Assembly: GCA_963811165.1 (NCBI GenBank)
Contig: CAWEQH010000004.1
Location: forward strand, 640,001 to 704,000
Length of the DNA: 64,000 bases
Origin: an uncultured Nitrospiraceae bacterium
GTDB taxonomy: Bacteria > Nitrospirota > Thermodesulfovibrionia > Thermodesulfovibrionales > UBA6898
Reading direction: 5' to 3'
The notes below the pieces were generated by a model that was given only the letters and a program-made list of their open reading frames with translations, ran no database searches and had not been told where the DNA came from. Below, in pieces: positions 1 to 64,000 of the stretch; positions within the stretch are counted from its first letter, which is position 1; each line of letters begins with the position of its first letter. The translations under genes and the position numbers were made by a program.

Positions 1-177
1 GAGCCGTTCTTTACTACTAAAGACGTAGGGCAAGGCACCGGGATGGGCCTCACGGTCTCCTATGAAGTAATCACCGGTTACGGCGGGACGATCGAGGTGG
101 AAAACAGGCCGGGGCAGGGAGCAACGTTTACCATCCAGCTTCCGGCAAAAAGAGGAGAGCATGTCAAAGTATTCTGA
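1..177 (+). CDS. C-terminal end of a sensor histidine kinase (HATPase_c), truncated by window start
   Basis: Frame 1 reads [48 protein letters not shown]...*, containing the F and G2 boxes. The stop overlaps the next gene. Confidence 0.9.
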
Positions 178-2641
178 ATTATTTCGCTCGCCGGGGAAGA
201 GCGAAACATTATTCCGTTCGCCGGCAAAGGGCGATCCCCGGGAACCGTCAGGGGACGAGACGCCCGCTGATGAAGGCACCGGGAAGGGCGAGGTCTTTAC
301 CCTCCTTTTTGTAGATGACGAAATCGGGGTACTCAACGCCCTGAGAAGGATATTCCTGGACGAAAACTATACGGTTTTCACCGCTACTTCCGCAGACGAA
401 GCCCTCGAGGTAATGAACCATGAGAAGGTCCATCTCGTCGTCTCGGACCACCGGATGCCGGGAATGACCGGCGCCCAACTCCTAAAAGAGATCAAGGAGA
501 AGTGGCCCGATACCATCAGGATCATGCTAACAGGCTATGCGGATGTCCAGTCGATCATGGGTGCGGTGAATGAGGGGGCGGTCTACAAGTTTATCACCAA
601 GCCGTGGAACGACGAGGACCTGAGGCTTACGGTCAGTCTTGCACTTCAGCAGTATGTGCTCATACAGGAAAACAGGCAGCTCAGGGACTTAACGAAAAAG
701 CAGCAAATGAAGATCAGGAATTACTCGGCCCTTTTTGATGAAAACAGGGGGGTGATGGGAAACATTCTGATCAGGGCCGGAGTAGTCGACACAGATGACT
801 GCAACAGGGCGGCAAGTGAAAGACAGAACGACGAGTTTCTGAGCGATACCCTTGTAAGACTTGGAATCACAACGGAATCGAAGATCGTAAGGGCGCTCCA
901 AAACCACCTGAAGCTCGAATATATCGACCTCAAAGAGATGGGTCTCAAAGAGGGGGTGGTCAAGTTCCTTCCGCGGGAGCTCTGTGAAAAAAACCGGCTT
1001 ATTCCCATAAGATTAGACGGAAGGCAGATCACGATAGCGATGGCGGACCCTTCCGATATCTTCAAGTGCGACAATATCTCGCTCCTGACCGGCCTGAAGG
1101 TAATGCCGGTCATTTCCACCAGTTCCGATATCCTCGATCAGCTAAGGAGGGTCTACGGGGGCGTCGCGGCCGGCGCCGGGGCAGAGATCGAGGAGTTCCC
1201 GGAAATCGAGCCGATGGACGAGATCGACATCGTGATCGAAGAGGAGGAGAAGGACGTCAACGTCCAGGAACTCATCGGATCGTCCGAAGTCCCCCCTATT
1301 ATCAGGATCGTCAACGCGGTGATCTCGGAGGCGGTCCGTTTCAAGGCCAGCGACATACATATCGAACCGAAGACGAAATATACGGTCATCCGGTACCGGA
1401 TAGACGGCATGCTCCACAGCAAGATCAAGATCCCGGCGGACCTTCACGCCGCGGTCATATCGAGGATAAAGATACTCGGGAAGCTCGACATCTCCGAACG
1501 GCGCAGGCCCCAAGACGGCAGGATCACGGTGAAGACCGGCACGAGGCTCGTAGATATCAGGGTCTCGACCATGCCGACTATTAACGGGGAAAAAGTAGTG
1601 ATGAGGATCCTGGACAAAAACGCAGCCATCAAGAAACTCGACGAATTGGGGGTCGAGCCCGACGAACTCAGAAAAATCTCCGGCCTGATCAAGAAGCCTC
1701 AGGGGATCATCATATCAACCGGCCCTACCGGCAGCGGCAAGACCACGATGCTCTATTCCATCCTAAGCGCCATGCTCGAGGGGACGAAGAACTTCGAGAC
1801 GATCGAAGATCCGGTCGAATATTTCCTTGAAGACGCCAACCAGGTCTTTATTAAAGAGAAGGTGGGGCTTTCGTTTGCGTCGGTGCTGCGCGCGACGATG
1901 CGGCAGGACCCGGATGTGATACTCGTCGGCGAGATAAGGGACTTCGAGACGGCCGATGTCGCCTTCAAGGCGGCCCTTACCGGCCATATGGTCCTGACGA
2001 CCCTCCATACCAACAACTCTGTTGCCTCGATCACGCGTATGATTGATATGGGAGTCAAGCCCTATCTCATCGCCTCGGCGCTTGAGGGGATCCTCGCGCA
2101 GAGGCTAGTCAGGAAGATATGCAGGTACTGCAGGGTCGAGGAAGAGCCGGACGAGGAACTTATGGAATTAATGAAGATACCGGCCGGAACGATCGAAGGC
2201 GCGGTCTTTAAGGGAAAGGGCTGCGAGCGGTGCAACCAGACCGGCTATATGGGAAGGACGGGTATCTTTGAACTGTTCGTGATGAACGACGATTTTAGAT
2301 TTTTTATCGGCAGCAGTTATAAAGAAGCGGAACTCATCAACATGGCGCGGGCGGCAGGCATGAAAACTCTTATTGAGACCGGAATAGAAAAGGTGAAGCG
2401 CGGTGATACTACCATTGAAGAGCTGATAAGGGTCATCGGTCCCCAGACCAAGCACCAGCGGAGGTGCGAGCTGTGCCGGAAAATGATCGATGCAAAGTTC
2501 CTTTTCTGCCCGCACTGCGGCTCGTTTAAACAGAATGTCTGCCCGCACTGCAGGATGCCGCTTGAGGAAGGCTGGAGCGCCTGCCCGTTTTGCGGCGGGG
2601 CGAGAATTATTGATAGCAAAATAACCGGAGAAGGGGGATAA
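161..2641 (+). CDS. Receiver-domain-fused GspE/PilB-family secretion/pilus ATPase with C-terminal double zinc ribbon
   Basis: REC (LFVDDE...SDHRMP...KPW), MshEN/GspE_N-like region, ASDIHIEP, Walker [42 protein letters not shown], four C-terminal CxxC motifs. Confidence 0.9.
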
Positions 2642-2645
2642 GGAC

Positions 2646-3203
2646 ATGCAGGATTCGATACTCTTGGTGGATGACGAACCCAACGTCATCTCATCATTGA
2701 AAAGGGCGCTTCTCGATGAGCCCTATGAAATTTATTCGGCGGGCAGCGCCGCGGAGGGCCTCAAACTTTTGGACCAAAAGCAGATAAAGGTGATTATCTC
2801 GGACGAAAGGATGCCGGGGATGACAGGCGCTGAATTCCTCTCTGTGGTGAAGGAGCGCATGCCTGAAACTCTCAGGATCATGCTTACCGGCCACGCCAGT
2901 TTAGAGGCGGCGATGAACGCCGTCAACAGCGGTGAGATATACCGGTTCTTCGTGAAGCCGTGGAATGATATTGAGTTAAAGCTCGCGATCCGTTCTGCCC
3001 TCGAAAAGTACAACCTCGAAGCCGAAAACAGGAGGCTGCTGAAGATCGTGAAACGCCAGGCTCTGGACCTGAAGCTGCTTGAGAGAAAATACCCGAGCAT
3101 TACGAAGCTCGAAAAGGACGAAAGCGGCAACCTCATCCTGCCGGAGATGTCCGAAATGGAATTCTCGGAGATTCTTGCTCAGTGCGAGAGGGAGTTCAGT
3201 TAG
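2646..3203 (+). CDS. Response regulator receiver protein with short C-terminal extension
   Basis: LLVDDE, SDERMP and KPW motifs; closely resembles the REC domain of the upstream ATPase. Confidence 0.9.
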   Translation: MQDSILLVDDEPNVISSLKRALLDEPYEIYSAGSAAEGLKLLDQKQIKVIISDERMPGMTGAEFLSVVKERMPETLRIMLTGHASLEAAMNAVNSGEIYRFFVKPWNDIELKLAIRSALEKYNLEAENRRLLKIVKRQALDLKLLERKYPSITKLEKDESGNLILPEMSEMEFSEILAQCEREFS

Positions 3204-3382
3204 GGGCTTTTTTTGAAATCGGGCAGGCATGGCTTGTCGATTTTTCTACTTTTGTAACCATGCAGGAACGCGGACTGTCGGAGTCTTGACGGCGGACAGG
3301 CATTTTGCAGATGCGGGGCTGAAGGGCTCAAAATGCGCCCAATAGATTTTCACTTCTCTTGAACGCAATAGATAGAAAATCA

Positions 3383-3412
3383 TTGACTGATATACAGTAA
3401 TTTTGGTAAATT
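3383..3412 (+). promoter_or_regulatory. Putative sigma70 promoter for the fluoride operon
   Basis: TTGACT-N18-TAAATT with a TG extension, ending 7 nt before the riboswitch. Confidence 0.6.
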
Positions 3413-3419
3413 TTAAACA

Positions 3420-3474
3420 GGCGATGGAGTTCGCCAGGAACCGCTCTTGTTTCATCGGAGCTGATGACTCCTAC
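3420..3474 (+). ncRNA. Fluoride (crcB) riboswitch aptamer 1
   Basis: GGCGATGGAGTTCGCC...AACCGCT...AGCTGATGACTCCTAC matches the fluoride riboswitch consensus; crcB lies downstream. Confidence 0.95.
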
Positions 3475-3504
3475 TCTCAGGTCTTTGAGGGCAGGAGTTT
3501 TTTT
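3467..3504 (+). terminator. Intrinsic terminator, expression platform of riboswitch 1
   Basis: CTCCTACTCTC pairs with GAGGGCAGGAG, followed by T7; overlaps the aptamer 3' end. Confidence 0.85.
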
Positions 3505-3525
3505 ATGCCCGGAAAGGAGATAGGT

Positions 3526-4728
3526 ATGCAGGACGTATGGGGAATGGCGGCGCTGTGGCTCGGCCTTGCGCTTGTCGCTACTCTTCTGTCGATCTGGTTC
3601 AGGATCGCAACGGCTCTCTCCGAGATTGTAGTCGGCACAGTCGCCCAGTTAGTCATCGGGGCATTGGTGGGCACGACCCTTGGGTCAGGCGAGCCGTGGA
3701 TCAAGTTTTTATCGGGCACCGGCGCTATTGTTTTGACATTCCTGGCTGGCGCCGAGCTGGATCCTGCGGTGTTCAAAATGAAATGGAAAGAAGCGACCGC
3801 CATCGGTCTTATTTCCTTTGCTGCGCCCTTTCTCGGTTGTACCGCTATCGCCTATTACGTGTTGCATTGGGCGGTCAGGGCCAGTTGGTTGGCGGGTGTG
3901 GCCCTTTCTACAACGTCCGTGGCTGTGGTATACGCCGTCATGCTTGAACTCGGCTTAAACAAGACTGAATTCGGCAAGACCGTCCTTGCGGCCTGTTTTG
4001 TCACGGACCTCGGAACAGTTATTTCGCTCGGTCTCATCTTTGCCCCGTTCACCAATAGAACTCTAATCTTTCTCGGGGTCGGCTTCGCGGCCTTTCTCAT
4101 TCTTCCCTACCTCACCCCGCTTTTTTTCAGGAAATATGGCGGAAGGCCTTCGGAGCTGGAGGCAAAGTATTTGCTACTGATTCTTTTTGGTCTCGGTTCG
4201 CTCGCGGCCTGGTCAGACAGCGAGGCGGTGTTGCCTGCATACATCGTGGGGATGGTGCTTGCCGGAACTGTCGGCAAGGATCATGTCCTTATCAGAAGAC
4301 TTAGGACACTGACCTTCGGTCTGCTCACACCTTTCTATTTTATCCGGGCTGGTTCATATGTCTCTGTTCCAGCCATCCTTGCCGCTCCCGTTGCGCTTAT
4401 AGTTCTCTTCACGGGTAAGATGGTAACCAAGATCATGGGCGTGTATCCTGCAACCAAGGCGTACAAGTATGCCCAAAAAGAAGGTATCTATACGACTCTT
4501 TTGATGTCGACGGGATTGACGTTCGGCTCGATAGCCGCCCTATTTGGCTTGTCGCATAAGATTATAGACCAGACGCAGTATTCCATCCTCGTTGTTGTCG
4601 TAATCGGCAGCGCTGTGGTGCCGACTCTCATCGCAAACGCCTTCTTTATCCCTAAATACCTGCTTCCCAAAAAAGAGAAGTCTGCTGAGACGCCCGTGCA
4701 TATAGCATCAGCTGATGAAATTGAATAA
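3526..4728 (+). CDS. Cation:proton antiporter (CPA2/Na_H_Exchanger family)
   Basis: Highly hydrophobic multi-TM protein with FLAGAELD and STTSVAVV motifs. Start moved to ATG 3526 after SD AAGGAG, because the longer ORF runs through the riboswitch. Confidence 0.88.
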   Translation: MQDVWGMAALWLGLALVATLLSIWFRIATALSEIVVGTVAQLVIGALVGTTLGSGEPWIKFLSGTGAIVLTFLAGAELDPAVFKMKWKEATAIGLISFAAPFLGCTAIAYYVLHWAVRASWLAGVALSTTSVAVVYAVMLELGLNKTEFGKTVLAACFVTDLGTVISLGLIFAPFTNRTLIFLGVGFAAFLILPYLTPLFFRKYGGRPSELEAKYLLLILFGLGSLAAWSDSEAVLPAYIVGMVLAGTVGKDHVLIRRLRTLTFGLLTPFYFIRAGSYVSVPAILAAPVALIVLFTGKMVTKIMGVYPATKAYKYAQKEGIYTTLLMSTGLTFGSIAALFGLSHKIIDQTQYSILVVVVIGSAVVPTLIANAFFIPKYLLPKKEKSAETPVHIASADEIE

Positions 4729-4743
4729 CGGAGGATATAAGAG

Positions 4744-5160
4744 ATGAACAAGATATTAGTGGCATTTGATGGCTCCCCGAAGGCTTACGAAGCCTTCGAT
4801 TATGCCTTGAAGCTCGCCATGTGTAGTACCACACCCGAAGTAACCGTTCTCTCTGTGGCCCAGCCGCCGGAGCCGATTGACATTGTGGAGGTGGACGCGG
4901 TAATTGATTCAGCTACCGAGCACTATAAACAGCTCTTAGGGGAATTGAAGGAAAAGGCAAGACAGAAGAATATCGAGATAAAGACCGACATCGTTGTCGG
5001 CCACCCCGCAGACCAGATCGTGCGATATGCAAAAGAGAACGGCTTCGATCAAATAATTATGGGACAAAAAGGAAAATCCAAGATGGAAAACTGGCTCCTC
5101 GGCTCAGTCTCAAAGCGGGTCTCGACATATTCCCCTTGTACCGTAACAATTGTGAAGTAG
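4744..5160 (+). CDS. Universal stress protein
   Basis: KILVAFDGS...IIMGQKG...LLGSVSKRV...PCTVTIVK. Confidence 0.93.
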   Translation: MNKILVAFDGSPKAYEAFDYALKLAMCSTTPEVTVLSVAQPPEPIDIVEVDAVIDSATEHYKQLLGELKEKARQKNIEIKTDIVVGHPADQIVRYAKENGFDQIIMGQKGKSKMENWLLGSVSKRVSTYSPCTVTIVK

Positions 5161-5173
5161 AGAAGGTCTGCAA

Positions 5174-5548
5174 GTGGTAAATTACGTGGTAATAGGGGCA
5201 GGCGGGTTTATCGGCGCGATTACCAGATATGCTATGGCGACGTGGATAGGGCAGAAGTGGGGGCGCACCTTTCCCGTGGGCACGTTCATAATAAATGTGA
5301 GCGGGAGTTTCCTGATCGGGCTTCTCATGACCTTGCTTACCGAACGGTTTATGGCAAACCCGCTCTGGAGGTTGTTACTGGTTGTCGGCTTTCTGGGGGC
5401 CTATACCACATTTTCGACCTTTGAGTATGAGACAGGCAAGTTATTGACGGATGGGGAGTATCTCTTCGGCGCATTAAATGTTGTCCTAAGTGTGCTGGCC
5501 GGGTTTGCGTCGCTGAAAATCGGACAGTTTATTGCTATGATGATATAG
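5174..5548 (+). CDS. crcB: Fluoride efflux channel Fluc/CrcB
   Basis: GGFIGAITRY, FPVGTFIINVSGSF and GFLGAYTTFSTF motifs; four TM segments. Confidence 0.97.
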   Translation: MVNYVVIGAGGFIGAITRYAMATWIGQKWGRTFPVGTFIINVSGSFLIGLLMTLLTERFMANPLWRLLLVVGFLGAYTTFSTFEYETGKLLTDGEYLFGALNVVLSVLAGFASLKIGQFIAMMI

Positions 5549-5558
5549 GAGGCGATCA

Positions 5559-6275
5559 ATGATAGACAAAGGTCCCGCAAAGAGACTCACAATTTACGTT
5601 GACGAGAAAGATACGTTCCACGGCAGACCTGTCTATGAAGTGCTTCTCGACATATTTTTTAAAAGAAAGATTATTGGTGTGAGCGTTTTTAGGGGCGTGG
5701 CGGGCTATGGAAGCGACGGCGTCCTTCATACCGCAAAGATGCTCGAACTCTCGACGAGCCTGCCGGTGAAAATGGAAGTCGTTGATTCGGAGGACATGAT
5801 CAACAGGGTCCTGCCCGATGTCTATCATGTCGTAGAGAAGGGACTCGTGGACGTGACGGATACCAACGTTATCAAGTGTTGCAGAAACGTTCCCCAAAAA
5901 GAGGAAAAGAGGGAAGAACATATGAAGCTCGAAGGCAAGGCAAAGATGCTTAGGATCATAATTAGCGAGGATGATGAGTGGGAGGGTGAGCCCCTTTATG
6001 AGGCGATTGTGAAGAGGCTTATAATGGCTGATATCGCGGGAGCGACAGTATATAAGGCAATCGCGGGATACGGTCCTCATAAACGATATCACAAGAAGAA
6101 AACGCTGGCGACGCATGGAGAGCTTCCCATCCTTATCACCGTCATGGACACCGAGGAAAACATAAATAAGGTAATACCGATCCTTGACGACATGGTATAT
6201 GAAGGTATAGTTGTGCTTTCGGAAGTGAATGTTATCAAGTACACACACAGGGATGTAGATATCGAAGCGATGTGA
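5559..6275 (+). CDS. Tandem DUF190 (PII-like, COG1993) protein
   Basis: Two repeats of L(T/R)I...D..(H/E)G.P.YE...G.(S/T)V..(G/A).AGYG...LP; follows crcB. Confidence 0.85.
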   Translation: MIDKGPAKRLTIYVDEKDTFHGRPVYEVLLDIFFKRKIIGVSVFRGVAGYGSDGVLHTAKMLELSTSLPVKMEVVDSEDMINRVLPDVYHVVEKGLVDVTDTNVIKCCRNVPQKEEKREEHMKLEGKAKMLRIIISEDDEWEGEPLYEAIVKRLIMADIAGATVYKAIAGYGPHKRYHKKKTLATHGELPILITVMDTEENINKVIPILDDMVYEGIVVLSEVNVIKYTHRDVDIEAM

Positions 6276-6277
6276 CA

Positions 6278-6326
6278 GGCGATGGAGTTCGCCTTTGGCC
6301 GTCCGAACCGGACTGATGACTCCTAC
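6278..6326 (+). ncRNA. Fluoride (crcB) riboswitch aptamer 2
   Basis: GGCGATGGAGTTCGCC...GTCCGAACCGGAC TGATGACTCCTAC; conserved core identical to aptamer 1. Confidence 0.93.
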
Positions 6327-6358
6327 TCTCGCAAGCAGGCTGAGGGTAGGAGTTTTTT
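6319..6358 (+). terminator. Intrinsic terminator, expression platform of riboswitch 2
   Basis: CTCCTACTCTC pairs with GAGGGTAGGAG, followed by T6. Confidence 0.85.
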
Positions 6359-6384
6359 ATTAGTGTGAATGGAGGCCGCGCACT

Positions 6385-9455
<3,071 letters not shown>

Positions 9456-9509
9456 GAGGGCCCTGCAGACTTAACAACTTTGGAGATTAGCAATAGCATA
9501 GGAGGCAGC

Positions 9510-10562
9510 ATGTCCAAAATACGGTTTAAAATCTCTGAAACGGATTTAACACTTCTGAATCCTTTTAAAGACTTTTCTGAAGAAGTGCATACCGTGGAAG
9601 TCCGCAGAGACCCTCTTTTAGGTGATATGAGTGTCTATAACCCTTGCCTTAAGGATAAGGTCAAATTCTTTTTTGGAGACAATGATAGTGGCCTTGTAGA
9701 GAAATTGATTGAAGACAGCACGAAGAATTGTATTTTCTGCGGCGAAATGATCGAACGAAGCACTCCCAGATATCCCTCGGATCTTGTCCCCGAAGGACGA
9801 ATAAGAATAGGCGAGGCTGTGCTGTTTCCAAACCTTTTTCCGATCGGAAAATACCATTCCGTTGTTCGTCTTTCCAATGCCCATTTTCTGAAACTTTCTG
9901 AATTCAGACCTGCAATAATTGAGGACGGCCTGAAGGCGGCACAGACGTTTATCAAACGTGTGTATACCCATGATCCTTCAGCGTTGTTTGTGGCCGTGAA
10001 CGCCAATTACCTTTTCCCTGCCGGGGCCACCCTCGTGCACCCCCATCTTCAGATGCTGATTACCCCCACCGCATATTCATATCATGAAAGACTGATCCGG
10101 GCGAGCCATGCTTACTATCAAGAGCACGGCTCTGAGTTCTATCCGGATTTGATAGAAGAAGAGAAGCGACTAGGGGGGAGATATGTGGCCCACAGGGGTG
10201 CATGGCATTGGCTGGCAGCTTTTTCTCCGATGGGTAATAATGAAGTTATTGCCATCCACGAGGGGGAGAGTGATTTTGGGCTCCTTTCCGAAAGCGATTT
10301 GGCGACTCTCGCTGAGGGTATTTCCAGGGTGCTCTCCTTTTACGAGAGTCTTTGCCACTTGAGCTTCAATTATTCTATTTTTTCAGTGAGAGGGTCTTCT
10401 TCCCAAAAAGGCTTCCGCTGTCTCCTCAAGATAATCAGCAGGCAGAATCTCTATCCCAACTATCGTAACGATGATTATTTTCTGCAGAAACTGCTTCATT
10501 CGGAATTGATCATTAATCTGCCGGAGGATTTGGCATTGGAGTTGAGAGGCTTTTTTGAATGA
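9510..10562 (+). CDS. GalT-like (HIT superfamily) nucleotidyltransferase
   Basis: EVRRDPL, CIFC zinc motif, FPNLFP and HPHLQ catalytic motif; SD GGAGG before ATG 9510. Confidence 0.78.
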   Translation: MSKIRFKISETDLTLLNPFKDFSEEVHTVEVRRDPLLGDMSVYNPCLKDKVKFFFGDNDSGLVEKLIEDSTKNCIFCGEMIERSTPRYPSDLVPEGRIRIGEAVLFPNLFPIGKYHSVVRLSNAHFLKLSEFRPAIIEDGLKAAQTFIKRVYTHDPSALFVAVNANYLFPAGATLVHPHLQMLITPTAYSYHERLIRASHAYYQEHGSEFYPDLIEEEKRLGGRYVAHRGAWHWLAAFSPMGNNEVIAIHEGESDFGLLSESDLATLAEGISRVLSFYESLCHLSFNYSIFSVRGSSSQKGFRCLLKIISRQNLYPNYRNDDYFLQKLLHSELIINLPEDLALELRGFFE

Positions 10563-10673
10563 AATATCCGGATTGAACCATGTGTGAACTGGATATCCCC
10601 GCTTTCGGTCATGTCTCTCCACTCACGCCCTCACCTTGGAATTTTTGGGGCCAGAAAATGTAATATACAGACA

Positions 10674-11156
10674 GTGAAAAATACGCAAAAACCTTTCGTT
10701 GAAATCTACGCAGACGGGGCCTGCAGCGGCAATCCCGGGGCGGGCGGCTTCGGCGCGGTCCTGAAGTCGGGGGGAAAACTGAAGGAGCTTTCCGGGTGTG
10801 ACCCGATGACAACGAACAACAGGATGGAATTGATGGGGGTGATCTTTGCCCTTGAGGCCCTGAAAAAGCCCTGCAAGGTGAGGGTCACTACGGATTCTAC
10901 CTATGTGATGAAGGGCATGACCGAGTGGATAGGCACATGGATAAGAAATAACTGGCGGAACTCACAGAAGAAAGAAGTGCTCAACAGGGACTTGTGGGAG
11001 AGGCTCCTTAAGGCGGCGGGACCGCATGAGGTGGACTGGTCCTGGATAAAAGGACATAATGGACATATCGAAAACGAACGGTGCGACTTTCTTGCGCGGG
11101 AGGAGATCAAAAAGTGCAAAAAATCATCGGGGGCTGCGTCGCATGAAAAGGCCTGA
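10674..11156 (+). CDS. rnhA: Ribonuclease HI
   Basis: [38 protein letters not shown]. Start uncertain; GTG 10674 chosen. Confidence 0.93.
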
Positions 11157-12423
11157 ACTGCTTGCGCCCGCCGGAGATTTTGAAAAATTAAGGACCGCGA
11201 TACATTACGGCGCCGATGCCGTCTACCTGGGTGATTCGAGGTTCAGCCTGAGGGGCAAGGCCGGAAATTTCGGTGAAGACGAGATGAGGGATGCAGTGAG
11301 GTACGCCCGCGAAAGAGGGGTAAGGGTGTATGCGACCGTGAACATCTTTCCCCACAACAGGGACCTGCCTGATGTCGCAGAGCATCTGGAATTGCTTAGG
11401 GACATTCGTCCCGACGCCGTTATCATGTCCGATCCGGGCGTCTTTGCCATGTTTAGGGAGAGGGCCCCGGAGATTGATATCCATATCAGCACTCAGGCAA
11501 ACGTCACGAACGCCGCTTCGGCGAGGTTTTGGGAGCGGCTGGGCGCAAAGAGGATCGTTCTTTCGCGGGAGTTGTCTATCGAGGAGATCAGGGAAATACG
11601 CAAGGAAACAGCAGTAGAACTCGAAGTCTTCGTCCACGGCTCACTATGTCTGTCCTATTCCGGCAGATGTTATATCAGCAGTTTCCTCGCGTCGCGGAGC
11701 GCCAACAGGGGCGAGTGCACCAATTCCTGCAGGTGGAACTACGTGCTGATGGAGGAGAAGCGGCAGGGAGAGTATTTTCCCGTGTATGAAGACGACAGGG
11801 GAACATATCTCCTGAGTTCAAAGGACCTCTGCATGATCCGGCACCTGGGCCTGCTCGCCGATGCGGGGATTGAAAGTTTTAAGGTAGAGGGCAGGATGAA
11901 AGGTATTAATTATGTCGCAGGGGTAGTGAAGGCATACCGGGAGGCGGTAGACGCCATCGGGAGTTCCGCGGACCGCGTGGTTGAGGAACGGTGGATGCGG
12001 GAACTTTCGATGTTCAGCAGCAGGGGGTATACCACCGGCATGTTCTTCGGCCGTCAACCGGACAGGGATTACAATTTTGATGAGGAAAGCTACAGGATGA
12101 GCCATGAGCTCGTAGGGGTCGTCCTCGAGGTGGAGGGCGGGGAGGCGAAGATAGGGTTGAAAAACAGACTTGACAGGGGAGACCGGGTGGAATTTCTTTC
12201 GCCCGGGCTTGAAGAGAATTTTTTTGTGGTAAATAATATCCGTGACGAAGAAAAGTGCGATATCGACTCGGCCCGGAACGAAGACATTATCTATGCGGAG
12301 GTCCCCGGCGGGGTGAGAGAAAACGATCTGATCAGAAGGGCCAGAAATTTCGTGGGCATGAAAAACTCTGCAGAAGCGGATGACGGAAAGAGCGATATAC
12401 AGGTGAAGGAGGGACGCGGATGA
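11143..12423 (+). CDS. U32 family protein (TrhP/YegQ-like tRNA hydroxylation)
   Basis: [48 protein letters not shown]. Confidence 0.9.
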
Positions 12424-12884
12424 CACGACGAGGGGAAAACGCTCAGGAACTCATCAGGTGCACTGTCTGCGATGTTTATCTTGAGGGTGACAAGGGCTTT
12501 ATCTGCCCGAGATGCAGGAGGGGGCCGCTATGCAAGAGCCATAGGGTCCCGCGCCGGAGGGAGTGCGCAAGCTGCGTTTTCGAGATGAAGAAGAAGGCCT
12601 TAAATGACTTAAAGACCCAGGAGCATAACCTCAGAAGTTTCCTGAGGTTTCTTCAGTTTCTCTTCCTTGTGTTTGCAATCTTCTTCGTCGCGTTGAAGAC
12701 AGGCATCCCCGAGGTGTTGGATGCCCTTCAAAAAAATATGATAACCACGAGCCTGACATACCTCGGCGGCCTGTCCGTTGTCGGCTATGTAATCTTCTAC
12801 GGCGTGTTATATAGTCAGAGGCAAAAGATCACTGAGATGGAATCGGAAATGAGCAAGGCGCACTTTGCGAGGATGGTAAAGTAA
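12420..12884 (+). CDS. Hypothetical membrane protein with Cys-rich N-terminus
   Basis: CTVC, CPRC, CKSH and CASC motifs, then two hydrophobic helices; ATGA overlap with the upstream gene. Confidence 0.7.
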   Translation: MTRRGENAQELIRCTVCDVYLEGDKGFICPRCRRGPLCKSHRVPRRRECASCVFEMKKKALNDLKTQEHNLRSFLRFLQFLFLVFAIFFVALKTGIPEVLDALQKNMITTSLTYLGGLSVVGYVIFYGVLYSQRQKITEMESEMSKAHFARMVK

Positions 12885-12979
12885 TAACCCATGGACCCAA
12901 GAAAACGGGCAAAGATATCAGGTATAGATGAGGACGCGGCGGCAAGCGAAATCCCTTCCGGACCGTAGCATATCGAAAA

Positions 12980-14319
12980 GTGAAGATATTTTTCTCTGGA
13001 ATAGGCGGCAGCGGGGTTTCATCGATCGCGGGTTTTATGACCGGGAAGGGGCATCAGACGGCGGGTTCGGACCGTCTCTTCGACCTTTATCCGGAACATC
13101 AGGTCTGCAGGAAGCTGAAGGAAAAAGGCGTTGCCATATTCCCCCAGGACGGAAGCGGCATCGACGGATCAACCGAGCTTGCGGTATTCAGTACGGCTGT
13201 TGAGAGGGACAACCCTGATTTCATGAAGGCGGAGGGACTCCGGGTCCCCCTCAGGACGCGGCCGCAATATCTGACGGAAATAGTCTCGGACTTCAGCACC
13301 GTCGCTGTAGCAGGCACGAGCGGTAAATCAACGATATCGGGCATGCTCGCTTTTTTGATGCAGGGGCTTGGACTTGGCCCGAATTTCATAGGGGGGGACG
13401 GGTAAAACAATTCAGGGCGACCGGCAACCCGGGAAATTTTCTGACCGGCCCTTCGGACACTCTGATTGTGGAGGCCTGCGAATCAGACGGCACGCTTGTG
13501 GATTATATGCCGTCTTGCACGATTATTTCTAACCTGGACCTTGACCATCATTCCATCCCGGAGACAGGCCGTATGTTTGAACGGCTGGCTGAAAATACCT
13601 CGGGGGTAATAGTCACAGGCGGCGATGACCAAAACCTTGCCTCCTGCAAGATAACAAATGCGGTGAGGTTTTCGATACAGGGAGAATCAGAGTATCGTGC
13701 TACCGATATCGAATATCATCAACTAAGGACGTCCTTCCGGCTCAGGGGGAGAAGCTTCGAGGTTTCTCTTCCCGGAATGCACAACCTCTATAACGCGCTT
13801 GCCTGTATTGCGCTTTTGTCCGAGTTAGGCGTTGCCGGAGAAAAGGTTTCAGAGGTCCTTCCCGGGTTTACCGGGATAGAGAGAAGGTTCGATGTGCATC
13901 TCAATGACGGGAGGCATCTCGTTGTGGATGATTATGCCCACAACCCGCATAAGATCCAGAGCCTCATGGAGACGATGCAGACGCTGAGCGGCAACTTAGC
14001 TTACATATTCCAGCCCCACGGCTTTGGGCCGACAAGGCTTATGAAGGACGGATACATAAGGACGTTCTCCGGACTGCTGAGGCCGTCTGATGCCCTTTTC
14101 CTTCTGCCTGTCTATTACGCAGGCGGCACCGCAGCCAAAGACATCTCGAGCCGGGACATTGCCGAAGGGGTTAAGGCCTCCGGCCGGTCCGTCTCGGTCC
14201 TCGAAGACCGTGCGGAGATTTTCGATATGCTTGGGAAATGGGATAGCTATGTCGTGTTTGGCGCGAGGGACGACTCCCTCTCGGATTTTGCGGAAGAGAT
14301 AGCGGGGAGATTGAGGTGA
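12980..14319 (+). pseudogene. MurC/Mpl-like Mur ligase split by a 1-nt frameshift at a G7 run (13391-13397); may be a sequencing artefact
   Basis: GIGGSG and AGTSGKST in ORF 12980-13405; EACESDG, HNLYNA and DDYAHNP in ORF 13468-14319. One extra G gives a continuous ...FIGGGRVKQFRATGNPGNF... Confidence 0.85.
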
Positions 14320-14458
14320 GAGCCAAGGAGTTCATAAAAAAGCCACGTAGATCAGGCATAGCTGCTGCGTCCCCGGAAAGATGCCCTCTCTTGCAGAAAT
14401 GAGGTCGGAGAAGGGCGAATCGCATAACGCATAGTGATAGGGCGGGTCTAATCCTGTC

Positions 14459-14752
14459 TTATTGAGCTGCGGGAATAGATATCGGAAGGATTTCCTTTAT
14501 CAGTCCTGTTATATATGCCGCTGCATCAGCCCTTTGCTCATAGCAGTTTTCTTTGTCCTTTTTCCGTTCCACCTTATGAGTATCCAGGTCTATCGTGATC
14601 ACTTCGACACAATAGCGGGAGTCCTTTAGCGCAACCCCGTAAGCCCAGAGTAACCCATTAGCGTCCTTGCCGATGGTCCCTCTGCTGAGAGGTTTCCGAA
14701 ACTCACTCCGAATTACGTCCTCAACCGAGAAATACGATGTCTTCTTTTTCAT
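14459..14752 (-). CDS. Hypothetical protein
   Basis: 97-aa ORF abutting the upstream 73-aa ORF; no recognised motif. Confidence 0.55.
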   Translation of the reverse strand: MKKKTSYFSVEDVIRSEFRKPLSRGTIGKDANGLLWAYGVALKDSRYCVEVITIDLDTHKVERKKDKENCYEQRADAAAYITGLIKEILPISIPAAQ

Positions 14753-14974
14753 TTAGTTGTCCAAATGCATTAACTGAAGCATGTCCTCGACCATTTCTTC
14801 GGCTGTATATTTTCCGCTTTCAAGGTCGACAAGAGCCGCAGATATGAAGGCTATTTGTTGATCAGCAGAACCCGCATCTCCCACCCAATCTTCGACCATC
14901 TCCCTGGTAATATCCTTGTTTGCTGTCTGCGCCTTTTTCGTCAGGGCATTATATAAGTTATCTAATGTAGCCAT
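14753..14974 (-). CDS. Hypothetical small acidic protein
   Basis: 73 aa with SD-like GAGGGTG before the ATG. Confidence 0.6.
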   Translation of the reverse strand: MATLDNLYNALTKKAQTANKDITREMVEDWVGDAGSADQQIAFISAALVDLESGKYTAEEMVEDMLQLMHLDN

Positions 14975-15127
14975 TTTTCACCCTCTTATCTTTGAATATA
15001 CCTATTATATCATGCAGAGCACTGATAAGACGTTCTAAAAGGTTTTGCGGGCCGAGTGCGGGCCGAGTACTCTTGACTATTCCTGGGGATGGAGTAGAAT
15101 GAGAGTAATCTTATCAAGGAGGACAAC

Positions 15128-15253
15128 ATGAGCAAAGAAATCAACAAACCAAAGCCGAATGCAAAGAAAAAAGCGCAGCACACACTGAAAGAAAAAAGAC
15201 AGGCAAAAAAAGAAAAGGCTGGGGGGAAGTCAATCCAGATGATGCCTAGTTGA
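15128..15253 (+). CDS. Small Lys-rich protein (41 aa), absent from the ORF track
   Basis: MSKEINKPKPNAKKKAQHTLKEKRQAKKEKAGGKSIQMMPS*; SD AAGGAGG and an upstream TTGACT-N16-TAGAAT. Confidence 0.72.
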   Translation: MSKEINKPKPNAKKKAQHTLKEKRQAKKEKAGGKSIQMMPS

Positions 15254-15292
15254 GTATAGAGCGTTCATCTTGGCATAGAAACAGAGCGTGCC

Positions 15293-17820
15293 TCACTCGA
15301 AACTGATGAACCTCTTGGGGTCTATCCTGCGCGCGACGTTCAGGGGGATGAAGCCGGCCAAAAGCGTAATGAGGAAGAGCATGGACGTTACGAGAGTGAG
15401 GGAAAGCAAGGGTACGCGGAAGTGTATCTCCCAGCCGAAGGATACTTTATTGATGACCTCTATGAAGATCACACTCATCAGCGGCCCCATGATTCCGCCG
15501 AGCAGTATCCCGGCGACACCGACGATGCCGGCGGAAAGGACCAAGATGACGCGAATCTGGTCCCAGCCCCCCCAAGATATCTGAAAATGCTGATCTCCCT
15601 TTTTCTCTCGAGTACGAGCGCCAGGAGGGTATTGATTACGCCGATAAGTGAGACGATAATCGATATCAGTTCTATCGCGTAGGTTATCGCAAAGGTCCTG
15701 TCAAAGATAGATAGTACTTTGGCTCTAAGCTGAGCCGTGTTCGTTATCTCAAGCGAATACCGGGAGGACAGCATCTCTTTCAGGCGTCCGATGAAACCGT
15801 TCACGTCGACCTCTTTCTTTAGATAAATGCCCAGCTGCGTCGCGTCGTCTAGTCCCCAGTATTCCTTGAGCCATCTTCTGTCGAGGTACACAAACCCCGA
15901 AGTCGTCGAATAACTGCTGAAGATATCGCTGATGACAAAGCGCTTCATGCCTTTAGGCGTTCGGATCTCTACCTTGTCTCCGACTTTAAGCCCGAATTTT
16001 ATGCCCAGGAACGTTGAGACCCCTATCGTCCTGTCACTGCCGCCATTTTGCGGCAAGGGCTTACCTTCCCCCGCGTTTTGGAAATGGCCGAACCGCCGCC
16101 GCACGTCCCTGTCCCCGAAGCCCGCGACGATCTGTCTGCCCTGAAAGTCGATCCGCAAGGTCCTGAATCTGTCGACGCCCGCGACCTCATGGAGGCCTTC
16201 TACCGTCTTAATAAGTTCATCGGAGAGAGGGAAAAAACAGAAATTAGACCTGCAGGAGGCCGGTTTTACATAGACGTCTGCGGCTATGTTTTTATTTATC
16301 CAGATCTTAAGCGAGTCCCTGAAGGAAAAGATAAGAGTCAGCAGCGCAAAGATAAGGGCGCTGCTTATGGCGACTCCCATCAGCGCGACTGAGAACCTGT
16401 AAATGCTTCCTCTTATGTCCCCTACGGTGATGGCCCCCGCCGAAGGGAACAGCCTCTCCACAGGTCTTTTAAGTGCGGTCAGCAGTGTCGCAAGACAGAA
16501 AGGCGAGAGAAAGGTGAACCCCAGGATGATGAGAAGGATGCCCGCATAGGCCAGGAAAGGAAAATCGTAAGGCGTAGAGCGGTAATCGATGTATGACGAG
16601 GCGCAACCTGCCGCGATAAAGACGACGCCGGTCACGGCGGAGATACCCCTGTGGGCGGCGTATCTGATTTCGAAGGTCCCTTCTTTGGCACTTTCAGTCG
16701 GTCTGACGCGCGCTGCCTCGAAAGAGGGGATCGCGGATGCCAGGAGAGAGACAATAACGCCAAGCGCCAGGGCAAGGACAATATCTCCTTTAGGAATGAG
16801 ATAATCAGATATCGATATCGTATGGTACATAGTCGTGATCGTCTTTTCGACCGCGGTAACCGAAAAATAGGCGGCGGCCTGCCCGACGAAAATTCCGAAT
16901 ACCGACCCGGCGACTCCAAGGACCATGCCCTGAATGACGAAGAGCAGGACGACCGTTTTTTTTGAGATGCCGAGGCCGCGGAGGACCCCGATCTCGGTCC
17001 TCCTCTTTACGACAGAGACAAAGATGGTGTTATAGAGCAAAAAGATGCCGACAAGTATGGCGATGAGGCTTACGAACTGCAGATTATATCTGAAGGACTT
17101 GAGCAGCGACTTCTGGTTCTGTATCGCCAGGTCTTTCCTCCCGATGGAAAGGGAAGGGGGGAGTATCTTTTGTATCTCCGACGCGGTCTTATCGTCTGTT
17201 TCGACATCGATCCTGGATAGATACCCTGCCTTCCCGAAATATTCCTGGAAATTCCCGAGGTCCATGATAAAGGTATTTGCAGTAAGCGACGCCTCATCAA
17301 TAACGTCTGCGACCTTCAGAGGGAATTCCCCATCGTACACGTAGGCCCGGAAGGTGTCTCCTTTTCTGAGAGAATGCGAGGCGGCGAAGTCTTTCGTGAC
17401 GATAACCCCGTTTAGGTCCCTGAAATAGTCCTGGAAGCGGCCGCCTTTACGCGGAGAGAGGGTAAGAAACCCCGCTGTCCTGACGATATCGATGCCGTAT
17501 ATGTCGACCGTATCCTTCATTGCCGGCAGGTAGCCGTCCGCCTTTAACACGGGGAAACTTTTTTCTCCGGTTTGCCGGACGGACGGATATATGCCTTCCG
17601 GAAAGTCTGTCCCTGCCGTATCGAGGATTTCGTAATTGGCATAAGGGTTGGCCCCCCTGATGTCTGCCTCAAAGGAGGACACCGCCTTGTCGGAGGCGAC
17701 CTTTACACCCGTAAAGAGTCCGATGCCCAGGGCGACTCCGATTACGGAAAGGACGGTAAGAAACTTTTCCCGCCTCATGTTTTTAAGGACAATGACCCTG
17801 ATGAGCTCAAGAAACGTCAC
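15293..17820 (-). CDS. FtsX/MacB-like ABC permease (AttF/G-like) with a frameshift near the C-terminus at a C7/G7 run (15567-15573)
   Basis: Two FtsX-type TM clusters (RRTEIGVLRGLG; ERKREISIFRYLG). Adding one G gives RYLGGGWDQIRVILVLSAGIVG, which joins ORF 15293-15544. Confidence 0.85.
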
Positions 17821-18461
17821 TGACGGATCACCCCGTCTTTGATCCTGACGGTTCTGGAGGCGTACCGTGAAACATATTCCTCATGGGTCACAAGCAGAAT
17901 AGTTTTCCTCGTCTCTTCCCTGAGCGCTATCAGGAGTTCCATGATCCCCTGTCCGGTCAGGCTGTCGAGACTCCCGGTCGGTTCGTCCGCAAGGATAATA
18001 TCGGGGTCGTGGACAAGGGCCCTGGCGATCGCCACGCGCTGCTGCTCTCCGCCTGAGAGCTGATGGGGATAGCTTTGTTTTTTTCCTTCGAGGCCGACCC
18101 GCCTGACAAACGTATGGGCCTTCTCTTCCCCCCTGATGCCGTTGAGGAGCAGGGGGATCCTCACGTTCTCGATGACGGTGATGTTGGGAAGGAGGTTGAA
18201 AAACTGAAATACAAAACCTATCCGCCTCCTTCGGTAGAGAGTGAGCTTCTCATCGCCAAGGGAGGATATCTCGTCTTTTTCGACGAAAACCTTGCCCGCA
18301 TCTGCCCTGTCCATACCTCCGATGATGTTCAGCAAGGTCGATTTACCCGATCCCGAACTGCCCGTCACCGCGACGAACTCACCTTCGGCTACGCTCAGAT
18401 CGATACCTCTCAGGACATGTGCAGTCCCATAATATTTTTGCACGCCCTCAAGTCTTATCAT
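17817..18461 (-). CDS. ABC transporter ATP-binding protein (LolD/MacB-like)
   Basis: [30 protein letters not shown]. Confidence 0.95.
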
Positions 18462-18465
18462 TTGC

Positions 18466-19521
18466 TTAGTATCCCGTCAGCTCCACGTACGCACGCCCCG
18501 TTGTGTTTCCTTCGACCTTGCATGCCCCCTCCCAATAATAGTTCCCGGTGGAATATGACGCGGCGAATTCCTGTTCGTTCAGAAGAGGCGTCACCTTCAG
18601 GTCGAGGCCCTCTGCCGGTATACGGACTTCCCACTCAGAAGGATAGCGGGCGCCTGTCTTTGTCGATCTATAATGTCTGAGCGCCGTTATCCCGAAATCA
18701 TCTACACTCAGGTGTCTGTATCTGCCATCCCGGTACACAACGGTGCCCGAGGAGTATCTGTCGACAGTCCCGTCGGTCTTTCTCATCGCATAAATCATTA
18801 TCTCTCGGCCGTCGTCGAGCTGCAGCGCAAACCAGTCCCATCCCTTTTCACTCTTCCCCATTTTCCCCGATGAGATTTCCCTGTCGAACCAGCTCTTGCC
18901 GTGCACCAGGGACGTCTCCTTCCCGACCTTCAAACTTCCTTCGGTCACCAGGTCCGTATAGGAGAAATACCATGAGGCGATCTCAGGAGATTCTTCCGAT
19001 TTCCGTGAGTAGCCGTTTTTGCCGTGTAATACGACGGGTTTGCCTGGGACCAGTGTAAGGTCCAGGGCCGTGTCAAGGCCTCTTGCCCTGAGGTGCATCT
19101 TTTTAGGATTTCCCCCCAGCTCGTTGCTTTCCACCCAGACTCTAATATCCTCCCTTTCGGCGCCCGCAAAGCCGTATGCCCCTGAATCGGACTTCTCGGA
19201 AGTATAAAATTTCCTTCCGGCGACGTCCGTGACGGCGAAGTGAGAGATGTAAATGTTGTCCACTCCGAATTTCGATTTGTATACCCTTGTCTGGACCCCA
19301 ACGACGAAAAAGGTGAGTTCGTATCCGTATTCATGTCCCTCCCGGTCGAAAAGATGGCCGGTGAAGTACCACCACTGGACCCTGTAGCCATCTTTGTAGT
19401 AAAAGTCTTCCGGAAATTTGAGTGCGTAGTCCTGTGAAATCCCCCGAAACTCCTCCGCAGATGCGACCCCGAGAAAAAAAATGAGGATCAGCCCTGAAAA
19501 CATAAATCTCTTTATCACCAC
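18466..19521 (-). CDS. Secreted AttH/CrtC-like lipocalin-domain protein
   Basis: Signal peptide, QWWYFTG, WFDRE, GWDWFALQL, YWEG and YVELTGY motifs. Confidence 0.85.
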   Translation of the reverse strand: MVIKRFMFSGLILIFFLGVASAEEFRGISQDYALKFPEDFYYKDGYRVQWWYFTGHLFDREGHEYGYELTFFVVGVQTRVYKSKFGVDNIYISHFAVTDVAGRKFYTSEKSDSGAYGFAGAEREDIRVWVESNELGGNPKKMHLRARGLDTALDLTLVPGKPVVLHGKNGYSRKSEESPEIASWYFSYTDLVTEGSLKVGKETSLVHGKSWFDREISSGKMGKSEKGWDWFALQLDDGREIMIYAMRKTDGTVDRYSSGTVVYRDGRYRHLSVDDFGITALRHYRSTKTGARYPSEWEVRIPAEGLDLKVTPLLNEQEFAASYSTGNYYWEGACKVEGNTTGRAYVELTGY

Positions 19522-19664
19522 GCATCATCCGAGAGAATATTTTCATTATCGCCAGCAGCAGACATACCACTATTATAATGTGCGTGACAACATTATCAAT
19601 CTTTTGTAAGTAATATGAAGAGGACAAATGGAATCCCTCCCGAAATGCTGGTAGACTGTAATCG

Positions 19665-20717
19665 ATGCCGGCGAAAAGCAAAGAGATGGAAGCAAACGAG
19701 AACGCCCAACTTAAACTTGAGCGCCTGAGAGAGGTATGCGAAAGGGCAAAGGATGTCTATGTAATAATTTACTCAAATCCGGACCCGGACGCGCTGGCGA
19801 GCGCTCTGGCCCTTAAAAAAATACTTGAGACACAGAAGCGCGAAGTCAATATAGGCTACACGGGGGCACTCGGGAGGCCCGAGAACGCCTCTATGATAAG
19901 GCAGCTAAGAATACCTGCATCTCCGGTAAGCGAGTCGAAGGCTGCGCAATCCGACATCATCGCGCTGGTTGATTCCCAGCCCCAGTTCTTCACCGACTTC
20001 AGCCTCCCTCGTTGTGATATCGTGATAGACCACCATCCGGTCCCGGATCGAATCCCGGCCCGATTTGCCGACATACGACCTAACTACCAGTCCACTTCAT
20101 CGATAATGACGGAATACCTGAGGGCCGCAGGCGTACGTCTTACCAGGGGTCTTGCAAGTGCGCTCTTTTACGGGATTAAAACGGACACGCGCCATTTTAT
20201 GGGCGACATGAGCCGCGGCGATGTGGAGGCCGTAAGATGGCTCAGGGGCAAAGCGGACAGGGACATTGTCAAACAGATAGAATTCTCGCAATTTTCCCGG
20301 GAGGGATTGGACTACTTCACCATTGCACTTGTCAGAAGGCGTTTCGTCAAAGGCGTCATGTTCTCGCATTTGGGCCCGGTGCCGTTTTTTGACGTGTGCG
20401 TGCAGGTGGCGGATTTTTTTATCAGGGTGGAAAACGTCTCCTGGGCGATGGTAACCGGAGTGGTAGGCGATACACTGGTGATAGTCTTCCGAAACGACGG
20501 CATCAAGAAAGACGCTGGCTTCCTGGCACGCACGGCCTTCGGCGCGGTAGGCAGCGCCGGAGGGCATAAGTCCATGGGGCGTGCCGAGGTCAGGCAGGAT
20601 GCCCTGCCAAACGGGCTTCTTCTCTCTAATAACAGGGGCGTCGAGAAGTTCGTGCTCGCATCACTGGCAAAGATCGACCCTGTATTTCTCCCGGTCCTGA
20701 GGTCTCTCGGAAAATGA
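19665..20717 (+). CDS. DHH family phosphoesterase
   Basis: NPDPDALAS, VIDHH, GIKTDT, AGGH. Confidence 0.9.
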   Translation: MPAKSKEMEANENAQLKLERLREVCERAKDVYVIIYSNPDPDALASALALKKILETQKREVNIGYTGALGRPENASMIRQLRIPASPVSESKAAQSDIIALVDSQPQFFTDFSLPRCDIVIDHHPVPDRIPARFADIRPNYQSTSSIMTEYLRAAGVRLTRGLASALFYGIKTDTRHFMGDMSRGDVEAVRWLRGKADRDIVKQIEFSQFSREGLDYFTIALVRRRFVKGVMFSHLGPVPFFDVCVQVADFFIRVENVSWAMVTGVVGDTLVIVFRNDGIKKDAGFLARTAFGAVGSAGGHKSMGRAEVRQDALPNGLLLSNNRGVEKFVLASLAKIDPVFLPVLRSLGK

Positions 20718-20752
20718 TTCTGATCTGCCCCCTTACGGAAAGATGATGGCCG

Positions 20753-21604
20753 TCAGGCAGATACCAGTCTCTTGAAATCCTTAATCAGTGAAAGGGTCAG
20801 AGGTCCGGGTCTGCCGTTTCCTATGAGCCTTCCGTCCACATCTACTACCGGCACGAGTTCCGCCCCTGTTCCTGTCATGAAGCATTCGTCCGCAGTATAG
20901 ACATCATACTGTGAGATGTCCGCCTCCACGCATTCTATACCCCCTGCCTTTGCGAGCTCAAACACTGTCCTCATCGTAATACCGTCCAGGGCGCCTTTGC
21001 AGGGATGCGGCGTCAGGAGTCTTGCCGATTTAACTATAAAAATATTGTCCGCTGTGCATTCTGCGACGAGCCCCTCTTTGGTAAGCATCAGCGCCTCTGT
21101 AGCGCCCGAGCGACGGGCCTCTATCTTCGCAAGAATATTGTTCAGGTAGTTAAGCGATTTGATCCTCGGGTCGAGACACTCAGGAGGCATCCTCCTGGTC
21201 GAAGCCGTAATGATCTTCACCCCGTGTGTGTACAGTTCCTCGGGATAAAGCTGGATATCGCCGACGATGATTATTACCGTCGGTTTTTTGCATGAGCCCG
21301 GGTCGATACCGAGAGCACCTTCGCCTCGCGTGACGACGAGCCTGATATAGCCGTTTTGCTTTCCGTTGATTTCCACGGTCTTTAGAACCGCTGCCTCCAT
21401 ATCTTTTTCTTTCATGGGTATCTCAAGAGCAAGCGCCCCTGCGCTTTGGTAAAGTCTCCCGATATGTTCCTTGAGTTTGAAGACCTTCCCGTGATAGATC
21501 CTGATGCCCTCGAAGACCCCGTCGCCGTAAAGAAGCCCATGGTCGAAGACCGAGATCCTGGCATCTTCCTTGTCACAATACTTCCCGTCGATATAGATTT
21601 TCAT
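20753..21604 (-). CDS. ilvE: Branched-chain amino acid aminotransferase
   Basis: DHGLLYGDGVFEG, YIRLVVTRG, IKSLNY (PLP lysine), LDGIT, TGTGAE. Confidence 0.93.
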   Translation of the reverse strand: MKIYIDGKYCDKEDARISVFDHGLLYGDGVFEGIRIYHGKVFKLKEHIGRLYQSAGALALEIPMKEKDMEAAVLKTVEINGKQNGYIRLVVTRGEGALGIDPGSCKKPTVIIIVGDIQLYPEELYTHGVKIITASTRRMPPECLDPRIKSLNYLNNILAKIEARRSGATEALMLTKEGLVAECTADNIFIVKSARLLTPHPCKGALDGITMRTVFELAKAGGIECVEADISQYDVYTADECFMTGTGAELVPVVDVDGRLIGNGRPGPLTLSLIKDFKRLVSA

Positions 21605-22413
21605 ATCTGCTCCTCATCGTCGAATACATCTCTCATTTTTTCGTATCGTGGACCGAATTTCTCAATAAGTTCCCTATTGAATCTCCTGACCACTTTCATG
21701 ATATAGACATCATGTTTTATATAATCCTCGGCAAGCATGACAAAGCCCCTGTTCGTGCTCCAGGCCCCTTCCACCCTGTCGTCTTTGTATATAGTCGACA
21801 TCAGGGCGGTTTCGGAGTCGGCGACGATCACGAGCCCCCTGCCGCCTTTTTCCTTGTAGAGCGTTTCCTCTATCGGATGAGGGTATACCTGCCCGATCCT
21901 GACTTCCGGCTTCCCGAAGTGGACCATTGCGATGCGCACCCCCTTTGCTTCGGCAGTCTTGAAAAAGGCCTCCAGCGACGCCAGTTCTTCTTTCCATATC
22001 GAAACCAGAAGGCTCCCCCTGGCGTCGAGGATCGTCCTATGGGCCTTCTCCATGAGATAGTCATGATCCAGGATGTTCCATATATATGAGATTGCCGACT
22101 TTTTCGATAGCTGGGAAAGGTCTTCTTCCAGGGCCTTGAGGTTTGTTTCCATGCCGCTTTTGAAGCCTGCGATAAACTCATCCGGGTCTACCGGCATATA
22201 TTTCCTGGCGCCGTCTTCGCCAAGTGTGAAGACCACCTTTTTTTCAGACAGACGGGAGAGGACTTCGTATATCTTCGACGTGGGTATTCCGGATGTCTTT
22301 GCAACTTCGTAGGCGGTAACTGGGTTCTTCGAAAGCAGGGCGACGTATGCCCGTGACTCATATTCCGATAACCCGATAGTCGAGAGTCGTTCTGAAATAG
22401 TAGTAACTACCAT
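21601..22413 (-). CDS. TrmB-family transcriptional regulator
   Basis: GLSEYESRAYVALL...SGIPTSKIYEVL winged HTH plus a C-terminal effector domain. Confidence 0.92.
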   Translation of the reverse strand: MVVTTISERLSTIGLSEYESRAYVALLSKNPVTAYEVAKTSGIPTSKIYEVLSRLSEKKVVFTLGEDGARKYMPVDPDEFIAGFKSGMETNLKALEEDLSQLSKKSAISYIWNILDHDYLMEKAHRTILDARGSLLVSIWKEELASLEAFFKTAEAKGVRIAMVHFGKPEVRIGQVYPHPIEETLYKEKGGRGLVIVADSETALMSTIYKDDRVEGAWSTNRGFVMLAEDYIKHDVYIMKVVRRFNRELIEKFGPRYEKMRDVFDDEEQI

Positions 22414-22428
22414 GGTAGTTACTACTAT
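22397..22428. promoter_or_regulatory. Perfect 32-bp palindrome (putative TrmB operator) overlapping the -10 element and start codon
   Basis: ATAGTAGTAACTACCATGGTAGTTACTACTAT is its own reverse complement; a minus-strand TTGACA-N17-TATAGT overlaps it. Confidence 0.8.
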
Positions 22429-22474
22429 AAATCAAGCCATCAGGCTTGTCAAGGCAATGCAATGTCACTACAGA

Positions 22475-23107
22475 TCAGAAAATCCACCTTCCCTTGCTCA
22501 CCTTTCTCGTGTCGATTCCCCGATAGTCTCCGCCCCTCAACAGATCGATGAAATTGCCGTGATCAATTCTCCCTCGGAATTCCGTGAAGCATGACCCGAC
22601 TTCTTTAGGCTCATGGGCATCGGACCCGCCGGTGAAAGGAATGCCGAGGCCCCGGGCTGTCTCTACGGCCTTCTCATTAAAGGCGCTCATGTTGGCGCCG
22701 TTATAGCCTTCAATGGCGCAGAGCCCCGGCAGGGTCCGCACCATTTCTCCGAGGCTGTTTCCATGTCTGTAGGGGTGGGAGGGAATGACCACCCCTCCGG
22801 CCTTCGTGACGACCTTCAACACCTCCTCTATGGGAGTATGGGGGCTCAGGAGTCTGTCCGTGTCGGCCCCGAATATCAGGCAATGACCTTCGTCCGCTGA
22901 AAACTCGACGCCCCTGAAAACCATTATCGCATCTCTGTATTTTTCCTTCAGCGCTTCGACAGGCTCGGAGGCCCCAAATGAGTAATGTTCGGTAAAGGCT
23001 ATTCCGTGTAACCCCAGTTCAACGGCCCGTATCACTGATTCCTCCGGCTCCGAGTCCGTGTCTCCGCTATATTTTGAATGGACGTGAAGGTCTATTTTAA
23101 AAAGCAT
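22475..23107 (-). CDS. PHP-domain metallophosphoesterase
   Basis: DLHVHS, FTEH, GVE, HPYR, GGSDAH. Confidence 0.9.
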   Translation of the reverse strand: MLFKIDLHVHSKYSGDTDSEPEESVIRAVELGLHGIAFTEHYSFGASEPVEALKEKYRDAIMVFRGVEFSADEGHCLIFGADTDRLLSPHTPIEEVLKVVTKAGGVVIPSHPYRHGNSLGEMVRTLPGLCAIEGYNGANMSAFNEKAVETARGLGIPFTGGSDAHEPKEVGSCFTEFRGRIDHGNFIDLLRGGDYRGIDTRKVSKGRWIF

Positions 23108-23134
23108 TTATTATCATACCAGGGAAGAGGTCCT

Positions 23135-23845
23135 TCAGAACAGCCGTGAAAGAAGGGCAGGCACCGCGGACTCCACACTGAGGGTCCTTTCTCCCATGCG
23201 CACGGGTAGAAACCCGCAAGCCGTGAATTTTTCCGCCTCGTAAGGGATGAAGCCGCCTTCCGGGCCTACGGCAAGCGTAACCGGGTTCTCAAGCCCCCTC
23301 GGGCATAATGCCGGGGCCTGCGGGTGGGCCAGCAGCGCGGTGGTATCCCTGATGATGTGTGGCAGCTCATCTTCGACGAAAGGTTTAAAAAGGGGCCGGA
23401 CGATGACCTCGGGCATGATAGTATCCCGCGCCAGTTCAAGGCCTAAGACCAACTGCATCTCGATCTTTTCTTTTTTTAGGACCGGACTTTGCCAGAAGCT
23501 TTTTTCCACACGGTATGAATTGATAAGTATGATTTTTTTCACACCCATCGAGCTTGCCGTCGTAAGTGTTCTCCTAAGGACCTTGGGCCTGGGAAGAGCG
23601 AGGACGAGCGTAACCGGAAGCGAAGGAGGAGGGGCAAGACCCAACTGCACGTCCATTTCAAGGTACGTAGCGGTGAGACCTGTAATTCTGCCTTTGCCTA
23701 TTTCGCCCCCCACCATGCCCACACAAAGCTCCTCTCCCGGCGAGGCGCGATGGACATCGAGGACGTGTGTGAGACGCCGGCCTCCCAGCCGTACCTTTTC
23801 GTTGCCGTTTACAAAATCATCTTTGAAAAGAAGGATGAGATTCAT
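23135..23845 (-). CDS. rsmE: 16S rRNA m3U1498 methyltransferase
   Basis: HVLDVHR, LALPRPK, VGPEGGF, GERTLSVESA SPOUT motifs. Confidence 0.9.
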   Translation of the reverse strand: MNLILLFKDDFVNGNEKVRLGGRRLTHVLDVHRASPGEELCVGMVGGEIGKGRITGLTATYLEMDVQLGLAPPPSLPVTLVLALPRPKVLRRTLTTASSMGVKKIILINSYRVEKSFWQSPVLKKEKIEMQLVLGLELARDTIMPEVIVRPLFKPFVEDELPHIIRDTTALLAHPQAPALCPRGLENPVTLAVGPEGGFIPYEAEKFTACGFLPVRMGERTLSVESAVPALLSRLF

Positions 23846-23908
23846 AGTCGATGAAGTCACTGCCGCTCTGCATTTTTTTATATAACAAAGCCAGGGATAG
23901 GGAAGCGC

Positions 23909-25579
23909 TCAGTAGATCTGTGAATACTTTTTCATCTGAGGGCCTTTGTTCACCCGGGTATTGTCGAGGATCGTGCATGCCTCCATCAATAGATGCATGG
24001 TGTCGAGGGTGACGTTGACATCAGTGGTGGTCTGGCCATGAAGGATAAAGAAGTTTCCCTTCTCCCATTTGATGAGTTCGAAAAAGGCATCGGGGCCCTG
24101 CAGGCTTCCCGCCGAGGCGTGGACGATCTTTCCCCTCAGAAGATAGAGCAGCCCTTTTTGATCGTCCCGCGTTATCTCAACTTTTGCGGTCTTTAGCCCG
24201 AGACTCAATATCTGGATTATGTCGGTGAGGCTGAAGTCTTCCATATTTCCGGTGAGCCCCCTCGTCTCTTCCGGTTGAGCGGGTTCGGCCATGTTTAATA
24301 GGAGGCCCCTGATCTTTGCGGTTATCTGGTCTATCTGTATGGGTTTGACCACATACTCCACCTCTTGGTCAAAACGTTTGAGATACTCCCTGTCCGGAAC
24401 GAGAAGAAGAAAATGGCGGCCTGCCGTTACCGTCTGCCGGGCGGTTTGATAGAAGCGCATGAAGGTTTCAGCCTCGAGCGCGTCCGTGTCAGCGATGACG
24501 ACCTGCGGGTTCCTCTGCCTCATGCGGCTGATGGCCTCTATGCTGCTTGTTGCGTGTATTACCTCAATGTCGTCCGAAGCGGTGCCCAATTTTATCATTG
24601 CGGCGACATTGAGCTCCCGCTCGAAGATCAGGACGCGTTTTTTCAGGGTTGTCTCCGACGCCTCTTCATTAATAATCGAAAGGAACACCTCAACGACCTC
24701 AGGATCGAATTGGCTTCCCGCACTCTTTCTTATTTCGCCAATCGCCATGTCTTTTTGTAAGGCCCTTCTGTAGGGTCTGTCCGTGGTCATCGCATAATAT
24801 GCGTCAGCGACGTTGATGATCCTCGCCCCTATCGATATCTCCCTCCCCTTAAGTCCCATGGGATAGCCGCTGCCGTCATAGTGTTCATGGTGCTGGCTGA
24901 TAATGGAATCGAGGTTCCATGGGAACCTTACATGCCGCAAAATCTGCATCGTATGGATGGGGTGGGCCCTGATAGGGGTCAGTTCGGTCTGATCGAGTCT
25001 CTTCGTTTCTTCGAGTATCTGCTGGTGAATTACCACCCTTCCAAGGTCCCTCAGAAGTGCAGCCATGAGGATCGCTTCGACGATATTTTCTTCCAGTCCC
25101 ATCTTCTGCGCGATCTTGCCGGACAGTTCAGACACCATATGATCGTTATTAAAGAAATATCTGTCGTTGACGGCGAATATCTGCAGCAGCCTGTCGGCGA
25201 TCGCGTATGCGAATTTTTTTGTTTCCGAGAGCTCCCGGTAAAGTATGTTTTCGTTTCTCAGTGAATCGTTGATGAACTTAAGGAATTCTTCTATATCCAC
25301 AGAGAAGTCTTTATCTGTGCGAGTGAAAGGAGAGGTAAACGTGACGCTGACCCCGGGCTTTATTTTTTCAACAAGTGCCTTGAACTCCTTTCTGTCGAGC
25401 CCTGGAAGTTCTTTTCCGACCAGTATGACGCCGATGTTCTGCTTTTGGAGCAGATGGAGGGCCTCCAGTGCGTCTGAGGTGTCGTATACCCTGTTGTCCT
25501 CGGTCTTCATAAGGATGCTGAGCGCCCGCCTCTCCTGCTCATCCTTGTTGAAGATAAGTATGCCTATGGATTCAGCCAT
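23909..25579 (-). CDS. REC-like / HD-GYP / REC-like / DUF4388 signalling protein
   Basis: HHEHYDGSGYP, DAYYAMTTDRPYR, GSQFDP; C-terminal LTGNMEDFSLTDIIQIL...G.IVHA (DUF4388). Confidence 0.85.
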   Translation of the reverse strand: MAESIGILIFNKDEQERRALSILMKTEDNRVYDTSDALEALHLLQKQNIGVILVGKELPGLDRKEFKALVEKIKPGVSVTFTSPFTRTDKDFSVDIEEFLKFINDSLRNENILYRELSETKKFAYAIADRLLQIFAVNDRYFFNNDHMVSELSGKIAQKMGLEENIVEAILMAALLRDLGRVVIHQQILEETKRLDQTELTPIRAHPIHTMQILRHVRFPWNLDSIISQHHEHYDGSGYPMGLKGREISIGARIINVADAYYAMTTDRPYRRALQKDMAIGEIRKSAGSQFDPEVVEVFLSIINEEASETTLKKRVLIFERELNVAAMIKLGTASDDIEVIHATSSIEAISRMRQRNPQVVIADTDALEAETFMRFYQTARQTVTAGRHFLLLVPDREYLKRFDQEVEYVVKPIQIDQITAKIRGLLLNMAEPAQPEETRGLTGNMEDFSLTDIIQILSLGLKTAKVEITRDDQKGLLYLLRGKIVHASAGSLQGPDAFFELIKWEKGNFFILHGQTTTDVNVTLDTMHLLMEACTILDNTRVNKGPQMKKYSQIY

Positions 25580-25859
25580 TTTTCCTCATAAAATATAAGA
25601 CCTTGCCCCAGCATATCTCCACCCCTTCTTTAACAATTTATACATAATTTTGGAATATTAGTCAAGATTAAATTGCAGTGGGGCGGGCTTTGATGGCGGG
25701 ATAGTGGTCAGTTTGAATTTGTCGGGTATTGCCAGGCTTGAGCGGACATATTACGCTAAGGCATTGAAAAAATGCATATTCCGACCAATGAGACGAGAAC
25801 AGAAAATGGCATTATTGAATAACAATGTGGAAACTCAAGTGCCTAAATGCACGGTAAAG

Positions 25860-27263
25860 TCATCTACCGAGTCCGGCCATAAATTGCTCCAAGGAATTGA
25901 TCAAATCCTCATTCAGTTCGATGAACATCAGGCCCGCTTCGTAACGGATTGCTCTTTGATCCGGCGTAGAAACTCCGCCCATTAACGAAGACCAGACGAC
26001 CAGGCCCTTCAAGGATATTTCTTTATCGACGTCGACAAGTATCCTTATGTTATAAATCGTATTCTTCGTCAACCGCTGCGAGGTTCTGACGGAGATTCCG
26101 CCCGGGCTGATATCCCTTATCATGTGGCTGCCCCACACGACAAGCTCCGCAGGCTGCCCGTCGGTCCTGTAACGTTCGTAAAGCCTTTCTTGGATTTTCC
26201 TTCCCTTTGATGACGGCCTTCCGTCTCCCTTATGGGCGGAATTTTTATGTTCATACATCAACTCATCTGCTTCATCGAGAAGCTCTTCGACCGGGCATGG
26301 CCGTTCGGGATCGTAATACACCATGCCCATGCTGACAGAAAGCTTATATCCCCTTTTCGTCTCACTATTACAGGCATTTAGATTATCGTGGATATGTTGA
26401 GCAACGGTCTCCTCGGTCGTCACGTCCGAAATGTCTGCAAGAAGAATAGTAAACTCATCTCCTCCGATCCTTGCTATAATGTCAGCCTTTCTGAAAGTCC
26501 TCTTCAGCACGTGTGAAATATCAATTAAGGCCCTGTCGCCTTCCCTGTGTCCGAATTCATCATTGATCTTCTTCATCCCGTTGAGGTCCAGAAAAAGAAT
26601 CGCGAACGTCTTCTTGTTTCTTTCGGCAAGCTCAAAATGTTTCTGAGCGAGAATCAGAAATCCCCGGCGATTGAGGAGTCCGGTCAGTTCATCTGTGATG
26701 GAAGCAGCGTGCAGTTTCTCCTCAAGTTTGGTGCGCTCGGCCAGTTCGAGTTGGAGCTTCTCATTCACCATGTTCAGTTCTGCTGTCCTCTCCTTCACCA
26801 GTTCCTCCAGGTGCTTCCGGTATCTCTCCAATTCCTTCTCTGCCTGCCTGAGCCTGGTCTGTTCCTCGACCTCGAGTAATGCCCGCCTTATTGCGGTTGC
26901 GAGACGGGACAGTCTGTCTTTGAGGACATAATCCGTCGCTCCCTGCTTGAGTGTTTCAATCGCACCCTCTTCACCGATTACACCGGAAACAAAGATGAAC
27001 GGCACCTCAGGACACGTTTCCTTCGCCATTTTCAATGCTGAAAGGCCATCAAACAAAGGCAGTGAATAATCTGCCAGAATCAGGTCAAAACCGTCCCGTC
27101 TGACCGCCGCTGCAAAATCCTCCCTGGTCTCGACACGCACCAAATCACATTCGATACCCTCCCTGAGAAGGCAGATATGAATGAGCTCGGAGTCGTCCTG
27201 GCTGTCCTCAAGATTGAGGATACGCAACTTATGTTTCATATCGTTGTTGTCCATGTATTGCAC
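25860..27263 (-). CDS. REC-GGDEF-PilZ diguanylate cyclase
   Basis: LEDS...LADY REC domain, DELTGLLNRR, RKAD I-site, GGDEF, then RLYER and DISPGG PilZ motifs. Start uncertain. Confidence 0.9.
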   Translation of the reverse strand: MQYMDNNDMKHKLRILNLEDSQDDSELIHICLLREGIECDLVRVETREDFAAAVRRDGFDLILADYSLPLFDGLSALKMAKETCPEVPFIFVSGVIGEEGAIETLKQGATDYVLKDRLSRLATAIRRALLEVEEQTRLRQAEKELERYRKHLEELVKERTAELNMVNEKLQLELAERTKLEEKLHAASITDELTGLLNRRGFLILAQKHFELAERNKKTFAILFLDLNGMKKINDEFGHREGDRALIDISHVLKRTFRKADIIARIGGDEFTILLADISDVTTEETVAQHIHDNLNACNSETKRGYKLSVSMGMVYYDPERPCPVEELLDEADELMYEHKNSAHKGDGRPSSKGRKIQERLYERYRTDGQPAELVVWGSHMIRDISPGGISVRTSQRLTKNTIYNIRILVDVDKEISLKGLVVWSSLMGGVSTPDQRAIRYEAGLMFIELNEDLINSLEQFMAGLGR

Positions 27264-27435
27264 TGTGAGGGATGGCTCACAACCGCCGCGCTCTGGGCCG
27301 TTATCCTTTAAAGACTTGCCGGTTTATTTTAAATTTACCACAAATGCTGTTTACTATCCAGAACTCAGTAGACAATTATTAACAGGCTTCAGTACTGTCC
27401 GGTTAAATTAGGACACTATCGGCGAGGGGTCGAGC

Positions 27436-27464
27436 TTGACAAGATTCTCCATATGAATTACATT
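27436..27464 (+). promoter_or_regulatory. sigma70 promoter of tpiA (near-leaderless)
   Basis: TTGACA-N17-TACATT, 8 nt before ATG 27473, with no SD. Confidence 0.7.
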
Positions 27465-27472
27465 AATTGTTC

Positions 27473-28222
27473 ATGAAGAGGTATTTTATCGCTGCCAACT
27501 GGAAGATGAATAAGACCGTCCCTGAGACCAGGGAATTTATTCGCTCGTTTGTCCCTCTTGTAAAGGACGCAAAGGACGCGGACATCATTATCGCCCCGCC
27601 TTTTACCGCGCTGGCCGCTGCTTCCGAGGGGCTAAAGGGAACGAATATCGGGCTTGCCGCACAGGATATGTTCTGGGAAGAGAAAGGCGCTTATACGGGC
27701 GAGGTCTCTCCTCTTATGCTTATAGATGCGGGCTGCACGCATGTGATTATCGGGCACTCGGAGAGGAGACAGTTTTTTTCCGAGGAAGACGCCATCGTCA
27801 ACAGGAAGGTGCGGGCCGCAAAAAGAGCGGGGCTCGGTGTGATATTTTGTTGCGGGGAGTCCCTTGAGGAAAGAGAGGCAGGCAAGACCTTTGACGTAAT
27901 AAAAAGAGAGGTCGAGGCGGGACTCGCGGAGGTCGGACCGGATAATCTGGTGGTCGCGTACGAGCCCATCTGGGCAATAGGTACGGGCAGGACAGCCACT
28001 ACGGAGCAGGCCCAGGAGGTCCATGCCTTTATCGGCAAGACACTCACGAATTTATATGGAAATGATGCAGGCGAAATGCGTATAATATACGGCGGCAGCG
28101 TCACACCGGATAATGTCAATGCGCTAATGGCCTGCAAGGACGTGTTCGGGGCGCTTGTCGGCGGCGCAAGCCTCAAGCCGGAAAGCTTTGCGCGGATCGC
28201 ACTTTTTAAGAAGGAGAACTGA
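27473..28222 (+). CDS. tpiA: Triosephosphate isomerase
   Basis: ANWKM, GAYTGEVS, GHSERR, AYEPIWAIGTG, YGGSV, LVGGASL. Confidence 0.98.
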   Translation: MKRYFIAANWKMNKTVPETREFIRSFVPLVKDAKDADIIIAPPFTALAAASEGLKGTNIGLAAQDMFWEEKGAYTGEVSPLMLIDAGCTHVIIGHSERRQFFSEEDAIVNRKVRAAKRAGLGVIFCCGESLEEREAGKTFDVIKREVEAGLAEVGPDNLVVAYEPIWAIGTGRTATTEQAQEVHAFIGKTLTNLYGNDAGEMRIIYGGSVTPDNVNALMACKDVFGALVGGASLKPESFARIALFKKEN

Positions 28223-28629
28223 TGTTTACATTATTTTTGATCATTCATATTATAGTCTGCTTTTTTCTTATCTTTATCGTCTTGATCCAGAGCGGAAAAG
28301 GCGCTGAATTGGGCGCCGCCTTCGGGGGGTCCAGCCAGACGCTTTTCGGGGCGCGCGGCGCTGCGACTGTGTTTAGTAAGCTGACTACCATCGCTGCGGT
28401 AGTCTTCATGATTACCTCGCTTTCGCTTGCGATGATTGAGGCAAAGGGCGGATCAGTTGTCAAAAGAAGCTCTGTAACAGATCAGCGCAAAAGCCTTCCC
28501 CAGATGCCTGGGGCGCCGTCAGGCCCTATCCAGGGCGCACAGCCAGTGCTTCCGGCGAAACCAGGGATGCCCGCAGCACCTTCACAGCCGGCCGGGAATG
28601 CGCCTGTGCCTGCGGCACCTTCTAAGTAA
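28222..28629 (+). CDS. secG: Preprotein translocase subunit SecG
   Basis: Two TMs, LIQSGKGAELGAAFGG, Pro-rich tail; tpiA-secG synteny. Confidence 0.95.
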   Translation: MFTLFLIIHIIVCFFLIFIVLIQSGKGAELGAAFGGSSQTLFGARGAATVFSKLTTIAAVVFMITSLSLAMIEAKGGSVVKRSSVTDQRKSLPQMPGAPSGPIQGAQPVLPAKPGMPAAPSQPAGNAPVPAAPSK

Positions 28630-28754
28630 GGCGCGTCGGTAATCGGCACACCTGCTTTTTGTAACGGGGGCATTCTGCTGATGCATCAGGACAGGGTGTT
28701 TTCGCCGGGTGGAATTGTGCGGGCAGTAACGAGTTAGTTTCAGGGACTGGACGA

Positions 28755-29174
28755 TTATTCCGTTAAATGACTTTCCGGGTCTAGGCGAAGATCTTCGAAA
28801 TTCTTTTTTTTCAGGATCTGTTCGACTTGTTTTCTGATCTCGACCCACACGGGATGGATGGCACAGGAGCTACTGCGTTCGCAGAGGGCTTCATCAATGG
28901 CGCAAATGTTCATGGCGACCGGGCCCTGGACGGCTTCGATCACTTCCAGCAGGCTAATCTCCTTGGGAGCACGCGCGAGTATGAAGCCCCCTTTAACGCC
29001 TCTGAAAGATTTTACCAGTGAGACTTTGCCGAGCCTCTGCAGGATCTTCGCGAGAAAACTCTTAGGAATGTTCATCTCCTTCGAGATCTCATCTACCATC
29101 GTGACACCGCCTTTTTTGCCGGACAGGTAATATACACACCGTATCGCATAGTCTGTCTCACGAGTGATCTGCAT
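28755..29174 (-). CDS. Rrf2-family transcriptional regulator (three Cys, probable Fe-S)
   Basis: TRETDYAIR, FLAKILQ, SFRGVKGGF, C-x6-C-x5-C. Confidence 0.92.
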   Translation of the reverse strand: MQITRETDYAIRCVYYLSGKKGGVTMVDEISKEMNIPKSFLAKILQRLGKVSLVKSFRGVKGGFILARAPKEISLLEVIEAVQGPVAMNICAIDEALCERSSSCAIHPVWVEIRKQVEQILKKKNFEDLRLDPESHLTE

Positions 29175-29196
29175 AGTTCATCTCTCTTTCAACTGC

Positions 29197-29224
29197 AGGG
29201 GGCGGCAATATTGCCGCTCCCCCT
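29197..29224. repeat. Intergenic GC-rich hairpin between cydB and the Rrf2 gene
   Basis: AGGGGGCGGCAA TA TTGCCGCTCCCCCT. Confidence 0.6.
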
Positions 29225-29234
29225 CAAGACTTAA

Positions 29235-30263
29235 TTAATATGCATCATTACGACCTGATACATCCTGGGCGGTAGTCCTGTGCCTGAACACCCTATATAT
29301 CCATATCTGATATGAGATAACGATCGGGACGAAGAGTAAAGCCACAACGGTCATGATCTTCAAAGTATACACGCTCGATGAAGAATTGTATATTGTCAGG
29401 CTGTGGGCCTGGGAGATGCTGGAGGGGATAAGGTTTGGGAAAAGGCCGATCACACCCGTAAACGTAACGGTCACTATAGTAAGGCAGGAGGCATAAAAGG
29501 CCTTCAGGTAGTCCTCCTTGCCTGCGAAAATTCTTATAAGAAGGAGAGAGGCCACGGCGACTATGGGGACGATAAGCAAGATCGGATTACTCAGATAGTT
29601 TGCGTAGAGTTGCGTGGCGAAATAGGTATATACAAGAAAGCCTACTGCAACGACGAGGAGCAAGACCCAGAGCTTTTTTGCAAGTCCCCCGGTGCGCTGT
29701 CTGAGATCATCCGGGGTCTTCAGCGCCAGCCAGAGCGAGCCGTGGACGAGGAAGAGCAGGACGAACAGGGCTCCGGTAAGCAGACCGTAGGGGTTAAGGA
29801 GTGAAAACAAACTCCCATGATATCCGTCGCCGTCCATGGGAAGGCCCTGAAAGATATTTCCGAAGGCAACTCCAAAGAGAAGGGCGGGAAGGAAACTCCC
29901 CAGAAATATTGCCGCGTCCCAGCCTTTTCTCCATCCCGGTGCGTCAACTTTGGACCTGAACTCGACTGCAACGCCCCTAAAGATCAGCGCGAAAAGAATC
30001 AGGAGCAGGGCGGAATAGAGATAACTGAACATGAGGGCGTACGTAGTAGGAAAAGCGGCAAAGGTGGCGCCTCCCGCAGTGATGAGCCATACTTCGTTTC
30101 CATTCCAAAGGGGCCCGATGGTATTTAGCACCATCTTTTTTTCAGATTCATCTTTTGCAATAAAATTGTGCAGTATCCCTGTCCCCAAATCAAAGCCGTC
30201 GAGCATGAAATATACCGCCCAGAGCACGCCCCAAAGAATAAACCATATTATCTGAAATGCCAT
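29235..30263 (-). CDS. cydB: Cytochrome bd oxidase subunit II
   Basis: LDGFDLG, GPLWNGNEVWL, FAAFP, RGVAVEFR. Confidence 0.96.
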   Translation of the reverse strand: MAFQIIWFILWGVLWAVYFMLDGFDLGTGILHNFIAKDESEKKMVLNTIGPLWNGNEVWLITAGGATFAAFPTTYALMFSYLYSALLLILFALIFRGVAVEFRSKVDAPGWRKGWDAAIFLGSFLPALLFGVAFGNIFQGLPMDGDGYHGSLFSLLNPYGLLTGALFVLLFLVHGSLWLALKTPDDLRQRTGGLAKKLWVLLLVVAVGFLVYTYFATQLYANYLSNPILLIVPIVAVASLLLIRIFAGKEDYLKAFYASCLTIVTVTFTGVIGLFPNLIPSSISQAHSLTIYNSSSSVYTLKIMTVVALLFVPIVISYQIWIYRVFRHRTTAQDVSGRNDAY

Positions 30264-30264
30264 C

Positions 30265-31617
30265 TTACACCTCCTCAGTCCGCGGGGACCGGACCATTGC
30301 CGAAAGGTCGTTGTCCGGGCCTTTCTTGGCGGTTGTGGTAAGAAGATATATGTCCACTACGGCCAGCAGGCCGTAAACCAGTGTGAACCCCACCAATGAG
30401 GCCCATACCTGAGCGCTGCTTACGGCCTTCGACACGGCATCCGAGGTCTTCAGCACTCCGTATACAATCCAGGGCTGTCGTCCGACCTCGGCCACTATCC
30501 ACCCGAGCTGACCGGCAATATAGGGCAGGGGCAGTGCATAGAGGACCAGTTTGAGAAAAAGAGGGCTGGTCTCCAGGCGGCCTGTGTGTGAAATGAAGAC
30601 AGCTATTGCGGTAAGCAAAAGAAATAATGCACCCAGTGCGGTCATTGCTTTGAAACTCAGAAAAGTCGACATCACGGGCGGCCGGTATTCTTTTGAAAAG
30701 TCCTTGAGCCCCTTGACCTCAGCCTGGCTGTTATGGAATGCCATAAAGCTAAGCATCTTCGGCACCCCGATAGCCTCTATGGTATTTCTTTCATTTGCTG
30801 TGTCCGGCAGGGCCAGGAAATAATATGGGGCTTCCTTCTGGGTATTCCAGACCGCCTCCATTGCAGCGAACTTCGTAGGCTGGGTCTTGGCCACCTCTGA
30901 GGCGTGGAAATCACCGACGGCGAATACCAAAATGGAGCTGAGCAGGCCGAAGATCGATGCTATCTTAAAAGAGGACCTGAAAAAATTAAATTCGCTTTTT
31001 TTCAGGAGGTGATAAGCGGAGATGCCCATCACGAAGAAGGCGGCTATCACATACCCAGAAAAAAGGGTATGAAAGAATTTGAGCCACCCATAGGTGTTTG
31101 TGATAAGCGCGGTAAAGTCCACCATCTCGGCCCTGTTGTTTCTGAGGACATAACCCACGGGGTGTTGCATCCAACCGTTTGCCAATAATATCCAGAGGGC
31201 CGAGAGATTGGTGGCAATCGCGACAAGCCAGATCGACAGCGCATGTGCCTTCGGTGATATTTTTTTCCATCCGAATATCCATAATCCGATGAAGGTTGAC
31301 TCCAGGAAAAAGGCGACCGTTGCCTCTATCGCAAGAGGGGCGCCGAAGATGTCGCCTACATATTTGGAGTATTCCGCCCAGTTCATGCCGAACTGAAATT
31401 CCATCGTAATACCTGTTACGATCCCCAAAGCGAAATTAATGAGAAATAATTTCCCCCAGAATTTCGTCATCCTCAGATACATCTCATCTCCTGTGGAGAC
31501 ATAACGGGTCTCCATGAATGCCACCAGAATAGAAAGCCCGAGGGTGAGAGGGACAAAGATGAAGTGAAACATGCTTGTGACTGCAAACTGTAGCCTGCTT
31601 AATGCCAAGGCGTCCAT
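30265..31617 (-). CDS. cydA: Cytochrome bd oxidase subunit I
   Basis: RLQFA..FHFIFVP, MEFQFG, FFLES, QPTKFAAME, GWIVAEVGRQPW; SD GGAGG before ATG 31617. Confidence 0.96.
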   Translation of the reverse strand: MDALALSRLQFAVTSMFHFIFVPLTLGLSILVAFMETRYVSTGDEMYLRMTKFWGKLFLINFALGIVTGITMEFQFGMNWAEYSKYVGDIFGAPLAIEATVAFFLESTFIGLWIFGWKKISPKAHALSIWLVAIATNLSALWILLANGWMQHPVGYVLRNNRAEMVDFTALITNTYGWLKFFHTLFSGYVIAAFFVMGISAYHLLKKSEFNFFRSSFKIASIFGLLSSILVFAVGDFHASEVAKTQPTKFAAMEAVWNTQKEAPYYFLALPDTANERNTIEAIGVPKMLSFMAFHNSQAEVKGLKDFSKEYRPPVMSTFLSFKAMTALGALFLLLTAIAVFISHTGRLETSPLFLKLVLYALPLPYIAGQLGWIVAEVGRQPWIVYGVLKTSDAVSKAVSSAQVWASLVGFTLVYGLLAVVDIYLLTTTAKKGPDNDLSAMVRSPRTEEV

Positions 31618-31730
31618 ACCCTTACCTTCCTCCTTTTGTTTGCTACGAACCGGTTGTCTTTCCAATACCATGTTCCCACGAAATTGGTCCAATTACAATT
31701 TTGCGGGAACTTGATATTGCCCCTAAACAA

Positions 31731-31763
31731 GACTATAATAGTCCTAAATAGATCTGTTGTCAA
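31731..31763 (-). promoter_or_regulatory. cydAB promoter with an inverted repeat overlapping the -10 element
   Basis: Minus-strand TTGACA-N17-TATTAT; GACTA-N3-TAGTC at 31731-31743. Confidence 0.65.
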
Positions 31764-31958
31764 TTAAAATTTCAATTAGTGTTCATACTGAAAATTTTGA
31801 AAGGTAAAAAATATAAATATATCGGGGAGATAATCTATCTTGATTTGGAGAGCAGAGGATATTCATAAAGGAGACGGCAATGCATTAACCGAGGTACTAT
31901 CGGGCACTACTATTTCATAGTAGAATTTATTTAGAACACAAAATAAGGAGGAGCGGTT

Positions 31959-32570
31959 ATGGGAGAACAATGCTGCGGATTAAGGGTGGGAGATACTGTC
32001 CCGGATTTTAAAATGGATACCTGGGAGCCTGAAAAGGGCGACTTCGGCGAGGTCAGTTTTCAGGCATTGAAGGACCAAAAAAAATGGACGGTCATGTTTT
32101 TCTATCCGGCCGATTTTACCTTTGTCTGAGCCACCGAATTTGCGGCTCTGGCAGAGCTGCACGCGAAGTTCAAGGAGGAAGGGGCGGAGATTGTGACAGT
32201 CAGCACGGACACGAAGTTCGTCCATCTTGCCTGGCAGAGGGAAGAGAAGATGCTCGAAAAGACCAAATTTACGATGGCGTCCGATCCTACCGGGAAGGTG
32301 TCGCGCATGTTTGGTGTGTATGATGAGGCAACGGGCCTTGCGTTAAGGGGAGCATTCGTAATAAGCCCGGAGGGGAAGCTGTTTAATTCGGAGGTGAATT
32401 ATTACAATCTCGGAAGAAATATCGAGGAACTATTGAGAAAAGTGAAGGCCGATATCTACCTCGGTGAGCATGGTGATGAGGCCTGTCCGGTAAAGTGGAA
32501 AGAAGAAGGGGACAAGACATTAAAACCGACTGCGGAGATGGTCGGAAAGGTATACGAAGCATTGAAGTGA
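31959..32570 (+). CDS. Selenocysteine-containing peroxiredoxin (AhpC/Prx1 type), in-frame UGA at 32127-32129
   Basis: SD AAGGAGG and ATG 31959. The frame reads ...FFYPADFTFV-UGA-ATEFAAL..., placing UGA at the peroxidatic Cys, and continues into ORF 32193-32570 (GRNIEE, EACP). Confidence 0.9.
32141..32161 (+). promoter_or_regulatory. Putative bacterial SECIS hairpin
   Basis: TGCGGCTCT-GGC-AGAGCTGCA stem-loop starting 12 nt after the UGA, with G in the apical loop. Confidence 0.7.
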
Positions 32571-32585
32571 TTTTCCCGCCAAACT

Positions 32586-32637
32586 GCCGCAGGGTATTTT
32601 TCATCGGTGAAAATGCCCTGCGGCCTTCGTTTTCTTT
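32586..32637 (+). terminator. Probable terminator after the peroxiredoxin
   Basis: GCCGCAGGGTATTTT...AAAATGCCCTGCGGC stem followed by a T-rich tract. Confidence 0.6.
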
Positions 32638-32690
32638 AATCTCCCCAAATGTGATAACATATCAAAAAATATTTCTTGAGAGGGAGATAC

Positions 32691-33884
32691 ATGCTGTCTG
32701 ACAGGGCTGGAAAAATTAAACCTTCACCTACACTCGCCATTGATTCAAAGGCGAAGTCCATGAAGGCCTCCGGAGTCGATGTGATAAGTTTCGGAGTGGG
32801 CGAACCGGACTTTGACACACCGGAAAATATAAAGGAAGCGGCCGCCAAGGCGATGAAGGACGGTTTTACGAAATATACCGCAGTGGGCGGGATCGATCCC
32901 CTCAAGGATGCGATAATCGACAAGCTGCAAAACGACAACGGCCTTTCCTACAAACGGGAAGAGGTTATCGTCTCTACAGGGGCGAAACATTCTCTTTATA
33001 ATGTTGCGCAGGCACTTTACGGACCGGGAGATGAGGTGTTGATCCTTTCACCCTACTGGGTCTCTTATCCGGACCAGGTCATGCTGAATGATGCAACCCC
33101 TGTTTTTGTGAAAACATATGAGGCGGACTCCTTTATGGCAAGACCCGAGGCGCTCGAGGAAAAGATAACAAAAAAAACAAAGGCCCTGATACTGAATTCT
33201 CCTTCGAACCCCACAGGGATGATCTACGACAGAAAGACCCTCGAAAAGATAGCCGAGTTGTCTCTCAAATATAATTTTTATATTGTCTCGGATGAGATTT
33301 ATGAAAAACTCATCTACGGAGAGGCTGGACATATAAGCATTGCCTCTTTGGGCGAAGAAATGAAAAGGAAGACGATCGTCATAAACGGTCTTTCGAAATC
33401 CCATGCAATGACCGGTTGGCGAATAGGATACGCCGCCGGCCCGGCCAATATCGTCAAGGCGATGACGAACATCCAGAGCCAGTCTACCTCCAACCCGACG
33501 TCGATCGCGCAAAAAGCGGCTGTCGAGGCGTTGAGGGGGCCTCAGGATTTTGTCGGAACAATGCGGGCCGAGTTCGACAAAAGAAGACGCTATCTTGTTG
33601 AGGAACTGAATAAGATACAGGGGATGACCTGCATCATGCCTCAAGGCGCTTTTTATGCGTTCCCCAATACCTCCCGCCTTTATGGGAAGAGGTTCGGAGG
33701 CCGGGAGATAGCGTCCTCGGTGGACCTTGCGCTTTACTTCCTTGATGAGGCGAATGTTGCCCTTGTCCACGGCTCGGCGTTCGGGGACGACGAGTATGTC
33801 CGGCTTTCCTACGCAACGTCTCTTGAGGACATCAGAAGAGGGGTGGGAAGGATAAAAGAGGCGGTGGGCAAGCTTACGCCATAG
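32691..33884 (+). CDS. Class I PLP-dependent (aspartate) aminotransferase
   Basis: GEPDFDTP, GAKHSL, NSPSNPTG, SDEIYE, SKSHAMTGWRIG. Confidence 0.93.
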   Translation: MLSDRAGKIKPSPTLAIDSKAKSMKASGVDVISFGVGEPDFDTPENIKEAAAKAMKDGFTKYTAVGGIDPLKDAIIDKLQNDNGLSYKREEVIVSTGAKHSLYNVAQALYGPGDEVLILSPYWVSYPDQVMLNDATPVFVKTYEADSFMARPEALEEKITKKTKALILNSPSNPTGMIYDRKTLEKIAELSLKYNFYIVSDEIYEKLIYGEAGHISIASLGEEMKRKTIVINGLSKSHAMTGWRIGYAAGPANIVKAMTNIQSQSTSNPTSIAQKAAVEALRGPQDFVGTMRAEFDKRRRYLVEELNKIQGMTCIMPQGAFYAFPNTSRLYGKRFGGREIASSVDLALYFLDEANVALVHGSAFGDDEYVRLSYATSLEDIRRGVGRIKEAVGKLTP

Positions 33885-33921
33885 AGGCGGGAAGCACGTT
33901 TACCCTTTTGTCAGGAGACAG

Positions 33922-34809
33922 ATGCAAGAGTCTTTTCGTTCCGGATACGTTTCGATCATCGGCAGGCCGAATGTGGGAAAATCTACTCTCCTAAACGTCC
34001 TGCTGGGACAGAAGGTCTCGATCGTTGCCGCAAGACCCCAGACGACGAGAAACAGGATAGTCGGGATCAAGAATCTCCCCGGAGCCCAGATCATCTTTAT
34101 CGATACCCCGGGCATCCACAAGCCGAAAAACCTCCTCGGAGAGGTGATGCTTAGGGCCGTCAGGGAGGCCCTTCATGAAATAGACGTCATCCTCTTTGTG
34201 ACGGAACCCGGAGGTGACGCAGGCAGGGACAACCTCACAGTAGGGTCTCTGAAAAATATAGACAAGCCGGTTTTTCTTCTGATCAACAAGATAGACAGTG
34301 TCAGGAAACCGGATATACTTCGTGTCATCGATCAGTACGAGGGACTTTTCCCTTTCAAAGAGATCATCCCGGTGTCTGCTCTCAAACAAGACGGCACCGA
34401 CAGGATACTTGAAAGAATTATCGAGTATCTTCCGGCGGGCCCTCAATATTATCCTGAAGACATCGTAACGGACCAGGTCGAGAGGTTCATGGCGGCCGAG
34501 ATAATAAGAGAAAAGATTATGGAAAAAACGACCGAGGAAATCCCTTATTCCGTTGCGGTCGAAGTCCAGAACTGGGTCGAGCGGGAAGACGGTATCGTTT
34601 CCATAAGTGCGAATATATATGTTGAAAGAGAGGGGCAAAAAGGTATAATAATAGGTGAAAAAGGCAGGAAGCTGAAAGAAGTAGGCACGCTCGCCCGTAT
34701 CGAAATCGAAAGACTTCTTGACGCAAAGGTTTTTCTCCAATTATGGGTGAAGGTAAAAAAGGGGTGGCGTAACGACAAGACGGTGTTACATGAATTGGGG
34801 TATAAATAG
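33922..34809 (+). CDS. era: GTPase Era
   Basis: GRPNVGKST, PQTTR, DTPG, NKID, EIPYSVAV, KH domain IIGEKG. Confidence 0.97.
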   Translation: MQESFRSGYVSIIGRPNVGKSTLLNVLLGQKVSIVAARPQTTRNRIVGIKNLPGAQIIFIDTPGIHKPKNLLGEVMLRAVREALHEIDVILFVTEPGGDAGRDNLTVGSLKNIDKPVFLLINKIDSVRKPDILRVIDQYEGLFPFKEIIPVSALKQDGTDRILERIIEYLPAGPQYYPEDIVTDQVERFMAAEIIREKIMEKTTEEIPYSVAVEVQNWVEREDGIVSISANIYVEREGQKGIIIGEKGRKLKEVGTLARIEIERLLDAKVFLQLWVKVKKGWRNDKTVLHELGYK

Positions 34810-35262
34810 ATGCTTGTAGAAATGAAAGTCGAGGGTCTTCTCTTTGACCCCCGAAGCAATATGTACATTCTCCTGCTGAAGGAGATAGAAGCTTCCGGCA
34901 CCCTTCCGATCTGGATCGGGAAACCCGAGGCGGACTCGATCGCACTTGCGCTCGGAAAGGTCGCCACGCCCAGACCCCTGACCCATGACCTCGTGAAAAA
35001 TATCACCGATGGACTTAAGGTCAAGATCACGAGAATCGTGGTGACGGAGATAATCGACAACACCTATTACGCCCTTATCCACGTGAGCGACGGCAAGAAA
35101 GAGACCTTGATTGACTCCAGGCCGAGTGATGCCGTGGCGGTTGCCCTTAGGGCAAGCGCGCCGATTTTTGTGGAGGACAGTATTATGGCGACAAGGACGG
35201 CGGATGAACTTGACGAATGGCTGAAAAACCTTAAGCCTGAGGACTTCGGAAATATTATGTGA
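34810..35262 (+). CDS. Bifunctional nuclease family protein (DUF151)
   Basis: LPIWIG..EA, RPLTHDL, DSRPSDAVAVALR. Confidence 0.92.
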   Translation: MLVEMKVEGLLFDPRSNMYILLLKEIEASGTLPIWIGKPEADSIALALGKVATPRPLTHDLVKNITDGLKVKITRIVVTEIIDNTYYALIHVSDGKKETLIDSRPSDAVAVALRASAPIFVEDSIMATRTADELDEWLKNLKPEDFGNIM

Positions 35263-35981
35263 TGCTGCATAGGACAGAAGGCATCGTCCTTAGAACCATC
35301 CCCTTTGGAGAAGCAGACCTCATCGTAACCTACCTGACGAGTGACTACGGCATCGTCAGGGCCTTTGCAAAAAGTCCCCGTAAGATCAAAAGCAGGTTCG
35401 GAAGCAGCCTCGAACCCTTCACCCATGCGGCTATCGCTTTTTGGGGCAAGGAGGACGCGGCTCTGCCGCGACTTACCCAGGCGGACATTATCCATCCTTT
35501 CGATTCTGTCAGGGGCGCACTAAAATGTTTTCTGAAGGTTTCGGAGATGATAGAACTGACGCTGCACTTTGTTCCCGAGAGGGAGCGAAACAAGAAGGTC
35601 TATTCCCTCTTCCTGGATGCGCTTCACGCGGCCGAGACCGATTGTGAGGCCGGTCTTCTTCCTCTTTGCTATAAACTGAGGCTGTTGGAGATTGCGGGAT
35701 ATCTGCCCAGGTTGAGCGGATGCGGCAGGTGCGGGAGAGACGGAGACGTCTTCTACCTTTCTCACGGCACCGTCCTTTGCGAAGCATGTGCAAAGGGCAA
35801 TACGTCTTCCCTGCGGCTGTCTTCCGGCACGATAAGTCTCTTTACCAGTCTGCGCGGATGGGATTTTACGAAGCTCAACCGGTTGAGGCCTTCGGAAGCG
35901 CTCGTTTCAGGGCTTTCGAAGGTATTGGACGAACATATTCGCTACATTATGGAAAGAAACCTCAAGACGAAGACCTTCTGA
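35262..35981 (+). CDS. recO: DNA repair protein RecO
   Basis: EGIVLR..FGEAD, KSRFGSSLEPF, CGRC/CEAC zinc finger; era-recO synteny. Confidence 0.93.
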   Translation: MLHRTEGIVLRTIPFGEADLIVTYLTSDYGIVRAFAKSPRKIKSRFGSSLEPFTHAAIAFWGKEDAALPRLTQADIIHPFDSVRGALKCFLKVSEMIELTLHFVPERERNKKVYSLFLDALHAAETDCEAGLLPLCYKLRLLEIAGYLPRLSGCGRCGRDGDVFYLSHGTVLCEACAKGNTSSLRLSSGTISLFTSLRGWDFTKLNRLRPSEALVSGLSKVLDEHIRYIMERNLKTKTF

Positions 35982-35991
35982 ATCCCTGCCG

Positions 35992-36627
35992 TTATTGTTC
36001 CCGCATCCTCTCTTCTTCTTCCTGGAGGGTCTTGCATTCTATGCACATGGTGGTCACAGGCCTGGCCTCCAGCCGCTTCACGTCGATTTCATTTCCGCAG
36101 TCGTCGCAGACCCCGAAGGTACCGTTTTCGATGCGGTCTATGGCCTCATCGATCTTTTTCAGGAGACGCTGCTCTCTGCCGCGGAGTCTCAGCATAAAGT
36201 TCCTGTCGGTTTCAGCCGTCGCCTGGTCGCCAAGGTCAGGGAATATCGTCTGGCCGGGAAGTTCGTTAAGCGCTGATTCGGCTTCATTAAGCAAAGTCGC
36301 GCGTTGCCTGAGGAGCCTTAACTTGATCTGTTGGAGCTTTTCCTCGCGGACAGAAAGCTTTTCTTTAGGCTTATTGGATTTCTTCACAGGCACCGCTGTC
36401 ACAGGCTCCCTACGGGAAACCTTCATTGGAGCCGAAACAACTTTTTTCTTCGGGGCTTTGGCGGCAACCGCTTCTTTCTTCCCCTTCTTTGAAGGTGCCG
36501 TCTTTGCCTTTTTGGGAGACGCTGTCTTTGCCTTCAGAGTTATCGATTTCTTCCCTGCGGGTTTCGTCTTCGCAGGTTTTGTTTTACTTACGCTTTTTTT
36601 GGTATTGGTGCTCTTGATCTTGGCCAT
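35992..36627 (-). CDS. dksA: DksA with Lys/Ala-rich N-terminal extension
   Basis: DLGDQA coiled-coil tip, CDDC...RLEARP...CIEC. Confidence 0.9.
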   Translation of the reverse strand: MAKIKSTNTKKSVSKTKPAKTKPAGKKSITLKAKTASPKKAKTAPSKKGKKEAVAAKAPKKKVVSAPMKVSRREPVTAVPVKKSNKPKEKLSVREEKLQQIKLRLLRQRATLLNEAESALNELPGQTIFPDLGDQATAETDRNFMLRLRGREQRLLKKIDEAIDRIENGTFGVCDDCGNEIDVKRLEARPVTTMCIECKTLQEEEERMREQ

Positions 36628-36782
36628 AAAGACTCCTCAATTAGGATTGAATAGATTAGCAGAGGCCCCGGCGAATAGTCAAGAAAAACGCCCTTGAAAA
36701 GGGGATTTGAAAGATACGTTTTTGTTGCCAGCTAAGTGAAGGATGAAGGGGCTTTCCCGGCGCCGAATAGGTAGGAAAGAAG

Positions 36783-39131
36783 TCAGTCTTCCGCCGGGAG
36801 GTCTCTTTGTGTAATGAGTACGATGCCCTGCCCGGGGGCGAGGTCGTAGATAAAGGGAGCAGGAATATAGTCGAGAGGATTTTCGGGAGATATGTCGATA
36901 AGAGGCGCGCCGGCCTGGAGATATTTCTGAAGGTTCTCGGCATAAAAATGCTGTGCGCGGTAAATGTCTTTGTTGAGGATGAGGAGCGACTCCTCCCGGG
37001 TATGGGTCGAGGCCTTCCACATAAGCAGGACATTGGGGTTTTCGTGATGGAGTATTTCCGTGGGCGCGTCCTCCTGAAATATCACATGCTCAGATTTGAT
37101 CCTGTTTACTTGGCCGATGAAGGGGGTGAGGTCCACTTCGGTGTTCTCCCAGTCGCCGGGTCTTGTCCTGACTACATGGAGCCTTTTTTTGAAGCCGAAT
37201 TCGTAACCCATGGGCATCATGACACCGCCCGAAAAAAGCGCCGAAAAAAGATATCGCTGCTTCAGCCCTTCAACATTTCCGCCCAGCTCCGCAGCGAGTC
37301 TTACGGTATCATGGCTCTCGGGGAAACTGATCGATGGAGCGATATCCCGCGTCAGCGCGTACTGCTTCATGAGCCAGTGCCCGTAAAAATCCCACCATTT
37401 GGAGCTGTTAAAAATATAGTCGAACCCCGCGCTTGCGGTCTTTCTCGTGAGGTCCGGAGGGTTCCCGAGTGTCTCCGCAAAAAACAGTACGCCCGGATAT
37501 GCCTTTTTGGTTTCATTGATGAGTCTTTCCCAAAGGCCCTTGGGCAACTGGTAGGCCGCGTCGCATCTGAACCCCCTGAACCCGAGTTCGGCGAGGAATT
37601 TCACTATCGAAAAGAAATAGTGATAGAGACCTTCTTTGTCCCTTGTGTTTCTGTGGTCGAACTTCGCAAGGTCTTTCCAGACCACTTTTTTCCCGTTTTC
37701 GTCGGCGAAGGGATGGGCGACGCGGCCGTTTGTCTCCCAGAGAAACCATTCCGGGTGGGATTTGAGAAGGGGGGAATCGACTGAGCAATGGTTGATCACA
37801 AGGTCCATCATCAGCGCAAGACCGAGTTTCCCGGCGACTCCCGCAACATCCTGTACCTGCTCTACGGACGACTTTCCCGTTTCATTGTCAATCAGGAGGG
37901 GATTAAAATCGAAATAGTCGGCTATGGAATAGAGACTCCCCGAACTGCCGGGGCGCTGTATGGGGTTGACGAAGATCCAGTTGAAACCCATCTCTGATGC
38001 CCTTGCGAGGTGGCCCCCCCATTCGGTAAATTTTCCGGCAAGAAGAGGAAACAGATTATAGATCACCATCTTTTTCGTGTAAAGGACTTCTTCGGCATCC
38101 GGACATGCCTTCAGGAGCAGCCTCTGGTTTTTTGAGATGACTGAGAGCCAGTAATTCATTCTTTCCGCATTGCCTTTGTCCACCCAGTGACTAAAGAGAT
38201 ATGACGCGTTGCCTAATGAGAGCCTGCCTTCGACCGGGTGTATCTCCAGGGAAAAAGAGACCTTGTCAGCCCCGGGTTTGAGAAGCGCCTCGTTGACGAT
38301 ACGGGAAAGCCCCGACAGACCGAACATCGGTGCAAGAGACCTTTTCCCGTGATATTCGAAGGGGATCGGGATCTCGGTCAGGAAGCTGAGGTGGTCCGAG
38401 ACGCCGAAAGGACTTAAGTCGGAAAGCGGGTGGCCGTCGTGAAGGTGGAAGTGCAGGGGCTTCCCAAGCGGACCGAGCTCCCGGACGACCGAGAGCACTT
38501 TTTCCAGTGCGGAGGCGACCGCGCGTTCAACGTCTTCAATAAGGTCCGGGAGGTTGGGGCTGTCCGGCCTTAGTGAGCAGATGTCTTTACCCGGATGTTT
38601 CCGGGAATATTCGGCCCTCGTCTGCCGGATGCCTATGTGCCCCACGTCTATGCATGCACTGACGAATTCGAGGTCCGCTATCTCTTTAAAGATATTTACG
38701 AAGACCTCCGGGTCGAGACCTGCCGCATATTCGATAAAGAGGAGAGGACCTCCTCCGACTTCTCTCAGTCCGGAATTCAGTTCCCGCAGGGCAGAGAGAT
38801 ATTCCTTCAGAAGCATAGGGACATCATCCCGGTCATGGACCACGAGGCCGTAGACCCTCCCCTTGAAACCCCTTGCGAAATCGATGACCGACTGTCTTGA
38901 CGATCTATCGAATATGTTCATGCCGCGGTCGAGATGCACAACTACCGGCGCATCATGAAAAGGCCGGAAGCCCAGGAGCCATTCGAGCTCCTCTGCGGAT
39001 GCGGCATAATATTCCGCCCCCATCCTGGCTTCCCTGAAGCGCAGTGCCGCAAGCTGAAGCAGGGCGTCGTCGCCGTCTATTCTTTTTTGAAACAATCCAA
39101 GTATTTTGGGACAGGTCCTTATCGCCGGCAT
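36783..39131 (-). CDS. Xylose-isomerase/AP-endonuclease-like TIM barrel fused to a GH13 alpha-amylase-family domain
   Basis: N-terminal IEY, IDVGH, HFHLHDGH, SDHL, LEIH. The C-terminal part (from about 38069) has DLVINH, GFRCDAAY, FAETL and ESHDT, the GH13 regions with the D/E/D triad. Confidence 0.85.
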   Translation of the reverse strand: MPAIRTCPKILGLFQKRIDGDDALLQLAALRFREARMGAEYYAASAEELEWLLGFRPFHDAPVVVHLDRGMNIFDRSSRQSVIDFARGFKGRVYGLVVHDRDDVPMLLKEYLSALRELNSGLREVGGGPLLFIEYAAGLDPEVFVNIFKEIADLEFVSACIDVGHIGIRQTRAEYSRKHPGKDICSLRPDSPNLPDLIEDVERAVASALEKVLSVVRELGPLGKPLHFHLHDGHPLSDLSPFGVSDHLSFLTEIPIPFEYHGKRSLAPMFGLSGLSRIVNEALLKPGADKVSFSLEIHPVEGRLSLGNASYLFSHWVDKGNAERMNYWLSVISKNQRLLLKACPDAEEVLYTKKMVIYNLFPLLAGKFTEWGGHLARASEMGFNWIFVNPIQRPGSSGSLYSIADYFDFNPLLIDNETGKSSVEQVQDVAGVAGKLGLALMMDLVINHCSVDSPLLKSHPEWFLWETNGRVAHPFADENGKKVVWKDLAKFDHRNTRDKEGLYHYFFSIVKFLAELGFRGFRCDAAYQLPKGLWERLINETKKAYPGVLFFAETLGNPPDLTRKTASAGFDYIFNSSKWWDFYGHWLMKQYALTRDIAPSISFPESHDTVRLAAELGGNVEGLKQRYLFSALFSGGVMMPMGYEFGFKKRLHVVRTRPGDWENTEVDLTPFIGQVNRIKSEHVIFQEDAPTEILHHENPNVLLMWKASTHTREESLLILNKDIYRAQHFYAENLQKYLQAGAPLIDISPENPLDYIPAPFIYDLAPGQGIVLITQRDLPAED

Positions 39132-42100
39132 TCCACTTGCCTCCTCTGCTGCGGACGTGCCTGGACAAGGAAGATTTTGTTATCGACGACGAGCCCTTCT
39201 ATGTCCAGCGGCAGTCCGAATGAAGTTTCGACGAGGCTGCCTATGCCTCCTATGCGCTTAGATAATTCGGTGCGGAATTTCTTATCCTTTGAAAAGGGAA
39301 TTTTTGAGTAGTCGATGATACTTTGTACGATATCCGCGCGGCGGTCCCGGACAAAGGCAGTGCAGTAACTGGCGAAGGAGAGCATCTGCATATCGCCGGT
39401 GTTTTTTCGGTAGACCATACGAAACGGAGAGCCGGGCTCACGGCCCGACGCAAGGGTTTCGCCGAGTCCGACTGCACACTCAATCAGGATTTCGTTTTCG
39501 CTATTGTTGACGGGATTGACCGTATGCATGATGAAGGACATATCGGCAGGCATCATCGTCTGGATGAGTACCGCCATCCGGGCCCTGCCATGGGGGACAG
39601 ATGCGTTTTGTCTTGCCTGTACCGCACGCCTGTTCCAAAGTGATGCCCATACCTCTTTTACTGCCTGTGCGATACCGGACTGCGGCACGTTTGAGATGGA
39701 ATCATAAAGCCCGGCCCCCGCAAGTCCTTCCAGGTCCTCACAGTTCGAACTCGAACGGACCATGAGCCGCTCGCCCTTTGCAAAATGGGCAGCAATGCCA
39801 GAGACCAGCTCATTGTCCAGAGGAAGCTGTAAGACTAGCTCCCTGAGTCTTTGCAGCCGCCCCTCCGCGTCCAGGAGTGGCGCTCGATCAATTTTGCTTA
39901 AGACAGAGGAGTATTCAGCCTCAAAAGAAGAAAGGGAATGGAGTGACTCCTCCATGACCCCAAAGGGGATTACGACACTCCTGGGCACGTCGAAATCAGT
40001 CTTACTCTGTGTCGCGATCTCCGCGAGGCGCCTTGCCCCGTCCGCCTTCCCGCCGCCGGTCGACGAACTGACCACGTCGAGCGTGATGATTTTCCGAGAG
40101 GGAATCTCAGCAGAGACCTCCGGCACGATCACCTTCTCGGTGCGACCTTTAAAGTCATCCCCGTCCTCCATCTTCGTGGCTTCTATATCAAAGGTGTCTG
40201 CGGTCACGCATATCCTTATCGGTTGTCCGGAAAGTCTCTTTAGCTCCACGATGCGGCTGATGTTTTCGCACGAGACAAATACTATGCCCCTTTGGCGCGC
40301 CCTGACCGAAAGATGCGAAAGAATCGGGGTCTCATCGGCAATAATGAGGCCAATGACCTGCGGGGGTATCTCCTCGTCGCCTTCAGCTTTATCCGTCAAC
40401 ACGACGAGCGGTCCGTCACCGGCATCTGCCAAAGAGGCCAATGACCGGACAGTTACGAGGCGGCCCGATGCTTTGCCCGGGACGATGACGTCCCACGGCT
40501 GCAAGGAAGCGCGTGTCCTGATGGACGTAAGGAGCAAAGCGACAAGCTTAGAGAGCTGAAATACCGGATGGCTTCTGATAACGGCTTCTGCATAGTTCTT
40601 TACCGCATGCTCCGACACACCCAGGGCGGACCCCAGATTCTTCACCTTCTCCGGCAGCAGCGCAAGGATTTTGTCCGAATATTCTTCGGCGACCCTGCGG
40701 CACCTGTCTGTGGTGGCTTTAAGACGCAGGAGACAGTCGCGGTCTGCAAGGTCGAAATCGGCATCCCAAGCCCCGAGTTCGGCTTCGACGGCGCGGCATT
40801 CCTCGGGGGCGATTCCTCCGAGACGGAGATTTTCTATGACGAGGGCGAGTGCGCCAAGGGCGGTGTTCCAGGGCAGATCCTCCAAAGAGGCTATCGCATT
40901 GATGATTGTGCTGAGAAGGACAAAGGAGTGGTCTTCGAGCGTGATATCTGCAGACTTCAGACGGTGCCCCTTTGCGGCCGCGATTTTATCAGTCCGGGCA
41001 ATGGCCCTGCGAAGTCCTGTCAATAGGGCGAGTTCCTTTATGGCGGGATAAGGGTTTCCTGGTTTTTCGCCGGACCCTTCGGAGAGGCCGAGGAAGTCGT
41101 CTATGAGTTGCGGTCTGTCAATATCACCCTTTTCCTTTAATGTAATGAGCATGTCTTTAAGACTGCCTGCGTTAAAGAAGTCCTTCAGCTCCTTGTGGAA
41201 GCGCCTGAACTCCTCAATGAAGGCCTGCGGGTATGGGGCGTCCGAAGCCGTGATTCTCTTAAAGAGGGCCTCGGAAGTTATGAGGTCCTCAGGCCCTGCC
41301 GAACGGTGGAGTTTGTTCTGAAGCGTTGTCTTTATCTCCTGTTTTAACTCCTGCGGGATGTCGTTTCTGTGGGCGATGTCCCTGATACGGGTGAGCGGCT
41401 CGGCCCTCATAAACTCGGTATCGAATGAGGGGAGCCATGGATAGATGTTCCTTATGACCAGCCTGTTTTCCGCATTCTCGATTCCGGCAAGGCGCGTATA
41501 TATCCGTTCAGCAAGTTTTGCATGGTGCGAGGGACGGTGGTGACCTCCTTCCTCGCTGCAGCCGATCTCACCTGTACCAAGGAACCTCAGATAGACAGCG
41601 ATATAGATGAGCAGTTCCAGGTCCGGGTCCTCAGGTCCTTCGATCAGCAGCCTATTGACCCATTCAAGCCTCTTCCTCCAGCTGGTAAAGCGTCTGTTGG
41701 CTGCGACAAACCTTTCTACGATCCCCTCATGCGTATCAGCTTGGCCTGGTCTTTCTTCGGGCGTATCTGCCGCTCCGCGTATAATAGTAATGAGTCGGTC
41801 CCTTGCATCGATCAGAAGACGTTGCGGCTCGGGCCACTGTTCAAAAATTATCGAACCTGAGAACATCCGCTTCTTCAGCCGTATGATAAGCCCTTCTATC
41901 CCGGCGGGGTCCCGGCCTGCCGGACCGGTGAAAATCGTTAAGTGGCTGTCCCGGTCTCCGTAATTTTCATGCATATGGATATGGATGATAGGGACCTCCT
42001 TATCAAGCAGGTCCAGGAAGCCGAGATAATCATTTCGCGTCCCGCTATAGAGGTTTGCATGCCCTATGTCGAGACACATACCAACGAGAGAAATATTACC

Positions 42101-42586
42101 GGAATTGAATTTCCGCAGCTCGTGGAAAAAAAGATTGAAATCCGCCGGTGATGTATACACTGTATTTTCGACCGAAAGATGAATGCCCGCCTCACCAAGT
42201 ATGACCAGAAGAGGCCGGAGGGCAGCTATAAAGGCCGCCGGTCCCAGGTCCGAGCGAAGATGGACATTAAAAAGCGATGCGCCGATGTCCTTCGCAAATT
42301 CGACAGTCTCTTGGAAGGACGCCGCATCAGTCGTAGTCAAAGGGTCCGACGGCCAGGGGGCATGCACTGAAAGACGTATATCCCGGGCTTCCGAGAGACG
42401 GCGGATATCAGTGCGCGTCTTTTGAGGGATATCGCTTAGCAGCCAGCCTTCTCCTGTGGTTTTTTTGTCCGGAAACCACTCAAAGGCACGAAACCCGTTC
42501 TCCACTGCAAATTCAAATGGTTTCATGATGGGAGCAGCCGAATAGGCGGTCTGGTTGCCGATCCTTATGGAGGGGTTGTCAGGCAT
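39119..42586 (-). CDS. Phosphoglucan water dikinase (PWD/GWD3)-like protein with N-terminal TIM-barrel domain
   Basis: GGHHRP, LPSF..EF...PLTRIRDIAHRNDIP.ELKQEIK.TLQNKLHR.AGPEDL, phospho-His LSHLSVRARQ, nucleotide domain VRSSSNCEDLEGLAGAGLYDS...VQARPQ. Start overlaps the GWD stop by 8 nt. Confidence 0.88.
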   Translation of the reverse strand: MPDNPSIRIGNQTAYSAAPIMKPFEFAVENGFRAFEWFPDKKTTGEGWLLSDIPQKTRTDIRRLSEARDIRLSVHAPWPSDPLTTTDAASFQETVEFAKDIGASLFNVHLRSDLGPAAFIAALRPLLVILGEAGIHLSVENTVYTSPADFNLFFHELRKFNSGNISLVGMCLDIGHANLYSGTRNDYLGFLDLLDKEVPIIHIHMHENYGDRDSHLTIFTGPAGRDPAGIEGLIIRLKKRMFSGSIIFEQWPEPQRLLIDARDRLITIIRGAADTPEERPGQADTHEGIVERFVAANRRFTSWRKRLEWVNRLLIEGPEDPDLELLIYIAVYLRFLGTGEIGCSEEGGHHRPSHHAKLAERIYTRLAGIENAENRLVIRNIYPWLPSFDTEFMRAEPLTRIRDIAHRNDIPQELKQEIKTTLQNKLHRSAGPEDLITSEALFKRITASDAPYPQAFIEEFRRFHKELKDFFNAGSLKDMLITLKEKGDIDRPQLIDDFLGLSEGSGEKPGNPYPAIKELALLTGLRRAIARTDKIAAAKGHRLKSADITLEDHSFVLLSTIINAIASLEDLPWNTALGALALVIENLRLGGIAPEECRAVEAELGAWDADFDLADRDCLLRLKATTDRCRRVAEEYSDKILALLPEKVKNLGSALGVSEHAVKNYAEAVIRSHPVFQLSKLVALLLTSIRTRASLQPWDVIVPGKASGRLVTVRSLASLADAGDGPLVVLTDKAEGDEEIPPQVIGLIIADETPILSHLSVRARQRGIVFVSCENISRIVELKRLSGQPIRICVTADTFDIEATKMEDGDDFKGRTEKVIVPEVSAEIPSRKIITLDVVSSSTGGGKADGARRLAEIATQSKTDFDVPRSVVIPFGVMEESLHSLSSFEAEYSSVLSKIDRAPLLDAEGRLQRLRELVLQLPLDNELVSGIAAHFAKGERLMVRSSSNCEDLEGLAGAGLYDSISNVPQSGIAQAVKEVWASLWNRRAVQARQNASVPHGRARMAVLIQTMMPADMSFIMHTVNPVNNSENEILIECAVGLGETLASGREPGSPFRMVYRKNTGDMQMLSFASYCTAFVRDRRADIVQSIIDYSKIPFSKDKKFRTELSKRIGGIGSLVETSFGLPLDIEGLVVDNKIFLVQARPQQRRQVECRR

Positions 42587-45500
42587 TATCAATACCGACC
42601 TGCTGTCGCGACTGGACAACATAGAACTTGCCCTGAGAATAAGCCCCCTCGATGTCCTGGGGAGGTCCGAGCGCCCTGTCCACTTCAGGTCCTATCCCGG
42701 CGATACCGGAGAGGATGTTTTTTCTGAAGGCTTCGTCCCATAAAAGGCGGTCCTTCGTATAATCGATCGTGACTTTCTTCGGTTGCGGCAGCAGAAAGCT
42801 GTCGTAAAGACCCGCCCCTGCGAAACCCGGCAGGTCCTCGCCGCTTGAATCCGAGCGGAAGATAAGACCGCCCCCATAAAGGCCTTCGCTCTTACTCGGA
42901 AATGAAAGTATGTAGGGTGCGCCTCCATCTTTTTTGCTGGTAAAGCTGAGTGCTTTTCCAGGGTAATTGCCGACGAGCGCCTCACCGAGACCGAGCACAA
43001 CCTCCGCATATATCTCGTCTTTTGCCTGTGAAATCGGGTTTACTGTGTGGATCACGAAACTGTAGTCAGCCTCGACCACCTTTTGGATAAGTACCGCCAT
43101 AAAAAGGTCCTCATGAGGTATCCCGTGTGCCTCGCGGCTGAGATGGGCCCTTTCGTTCCATTTTGAGGCCCATACGCTTTTGATACAGCTCCACGCATCT
43201 TCCCACTTCGGGGGCCGTGAGATACCTGAGGCGTCCATGACCGAATAAAGGGATATACTTAGTTCCTGGGGAGCCTTCATATCGTGTATCGTCTTTCTGA
43301 TTTCCTCAAGCAGTTCCCGGGGTTTCTCCGGACCGTCCGCGAGCTTCTGCATGAGTTCAATGATTTTTCCGGCACAGTCCCTATTCTCATCATGAGACAG
43401 GACTTTATCGAACACGCCGAAGGGCAGGGCGGCAGAGGCAGGAAGCCCGATCCAATCGGGGAGGTTTCCCCTCAGGAGTCTCAGGTGGTTCGATTTTCCG
43501 CCGACGTTCATCTCGGTGAATTCATCCATAGTTACCGCATAGCTTGTGAAAGCGGGTTTTGCGGCCGGCCCCGCTGAATATTGCACCCCGGCAGCAGGGA
43601 CCACCCCTGCTCCAGCCATCTCCTCGGCAACGATATCGCCGCTTGCGGTTATTCCCATTTTTAGTGTATGTCCTTTTAGGGACTTCAGGTGATCTAATTG
43701 CGCCGCATTGTAACACGTGGCGAATAGGACACCTGCGTTTCTTGCACGCACCGCAATATGGGAGAGCAGGTCGACAACTGCCGGGGTAACTATCGCAGAG
43801 ACCCCCTTTGGGATCTCCTCATATCCTGTGACCTTCCCGGCCACTATGATGGCCGGCCGGTCGAAACTTTTTCCCTCGACGGACTTCAGCGCATCGGCGA
43901 TCTCCAGTTCCCCTTCAGCATGTGCCGGACTTATCACCTGCCAGTCTCCCATGAGGGCGTTCTTCCTAAGAAGAGGGTCGAGGTATCGCAAGAGGATCGA
44001 CATGGCGAAGGCAAGACGGCCGCGCAGCACCTCTTCGACAAAAAGGGTTACGGCCCACGCATCCGCCCGAAATGCCCCTCCAAGATATTCCGCCTTAGGC
44101 TTGAAAAGCCGGTTATACTGATCTACAAACATCCCTAGGTACCGGCCTATCCGGTCGGTCACCGCCTTGGCGTGGAGCGACCATTCCCGCCCGAACCTCT
44201 CCATCCTTCTGAGCTTCTCCCAGTGACTCAGGCAGTTGAGGAGTTCTTCTCCGGCATTTGTGATGCACAGGTTCTCAAGCACCTTCGAGGTCATCTCCGT
44301 AAGCTCGTTGGGGCCGAGATCGGGTACGCCGGACCTCTCTACGACAATTCGCAGGAAGTCCTCAAGTGCGATGTCGAGAAAGAGGAAGTCACGGACCGTT
44401 TCTGCGCGACCTGTCAGATGGTTTGCGGTCCTGCGGCGTGCCTCGGTGATTTTTTCGGCGAGTATGCCGGCCATTCCTGCGTCGTTGTGATGGCGCCAGA
44501 TGAAATCCATAACGGCGTGCATATCGGGGTCGAAAAGGTATCTCGCCGTATGAATTGCAGTGCCCAGATCGGTGCCTGTATGGACCGCCTTCAATATCCC
44601 GAGGAAATGCTCGAAGTCGCGTATCAGGGGGTCTTTCAGGTGGGGAATGAAATCGGGGTGCGATCTGATCGGTCTCTCATAGCCTTCAAGCCTCTCCCTT
44701 GTGACGCCGCCCTCATTGAGTTTCTTGTAGAACCAATCGAGGTTGCCGTTGCTTCTGAGGAACTCCAGATATGCCTCGCAGATCACGATATCGTCGGGGG
44801 TCGTGTTGTTGTGCAGTTTCTGGTGCCACTCCTCCATAAAATGGCCCGAGACCTCTTTGATATTATGGCGGTGCATGATATTTAAGACCTCGTCGCGGAC
44901 CCGCTGGGCGTCTCCGCCTCTGCCGAGTGTTGTCATAATGAGTCTCAACATCTCACGCCCGGCGGGGTTTTCCGCATAAAGGCTTGCGAGTTTTAAAGTG
45001 AGCCTGTCCATCGAGTGGCCGAGTTCTCTGGGCTGTGTATTGTAATTGCGCTGCCAGTCGAGCTGTCTGATAAATGAATAACGGAGCCAGACGAAGATCA
45101 GGGCGAGGCCGTCGACGCTGTCTTTGACCTTATCGAGAAGGTCATAGCAGAGATTGAAACGGTGCATCAGCGTCCAGGAATTCCGGCCTGTTTCATGTTC
45201 GATGATCTCTTCCGCGATAGGAAGGAGTTCCCCTCCTCCGAGGGCCGCGTCGCCTGCCGTCTGCGCAATCACCGGGATATCGATCCGGTAATTTTTTCCG
45301 CGGTTATTGTCCCAGCGGTTGTCTCCCGGAAAAAAGAGGACGAAATCCACCGAGCTGAGGCCGGAGGAGCTATCGAGAATGATTTCTATAAGAGCATGGC
45401 CGTCCTTTTTTAAAAAAGGCGTCTGGATCGCCTTAGAGCCGAAGGCGCGGCTGCCCTCGGGCCATGATTGCTTTGCAGGGACTTGCCATGACGCGTTTCC

Positions 45501-45638
45501 TCTTTTTCTGACCCCCCAATGAAGGAGAGCGTCGGTATCGGCATCCGCACGGATGGTGATCTCTGTAACAGAGTCCCCGATCTCCTTTTCGACAAACAGC
45601 ACGAGGCCGTTTTCAGTTGTGATTTTATCTTTTTGCAT
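42579..45638 (-). CDS. Alpha-glucan water dikinase (GWD1/R1)-like protein with N-terminal CBM45-like module
   Basis: LHWGV...QTPF...FVL...WDNNRGKNY, RQLDWQRNYNTQPREL, QRVRDEVL, EEWHQKLHNNTTPDD, DLLSHIAVRARN..LFATC, VWASKWNERA, RSDSSGEDLPGFAGAGLYDS. The alternative start at 45680 overlaps a TATAAT. Confidence 0.9.
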   Translation of the reverse strand: MQKDKITTENGLVLFVEKEIGDSVTEITIRADADTDALLHWGVRKRGNASWQVPAKQSWPEGSRAFGSKAIQTPFLKKDGHALIEIILDSSSGLSSVDFVLFFPGDNRWDNNRGKNYRIDIPVIAQTAGDAALGGGELLPIAEEIIEHETGRNSWTLMHRFNLCYDLLDKVKDSVDGLALIFVWLRYSFIRQLDWQRNYNTQPRELGHSMDRLTLKLASLYAENPAGREMLRLIMTTLGRGGDAQRVRDEVLNIMHRHNIKEVSGHFMEEWHQKLHNNTTPDDIVICEAYLEFLRSNGNLDWFYKKLNEGGVTRERLEGYERPIRSHPDFIPHLKDPLIRDFEHFLGILKAVHTGTDLGTAIHTARYLFDPDMHAVMDFIWRHHNDAGMAGILAEKITEARRRTANHLTGRAETVRDFLFLDIALEDFLRIVVERSGVPDLGPNELTEMTSKVLENLCITNAGEELLNCLSHWEKLRRMERFGREWSLHAKAVTDRIGRYLGMFVDQYNRLFKPKAEYLGGAFRADAWAVTLFVEEVLRGRLAFAMSILLRYLDPLLRKNALMGDWQVISPAHAEGELEIADALKSVEGKSFDRPAIIVAGKVTGYEEIPKGVSAIVTPAVVDLLSHIAVRARNAGVLFATCYNAAQLDHLKSLKGHTLKMGITASGDIVAEEMAGAGVVPAAGVQYSAGPAAKPAFTSYAVTMDEFTEMNVGGKSNHLRLLRGNLPDWIGLPASAALPFGVFDKVLSHDENRDCAGKIIELMQKLADGPEKPRELLEEIRKTIHDMKAPQELSISLYSVMDASGISRPPKWEDAWSCIKSVWASKWNERAHLSREAHGIPHEDLFMAVLIQKVVEADYSFVIHTVNPISQAKDEIYAEVVLGLGEALVGNYPGKALSFTSKKDGGAPYILSFPSKSEGLYGGGLIFRSDSSGEDLPGFAGAGLYDSFLLPQPKKVTIDYTKDRLLWDEAFRKNILSGIAGIGPEVDRALGPPQDIEGAYSQGKFYVVQSRQQVGIDNA

Positions 45639-46051
45639 AGTCGGCTGACGACGGACCCTCAAGAGGTCCACGATATTCATTATACCTAATATATGGGGAA
45701 GGGGATATGAGGGGAAATCAGTACGGGGGGGTTGAAAAAGACATGCGGAGGGACTGGGGTAGCATCATATCAAAACAGAATGGCGTTCTTCCAGCTTTTT
45801 CTATAGCTTCAACGATGGCAATGAGGCGCAGGGGCAACAGCCTTTGCAAAAAACCACAGAGGCTATTCCCCGTCGTCTCGATTGGTGTTATACCAACCTT
45901 TATTTCCTTCTTAAATTTAGGTGAGCATGACAGGCGTGCCAAAAAAAAGATGTGAATCAACTTCAAAAAGGATATAGAATCGTCTCCAGAAGTGTGGTAA
46001 GATTTTGGCAAGGTTGAGTCCTTATAATCCATTTTTAAGAGGTGGCGATAC

Positions 46052-47107
46052 ATGCCTGAAAAGACGATCGAATCCTTCGGCGTCAAGCGCCTTGAAATCC
46101 TCAGCGAGACCGGGGACGCGGATGCCGCACTTATGCCCCCGCTTTCAGACGCGCAGATTAAGGAGCTTTACGAGCTGCTTGTAATTTCAAGGACCTTTGA
46201 CGGCCGCGCACTGAATCTTCAGAGGGAAGGAAGGCTAGGCACCTATGCGCCTGTTTTTGGGCAGGAGGCCTCTCAGGTAGGCAGCGCCTATGCCTTTGAC
46301 AAGACCGACTGGCTCTTCCCGACGTTCAGGGAGATGGCCGTCTTCATGGCTGTGGGTTATCCGATGCATATGATCTTTCAGTACTGGTCCGGCGACGAAC
46401 GAGGCCTCAGGGTGCCGGACGACCTCAATATCTTTCCCATCTCTATCCCGGTGGGTACACATATACTCCACGCCGTCGGCGCGGCGATGGCTATGAAATA
46501 CAAAGGCGACAAGAAGGCTTCCGGGGTATATTTCGGAGACGGAGGCACGTCTGAGGGCGATTTCCATGAGGGCATGAACTTCGCGGGAGTGTTCAACGCG
46601 CCGGTCGTCTTTATCTGTCAGAACAACCACTGGGCGATATCCGTGCCGAGGGAAAAACAGACGGCAGCGAAAACCCTCGCCCAAAAGGCCGTGGCCTACG
46701 GATTCGAAGGTATTCAGGTCGACGGTAACGATGTCTTTGCCGTGTACAAGGCCACAAAGGATGCTGTGGACAAGGCCAAAAGAGGGGAAGGCCCCACACT
46801 GATAGAATGCGTTACCTACAGGATGGCAGACCATACGACCGCTGATGATGCGTCGAGGTACAGGACGAAAGAAGTGATAGAGGCATGGAAGCCGAAGGAC
46901 CCGATCCTGAGGGTGAAGCTTTTCATGGAGAAGAAGGGCATATGGACGGAGACCGATCAGAAGGAACTTGAGGAGAAGTCGAAGGCCAGGGTCGACGAAT
47001 GGGTGAAGATGGAGGAGGCGATAGAGAAGCCCTCTCCGAAGGACATGTTCCTCTATACCTACGAAAAACCCACCCCGCGACAGATCAAAGAGATGGGGGA
47101 TTTTTGA
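46052..47107 (+). CDS. pdhA: Pyruvate/2-oxoacid dehydrogenase E1 alpha
   Basis: LQREGRLGTYAP..GQEA, TPP motif GDGGTSEGDFHEGMN...NN, HTTADD. Confidence 0.9.
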   Translation: MPEKTIESFGVKRLEILSETGDADAALMPPLSDAQIKELYELLVISRTFDGRALNLQREGRLGTYAPVFGQEASQVGSAYAFDKTDWLFPTFREMAVFMAVGYPMHMIFQYWSGDERGLRVPDDLNIFPISIPVGTHILHAVGAAMAMKYKGDKKASGVYFGDGGTSEGDFHEGMNFAGVFNAPVVFICQNNHWAISVPREKQTAAKTLAQKAVAYGFEGIQVDGNDVFAVYKATKDAVDKAKRGEGPTLIECVTYRMADHTTADDASRYRTKEVIEAWKPKDPILRVKLFMEKKGIWTETDQKELEEKSKARVDEWVKMEEAIEKPSPKDMFLYTYEKPTPRQIKEMGDF

Positions 47108-47108
47108 T

Positions 47109-48071
47109 ATGCCGAAAATGAACATGGTCCAGGCGATCAACCTTGCCCTTAAGGAGGAGATGGAGCGCGACAAAAACGTGGTCGTCCTCGGGGAAGACGT
47201 GGGCAGAGACGGAGGCGTTTTCAGAGTGACCGAAGGGCTCCTCGATCTCTACGGCCCCGAGCGCGTAATGGACACGCCCCTGGCCGAATCGGGTATCGTC
47301 GGCACCGCCATAGGCATGGCCGCCTATGGGTTGCGTCCGGTTGCCGAGATCCAATTTATGGGTTTCATATATCCCGCGGTCGATCAGATATTCAATCATG
47401 CCGCGCGAATGCGCTCGCGCTGCCGAGGAAGGTACACCATCCCCCTTGTCGTCAGGACACCTTACGGCGTCGGCATAAAGTCGCCGGAGCACCATTCGGA
47501 AAGTTCAGAGGCGCATTTCTGCCATATGCCGGGGATAAAGGTGGTTGTCCCTGCGACCCCGTATACTGCCAAAGGACTGCTCATCTCTTCGATCAGGGAC
47601 CCGGACCCGGTGGTCTTTCTCGAATCGACCAGGCTTTATAGGATGATAAAGGAAGACGTTCCGGAGGGTGAATATACCATTCCCCTGGGGCAGGCGAGGG
47701 TCGTGCAGGAAGGCAGGCAAGTTACCGTCATCTCCTGGGGGAGTATGCTGCACAGGGCCTTGCAGGCGGTGAGCGCGGTCGATGCCGAGGTGATAGATCT
47801 TATGACCCTTCTGCCTTTTGATGAGGAGACGGTATACAAGTCCGTGAAGAAGACCGGCAGGGTTGTGATTGTGCAGGAGGCCCCGAAGACCGGCGGGTTC
47901 GGCGCCGAGATCTCGGCATCTATTGCGGAAGATGCGATGCTTTATCTTAAAGGACCGATAAAGAGGGTGACCGGCTATGACGTGGTGCTCCCCCTCCCGA
48001 AGCTCGAGGATTATTATATGCCGACGGTAAACAGGATAAGGAAAGAGATCAATGAGGTTTTGAAATATTGA
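47109..48071 (+). CDS. pdhB: Pyruvate/2-oxoacid dehydrogenase E1 beta
   Basis: GEDVG..GGVFRVT, DTPLAESGI, EIQF, EHHSES. Confidence 0.9.
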   Translation: MPKMNMVQAINLALKEEMERDKNVVVLGEDVGRDGGVFRVTEGLLDLYGPERVMDTPLAESGIVGTAIGMAAYGLRPVAEIQFMGFIYPAVDQIFNHAARMRSRCRGRYTIPLVVRTPYGVGIKSPEHHSESSEAHFCHMPGIKVVVPATPYTAKGLLISSIRDPDPVVFLESTRLYRMIKEDVPEGEYTIPLGQARVVQEGRQVTVISWGSMLHRALQAVSAVDAEVIDLMTLLPFDEETVYKSVKKTGRVVIVQEAPKTGGFGAEISASIAEDAMLYLKGPIKRVTGYDVVLPLPKLEDYYMPTVNRIRKEINEVLKY

Positions 48072-48110
48072 ACGGGGCCGGCGGGCATACAAAAAGAAAG
48101 GTTTAATTAA

Positions 48111-48971
48111 ATGGAAAGAAAATGTTATCGCTTTGAGTGGCTTGTGATCGTCATTCTTTTGCTGTTTCCTCTTTTGTCCCATGCCGCGGAAATGCAGGCT
48201 GATGAGAAATCCCCCGAAGCGGCTTCGGATGTTTCGGAACCGCAGCCCGAGCAGAAATCCCCGGAAGCAACTTCGGAATCTGCCGCTCCCGGACCTGCCA
48301 ACGAGGGGATGCAGGAAGAAGAAGGAGGGATTGTCGATCCCTTTGAGCCATGGAACCGCGTTATGTTCACCGTTAATGACAGGCTTTATTTCTGGCTGAT
48401 GAAGCCCACGGCGAAACTGTATAACTTCTTCATCCCGGAATGGGGCCGTATCAGGGTGCGAAATGTTGTGCATAATGTGGCCACGCCCGTCAGGTTCGTC
48501 AATTCGGTCCTTCAACTGAAGTTACATGCCGCCGTTGCCGAACTCGGCCGGTTCGTGGCGAACACCGTAGGAGGGCTGGGGGGAATGTTTGAGGTCGTAA
48601 AGGACAACCCCGAGATAGGTACGTCCGACCGGGACTTCGGGCAGACCCTCGGCAAGTACGGAATACCTAACGGCTTCTATATCATCTGGCCCGTCTTCGG
48701 CCCCTCTTCTTTCAGAGACAGCATAGGAATGGCAGGCGACGGATTTTTGACCCCCGAGAATTATATTACTCCTTTTTGGGACTCGGTGGCTGTCCAGGCT
48801 TACGAGAAGGTAAACGATGCCTCCCTCAAGATCGGTGATTACGAAGACTTCAAGGAATCTGCCATCGATCCTTATATTGCGATGAAGGACGCTTATTATC
48901 AGTACAGGAAAAGCAAGGTAAAAGAGGAATCCTACAGCGGCCCGCTGTTTAAGGAAAAAGACCGTCCATAG
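48111..48971 (+). CDS. mlaA: VacJ/MlaA family protein
   Basis: DPFEPWNR, RFVANT.GGLGG, DFGQTLG, GPSS.RD, DPY...KDAY.Q.R. Confidence 0.9.
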   Translation: MERKCYRFEWLVIVILLLFPLLSHAAEMQADEKSPEAASDVSEPQPEQKSPEATSESAAPGPANEGMQEEEGGIVDPFEPWNRVMFTVNDRLYFWLMKPTAKLYNFFIPEWGRIRVRNVVHNVATPVRFVNSVLQLKLHAAVAELGRFVANTVGGLGGMFEVVKDNPEIGTSDRDFGQTLGKYGIPNGFYIIWPVFGPSSFRDSIGMAGDGFLTPENYITPFWDSVAVQAYEKVNDASLKIGDYEDFKESAIDPYIAMKDAYYQYRKSKVKEESYSGPLFKEKDRP

Positions 48972-49004
48972 CCAAAAAGGAGCTCGCTTCAGTCGTCCTT
49001 TTTC

Positions 49005-49622
49005 TTATGGTGTTTCTTTGAGTGTCTTCTTTTTAAGCCTCTTTACGAGCTCCTCGTATGACGACGACCTGATGATCTGGCTGAATTGGCTGCGGTAATT
49101 ATTGACGAGGCTTACCCCCTCCACGATAATGTCATAGACCTCCCATTTATTTGTCTTCTTAAAGATCCTGTATTCCACCGGGATCTCGGCCTCCTGGGTC
49201 TTGACGATCTTCGTCCTTACGACGGCGTATTGACCGGTTATGCTCTCATCCAGATAGACGACCTTCTCGTTTTCGTAGCGTTCGATCTTCTTTATGTAGG
49301 TATTTTCAAGGAGGTCAGAGAAAAGGGCAACGAATTCTTTCTTTTCATCCGGGGTCCTCTTGCTCCAGTTGAGGGCGAGAGAACGTTTCGCCATCTCTTC
49401 GAAGTCGAACCGCTTGTCGACGATCTCTCGAATCTTCTTTGTCCTGAGTTCCCTGTTTTCAGGCCGTTTGAGTTCTTTGTTGTTTAAGACATCCATTACC
49501 GCGTCGACGGTCTGCTTTACCTGGTCGGTGGCCTCTCCGGCCAGGGCGGTTCGCGGTTTGAACGAGCTGAGAGATAGACAGAGCAAAAAGACAAAGAATA
49601 TTTTCAAGATCGGACTATTCAT
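49005..49622 (-). CDS. mlaC: MlaC/Ttg2D periplasmic lipid-binding protein
   Basis: FDFEEMAKRSL, YDIIVEGVSLVNNYRSQF. Confidence 0.92.
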   Translation of the reverse strand: MNSPILKIFFVFLLCLSLSSFKPRTALAGEATDQVKQTVDAVMDVLNNKELKRPENRELRTKKIREIVDKRFDFEEMAKRSLALNWSKRTPDEKKEFVALFSDLLENTYIKKIERYENEKVVYLDESITGQYAVVRTKIVKTQEAEIPVEYRIFKKTNKWEVYDIIVEGVSLVNNYRSQFSQIIRSSSYEELVKRLKKKTLKETP

Positions 49623-49635
49623 ATCGGGGTCCCTC

Positions 49636-50076
49636 CTATACCTTGCCGAAGACGTATTTAGAGATAAGCGATTCTATATCGATGGCGGATTCGGTGTCCA
49701 TTATTCTTCCGCCTTTAGAGATGTACTTGTCGGACGCTCCCGGAGTGAGTTGTACGAATTTTTCTCCGATGAGCCCTTTTGTCTTTATCGACGCGATGGA
49801 GTCGTCCTGGAGCTTTATCCCTTTGTTGATCTCCAAGGTCAGGAGTGCCTGATATTTGTCGAGATTCACATCCGTAACTTTTCCGACAGAGACCCCCGCG
49901 ATCTCGACGCTGGCCCCCGGCTTTATCCCCCCTGCCTGGTCGAATTCGGCATAGACAGTGTACCCTTTAGTCACGAAGACTTCGAGACGGCCCAGTTTTA
50001 CGGATATGTAGGCAAGCGATAATATGCCTATCAGCAAAAAAAAGCCGACTGCAGTTTCAAGGTCGATCTTCTTCAT
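49636..50076 (-). CDS. mlaD: MlaD MCE-domain protein
   Basis: F...GGIKPGASV.IAGV.VG, IKTKGLIGEKFVQL.PG. Confidence 0.93.
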   Translation of the reverse strand: MKKIDLETAVGFFLLIGILSLAYISVKLGRLEVFVTKGYTVYAEFDQAGGIKPGASVEIAGVSVGKVTDVNLDKYQALLTLEINKGIKLQDDSIASIKTKGLIGEKFVQLTPGASDKYISKGGRIMDTESAIDIESLISKYVFGKV

Positions 50077-50095
50077 ATGTATATCGGTTGCGCCA

Positions 50096-50842
50096 TCACA
50101 GTATTTCTATAGGTCCTTCGAGCGCACCCGAGATAAACTGCCGCACGTAAGAGTTGGTGGAGTTTCTAAATTCGTCGGGCGTCCCGAATTCGATTACAGT
50201 ACCATTGTATAACATGGCCACTTTGTCTGCAACATCGAAGATTTCGGGGATCTCGTGGCTGATGATCACCCCCGCAAATCCGTACTTCTTGTGCGTCTTG
50301 ATGATCAGCCGGTGGATTGAGCTCGAGATGATCGGATCGAGCCCGGTAGTCGGTTCGTCAAAGAGTACTATAGCCGGCTCCGTGATCAGGGCGCGGGCAA
50401 GGGCGACCCTTCTTTTCATCCCGCCGCTGATCTCGGCCGGATATTTGTTCCCCATCTCTTTGAGACCGACGTCTTCCAGGGCCTGTGTCACACGCTCTCG
50501 TATCTTGTCCCTTGAAAGTCTGGTTTTTTCCTTCAGCGGAAACGCTATGTTTTCGTATATGGTAAGGGAGTCAAAGAGCGCGCCTTCCTGGAAGACGACG
50601 CCGAACTTGTCGCGTATCGAATCGAGTTCCCTTCCCTGGACGGTTGTAATATCGGCCCCTTCAATTAATATTTTCCCTTCGTCGGGTTTAATAAGTCCAA
50701 TCAGTTGCTTCAGCAAAACGCTCTTCCCGCCGCCGCTCTGGCCGATTATCGCCACCAGTTCTCCGTTGGATATCCGTAGGTTCAGGCCGTTGATGACCTT
50801 CTGTGTGCCGAACGCCTTTTTGAGGTTTATTATTTCAATCAT
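50096..50842 (-). CDS. mlaF: MlaF ABC ATPase
   Basis: GQSGGGKS, FQEGALFDSL, ISGGMKRRVALARA, DEPTTGLDP. Confidence 0.92.
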   Translation of the reverse strand: MIEIINLKKAFGTQKVINGLNLRISNGELVAIIGQSGGGKSVLLKQLIGLIKPDEGKILIEGADITTVQGRELDSIRDKFGVVFQEGALFDSLTIYENIAFPLKEKTRLSRDKIRERVTQALEDVGLKEMGNKYPAEISGGMKRRVALARALITEPAIVLFDEPTTGLDPIISSSIHRLIIKTHKKYGFAGVIISHEIPEIFDVADKVAMLYNGTVIEFGTPDEFRNSTNSYVRQFISGALEGPIEIL

Positions 50843-51630
50843 GCCGGAATAAAGAGCGAGCCCAGGAAATAGTCCCAGATTAGTATCAGCACGGACGACA
50901 TCACTACCGCCGAGGTCGTGGCCCTGCTGACGCCTTCTGCCCCGTAGCCAGTATAGTATCCCTTATAACAGCAGACCCACGAGACGATGACTCCGAAACT
51001 AAGCGCCTTGTATAATCCTACCCTGATGTCTCCCATGTTGACGAAGAGCTCCATCTGCGAAAAATATGTCCCCGAACTCAGCCCCAGAAGTTTTACCCCT
51101 ACGAAATATCCCCCATAGATGCCGATGAGATCGAAGATCGAGGTCAGAAGCGGGAAGGTGATGATAGCCGCGACGATATTGGGAGCGATCAGGTACCGCA
51201 TCGGGTTAAGGGCCATGGAGGTGAGGGCGTCTATCTGTTCCGTGATCCTCATGATGCCGATCTCGGCGGTGAGGGCCGACCCCGCTCTGCCGGTGACCAT
51301 CAGAGCCGAAAGCACAGGGCCCAGTTCCCTGATAATGGAGAGCGCAACCGCAGGACCGAGCATCGCCTCGGAACCGAATTTCCTGAGCGTATAAAATATC
51401 TGAAGCGAAAGGACCATGCCGGTGAAGGAACCCGTCAGCAAAATGACCATCATCGATTTACTCCCGAAAAACCGTATCTGCCTTAAGAGCATATTGAATT
51501 TGAAGGGCGGCTTGAATATTATATAGACCGCATTTACGAGGAAGACGAACATATGCCCCAACCCCTTCAGAAGGGAAAGGAACCATGCTCCGATCGCACG
51601 AATGCAGACTGTCATGTCCATTATGGTCAT
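50839..51630 (-). CDS. mlaE: MlaE ABC permease
   Basis: RELGPVL.ALMVTGRAGS..TAEIG.MRITEQIDAL. Confidence 0.94.
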   Translation of the reverse strand: MTIMDMTVCIRAIGAWFLSLLKGLGHMFVFLVNAVYIIFKPPFKFNMLLRQIRFFGSKSMMVILLTGSFTGMVLSLQIFYTLRKFGSEAMLGPAVALSIIRELGPVLSALMVTGRAGSALTAEIGIMRITEQIDALTSMALNPMRYLIAPNIVAAIITFPLLTSIFDLIGIYGGYFVGVKLLGLSSGTYFSQMELFVNMGDIRVGLYKALSFGVIVSWVCCYKGYYTGYGAEGVSRATTSAVVMSSVLILIWDYFLGSLFIPA

Positions 51631-51757
51631 ATTGTGTACACCCGCTGTCCTCTCATTTTATCTAACGAGTACATTAAAGTGTATTCGATTATTCTATCCT
51701 GTGCAACGCTTGAGCGACGTGCCGAAGCATCAAAGGAAACGAAGGCCCTGTCGGTGT

Positions 51758-52666
51758 TTACCTCTGTTCCACTGCGTATCCTTTTGCCCTCAGCAACTCG
51801 ATAATGCCTTTTTTCCCGACGAGATGGGCTGCCCCCACAATGACGAAACAGGTGTCTTTTGACCGGAGGAAGTCCTCGACCTTGGCCGCCATGCTCCGGT
51901 TCCTTGCATAAATGAGTTTCTCGTAGATAGACGCCATCTCCTGGTCCGGGCCGTAACCCTTTGCCATTATCGACTCCAGTCCCTTCGCATCTCCGGTCCT
52001 CCAGGCCTGAAGCAGCCTGTCCGATTCTGTGTCCAGGGTGTCCAATTCCTTTATCGTATGGACCAGGAATGCTTCCTGTTCGGCATCGGAGAAATTGTTC
52101 AGAAGGTCCGCCTGCTGATCGATACTCTCCAGTTCCACGATCCTCTTCTGGGCCGCCTTCGAGAGGAAGTGCATGTCTATGCCGTATTGTGGTTCGAAGC
52201 CGGATTTAAGCAGCTCAAGCGCGGTAAGCGTCAACGCCAGAAACCATGGCTTCTCCTTGGCCAGGATCTCCGCGGGAAGGCCGTACTTCCCGAATTCACC
52301 CGTCACCAGCTCGTACGTCTGGCGCGATACATGCTTTTCGATCGTATCTTCGCCAGGATAAAATACGCTGTCTATGAACTTCGAGAAATAGAGTTTGTCG
52401 GGGTCGTTCACGTTCGCCTCGACCGCCAGGACGTTTGACCTGCTGAAGGCGTCTTCTATTGAGATAGGTAACGGGTAGGCGTCTTTTCTCAGGTAATGGA
52501 TCGAACCCAGAAGATATACCGTGGCGGTCTTCGAAGTGGCCTTCCACATAAAGTTTTTTTGAGAGGCCGGTTCGGCGTGCCGGGGACTGAGAAACGCGGC
52601 GGATACGAAGATAATAAAAAAGACGCACAATAATTTCAGGTTCTTGGTTATCGTGAGCGGTTTCAT
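51758..52666 (-). CDS. TraB/GumN family protein
   Basis: Signal peptide, YLLGSIH, GID, ELES..QQ, RN..M, VGAAHL.G. Confidence 0.9.
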   Translation of the reverse strand: MKPLTITKNLKLLCVFFIIFVSAAFLSPRHAEPASQKNFMWKATSKTATVYLLGSIHYLRKDAYPLPISIEDAFSRSNVLAVEANVNDPDKLYFSKFIDSVFYPGEDTIEKHVSRQTYELVTGEFGKYGLPAEILAKEKPWFLALTLTALELLKSGFEPQYGIDMHFLSKAAQKRIVELESIDQQADLLNNFSDAEQEAFLVHTIKELDTLDTESDRLLQAWRTGDAKGLESIMAKGYGPDQEMASIYEKLIYARNRSMAAKVEDFLRSKDTCFVIVGAAHLVGKKGIIELLRAKGYAVEQR

Positions 52667-52736
52667 ATGCGCAAATTATACCACGGACTTTGGCAAAGCG
52701 ATTTTTTTTCAGCCGACGGACCTCTTGGGCAAGTTC

Positions 52737-52760
52737 GGGCGTGGTTAATCACGCCCCTAC
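52737..52760 (-). repeat. REP-like element (GTAG plus palindrome)
   Basis: Minus strand GTAG-GGGCGTGATTAACCACGCCC; single copy in the window. Confidence 0.5.
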
Positions 52761-53034
52761 TGCAACTCCGAATGCCCGACACCTCACCTAGCCTATAGTA
52801 TTCATGCGGGAAGAAGGGGACTGTCTTTGAGCGGCTTCAATTTCTCGTATTGACCCGCTGGCGGGTCGAGAAATTGCCTCGGAGGTCGATTCGACCGAGA
52901 ATGATGAGCGAAAAGATTGTCCCCTTCTTCCGATGCCCACTGCCGTGGAGACGGCAAATTGACTGTGGCTGCACCTCATGATATTCTTTTGTCAAAGATT
53001 GCAGCCGCTCAAAAATATAGAATGAGGAGGGCCT

Positions 53035-54312
53035 ATGCCTTTTAATTTCGTATTGCCCGACCTGGGCGAGGGAATCACCGAGGGAGAGGTAAGGAAGTGG
53101 ATCGTCAAGGAAGGGGACAACGTCGAGGAACATCAGACCGTACTTGAGATAGAGACGGACAAGGCTGTCGTTGAGGTGCCCTCTCCAAGAAAGGGAAGGG
53201 TTCTGAAAATCAACAAAGAAGTCGGCGAGATCGCCAAGGTGGGCGATGTACTGATGTCAATTGCCGAAGAGGGCGAGGCGGTCGAAGAAAAGAAGCCGGC
53301 CGAAGCGAAAAAGGCTGGAGAGAAAAAAGAGGAAAAGGAAAAATCTGTTTCGGTTGTAGGCGTGCTGCCTGAGGAAGAGGAAGAAGCCGAACCGCGGAAA
53401 AAGGAAAAGGAGAAATCGGTTTCGGCCGCAGGTGTGCCGTCTGAAGGGGAAGAAACAGTGCTTGCGACACCGGCCGTCAGGGCCGCGGCAAAGGAACTAG
53501 GCGTAGACCTTTCGAAGGTGAAGGGGACGGGCCCCGAGGGGAGCATCACAAAGGAAGACCTGGCTTCAGCCGCCCCATCGAAGGAAAAAAGGGCCGAGGA
53601 CGTATTCGGGCCGGTGGAACGCATGCCGCTCAGGGGCCTCAGAAGGACGATAGCCAAGAACCTTATCGCTTCGCAAAAGACCACAGCGTTTGTGACAGGG
53701 ATGAACGAGGTGGACATCACGGACCTTTGGGACCTGAGGGAGAAGGAGAAAAAGCCGCTTTTGGAAAAGGGGGTCCATCTTACCTTTCTGCCTTTTTTTA
53801 TCAAGGCCGTCATCCACGCCCTTGCCGAGCACCCGATGCTCAATTCCTCTCTCGATGACGAAAGGGAAGAAATCGTCATAAAGAAATATTACGCAATCGG
53901 TGTTGCGGTGGATACCCCCGACGGACTCATGGTGCCGGTCATAAAGAACCCCGCCGGCAAAACGATCCTCGAACTTTCCCTTGAGATCCAGGACCTGAGC
54001 GTGAAGGCGAGGGAAAGAAAAATAAAACTCGAGGAGATGAAGGGCGGCACCTTCACGATAACGAACTACGGCCATTTCGGCGGCTATTTCGCCACCCCGA
54101 TCATCAACTATCCCGAGGCCGCGATCCTGGGGACAGGCATGATAACAGAAAAGCCGTGGGTAAAAAACGGCAAGATCGTCGTACGAAAGATCCTGCCGCT
54201 TTCGCTCACCTTCGACCACAGACTGACAGACGGCGTCGACGCGTCAAGGTTCCTTGCGAAGGTGTCGGGGTATCTGGAAGACCCGGCCCTGATATTCATC
54301 GAAAGCGCATGA
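53035..54312 (+). CDS. pdhC: Dihydrolipoamide acyltransferase E2
   Basis: Lipoyl ETDKA, PSBD ATPAVR...GTGPEG.I, catalytic FDHRL.DG. Confidence 0.9.
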   Translation: MPFNFVLPDLGEGITEGEVRKWIVKEGDNVEEHQTVLEIETDKAVVEVPSPRKGRVLKINKEVGEIAKVGDVLMSIAEEGEAVEEKKPAEAKKAGEKKEEKEKSVSVVGVLPEEEEEAEPRKKEKEKSVSAAGVPSEGEETVLATPAVRAAAKELGVDLSKVKGTGPEGSITKEDLASAAPSKEKRAEDVFGPVERMPLRGLRRTIAKNLIASQKTTAFVTGMNEVDITDLWDLREKEKKPLLEKGVHLTFLPFFIKAVIHALAEHPMLNSSLDDEREEIVIKKYYAIGVAVDTPDGLMVPVIKNPAGKTILELSLEIQDLSVKARERKIKLEEMKGGTFTITNYGHFGGYFATPIINYPEAAILGTGMITEKPWVKNGKIVVRKILPLSLTFDHRLTDGVDASRFLAKVSGYLEDPALIFIESA

Positions 54313-55643
54313 GGCCTCTTACCCCTCTTTTCGAGCCGAAATCCATCGCCCTTGTCGGCGCCGCCCATACAGAGACGAGGCTCGGCGGGGTTGTGCTCAA
54401 GAATCTCCTTGGGTTTAAGGGGAAGGTCTATCCCGTAAACCCCAAGTATGACGAACTAATGGGAATCAAGGCATATCGAAGCATTGCCGATATCCCGGAG
54501 ACCGTGGACCTCGCACTGGTCTTGAGGCCTGCCCCGGAAGTGCCTGAAATACTCAGGGAATTTAAGGAAAAGGCGAGGTGCGTGATCGTGATGAGCTCGG
54601 GCTTTGCGGAGGTGGGCGAGACCGCCCTCCAAGACGAGGCGGGGCGCGCCGCAAAGGATGCCGGTTTCAGGGTCGTAGGTCCCAACTGCATGGGGCTCTA
54701 TAATCCCCACCGCTCGCTCGATACTTTTTTTCTGCCGAAGGAGAGGCTCCGAAGACCAAAGAGGGGCAATGTAGCGATAGTCTCGCAAAGCGGCGCGATC
54801 CTGTCCTGTCTTTTGGGCGCGCTCCAGGAAGCCAACGCCGGCGTGTCGAAGGCCATCGGCTACGGAAACGCGATCGATGTCGCGGAATCGGACCTCTACG
54901 ACTATCTCGCCCATGATAAAAAGACCGAGGTGGTTGTCTCTTATATCGAGTCGGTTGGCGACGGCAGGAGGTTCATCGAAAGCGCAAGGGAATTGACCGG
55001 AAAAAAACCGCTTCTCGTTCTTAAATCGGGCAAGGGGGCGGGCGGACAGGCGGCTGCCTTTTCCCACACCGGCAGGCTTGCGGGCAGGTATGAGGTCTTT
55101 CATTCCATAGTAAGGCAATCCGGCATACGCGAGGTCTCTGATTTCGACGAGCTCATGGAAGCGACCAAGGCGCTGTCGTATCAGAGGCAGTCAAAGGGAA
55201 ACAGGGTCTGCATTATCACCAACGGGGGAGGGTCCGGTGTGCTTGCGGCGGATGAATGCATGAGACAGGGACTTGATGTGGTCGGCATATCTGCCGAAAA
55301 GAAAGCGCGGCTTCACCGTCTCTTCCCGAATTTCTTTGTGGTCAATAACCCCGTGGACCTGACCGCTCAGGTGACGGACGAAGACTATGTAACAGTGCTC
55401 GATGAACTCGCCGATGATTACGACGGTTTTCTTATCATCTCCCTTCCTAACGTCTCCGGTATTACCGTAAATCTGGGAGATCTGCTCGCAAAGGCAAAGA
55501 AAGATTTGGACAAGCCTATCACCGCCAATATAGCCCAGAGCGGGATTACCGGAAAGATCATCTCTATACTCGAAAGGGCAAGGATACCGGTATATCCCTC
55601 CCCCGAAAGTGCGGTAAAGGGACTGAAGGCATTATTGTCGTAG
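54309..55643 (+). CDS. ADP-forming acyl-CoA synthetase alpha-subunit-like protein (CoA-binding)
   Basis: PKSIALVGA, YPVNP, GFAE, GPNCMG, SQSG, SHTG phospho-His, NGGGSGV, NPVDL; ATGA overlap with E2. Confidence 0.87.
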   Translation: MRPLTPLFEPKSIALVGAAHTETRLGGVVLKNLLGFKGKVYPVNPKYDELMGIKAYRSIADIPETVDLALVLRPAPEVPEILREFKEKARCVIVMSSGFAEVGETALQDEAGRAAKDAGFRVVGPNCMGLYNPHRSLDTFFLPKERLRRPKRGNVAIVSQSGAILSCLLGALQEANAGVSKAIGYGNAIDVAESDLYDYLAHDKKTEVVVSYIESVGDGRRFIESARELTGKKPLLVLKSGKGAGGQAAAFSHTGRLAGRYEVFHSIVRQSGIREVSDFDELMEATKALSYQRQSKGNRVCIITNGGGSGVLAADECMRQGLDVVGISAEKKARLHRLFPNFFVVNNPVDLTAQVTDEDYVTVLDELADDYDGFLIISLPNVSGITVNLGDLLAKAKKDLDKPITANIAQSGITGKIISILERARIPVYPSPESAVKGLKALLS

Positions 55644-55769
55644 AGGTTCAACTTATGCAGAGCCACGTTCCAAAAAACTTTATGATGTCGTGCCATCCCC
55701 TGGATTTTGTCCTCAAAACCGCATGAATTTTAAAGACAATAATCCCCGTTTGCATTATAATTACATAAG

Positions 55770-56492
55770 ATGAAAAAAGGTATTTACATACTGCCCAATT
55801 CCCTCACCCTTTGCGGCATGTTTTTCGGCTTCTTTTCGATACTTAATGCGATCAAGGGAAACTTCGAATTTGCCGCGTGGGCCATTTTTATTGCGGGCGT
55901 CTTTGACGGACTCGACGGATGGGTGGCACGGCTTACGAACAGCACCACAAGATTCGGCATTGAACTCGATTCACTTTCCGACCTCGTTGCCTTCGGAGTT
56001 GCGCCTTCTGTGCTGGTATATAAATGGTCGATCTCCCCTTTCGGCAGGATAGGATTTGCGGCCGCATTCCTGTTTACCGCGTGCGGGGCGTTGAGGCTGG
56101 CACGTTACAACGTACAGATGGGGTCTGCTGAATCGAAGGCGTTCACAGGAATGCCGATCCCGGGGGCGGCTGGCGTGCTTGGGGCGATGGTGCTGTTCTA
56201 TGAAAAAATCTGGCATGGGGTGCCCGAGGGAAATATATTCATGCTGATCCTCACCATATTCCTTTCGATTCTTATGGTCAGTACGCTGAGGTTCCACGGC
56301 CTGAAGGAGATCGATTTCAAAAAGAGAAAACCCTTCTCGATACTGGTGGTGATTGTGGTCGTCTTTGTGGCGTTTGTGACCCATCCCCCTCAGACGCTTT
56401 TTGTTTTCGCGATGGTCTACCTTGCCTGGGGAATTATTGAAAATATATACTTGATATACCGTAAACGGAAAAAACAGGTTGTCAGAGGATAA
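55770..56492 (+). CDS. pssA: CDP-diacylglycerol--serine O-phosphatidyltransferase
   Basis: LPNSLT, DGLDGWVAR...FG.ELDSLSD, LRLARYN. Confidence 0.93.
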   Translation: MKKGIYILPNSLTLCGMFFGFFSILNAIKGNFEFAAWAIFIAGVFDGLDGWVARLTNSTTRFGIELDSLSDLVAFGVAPSVLVYKWSISPFGRIGFAAAFLFTACGALRLARYNVQMGSAESKAFTGMPIPGAAGVLGAMVLFYEKIWHGVPEGNIFMLILTIFLSILMVSTLRFHGLKEIDFKKRKPFSILVVIVVVFVAFVTHPPQTLFVFAMVYLAWGIIENIYLIYRKRKKQVVRG

Positions 56493-56495
56493 GTC

Positions 56496-58001
56496 ATGAG
56501 AAAGATAAGGATTTTCGATACGACTCTGCGCGACGGAGAACAGTCGCCGGGGGCGTCCATGAATGTCGAGGAAAAGATCCAGGTGGCCAAACAGCTTGCC
56601 AGCCTGAGGGTGGACATTATCGAGGCGGGTTTTGCGATAAGTTCCCCGGGAGACTTTGAGGCGATAAAGAGGATAGGCGGCGAAATAGAGGGTCCTATCG
56701 TCTGCAGTCTTGCAAGGGCCAAAGAGGAAGACATCACGCGGGCCTGGGAGGCACTGAAGGACGCACCGAAAAGGCGGATCCATACCTTTCATTCGACATC
56801 CGACATCCATCTGAAATACCAGTTCAGGGTGAGCAGGGAGGAAGCCCTGAAGAGGTCCGTTACGATGGTGCAACTGGCGAGGAGCTATGTGGAAGACGTC
56901 GAATTCTCTCCGATGGATGCCACGAGGACAGAGCTCGGCTACCTTCTGGAAGTGGTTGAGGCGGTTGTTGCCGCAGGGGCCTCCACGGTGAATATTCCCG
57001 ACACGGTCGGCTATACCACCCCGCAGGAGTTCGGTGAGATCATCAGCGCAATCAAAAAAGTGATAGGCGATAAGGCGGTGATCTCGGTCCATTGCCATAA
57101 CGACCTCGGTCTTGCCGTCGCAAATTCCCTGGCCGCGATCTCAAACGGCGCCGGACAGGTGGAATGTACCATTAACGGTATCGGCGAAAGGGCCGGCAAT
57201 TGTTCCATGGAAGAGGTCGTCATGGCGCTAAAGACGCGAAAAGATTTCTTCAATGCCGGCACCGGCATCAATACCAAAGAGATCGTCCGTACGAGCAGGC
57301 TTGTATCGAAGATAACGGGCATACCTGTTCAGCCCAACAAGGCGATCGTGGGCGCTAATGCCTTTGCCCATGAGTCGGGAATACATCAGGACGGCCTTTT
57401 AAAGGAAAAAATAACGTACGAGATCATGAGGCCCGAGGATATCGGCCTGCAGAGCACAAAACTCGTGATGGGAAAGCACTCCGGCAGGCATGCCTTTAAG
57501 ACCCGGCTCAAGGAACTGGGCTTTGCGCTGAGCCAGGAGGAATTGGACAGTCTCTTCGAGAAGTTCAAGCGGCTTGCCGACCAGAAGAAGGACATATATG
57601 ACGAAGACCTCGAGGCGCTTGTTTCAGAGGCGACCGCCAGGACGCCTGAACGATACAGCCTCGTAGATCTCAGTGTTACGAGCGGGCTTACCCAGAAACC
57701 TACGGCCATGGTCAAGATAAAGATTGGCGAGGAGATCTTCGACAGGATGGAGCACGGCGACGGCCCTGTCGATGCTACCTATAAGGCGATAGTGGCGATC
57801 ACCAGGACGGAGAGTACGCTTCTAAAATTTGAAGTCAAGAGCATCACCGGCGGTACGGATGCGCTTGGAGAGGTCTCGGTCTCCCTCGAGGAAGAGGGCA
57901 GGGTCGTCAGGGGAAACGGGGCCGATACGGACATCATCGTTGCCGCGGCAAAGGCATACATAGACGCCCTGAACAAACTTGCGGCGCGGAAGACCGCATA
58001 A
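56496..58001 (+). CDS. leuA: 2-isopropylmalate synthase
   Basis: DTTLRDGEQ, HCHNDLG, GIGERAGN, HESGIHQDG, C-terminal regulatory domain GPVDA. Confidence 0.96.
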   Translation: MRKIRIFDTTLRDGEQSPGASMNVEEKIQVAKQLASLRVDIIEAGFAISSPGDFEAIKRIGGEIEGPIVCSLARAKEEDITRAWEALKDAPKRRIHTFHSTSDIHLKYQFRVSREEALKRSVTMVQLARSYVEDVEFSPMDATRTELGYLLEVVEAVVAAGASTVNIPDTVGYTTPQEFGEIISAIKKVIGDKAVISVHCHNDLGLAVANSLAAISNGAGQVECTINGIGERAGNCSMEEVVMALKTRKDFFNAGTGINTKEIVRTSRLVSKITGIPVQPNKAIVGANAFAHESGIHQDGLLKEKITYEIMRPEDIGLQSTKLVMGKHSGRHAFKTRLKELGFALSQEELDSLFEKFKRLADQKKDIYDEDLEALVSEATARTPERYSLVDLSVTSGLTQKPTAMVKIKIGEEIFDRMEHGDGPVDATYKAIVAITRTESTLLKFEVKSITGGTDALGEVSVSLEEEGRVVRGNGADTDIIVAAAKAYIDALNKLAARKTA

Positions 58002-58094
58002 AGGGCTCTCTGCAGCAGTGCGGTAGCAAAACGGTTTGATTTTACATATAATTGTCATAACGCAATTTAAATACAGCTGATATGGAGGAAGAAT

Positions 58095-60521
58095 ATGCCG
58101 CCCAAACCACTTGGCAGCGAGGAACTTTATTCATGCTGCGACCCGGGATTATTTAAGTTTTCTACTACAGACGAACTTCCGGAACTTACCGAAACGATCG
58201 GTCAGGTCAGGGCTTTGAACGCGATAGATTTCGGGCTGAACCTCGACAGTAAGGGCTTTAACATTTACGTGCTGGGTGAAAATGGCACGGGAAAATCGAC
58301 GACGATTAAAGCTATTCTTAACAAGAAGGCGGCGGAGGAGCCGGTCCCCACAGACTGGTGCTACGTCTACAATTTCAAGGAGCCCGATATCCCGCTGGCC
58401 ATTTCCATGGAGCCGGGGAGGGCCTCGGTATTCCATAAGGACATGGAGGAGCTCATAAAGATCCTCAGGGTCGAGATACCGAAGATATTTGAGTCGAAGG
58501 AGTACGAGAAACAGAAAAACCAGATACTCGAGGAGTTTCAGCAGAAGCAGAAACAGATGTTCTCCGGACTTGAGGAGGAGGCCCAGTCCAAGGGGTTTTC
58601 GATAAGGAAAACGGTCAGCGGACTGATGATCGTACCTATCAAAAAGAGCGGCGAACCCCTTACGGAGGAAGAGTATGAGGCGCTCGATGAAAAGACAAGG
58701 GCCAAGATAGACGAGATCGGCAAGGGGCTCCAGGAGAAATTGAACGATATCGTCCGCGAGGTGAGGGAGAGTGAAAAGAACGTCAAAAACGCCCTTTCTA
58801 AGCTTGAGAGGGACGCCACGCTCTCTGCGGTCGGCCACTTTATGGAAGATCTGAAAAACAAGTATAGGGACCATGAGAAGATAACCACGTACCTCTTGGC
58901 CGTGACAGAGGACATTCTCGAACACATCGATGATTTTAAGTCCCAGGAAGAGCAGACGCCGCCCCTTCCTTTTATGAAGATGCAAAAGACGGAGCCCACG
59001 TTTACACGGTATGTCGTAAACGTCCTTGTCAACAATGAGGACTGCTCCGGGGCGCCCTGCGTTTTCGAAAGCAACCCGACGTATTTCAACCTCTTCGGAA
59101 GGCTTGAATACAGGTTCCAGTACGGCGTGGCAACGACCGATTTTTCGATGATAAAGGCCGGGTCCCTTCATAAGGCCAACGGCGGCTACCTCGTGATAAA
59201 CGCCCTTGATCTTCTGAGAAATATGTTCTCCTATGAGACGCTGAAGCGGGCGCTCAGAAACAGGGAGATCAAGATAGAGGACATCTGGGAGCAGTACCGG
59301 CTGATGTCGACGACGACCCTTAAGCCTGAGGCGATACCTCTTAACGTGAAGGTAATACTTATCGGTGTCCCGTACCTCTATTATCTGCTTTACAGCATGG
59401 ACGATGAGTACCGGGAGTTGTTCAAGGTGAAGGCCGATTTCGACAGCAGGATGGACAAGACCGCGGAAACGGTCGGGAAATATGCCTCCTTTGTCGCCAG
59501 CACCTGCAAGCAGGGAAACTACCTTCCCTTCGACCGCTCCGGCGTCTCAAAGATAGTGGAGTATGGATCGAGGCTGGCAGACCATCAGGGCAAATTGTCC
59601 TCCAGGTTCAGCGAGATCGCCGACGTGATCAGGGAGGCGAATTACTGGGCGAAGAAGGCCGGGGAAGGGGTCGTCAAGGACGAACACGTGGAAAAGGCCC
59701 TTAGGGAGCGGGTATACAGGGTCAATAAGATTGAAGAGCGCCTGCAGGAGATGATCGTAGAGGGGACCCTGATAATCGATACCGAAGGCGAGAAGGTGGG
59801 TCAGATAAACGGCCTCGCCGTTATGGGGATGGGGGACTACCAGTTCGGGAAACCTTCGAGGATCACTGCAAGTACCTACGCCGGAAAGGCCGGGGTCGTC
59901 AACATAGAGCGCGAGACGAAGATGAGCGGCAAGATTCATGAAAAGGCGGTACTTATCATTACGCATTTCATAAACAGCACATATTCCAGGAAGAAGCCCG
60001 CCAGTTTTTCGGCCTCGATAACCTTCGAGCAGCTATACGATATGATCGAGGGTGACAGCGCCTCCTGCGCGGAACTCTATGTGATTCTGAGCAGCCTTGC
60101 CGGGCTTCCCTTAAAGCAAAATCTTGCGATTACGGGGTCTATGGACCAAAACGGAGATGTCCAGCCTATAGGCGGCATAAATGAAAAGATAGAGGGGTTC
60201 TTCGATCTCTGCAAGGTCCGCGGCCTTGACGGCACGCACGGGGTGGTCATGCCGCGAAAGAACGTCAGGCACCTCATGATCAAGCAGGAGGTTGTAGAGG
60301 CGGTAAAGGAAGGGAAGTTCTTTATCTACGCGATAGACAAGGTCGGAGAGGGGATGGAGATATTCACCGGCCTGCCGATGGGAGAGCTCGGGGACGACGG
60401 GACTTATCCCGAAGGCACGGTAAATTATCTGGTGGCCAAGAGGCTTGCCGAGATATCCGAGGCGATGAAGGACAAGAAGGATGAGTCGAAGGACAAAGAA
60501 AAAGAAAACGATGACAAATGA
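58095..60521 (+). CDS. Lon-like (LonC/S16) protease with AAA_32-type domain
   Basis: IGQVRA, GENGTGKST, GSLHKANGGYL, VGQINGL, EGDSAS (Ser) and INEKIEGF (Lys) dyad. Confidence 0.9.
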   Translation: MPPKPLGSEELYSCCDPGLFKFSTTDELPELTETIGQVRALNAIDFGLNLDSKGFNIYVLGENGTGKSTTIKAILNKKAAEEPVPTDWCYVYNFKEPDIPLAISMEPGRASVFHKDMEELIKILRVEIPKIFESKEYEKQKNQILEEFQQKQKQMFSGLEEEAQSKGFSIRKTVSGLMIVPIKKSGEPLTEEEYEALDEKTRAKIDEIGKGLQEKLNDIVREVRESEKNVKNALSKLERDATLSAVGHFMEDLKNKYRDHEKITTYLLAVTEDILEHIDDFKSQEEQTPPLPFMKMQKTEPTFTRYVVNVLVNNEDCSGAPCVFESNPTYFNLFGRLEYRFQYGVATTDFSMIKAGSLHKANGGYLVINALDLLRNMFSYETLKRALRNREIKIEDIWEQYRLMSTTTLKPEAIPLNVKVILIGVPYLYYLLYSMDDEYRELFKVKADFDSRMDKTAETVGKYASFVASTCKQGNYLPFDRSGVSKIVEYGSRLADHQGKLSSRFSEIADVIREANYWAKKAGEGVVKDEHVEKALRERVYRVNKIEERLQEMIVEGTLIIDTEGEKVGQINGLAVMGMGDYQFGKPSRITASTYAGKAGVVNIERETKMSGKIHEKAVLIITHFINSTYSRKKPASFSASITFEQLYDMIEGDSASCAELYVILSSLAGLPLKQNLAITGSMDQNGDVQPIGGINEKIEGFFDLCKVRGLDGTHGVVMPRKNVRHLMIKQEVVEAVKEGKFFIYAIDKVGEGMEIFTGLPMGELGDDGTYPEGTVNYLVAKRLAEISEAMKDKKDESKDKEKENDDK

Positions 60522-61441
60522 ATCATGTCCTGTGGTTCTTACAATGTCTGCTTGTCGTAATCGCAACGCTCCCTATAGCGCTTCTGCCCCATAGGTTGTC
60601 CCTTAAGCTGGGCGAACGCCTGGGCGATCTGCTCTATCTTTGCTGGGGAAGCAGGCGGAGGATAGCGATAGAGAACCTCAAGGCTGCCGTTGCCAGGAAG
60701 GCCGTGTCGATCAGCGCCCCCCCCGAGGACGTCATTAAACAGAATTTCAGAAACCTCGGGAAGTCCTTTGCCGAGGTCGTGAAGATCTATTTCGGACTTG
60801 GTGATCAGATAATTAAAGGCGTCAAGATTAGAGGGGCGGAAAACTTCGTCAAGGCGAGCAAGCAGGGGAAAGGGACGCTCATCATTACGGGCCACTGCGG
60901 AAACTGGGAGCTAAACGCACTTGCGGCCTCCGAAAACGTGACAAAGTTACATGTAGTGGCGAGGCCTATCGACAACCCCTATCTTAACAGGCTTATAGAG
61001 AGGACCAGGAGAAAATACGGCAATAGGGTCATATATAAAAAAGGTGCGCTCAAAAAGATATTGTTCGCCCTGTCAAAAAACGAAACTGTCGTGATACTCA
61101 TGGACCAGAGTGTCGTGAGTTCCGAGGGGGTCGGCGCCGATTTTCTCGGGAAAAAAGACTATACGATGAAGACGCCGGCCGTCATCGCCATGAAGACCGG
61201 ATCGCCCGTACTGCCGGCCTTTATCAGAAGGTCGGGGGAAGGTCATATAATAGAGATCGGCGGGGAGGTGGCTCTCGAGAGGTCCGAAGGGACCGAAAAA
61301 GCGGTATATGCCAATACAGTCAAATTGTCTCAATGCATCGAGGAGTATATAAAGCAGAACCCGACGGAATGGCTTTGGATACACCGGCGCTGGAAAAGGG
61401 TAAAAGATTCCCAAGAGGGTGCGGAAAATGCGGTGCGATGA
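60518..61441 (+). CDS. Lipid A biosynthesis lauroyl/acyltransferase (LpxL/HtrB family)
   Basis: GHCGNWE, LMDQ, P.EWLWIHRRWK. Confidence 0.9.
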   Translation: MNHVLWFLQCLLVVIATLPIALLPHRLSLKLGERLGDLLYLCWGSRRRIAIENLKAAVARKAVSISAPPEDVIKQNFRNLGKSFAEVVKIYFGLGDQIIKGVKIRGAENFVKASKQGKGTLIITGHCGNWELNALAASENVTKLHVVARPIDNPYLNRLIERTRRKYGNRVIYKKGALKKILFALSKNETVVILMDQSVVSSEGVGADFLGKKDYTMKTPAVIAMKTGSPVLPAFIRRSGEGHIIEIGGEVALERSEGTEKAVYANTVKLSQCIEEYIKQNPTEWLWIHRRWKRVKDSQEGAENAVR

Positions 61442-61535
61442 AACTTGCGGCTTTGTGAATTTTCCAGACCAAGCTCTTTAACCGGCGGCACCCGGCTGTC
61501 TTTAAAAAACCATTATTAAAACATAAACAGACCCC

Positions 61536-61573
61536 AAAAAGCACCTGTCAATATTGACAGGTGCTTTTTTTTT
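61536..61573. terminator. Perfect 34-bp inverted repeat with A/T tails (bidirectional terminator-like)
   Basis: AAAAAGCACCTGTCAAT|ATTGACAGGTGCTTTTT followed by further Ts. Confidence 0.7.
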
Positions 61574-61648
61574 CGGGATAGGCTAATACATTATGAGCAA
61601 GAACAGGGGATGTTTTTAAAACCATATTCCAGGGGTTCGGGGGGAAAA

Positions 61649-62137
61649 ATGAAGGAGCAGGGAATTTCTTATATTGAACTGGTCGTTGTCATGTCCGTCG
61701 TCGGCATTCTCATAGTTGCTCTGGGGTTTGATTATCACGATTGGGGGAAAAAATTTGAGGCTGAAAAGATCATAAAAGAGCTCTATACGGACATGATGCA
61801 TGCGAGAATGAATGCCGTCACACGGGGTCGTGACCATTACGTCGTCCTCGGGGCGAGTGCATATTCGGTCGTGGAGGACACGAACGATAGCGGGGATTAC
61901 GACGAGGGCGACGCAGCGCTTGCATCATTCCCGAAACCTGTTTCGTATCCGATGGACTGGAATAACAAATACGCGGTAAGTAAAATTACCTTTAACAAGA
62001 GGGGGATCATCTCCGGACTGAGAACGATATGGGTCCCTTCGGCGGCCGATGCCGATTATAGTTGCGTTAAAGTGTCTATGTCGAGGGTCATCATGGGCAA
62101 GTATAGAGAAGCGGATAAGGAGTGCCAGACGAAATAA
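61649..62137 (+). CDS. GspH/FimT-like pseudopilin or minor pilin
   Basis: Class III signal MKEQG|ISYIELVVVMSVVGIL, ARMNAVT, ITFNKRG. Confidence 0.82.
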   Translation: MKEQGISYIELVVVMSVVGILIVALGFDYHDWGKKFEAEKIIKELYTDMMHARMNAVTRGRDHYVVLGASAYSVVEDTNDSGDYDEGDAALASFPKPVSYPMDWNNKYAVSKITFNKRGIISGLRTIWVPSAADADYSCVKVSMSRVIMGKYREADKECQTK

Positions 62138-62666
62138 AGGGGCAGTGATACTGAAGCGGCTGCTACACGCTGGCGCAGGGGGCTTTTTCTTGTAGCCGCG
62201 AGGAGATTACCCCGCGATGAACACCTGTTACTCGATAAATATTACGAAGTCATAACTGTTGAAGACTTTGTCCCGAAATACGCGTTCACTCTTTACCCCG
62301 GAGGGATACTCTTTCCCGGGTCTTGCATGAGATGGAAGATCGGCCCGTGTTAGTTTCTTTCTGCAATCAACGAACAAAACTACGATCGAGCTGAGAGAAT
62401 AATTTCGTCCCGGAGCATGCACTGTCGCATAACCGTCAGGAGAATGTGCTGCGGTCTCGCCTGCACCGACAAAGTCTCACTGTGGACATTCCGCTACAGT
62501 AATAATTTCCGTTTCTAACCCTCGCACCAAGGCCACTATTCAATCTGTGGTGACATGTCGAAGTCAACATTGATGACACAGAAGGTGGTAATATTGATTG
62601 TTTCCCTAATATTTTACTTTCCAAAACTATCAAAATCTTGTAAATTTACAATATTAATCAATCTTT

Positions 62667-64000
62667 ATGAAACCTAAAGCAATGATCAAGAACAAAGACA
62701 AGATTGAGACTGATCTGGAACTTTTCAGGGATCTGATTAATAAATCGAACGATGCCATCTTCGTCAATGATCCACAGACCAGTCTCTTTATCTTTGTGAA
62801 TGACAAGGCGTGCGCCACCTTGGGTTATGATCGCCAGGAACTCCTGAAGATGGGCGTTATGGATATAGAAGTAACCTTCCCCGACAATTTTTTATGGCAA
62901 GCACATGTTAATGAATTGCAGCGGAGGGGTTCCCATATAATGGAAGGTATCCATAAGCGAAAGAATGGCACCACATTCCCGGTTGAAATAAACGTCAGCT
63001 ATGTGGTGCTGAACACAAGGAAGTATATGTTAGCAGTAGTACGTGACATTAGCGAGCGGAAGCGGGCGGAGAAGGAGATCGCCGAGCACGGCGCCCTAGT
63101 GCAGCAGATCATGGATACCGCGAGCGTGGGGATCGGCTTAGTGGACAAAAGTGGTCGAATCACCCACGCCAACAGGAGCATGGCCGAGATGTTCGGCTGC
63201 ATGATGGAGGAACTTATCGGGAGTGAATATGCAGATCATGTTCACCCCTCTGAGCGGGAGACCAGCAGGCGGAACATGCTTGCCTTGCTGGCAAGTGCGA
63301 TACCTTCCGTGAACCTCGCGCGCCGCTACATGCGGAAAGACGGTACAGAGTTCTGGGGCCACCTCGAATGCAGGCGCTTCCATGACGCTCAGGGCAACGA
63401 ACGTGGTCTGATCGGCGTGATCACGGATATCACCGAGCGCAAGCGAGCCGAGGAGGCGCTGACCACCAGCGAAAAGCGATACAGACACCTCTTCGAGGAC
63501 TCGCCTGTTTCCCTGTGGGAGGAGGATATATCCGAGCTTCAGGCACATATTGCGGTGCTTCGATCTGCTGGTATTACGGATTTAGGTGCGCACTTTACGA
63601 ACCATCCCGAGGAGGTGTTCAAGTGCGTTGGGTTAGTAAAGGTCATTTCCGTCAACAAGACGACGCTGGATCTGTATGAGGCGCCTGACCAGGCCACTCT
63701 CCTGCACGGTCTGTCACAAGTATTCACTGCGCGCTCCTTTGATGCGTTTCGGGGGATCCTGATCTCTCTTTCCACGGGGGCGCAGATGTATGAGTGCGAA
63801 ACGGTCAATCAAACCCTCACTGGAAGAACGATCGATGTACTCTTGAGGTGGACCCTGATCTCTAACGACCAGCCAAACCGGTCTCGCGCCTTGATCTCCA
63901 TTGTGGACATTACCGAGCGCAAGCAGGCCGGGGAGGTGAAAGATAGTCTAGTTAAGGCGATCTCTGCAGCTACTGAGGGTATTGCCATTACAGATGACAA
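62667..64000 (+). CDS. Multi-PAS/PAC sensor protein, truncated by window end
   Basis: Open frame from ATG 62667 (MKPKAMIK...NDAIFV...VNDKAC..LGY.RQEL...RKNG..FPVE...RDISERK) with repeated DITERK PAC ends. Absent from the ORF track, consistent with no stop before the window end. Confidence 0.88.
   Translation, partial: MKPKAMIKNKDKIETDLELFRDLINKSNDAIFVNDPQTSLFIFVNDKACATLGYDRQELLKMGVMDIEVTFPDNFLWQAHVNELQRRGSHIMEGIHKRKNGTTFPVEINVSYVVLNTRKYMLAVVRDISERKRAEKEIAEHGALVQQIMDTASVGIGLVDKSGRITHANRSMAEMFGCMMEELIGSEYADHVHPSERETSRRNMLALLASAIPSVNLARRYMRKDGTEFWGHLECRRFHDAQGNERGLIGVITDITERKRAEEALTTSEKRYRHLFEDSPVSLWEEDISELQAHIAVLRSAGITDLGAHFTNHPEEVFKCVGLVKVISVNKTTLDLYEAPDQATLLHGLSQVFTARSFDAFRGILISLSTGAQMYECETVNQTLTGRTIDVLLRWTLISNDQPNRSRALISIVDITERKQAGEVKDSLVKAISAATEGIAITDD

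Follow-up and report, generated by a model that had tools for sequence, protein, structure and literature searches.

The closest described counterparts of the locus analysed here are the plant and algal alpha-glucan water dikinase GWD1, the phosphoglucan water dikinase PWD (GWD3) and the phosphatases SEX4, LSF2 and laforin. The two-cysteine motif CFATC has a redox role in streptophyte GWD1. Redox control of plant GWD is documented, and of the phosphatases SEX4 prefers the C6 position while LSF2 is C3-specific (PMC12892837). Bacterial GWD was noted in passing in the Fig. 9 legend of Cenci et al. 2018 (PMC6260743). JGI annotates such proteins as alpha-glucan or phosphoglucan water dikinase. Bacterial GWD itself is already known; the new part is a conserved multi-phylum module, one copy of which lies in the window, i.e. 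the whole analysed stretch of 64,000 nucleotides from an uncultured Nitrospiraceae bacterium. Three overlapping minus-strand genes encode a GWD, a fusion of a TIM barrel (T1) with a PWD, and a fusion of a second barrel (T2) with a GH13 domain (Table 1). Judged from their sequences, we somewhat favour the view that with them the cell reversibly phosphorylates its own stored alpha-glucan; that some bacteria run a starch-type cycle of phosphate addition and removal on stored carbohydrate appears likely.

Table 1. Features of the dikinase locus, in window coordinates
Feature	Position	Strand	Remarks
GWD orthologue, 1019 aa	42579..45638	-	alternative upstream ATG start 45680; CBM45-like, central helical, phosphohistidine and ATP-binding domains
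Single CBM45-like module (PF23166), GWD residues 3-120	45279..45632	-	Pfam
GWD central domain, residues 132-561	43956..45245	-	structure match and motif
GWD phosphohistidine domain	43617..43943	-	His627 codon 43758-43760; LFATC 43713-43727
T1-PWD fusion gene	39119..42586	-	longest frame from 42622
T1, AP-endonuclease-2 TIM barrel	41765..42580	-	PF01261, invariant residues; predicted metallo-phosphoesterase
PWD orthologue core	39122..41752	-	TRIRDIAHR and QNKLHR motifs, His770 (40313-40315), ATP-binding domain; without CBM20
T2, second barrel of the same superfamily, distantly related to T1	38097..39131	-	missed by Pfam; invariant residues
GH13 domain, C-terminal to T2 in the same fusion	36783..38081	-	catalytic triad D524/E553/D608

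Both dikinase frames of the preliminary description were recovered at their places on the minus strand (GWD 45638-42579, PWD frame 42622-39119). The PWD gene probably starts at ATG 42586, within the overlap with the GWD stop, and the third gene in turn overlaps the PWD stop. On the barrel at the PWD N-terminus and on the third gene (barrel plus GH13) the preliminary description was silent. A promoter scan gave no excess of sites (4 vs 6.1 in shuffles), and terminator-like sites numbered 23 vs 11.7 in shuffles.

The two dikinases share 26% identity across 893 aligned residues and are therefore not recent duplicates of each other, in line with the preliminary description. Over 794 shared columns the window GWD is 44.1% identical to plant GWD vs 23.7% to plant-type PWD, and the window PWD 41.4% to plant-type PWD vs 25.5% to plant GWD, so that the separate orthology claimed earlier is borne out (41-44% to the own plant paralogue, 24-27% to the other). 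Phylogenetic trees placed the GWD with eukaryotic GWD, apart from PWD, with an SH-aLRT value of 100, and the PWD with eukaryotic PWD, likewise with a support of 100. Grouping of bacterial GWD with bacterial PWD, named earlier as the observation that would speak against separate orthology, was rejected (AU p=6e-20 and p=4e-4); this and all further AU tests were based on fast searches, and such searches can reject constrained trees too readily. The split between GWD and PWD is older than the parting of the bacterial and eukaryotic copies.

The window GWD matched the solved potato-type central domain (9ha9/9qvi) with an E value of 1e-90, a search in which the window PWD gave no match. Its residues E535, E536 and R539 lie in a motif matching E900, E901 and R904 of the potato enzyme (PMC13553574), the equation being based on the motif and not on a direct potato-numbered alignment. 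The phosphohistidine domain, with the catalytic histidine in place, is followed by the C-terminal ATP-binding domain. This histidine is conserved in 126/126 bacterial GWD and 113/113 PWD ORFs, and the arginine matching potato R904 is present in all ORFs of this set; 121 of 126 bacterial GWDs retain W41 and W51 of the CBM45-like module. As described earlier, the window GWD contains LFATC (residues 638-642), and the thioredoxin-type disulfide switch is indeed absent, the first cysteine of the plant motif being found in 0/126 bacterial GWDs. LFATC is, however, no bacterial peculiarity, because CFATC appeared only in streptophyte rows, and LFATC is shared by chlorophytes, glaucophyte-type rows and a grass. 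The single CBM45 module was likewise recovered by Pfam but carries little weight: 54 of 122 bacterial GWDs possess two modules, which suggests that the single one is derived, probably by loss. On these grounds neither LFATC nor the single CBM45 was accepted as a mark of a primitive bacterial state. Limited searches of plasmids and of viral contigs gave no GWD match.

At the N-terminus of the window PWD a PF01261 barrel occupies the place of the CBM20 of eukaryotic PWD, and the protein thus presents itself as an orthologue with a different architecture. T1 is usually fused to PWD rather than to GWD (100 of 123 PWD ORFs), which weighs against its assignment to GWD, and fusions with T2 at the C-terminus of PWD occur in at least 9 representatives.

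More than 100 bacterial-type homologues were found, the named records belonging to Nitrospirota, Deltaproteobacteria/Desulfobacterota, Scalindua, Verrucomicrobiota, Acidobacteria and Chloroflexota. The full series GWD, T1, PWD, T2, GH13 is present in 34 loci; most of the remaining loci contain part of it with the order retained. Among 151 genomes of the host's order a GWD-type domain is present in 35; T1 occurs in 31 of these 35 and in 0/116 others, and T2 in 7 of 9 PWD genomes and 0/142 others, counts whose weight is limited by the relatedness of the genomes concerned and by the hitchhiking of genes within an operon. T2 accompanies 81 of 88 PWD loci vs 1 of 37 GWD loci without PWD. The pairing of T1 with GWD and of T2 with PWD survives unlinking: in one single-contig genome (G096) GWD lies at 677 kb and T1 at 23 kb, and in two others (G343 and G601) GWD, T1-PWD and T2 are found on three contigs. 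Exceptions are four GWD genomes of one family (f8) without T1, which contain only distant barrels (E 1e-11 to 1e-14), and two PWD genomes (G237 and G273) without T2. A calcineurin-like gene lies ca. 2.6-5 kb from GWD near T1-less loci (7 loci, related organisms) and was considered as a candidate replacement eraser.

The preliminary description had offered either a bacterial donor or capture of both genes from a eukaryote, and regarded deep nesting inside a eukaryotic clade as incompatible with a bacterial origin. Deep nesting in streptophytes was rejected (p=2e-4 and 1e-4) and nesting among early eukaryotes survives, so that both alternatives stand provided that the eukaryotic donor was early. 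Bacterial-donor, early-eukaryote-donor and mirror trees each survive at least one model, with Cyanobacteria and Chlamydiota represented by one control genome only, and the trees do not settle the direction. For at least PWD we lean to a bacterial donor, at a slightly less than even chance. The more complete scenario, in which bacteria first had both paralogues and passed the neighbouring genes on to an early eukaryote, where T1 gave way to CBM20 and the roles of T1 and T2 were taken over by laforin-type phosphatases, is tentative and slightly less probable. It is consistent with the nesting of eukaryotic PWD in bacteria, as a single clade (85 SH-aLRT) in the quick LG tree and again in the best LG+C20 PMSF tree (p=0.91), with the survival of the mirror trees (p=0.53 and 0.12) and of eukaryotic GWD nested in bacteria under C20 (p=0.155), and with a third dikinase type in P0264, presumably of prokaryotic origin, which has the same domain order and is about equally far from GWD and PWD. 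However, joining eukaryotic GWD to a 7-row bacterial clade was rejected under LG (p=0.009), no free tree placed eukaryotic GWD inside bacteria, and the long branch separating the two families lets roots drift to long-branched rows.

The reverse course, hinted at by Cenci et al. 2018 (PMC6260743), is possible but on balance unlikely. An early non-green eukaryote would have donated both genes, an operon would have been built with bacterial barrels and lateral spread among bacteria would have followed. In unconstrained trees the bacterial GWDs lie, with weak support for the position, among eukaryotic rows as one fairly shallow clade (99 SH-aLRT); their union with glaucophyte, red algal and dinoflagellate rows was not rejected (p=0.24), and most bacterial PWDs fall inside eukaryotes in some free trees. 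The patchy distribution (16, 8, 8 and 1 of 301 genomes, four phyla, each count including the centre genome) also fits such a capture. Against it, trees with a position inside streptophytes or next to green PWD were rejected, the best LG+C20 PMSF and quick LG trees give the opposite nesting for PWD, bacterial PWD branches as deep as eukaryotic PWD, and two captures of nuclear genes would presumably be needed.

T1 was recognized as a TIM barrel of the AP endonuclease 2 superfamily by a Pfam match above cut-off. Its nearest NCBIfam is the CbiR phosphodiesterase (35/35 members), followed by endonuclease IV (9 and 7 of 35) and epimerases (2 and 1). The window T1 reached 35 bits for CbiR at a cut-off of 105, and the Nfo models scored more weakly, all far under cut-off; T1 as endonuclease IV or CbiR proper was rejected on these scores. 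A T1 model predicted from the sequence by itself was of low quality (pLDDT 49) and was set aside. For T2, a profile sequence search detected no solved relative. The predicted T2 model (pLDDT 93) gave fold matches with Z values up to 19.6 (rmsd 3.2, 252 aligned), in which IolE dehydratases, sugar epimerases and AP endonucleases tie (Z 19.6 to 16). As reference for a possible place of both barrels in the three-metal phosphoesterase branch (endonuclease IV, CbiR-like) we used the ligand list of endonuclease IV, His-His-Glu-Asp-His-His-Asp-His-Glu. By sequence, this set is present and invariant in T1 (H73, H107, E138, D171, H174, H202, D211, H213 and E247, numbered from 42580), and nine residues of the same kinds are invariant in T2 (H66, H99, E134, D162, H165, H229, D246, H247 and E296), where the late Asp is shifted by one, giving D-H in place of the D-x-H of T1. 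Both barrels appear, by alignment, to keep an endonuclease-IV-like metal-ligand set, and they are probably erasers of glucan phosphate unrelated to SEX4, LSF2 and laforin. Pfam detected no dual-specificity phosphatase domain in the operon, and the host's only DSPc match is a 188-aa frame elsewhere in the genome. At one other locus (L118) a dual-specificity phosphatase lies beside T1-PWD.

A different role of the barrels beside kinases that work as described, either as phosphoglucan-binding stand-ins for CBM20 or as sugar(-phosphate) isomerases, epimerases or dehydratases acting on breakdown products, is rather unlikely. T1 occupies the CBM20 position of eukaryotic PWD, the top fold matches of T2 include IolE and D-tagatose epimerase-like proteins, and the superfamily contains many sugar isomerases (PMC7733943). 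Yet a pure binding module would not need at least nine invariant His/Asp/Glu residues, 19 loci that lack PWD retain T1 as a free-standing gene together with GWD, and phosphodiesterases are its nearest families.

According to the favoured reading as a reversible phosphorylation system, GWD would bind the glucan via CBM45, transfer the β-phosphate of ATP onto His627 and then phosphorylate C6, whereupon PWD would phosphorylate C3 of the GWD-primed chains. Phosphorylase, GlgX and the GH13 domain would attack the glucan surface loosened in this way. Phosphate removal would fall to T1 and T2, acting as endonuclease-IV-like metallo-phosphoesterases, with T1 probably the counterpart of GWD and T2 that of PWD; they would do the work of plant SEX4 and LSF2 although their fold is unrelated. 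The GH13 domain, whose catalytic triad is kept in 64/65, is a dispensable partner. Family searches revealed GlgC, two GlgA, GlgB, GlgX and phosphorylase in the host. For one GlgA the nearest match is plant starch synthase 4 (436 bits vs 239 for the next glycogen synthase), and the second is ordinary. The starch-synthase-IV-like GlgA occurs in 24/35 GWD genomes vs 3/116 others, being missing from 11 of the 35 at the cut-off used, and the substrate is probably a partly insoluble glucan made with it. That the operon serves external or imported starch, as its amylase-type GH13 domain might suggest, is highly improbable: the kinases require ATP, the genes next to the operon serve synthesis (a GT5 synthase in 29 loci, GlgB in 13, also GH57 branching-type enzymes) and no transporter cluster was found among the recurring neighbours. 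An artefact, be it eukaryotic contamination, a gene captured recently or a duplicate of a PEP-synthase-like gene, has a negligible probability. In its favour stand NCBIfam matches to PEP synthase and rifamycin phosphotransferase models, all far under cut-off. Against it, the intron-free, overlapping genes lie amid bacterial genes on an 879-kb contig, codon usage, a check proposed earlier, is host-like for both dikinase genes (distance percentiles 20 and 5, GC3 percentiles 56 and 41), the bacterial-type homologues number more than 100, and duplication was rejected in the AU tests.

The module supplies candidate enzymes for asking whether bacteria phosphorylate their own storage glucan, and makes it testable whether a further family of glucan phosphatases exists, without relationship to laforin and SEX4, and from where plant GWD and PWD were derived. 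The boldest extension appears improbable: several bacterial phyla would run a full starch-type cycle on semi-crystalline storage glucan, combining kinases for C6 and for C3 with a new class of position-specific metallo-barrel glucan phosphatases (T1 for C6, T2 for C3), and the operon would be the source of GWD and PWD in early eukaryotes. The bacterial kinases, being shorter and without the plant disulfide motif, may lend themselves to structural studies and to the enzymatic modification of starch.

Compared with known systems, the window GWD shares with plant and algal GWD1 (EC 2.7.9.4) the domain order CBM45, central, His and ATP-binding domain, a core identity of ca. 44% and the catalytic His with the facing Glu/Glu/Arg. 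It differs from plant GWD1 by one CBM45 instead of two, by lacking DUF7067 and the first Cys of the streptophyte disulfide motif, and by being operon-encoded, with a predicted activity. The excerpts of Cenci et al. 2018 contain neither an operon nor a bacterial PWD nor partner barrels. The window PWD resembles PWD/GWD3 (EC 2.7.9.5) in core identity (ca. 41%), PWD-specific motifs and its separation from GWD with a support of 100, but has the T1 barrel in place of the N-terminal CBM20; some relatives carry T2 C-terminally instead. With SEX4, LSF2 and laforin, T1 and T2 have only the proposed job in common, by analogy: the former are cysteine-based dual-specificity phosphatases, the latter predicted multi-metal TIM barrels. 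Endonuclease IV, CbiR and MJ1311 of the AP endonuclease 2 superfamily (PF01261) share with T1 and T2 the fold and the aligned His/Glu/Asp ligand pattern, whereas the scores of the barrels lie under the family cut-offs and their context is that of glucan genes rather than of DNA repair or cobamide genes.

The Pfam domains of the first ORF of the module, namely a CBM45-like, a phosphohistidine and an ATP-binding domain, together with a match to the solved GWD central domain (E 1e-90), identify a GWD-like protein. The second ORF combines the AP-endonuclease-2 barrel (T1) with phosphohistidine and ATP-binding domains, and the third contains GH13 in its back half. The nearest titled relatives belong to Thermodesulfovibrionales (80% and 74%), which makes the host a likely member of this order of Nitrospirota. 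The feature is real. The flanks (29235-36627 and 46052-55643) look ordinary, and no mobile element was noticed in them. Judged by sequence, they presumably encode subunits of cytochrome bd, an aminotransferase, era, recO, a set for 2-oxoacid dehydrogenase and an Mla-type ABC system; the domain scan covered DksA and the E1 subunit.

Coordinates of the module ORFs and of the second glycogen synthase of the host
Feature	Position	Strand	Remark
GWD ORF	45638-42579	minus	overlaps next ORF head to tail
T1-PWD ORF	42586(42622)-39119	minus	overlaps both neighbours head to tail
T2-GH13 ORF	39131-36783	minus	overlaps T1-PWD ORF head to tail
Starch-synthase-4-like GlgA, host's second glycogen synthase	G000:C1:636267-637775 (L214:2267-3775)		NCBIfam PRK00654.2-4 type

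The preliminary description regarded the two dikinases as counterparts of different plant paralogues and not as recent duplicates, which the comparison bears out. Over 794 shared columns, the window GWD shows 44.1% identity with the GWD of a plant, Ricinus, and 23.7% with P0164, a PWD of plant type; for the window PWD the values are 41.4% with P0164 and 25.5% with the Ricinus GWD, and between the two window proteins 27.0%. A tree of 99 rows, hand-picked out of 196+ and 156+ cores, split GWD from PWD at a support of 100; GWD entered it with 26 rows from eukaryotes and 22 from bacteria, PWD with 26 and 25. Eukaryotes were labelled by source names where given; roughly half of the eukaryote-type rows were assigned through a CBM20-type N-terminus or their place in the tree, and two 'tig' rows we take to be glaucophyte from the style of their ids. 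Grouping bacterial GWD with bacterial PWD was rejected under LG+F+G4 (delta lnL 912) and again under LG+C20 PMSF with 53 of the 99 rows (delta 744). On sequence grounds, the window genes are two true orthologues of GWD and PWD, and the GWD/PWD split is old. The giant ORF P0264 (2496 aa) has an N-terminal signal-like stretch and two tandem dikinase units, each consisting of part of the helical domain plus a His and an ATP domain; about equally far from GWD and PWD, it possibly represents a third dikinase family and a useful outgroup. In the genomes G227 and G635 (loci L110 and L111), the second copy is a divergent GWD paralogue, not a PWD.

Of the proposed origins, a split preceding Archaeplastida with a bacterial donor or capture from a eukaryote, the old split is upheld by the trees, but the AU tests, which rest on fast searches that can over-reject constrained trees, leave the donor undecided. 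Bacteria as sister to eukaryotes in both families were not rejected (p=0.53 and 0.12), nor, under LG only, was a union of bacterial GWD with the rows of glaucophytes, reds and dinoflagellates (p=0.24). A position of eukaryotic GWD within bacteria, tried in a single placement, was rejected under LG (p=0.009) and not under C20 (p=0.155); bacteria enclose eukaryotic PWD in the quick 99-row tree and the best C20 tree, while eukaryotes enclose most bacterial PWD in other fast trees. Joining bacterial GWD to all greens gave a borderline result (p=0.03, LG only). Both models rejected bacterial GWD as a partner of streptophytes (p=2e-4, 1e-4) and likewise a union of bacterial and green PWD (p=4e-4, 0.02), so that a land plant lineage drops out as donor. 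Codon usage of the dikinases is ordinary for the host, which excludes a recent arrival only. The CBM20-PWD proteins P0201, P0185 and P0223, located on metagenome contigs of 23-77 kb, were treated as eukaryotic from their branching with eukaryotes.

The reported contrast between LFATC of the window GWD and CFATC of potato GWD is correct but no bacterial peculiarity. CFATC occurs in 115/119 of the proteins P0272-P0390, nearly all of which come from land plants, as well as in Klebsormidium, Chara and a fern; LFATC or similar is found in chlorophytes, in the two 'tig' rows and in a grass, Zizania. Judged from these motifs, CFATC is a streptophyte gain and LFATC in bacteria no loss. Likewise, Pfam finds the single CBM45 described for the window GWD, but it is likely a loss and not the original state, because most early-branching rows carry two; among 122 bacterial GWDs, 64 have one module, 54 two and 4 none. 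The short bacterial GWDs of L178-L180 and L079 (917-927 aa), with CBM45 undetected, are minimal candidates for structural work.

The phosphohistidine family exceeds the cut-off in 16/301 genomes of the host phylum, in 8/301, 8/301 and 1/301 of the phyla of loci L078, L032 and L067, and in 0/14 control genomes; even inside the host family it is patchy (2/16 genomes besides the host). Of the 186 loci that have at least one core gene, 34 show the full order GWD>T1>PWD>T2>GH13; the locus counts contain some identical or near-identical copies and are biased to loci holding both T1 and PWD, since 80 were collected via T1-PWD alignment. The remaining loci are mostly subsets of this order, many ending at contig edges. 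Four loci (L125, L130, L170, L172) show GT5 synthase, T1-PWD and T2, with GWD not found within 6 kb upstream.

Nine T1 residues (H73, H107, E138, D171, H174, H202, D211, H213 and E247), kept in 92/92 sequences, align with endonuclease IV motifs. The nearest families of T1 are CbiR (35/35 members) and Nfo, the window T1 lying under the cut-off for all. T2 is unseen by Pfam, yet predicted to adopt the same barrel (pLDDT 93; Z up to 19.6) with a similar invariant residue set; its matches in the fold search fit phosphoesterases and sugar enzymes alike. Among the 151 genomes of the host's order, T1 occurs in 31, all belonging to the 35 with GWD, and T2 in 7, all belonging to the 9 with PWD; these are raw counts given without a test statistic because the genomes are kin. 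Exceptions are four genomes of family f8 with GWD but without T1 and two of f7 with PWD but without T2; two further double-hit genomes have two GWDs each. The T1-GWD and T2-PWD pairings hold even where the genes are unlinked (G096; G343 and G601). Immediately upstream of one T1-PWD gene, a dual-specificity phosphatase (L118:4399-5586, PF00782, 396 aa) is possibly a bacterial glucan phosphatase resembling laforin; it is the only copy among the fetched loci. Seven T1-less loci have a calcineurin-like metallophosphoesterase (L116:401-1534 is one) some kb upstream of GWD, which may be a replacement eraser or plain synteny.

The host also carries GlgC, two GlgA, GlgB, GlgX, GH57 enzymes, TreY/TreZ and phosphorylase, and 63/118 loci of 10 kb or more hold another glycogen gene. 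For one GlgA, plant starch synthase 4 is the closest among solved structures; this type is present in 24/35 GWD genomes vs 3/116 others and adjoins the module in 29 loci. Cyanobacterial synthases of this type are tied to insoluble granules. The GH13 partner occurs in 21/151 genomes of the order, 19 of them also with GWD. The dinoflagellate-type GWDs P0492, P0494, P0497-P0499 and P0502-P0511 are fused to GH13 and echo the bacterial GWD-GH13 neighbourhood.

The legend of Fig. 9 in PMC6260743 mentions GWD-bearing bacteria, and the supplementary GWD tree of bioRxiv 10.64898/2026.09.25.754361 may include bacterial rows; in the main text of PMC13553574, words starting with 'bacteri' are absent. The literature searched, in which few subscription journals are included, yielded no paper describing a GWD-PWD operon of bacteria or the barrels in it, which leaves absence unproven.

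Genes, orthology, conserved catalytic residues and co-occurrence are matters of observation, on which we propose the following scenario. In analogy to plants, an insoluble glucan would be phosphorylated at C6 and then at C3, T1 and T2 would remove the phosphates and the GH13 domain would hydrolyze the glucan. The window kinases very probably act on storage glucan, and the T1 and T2 barrels may well be glucan phosphatases; a strict C6/C3 pairing of T1 and T2 with the kinases appears rather doubtful. A stronger lead than the evolutionary origin is the conserved module itself with its two candidate phosphatases, whose fold has no known activity on glucan phosphate.
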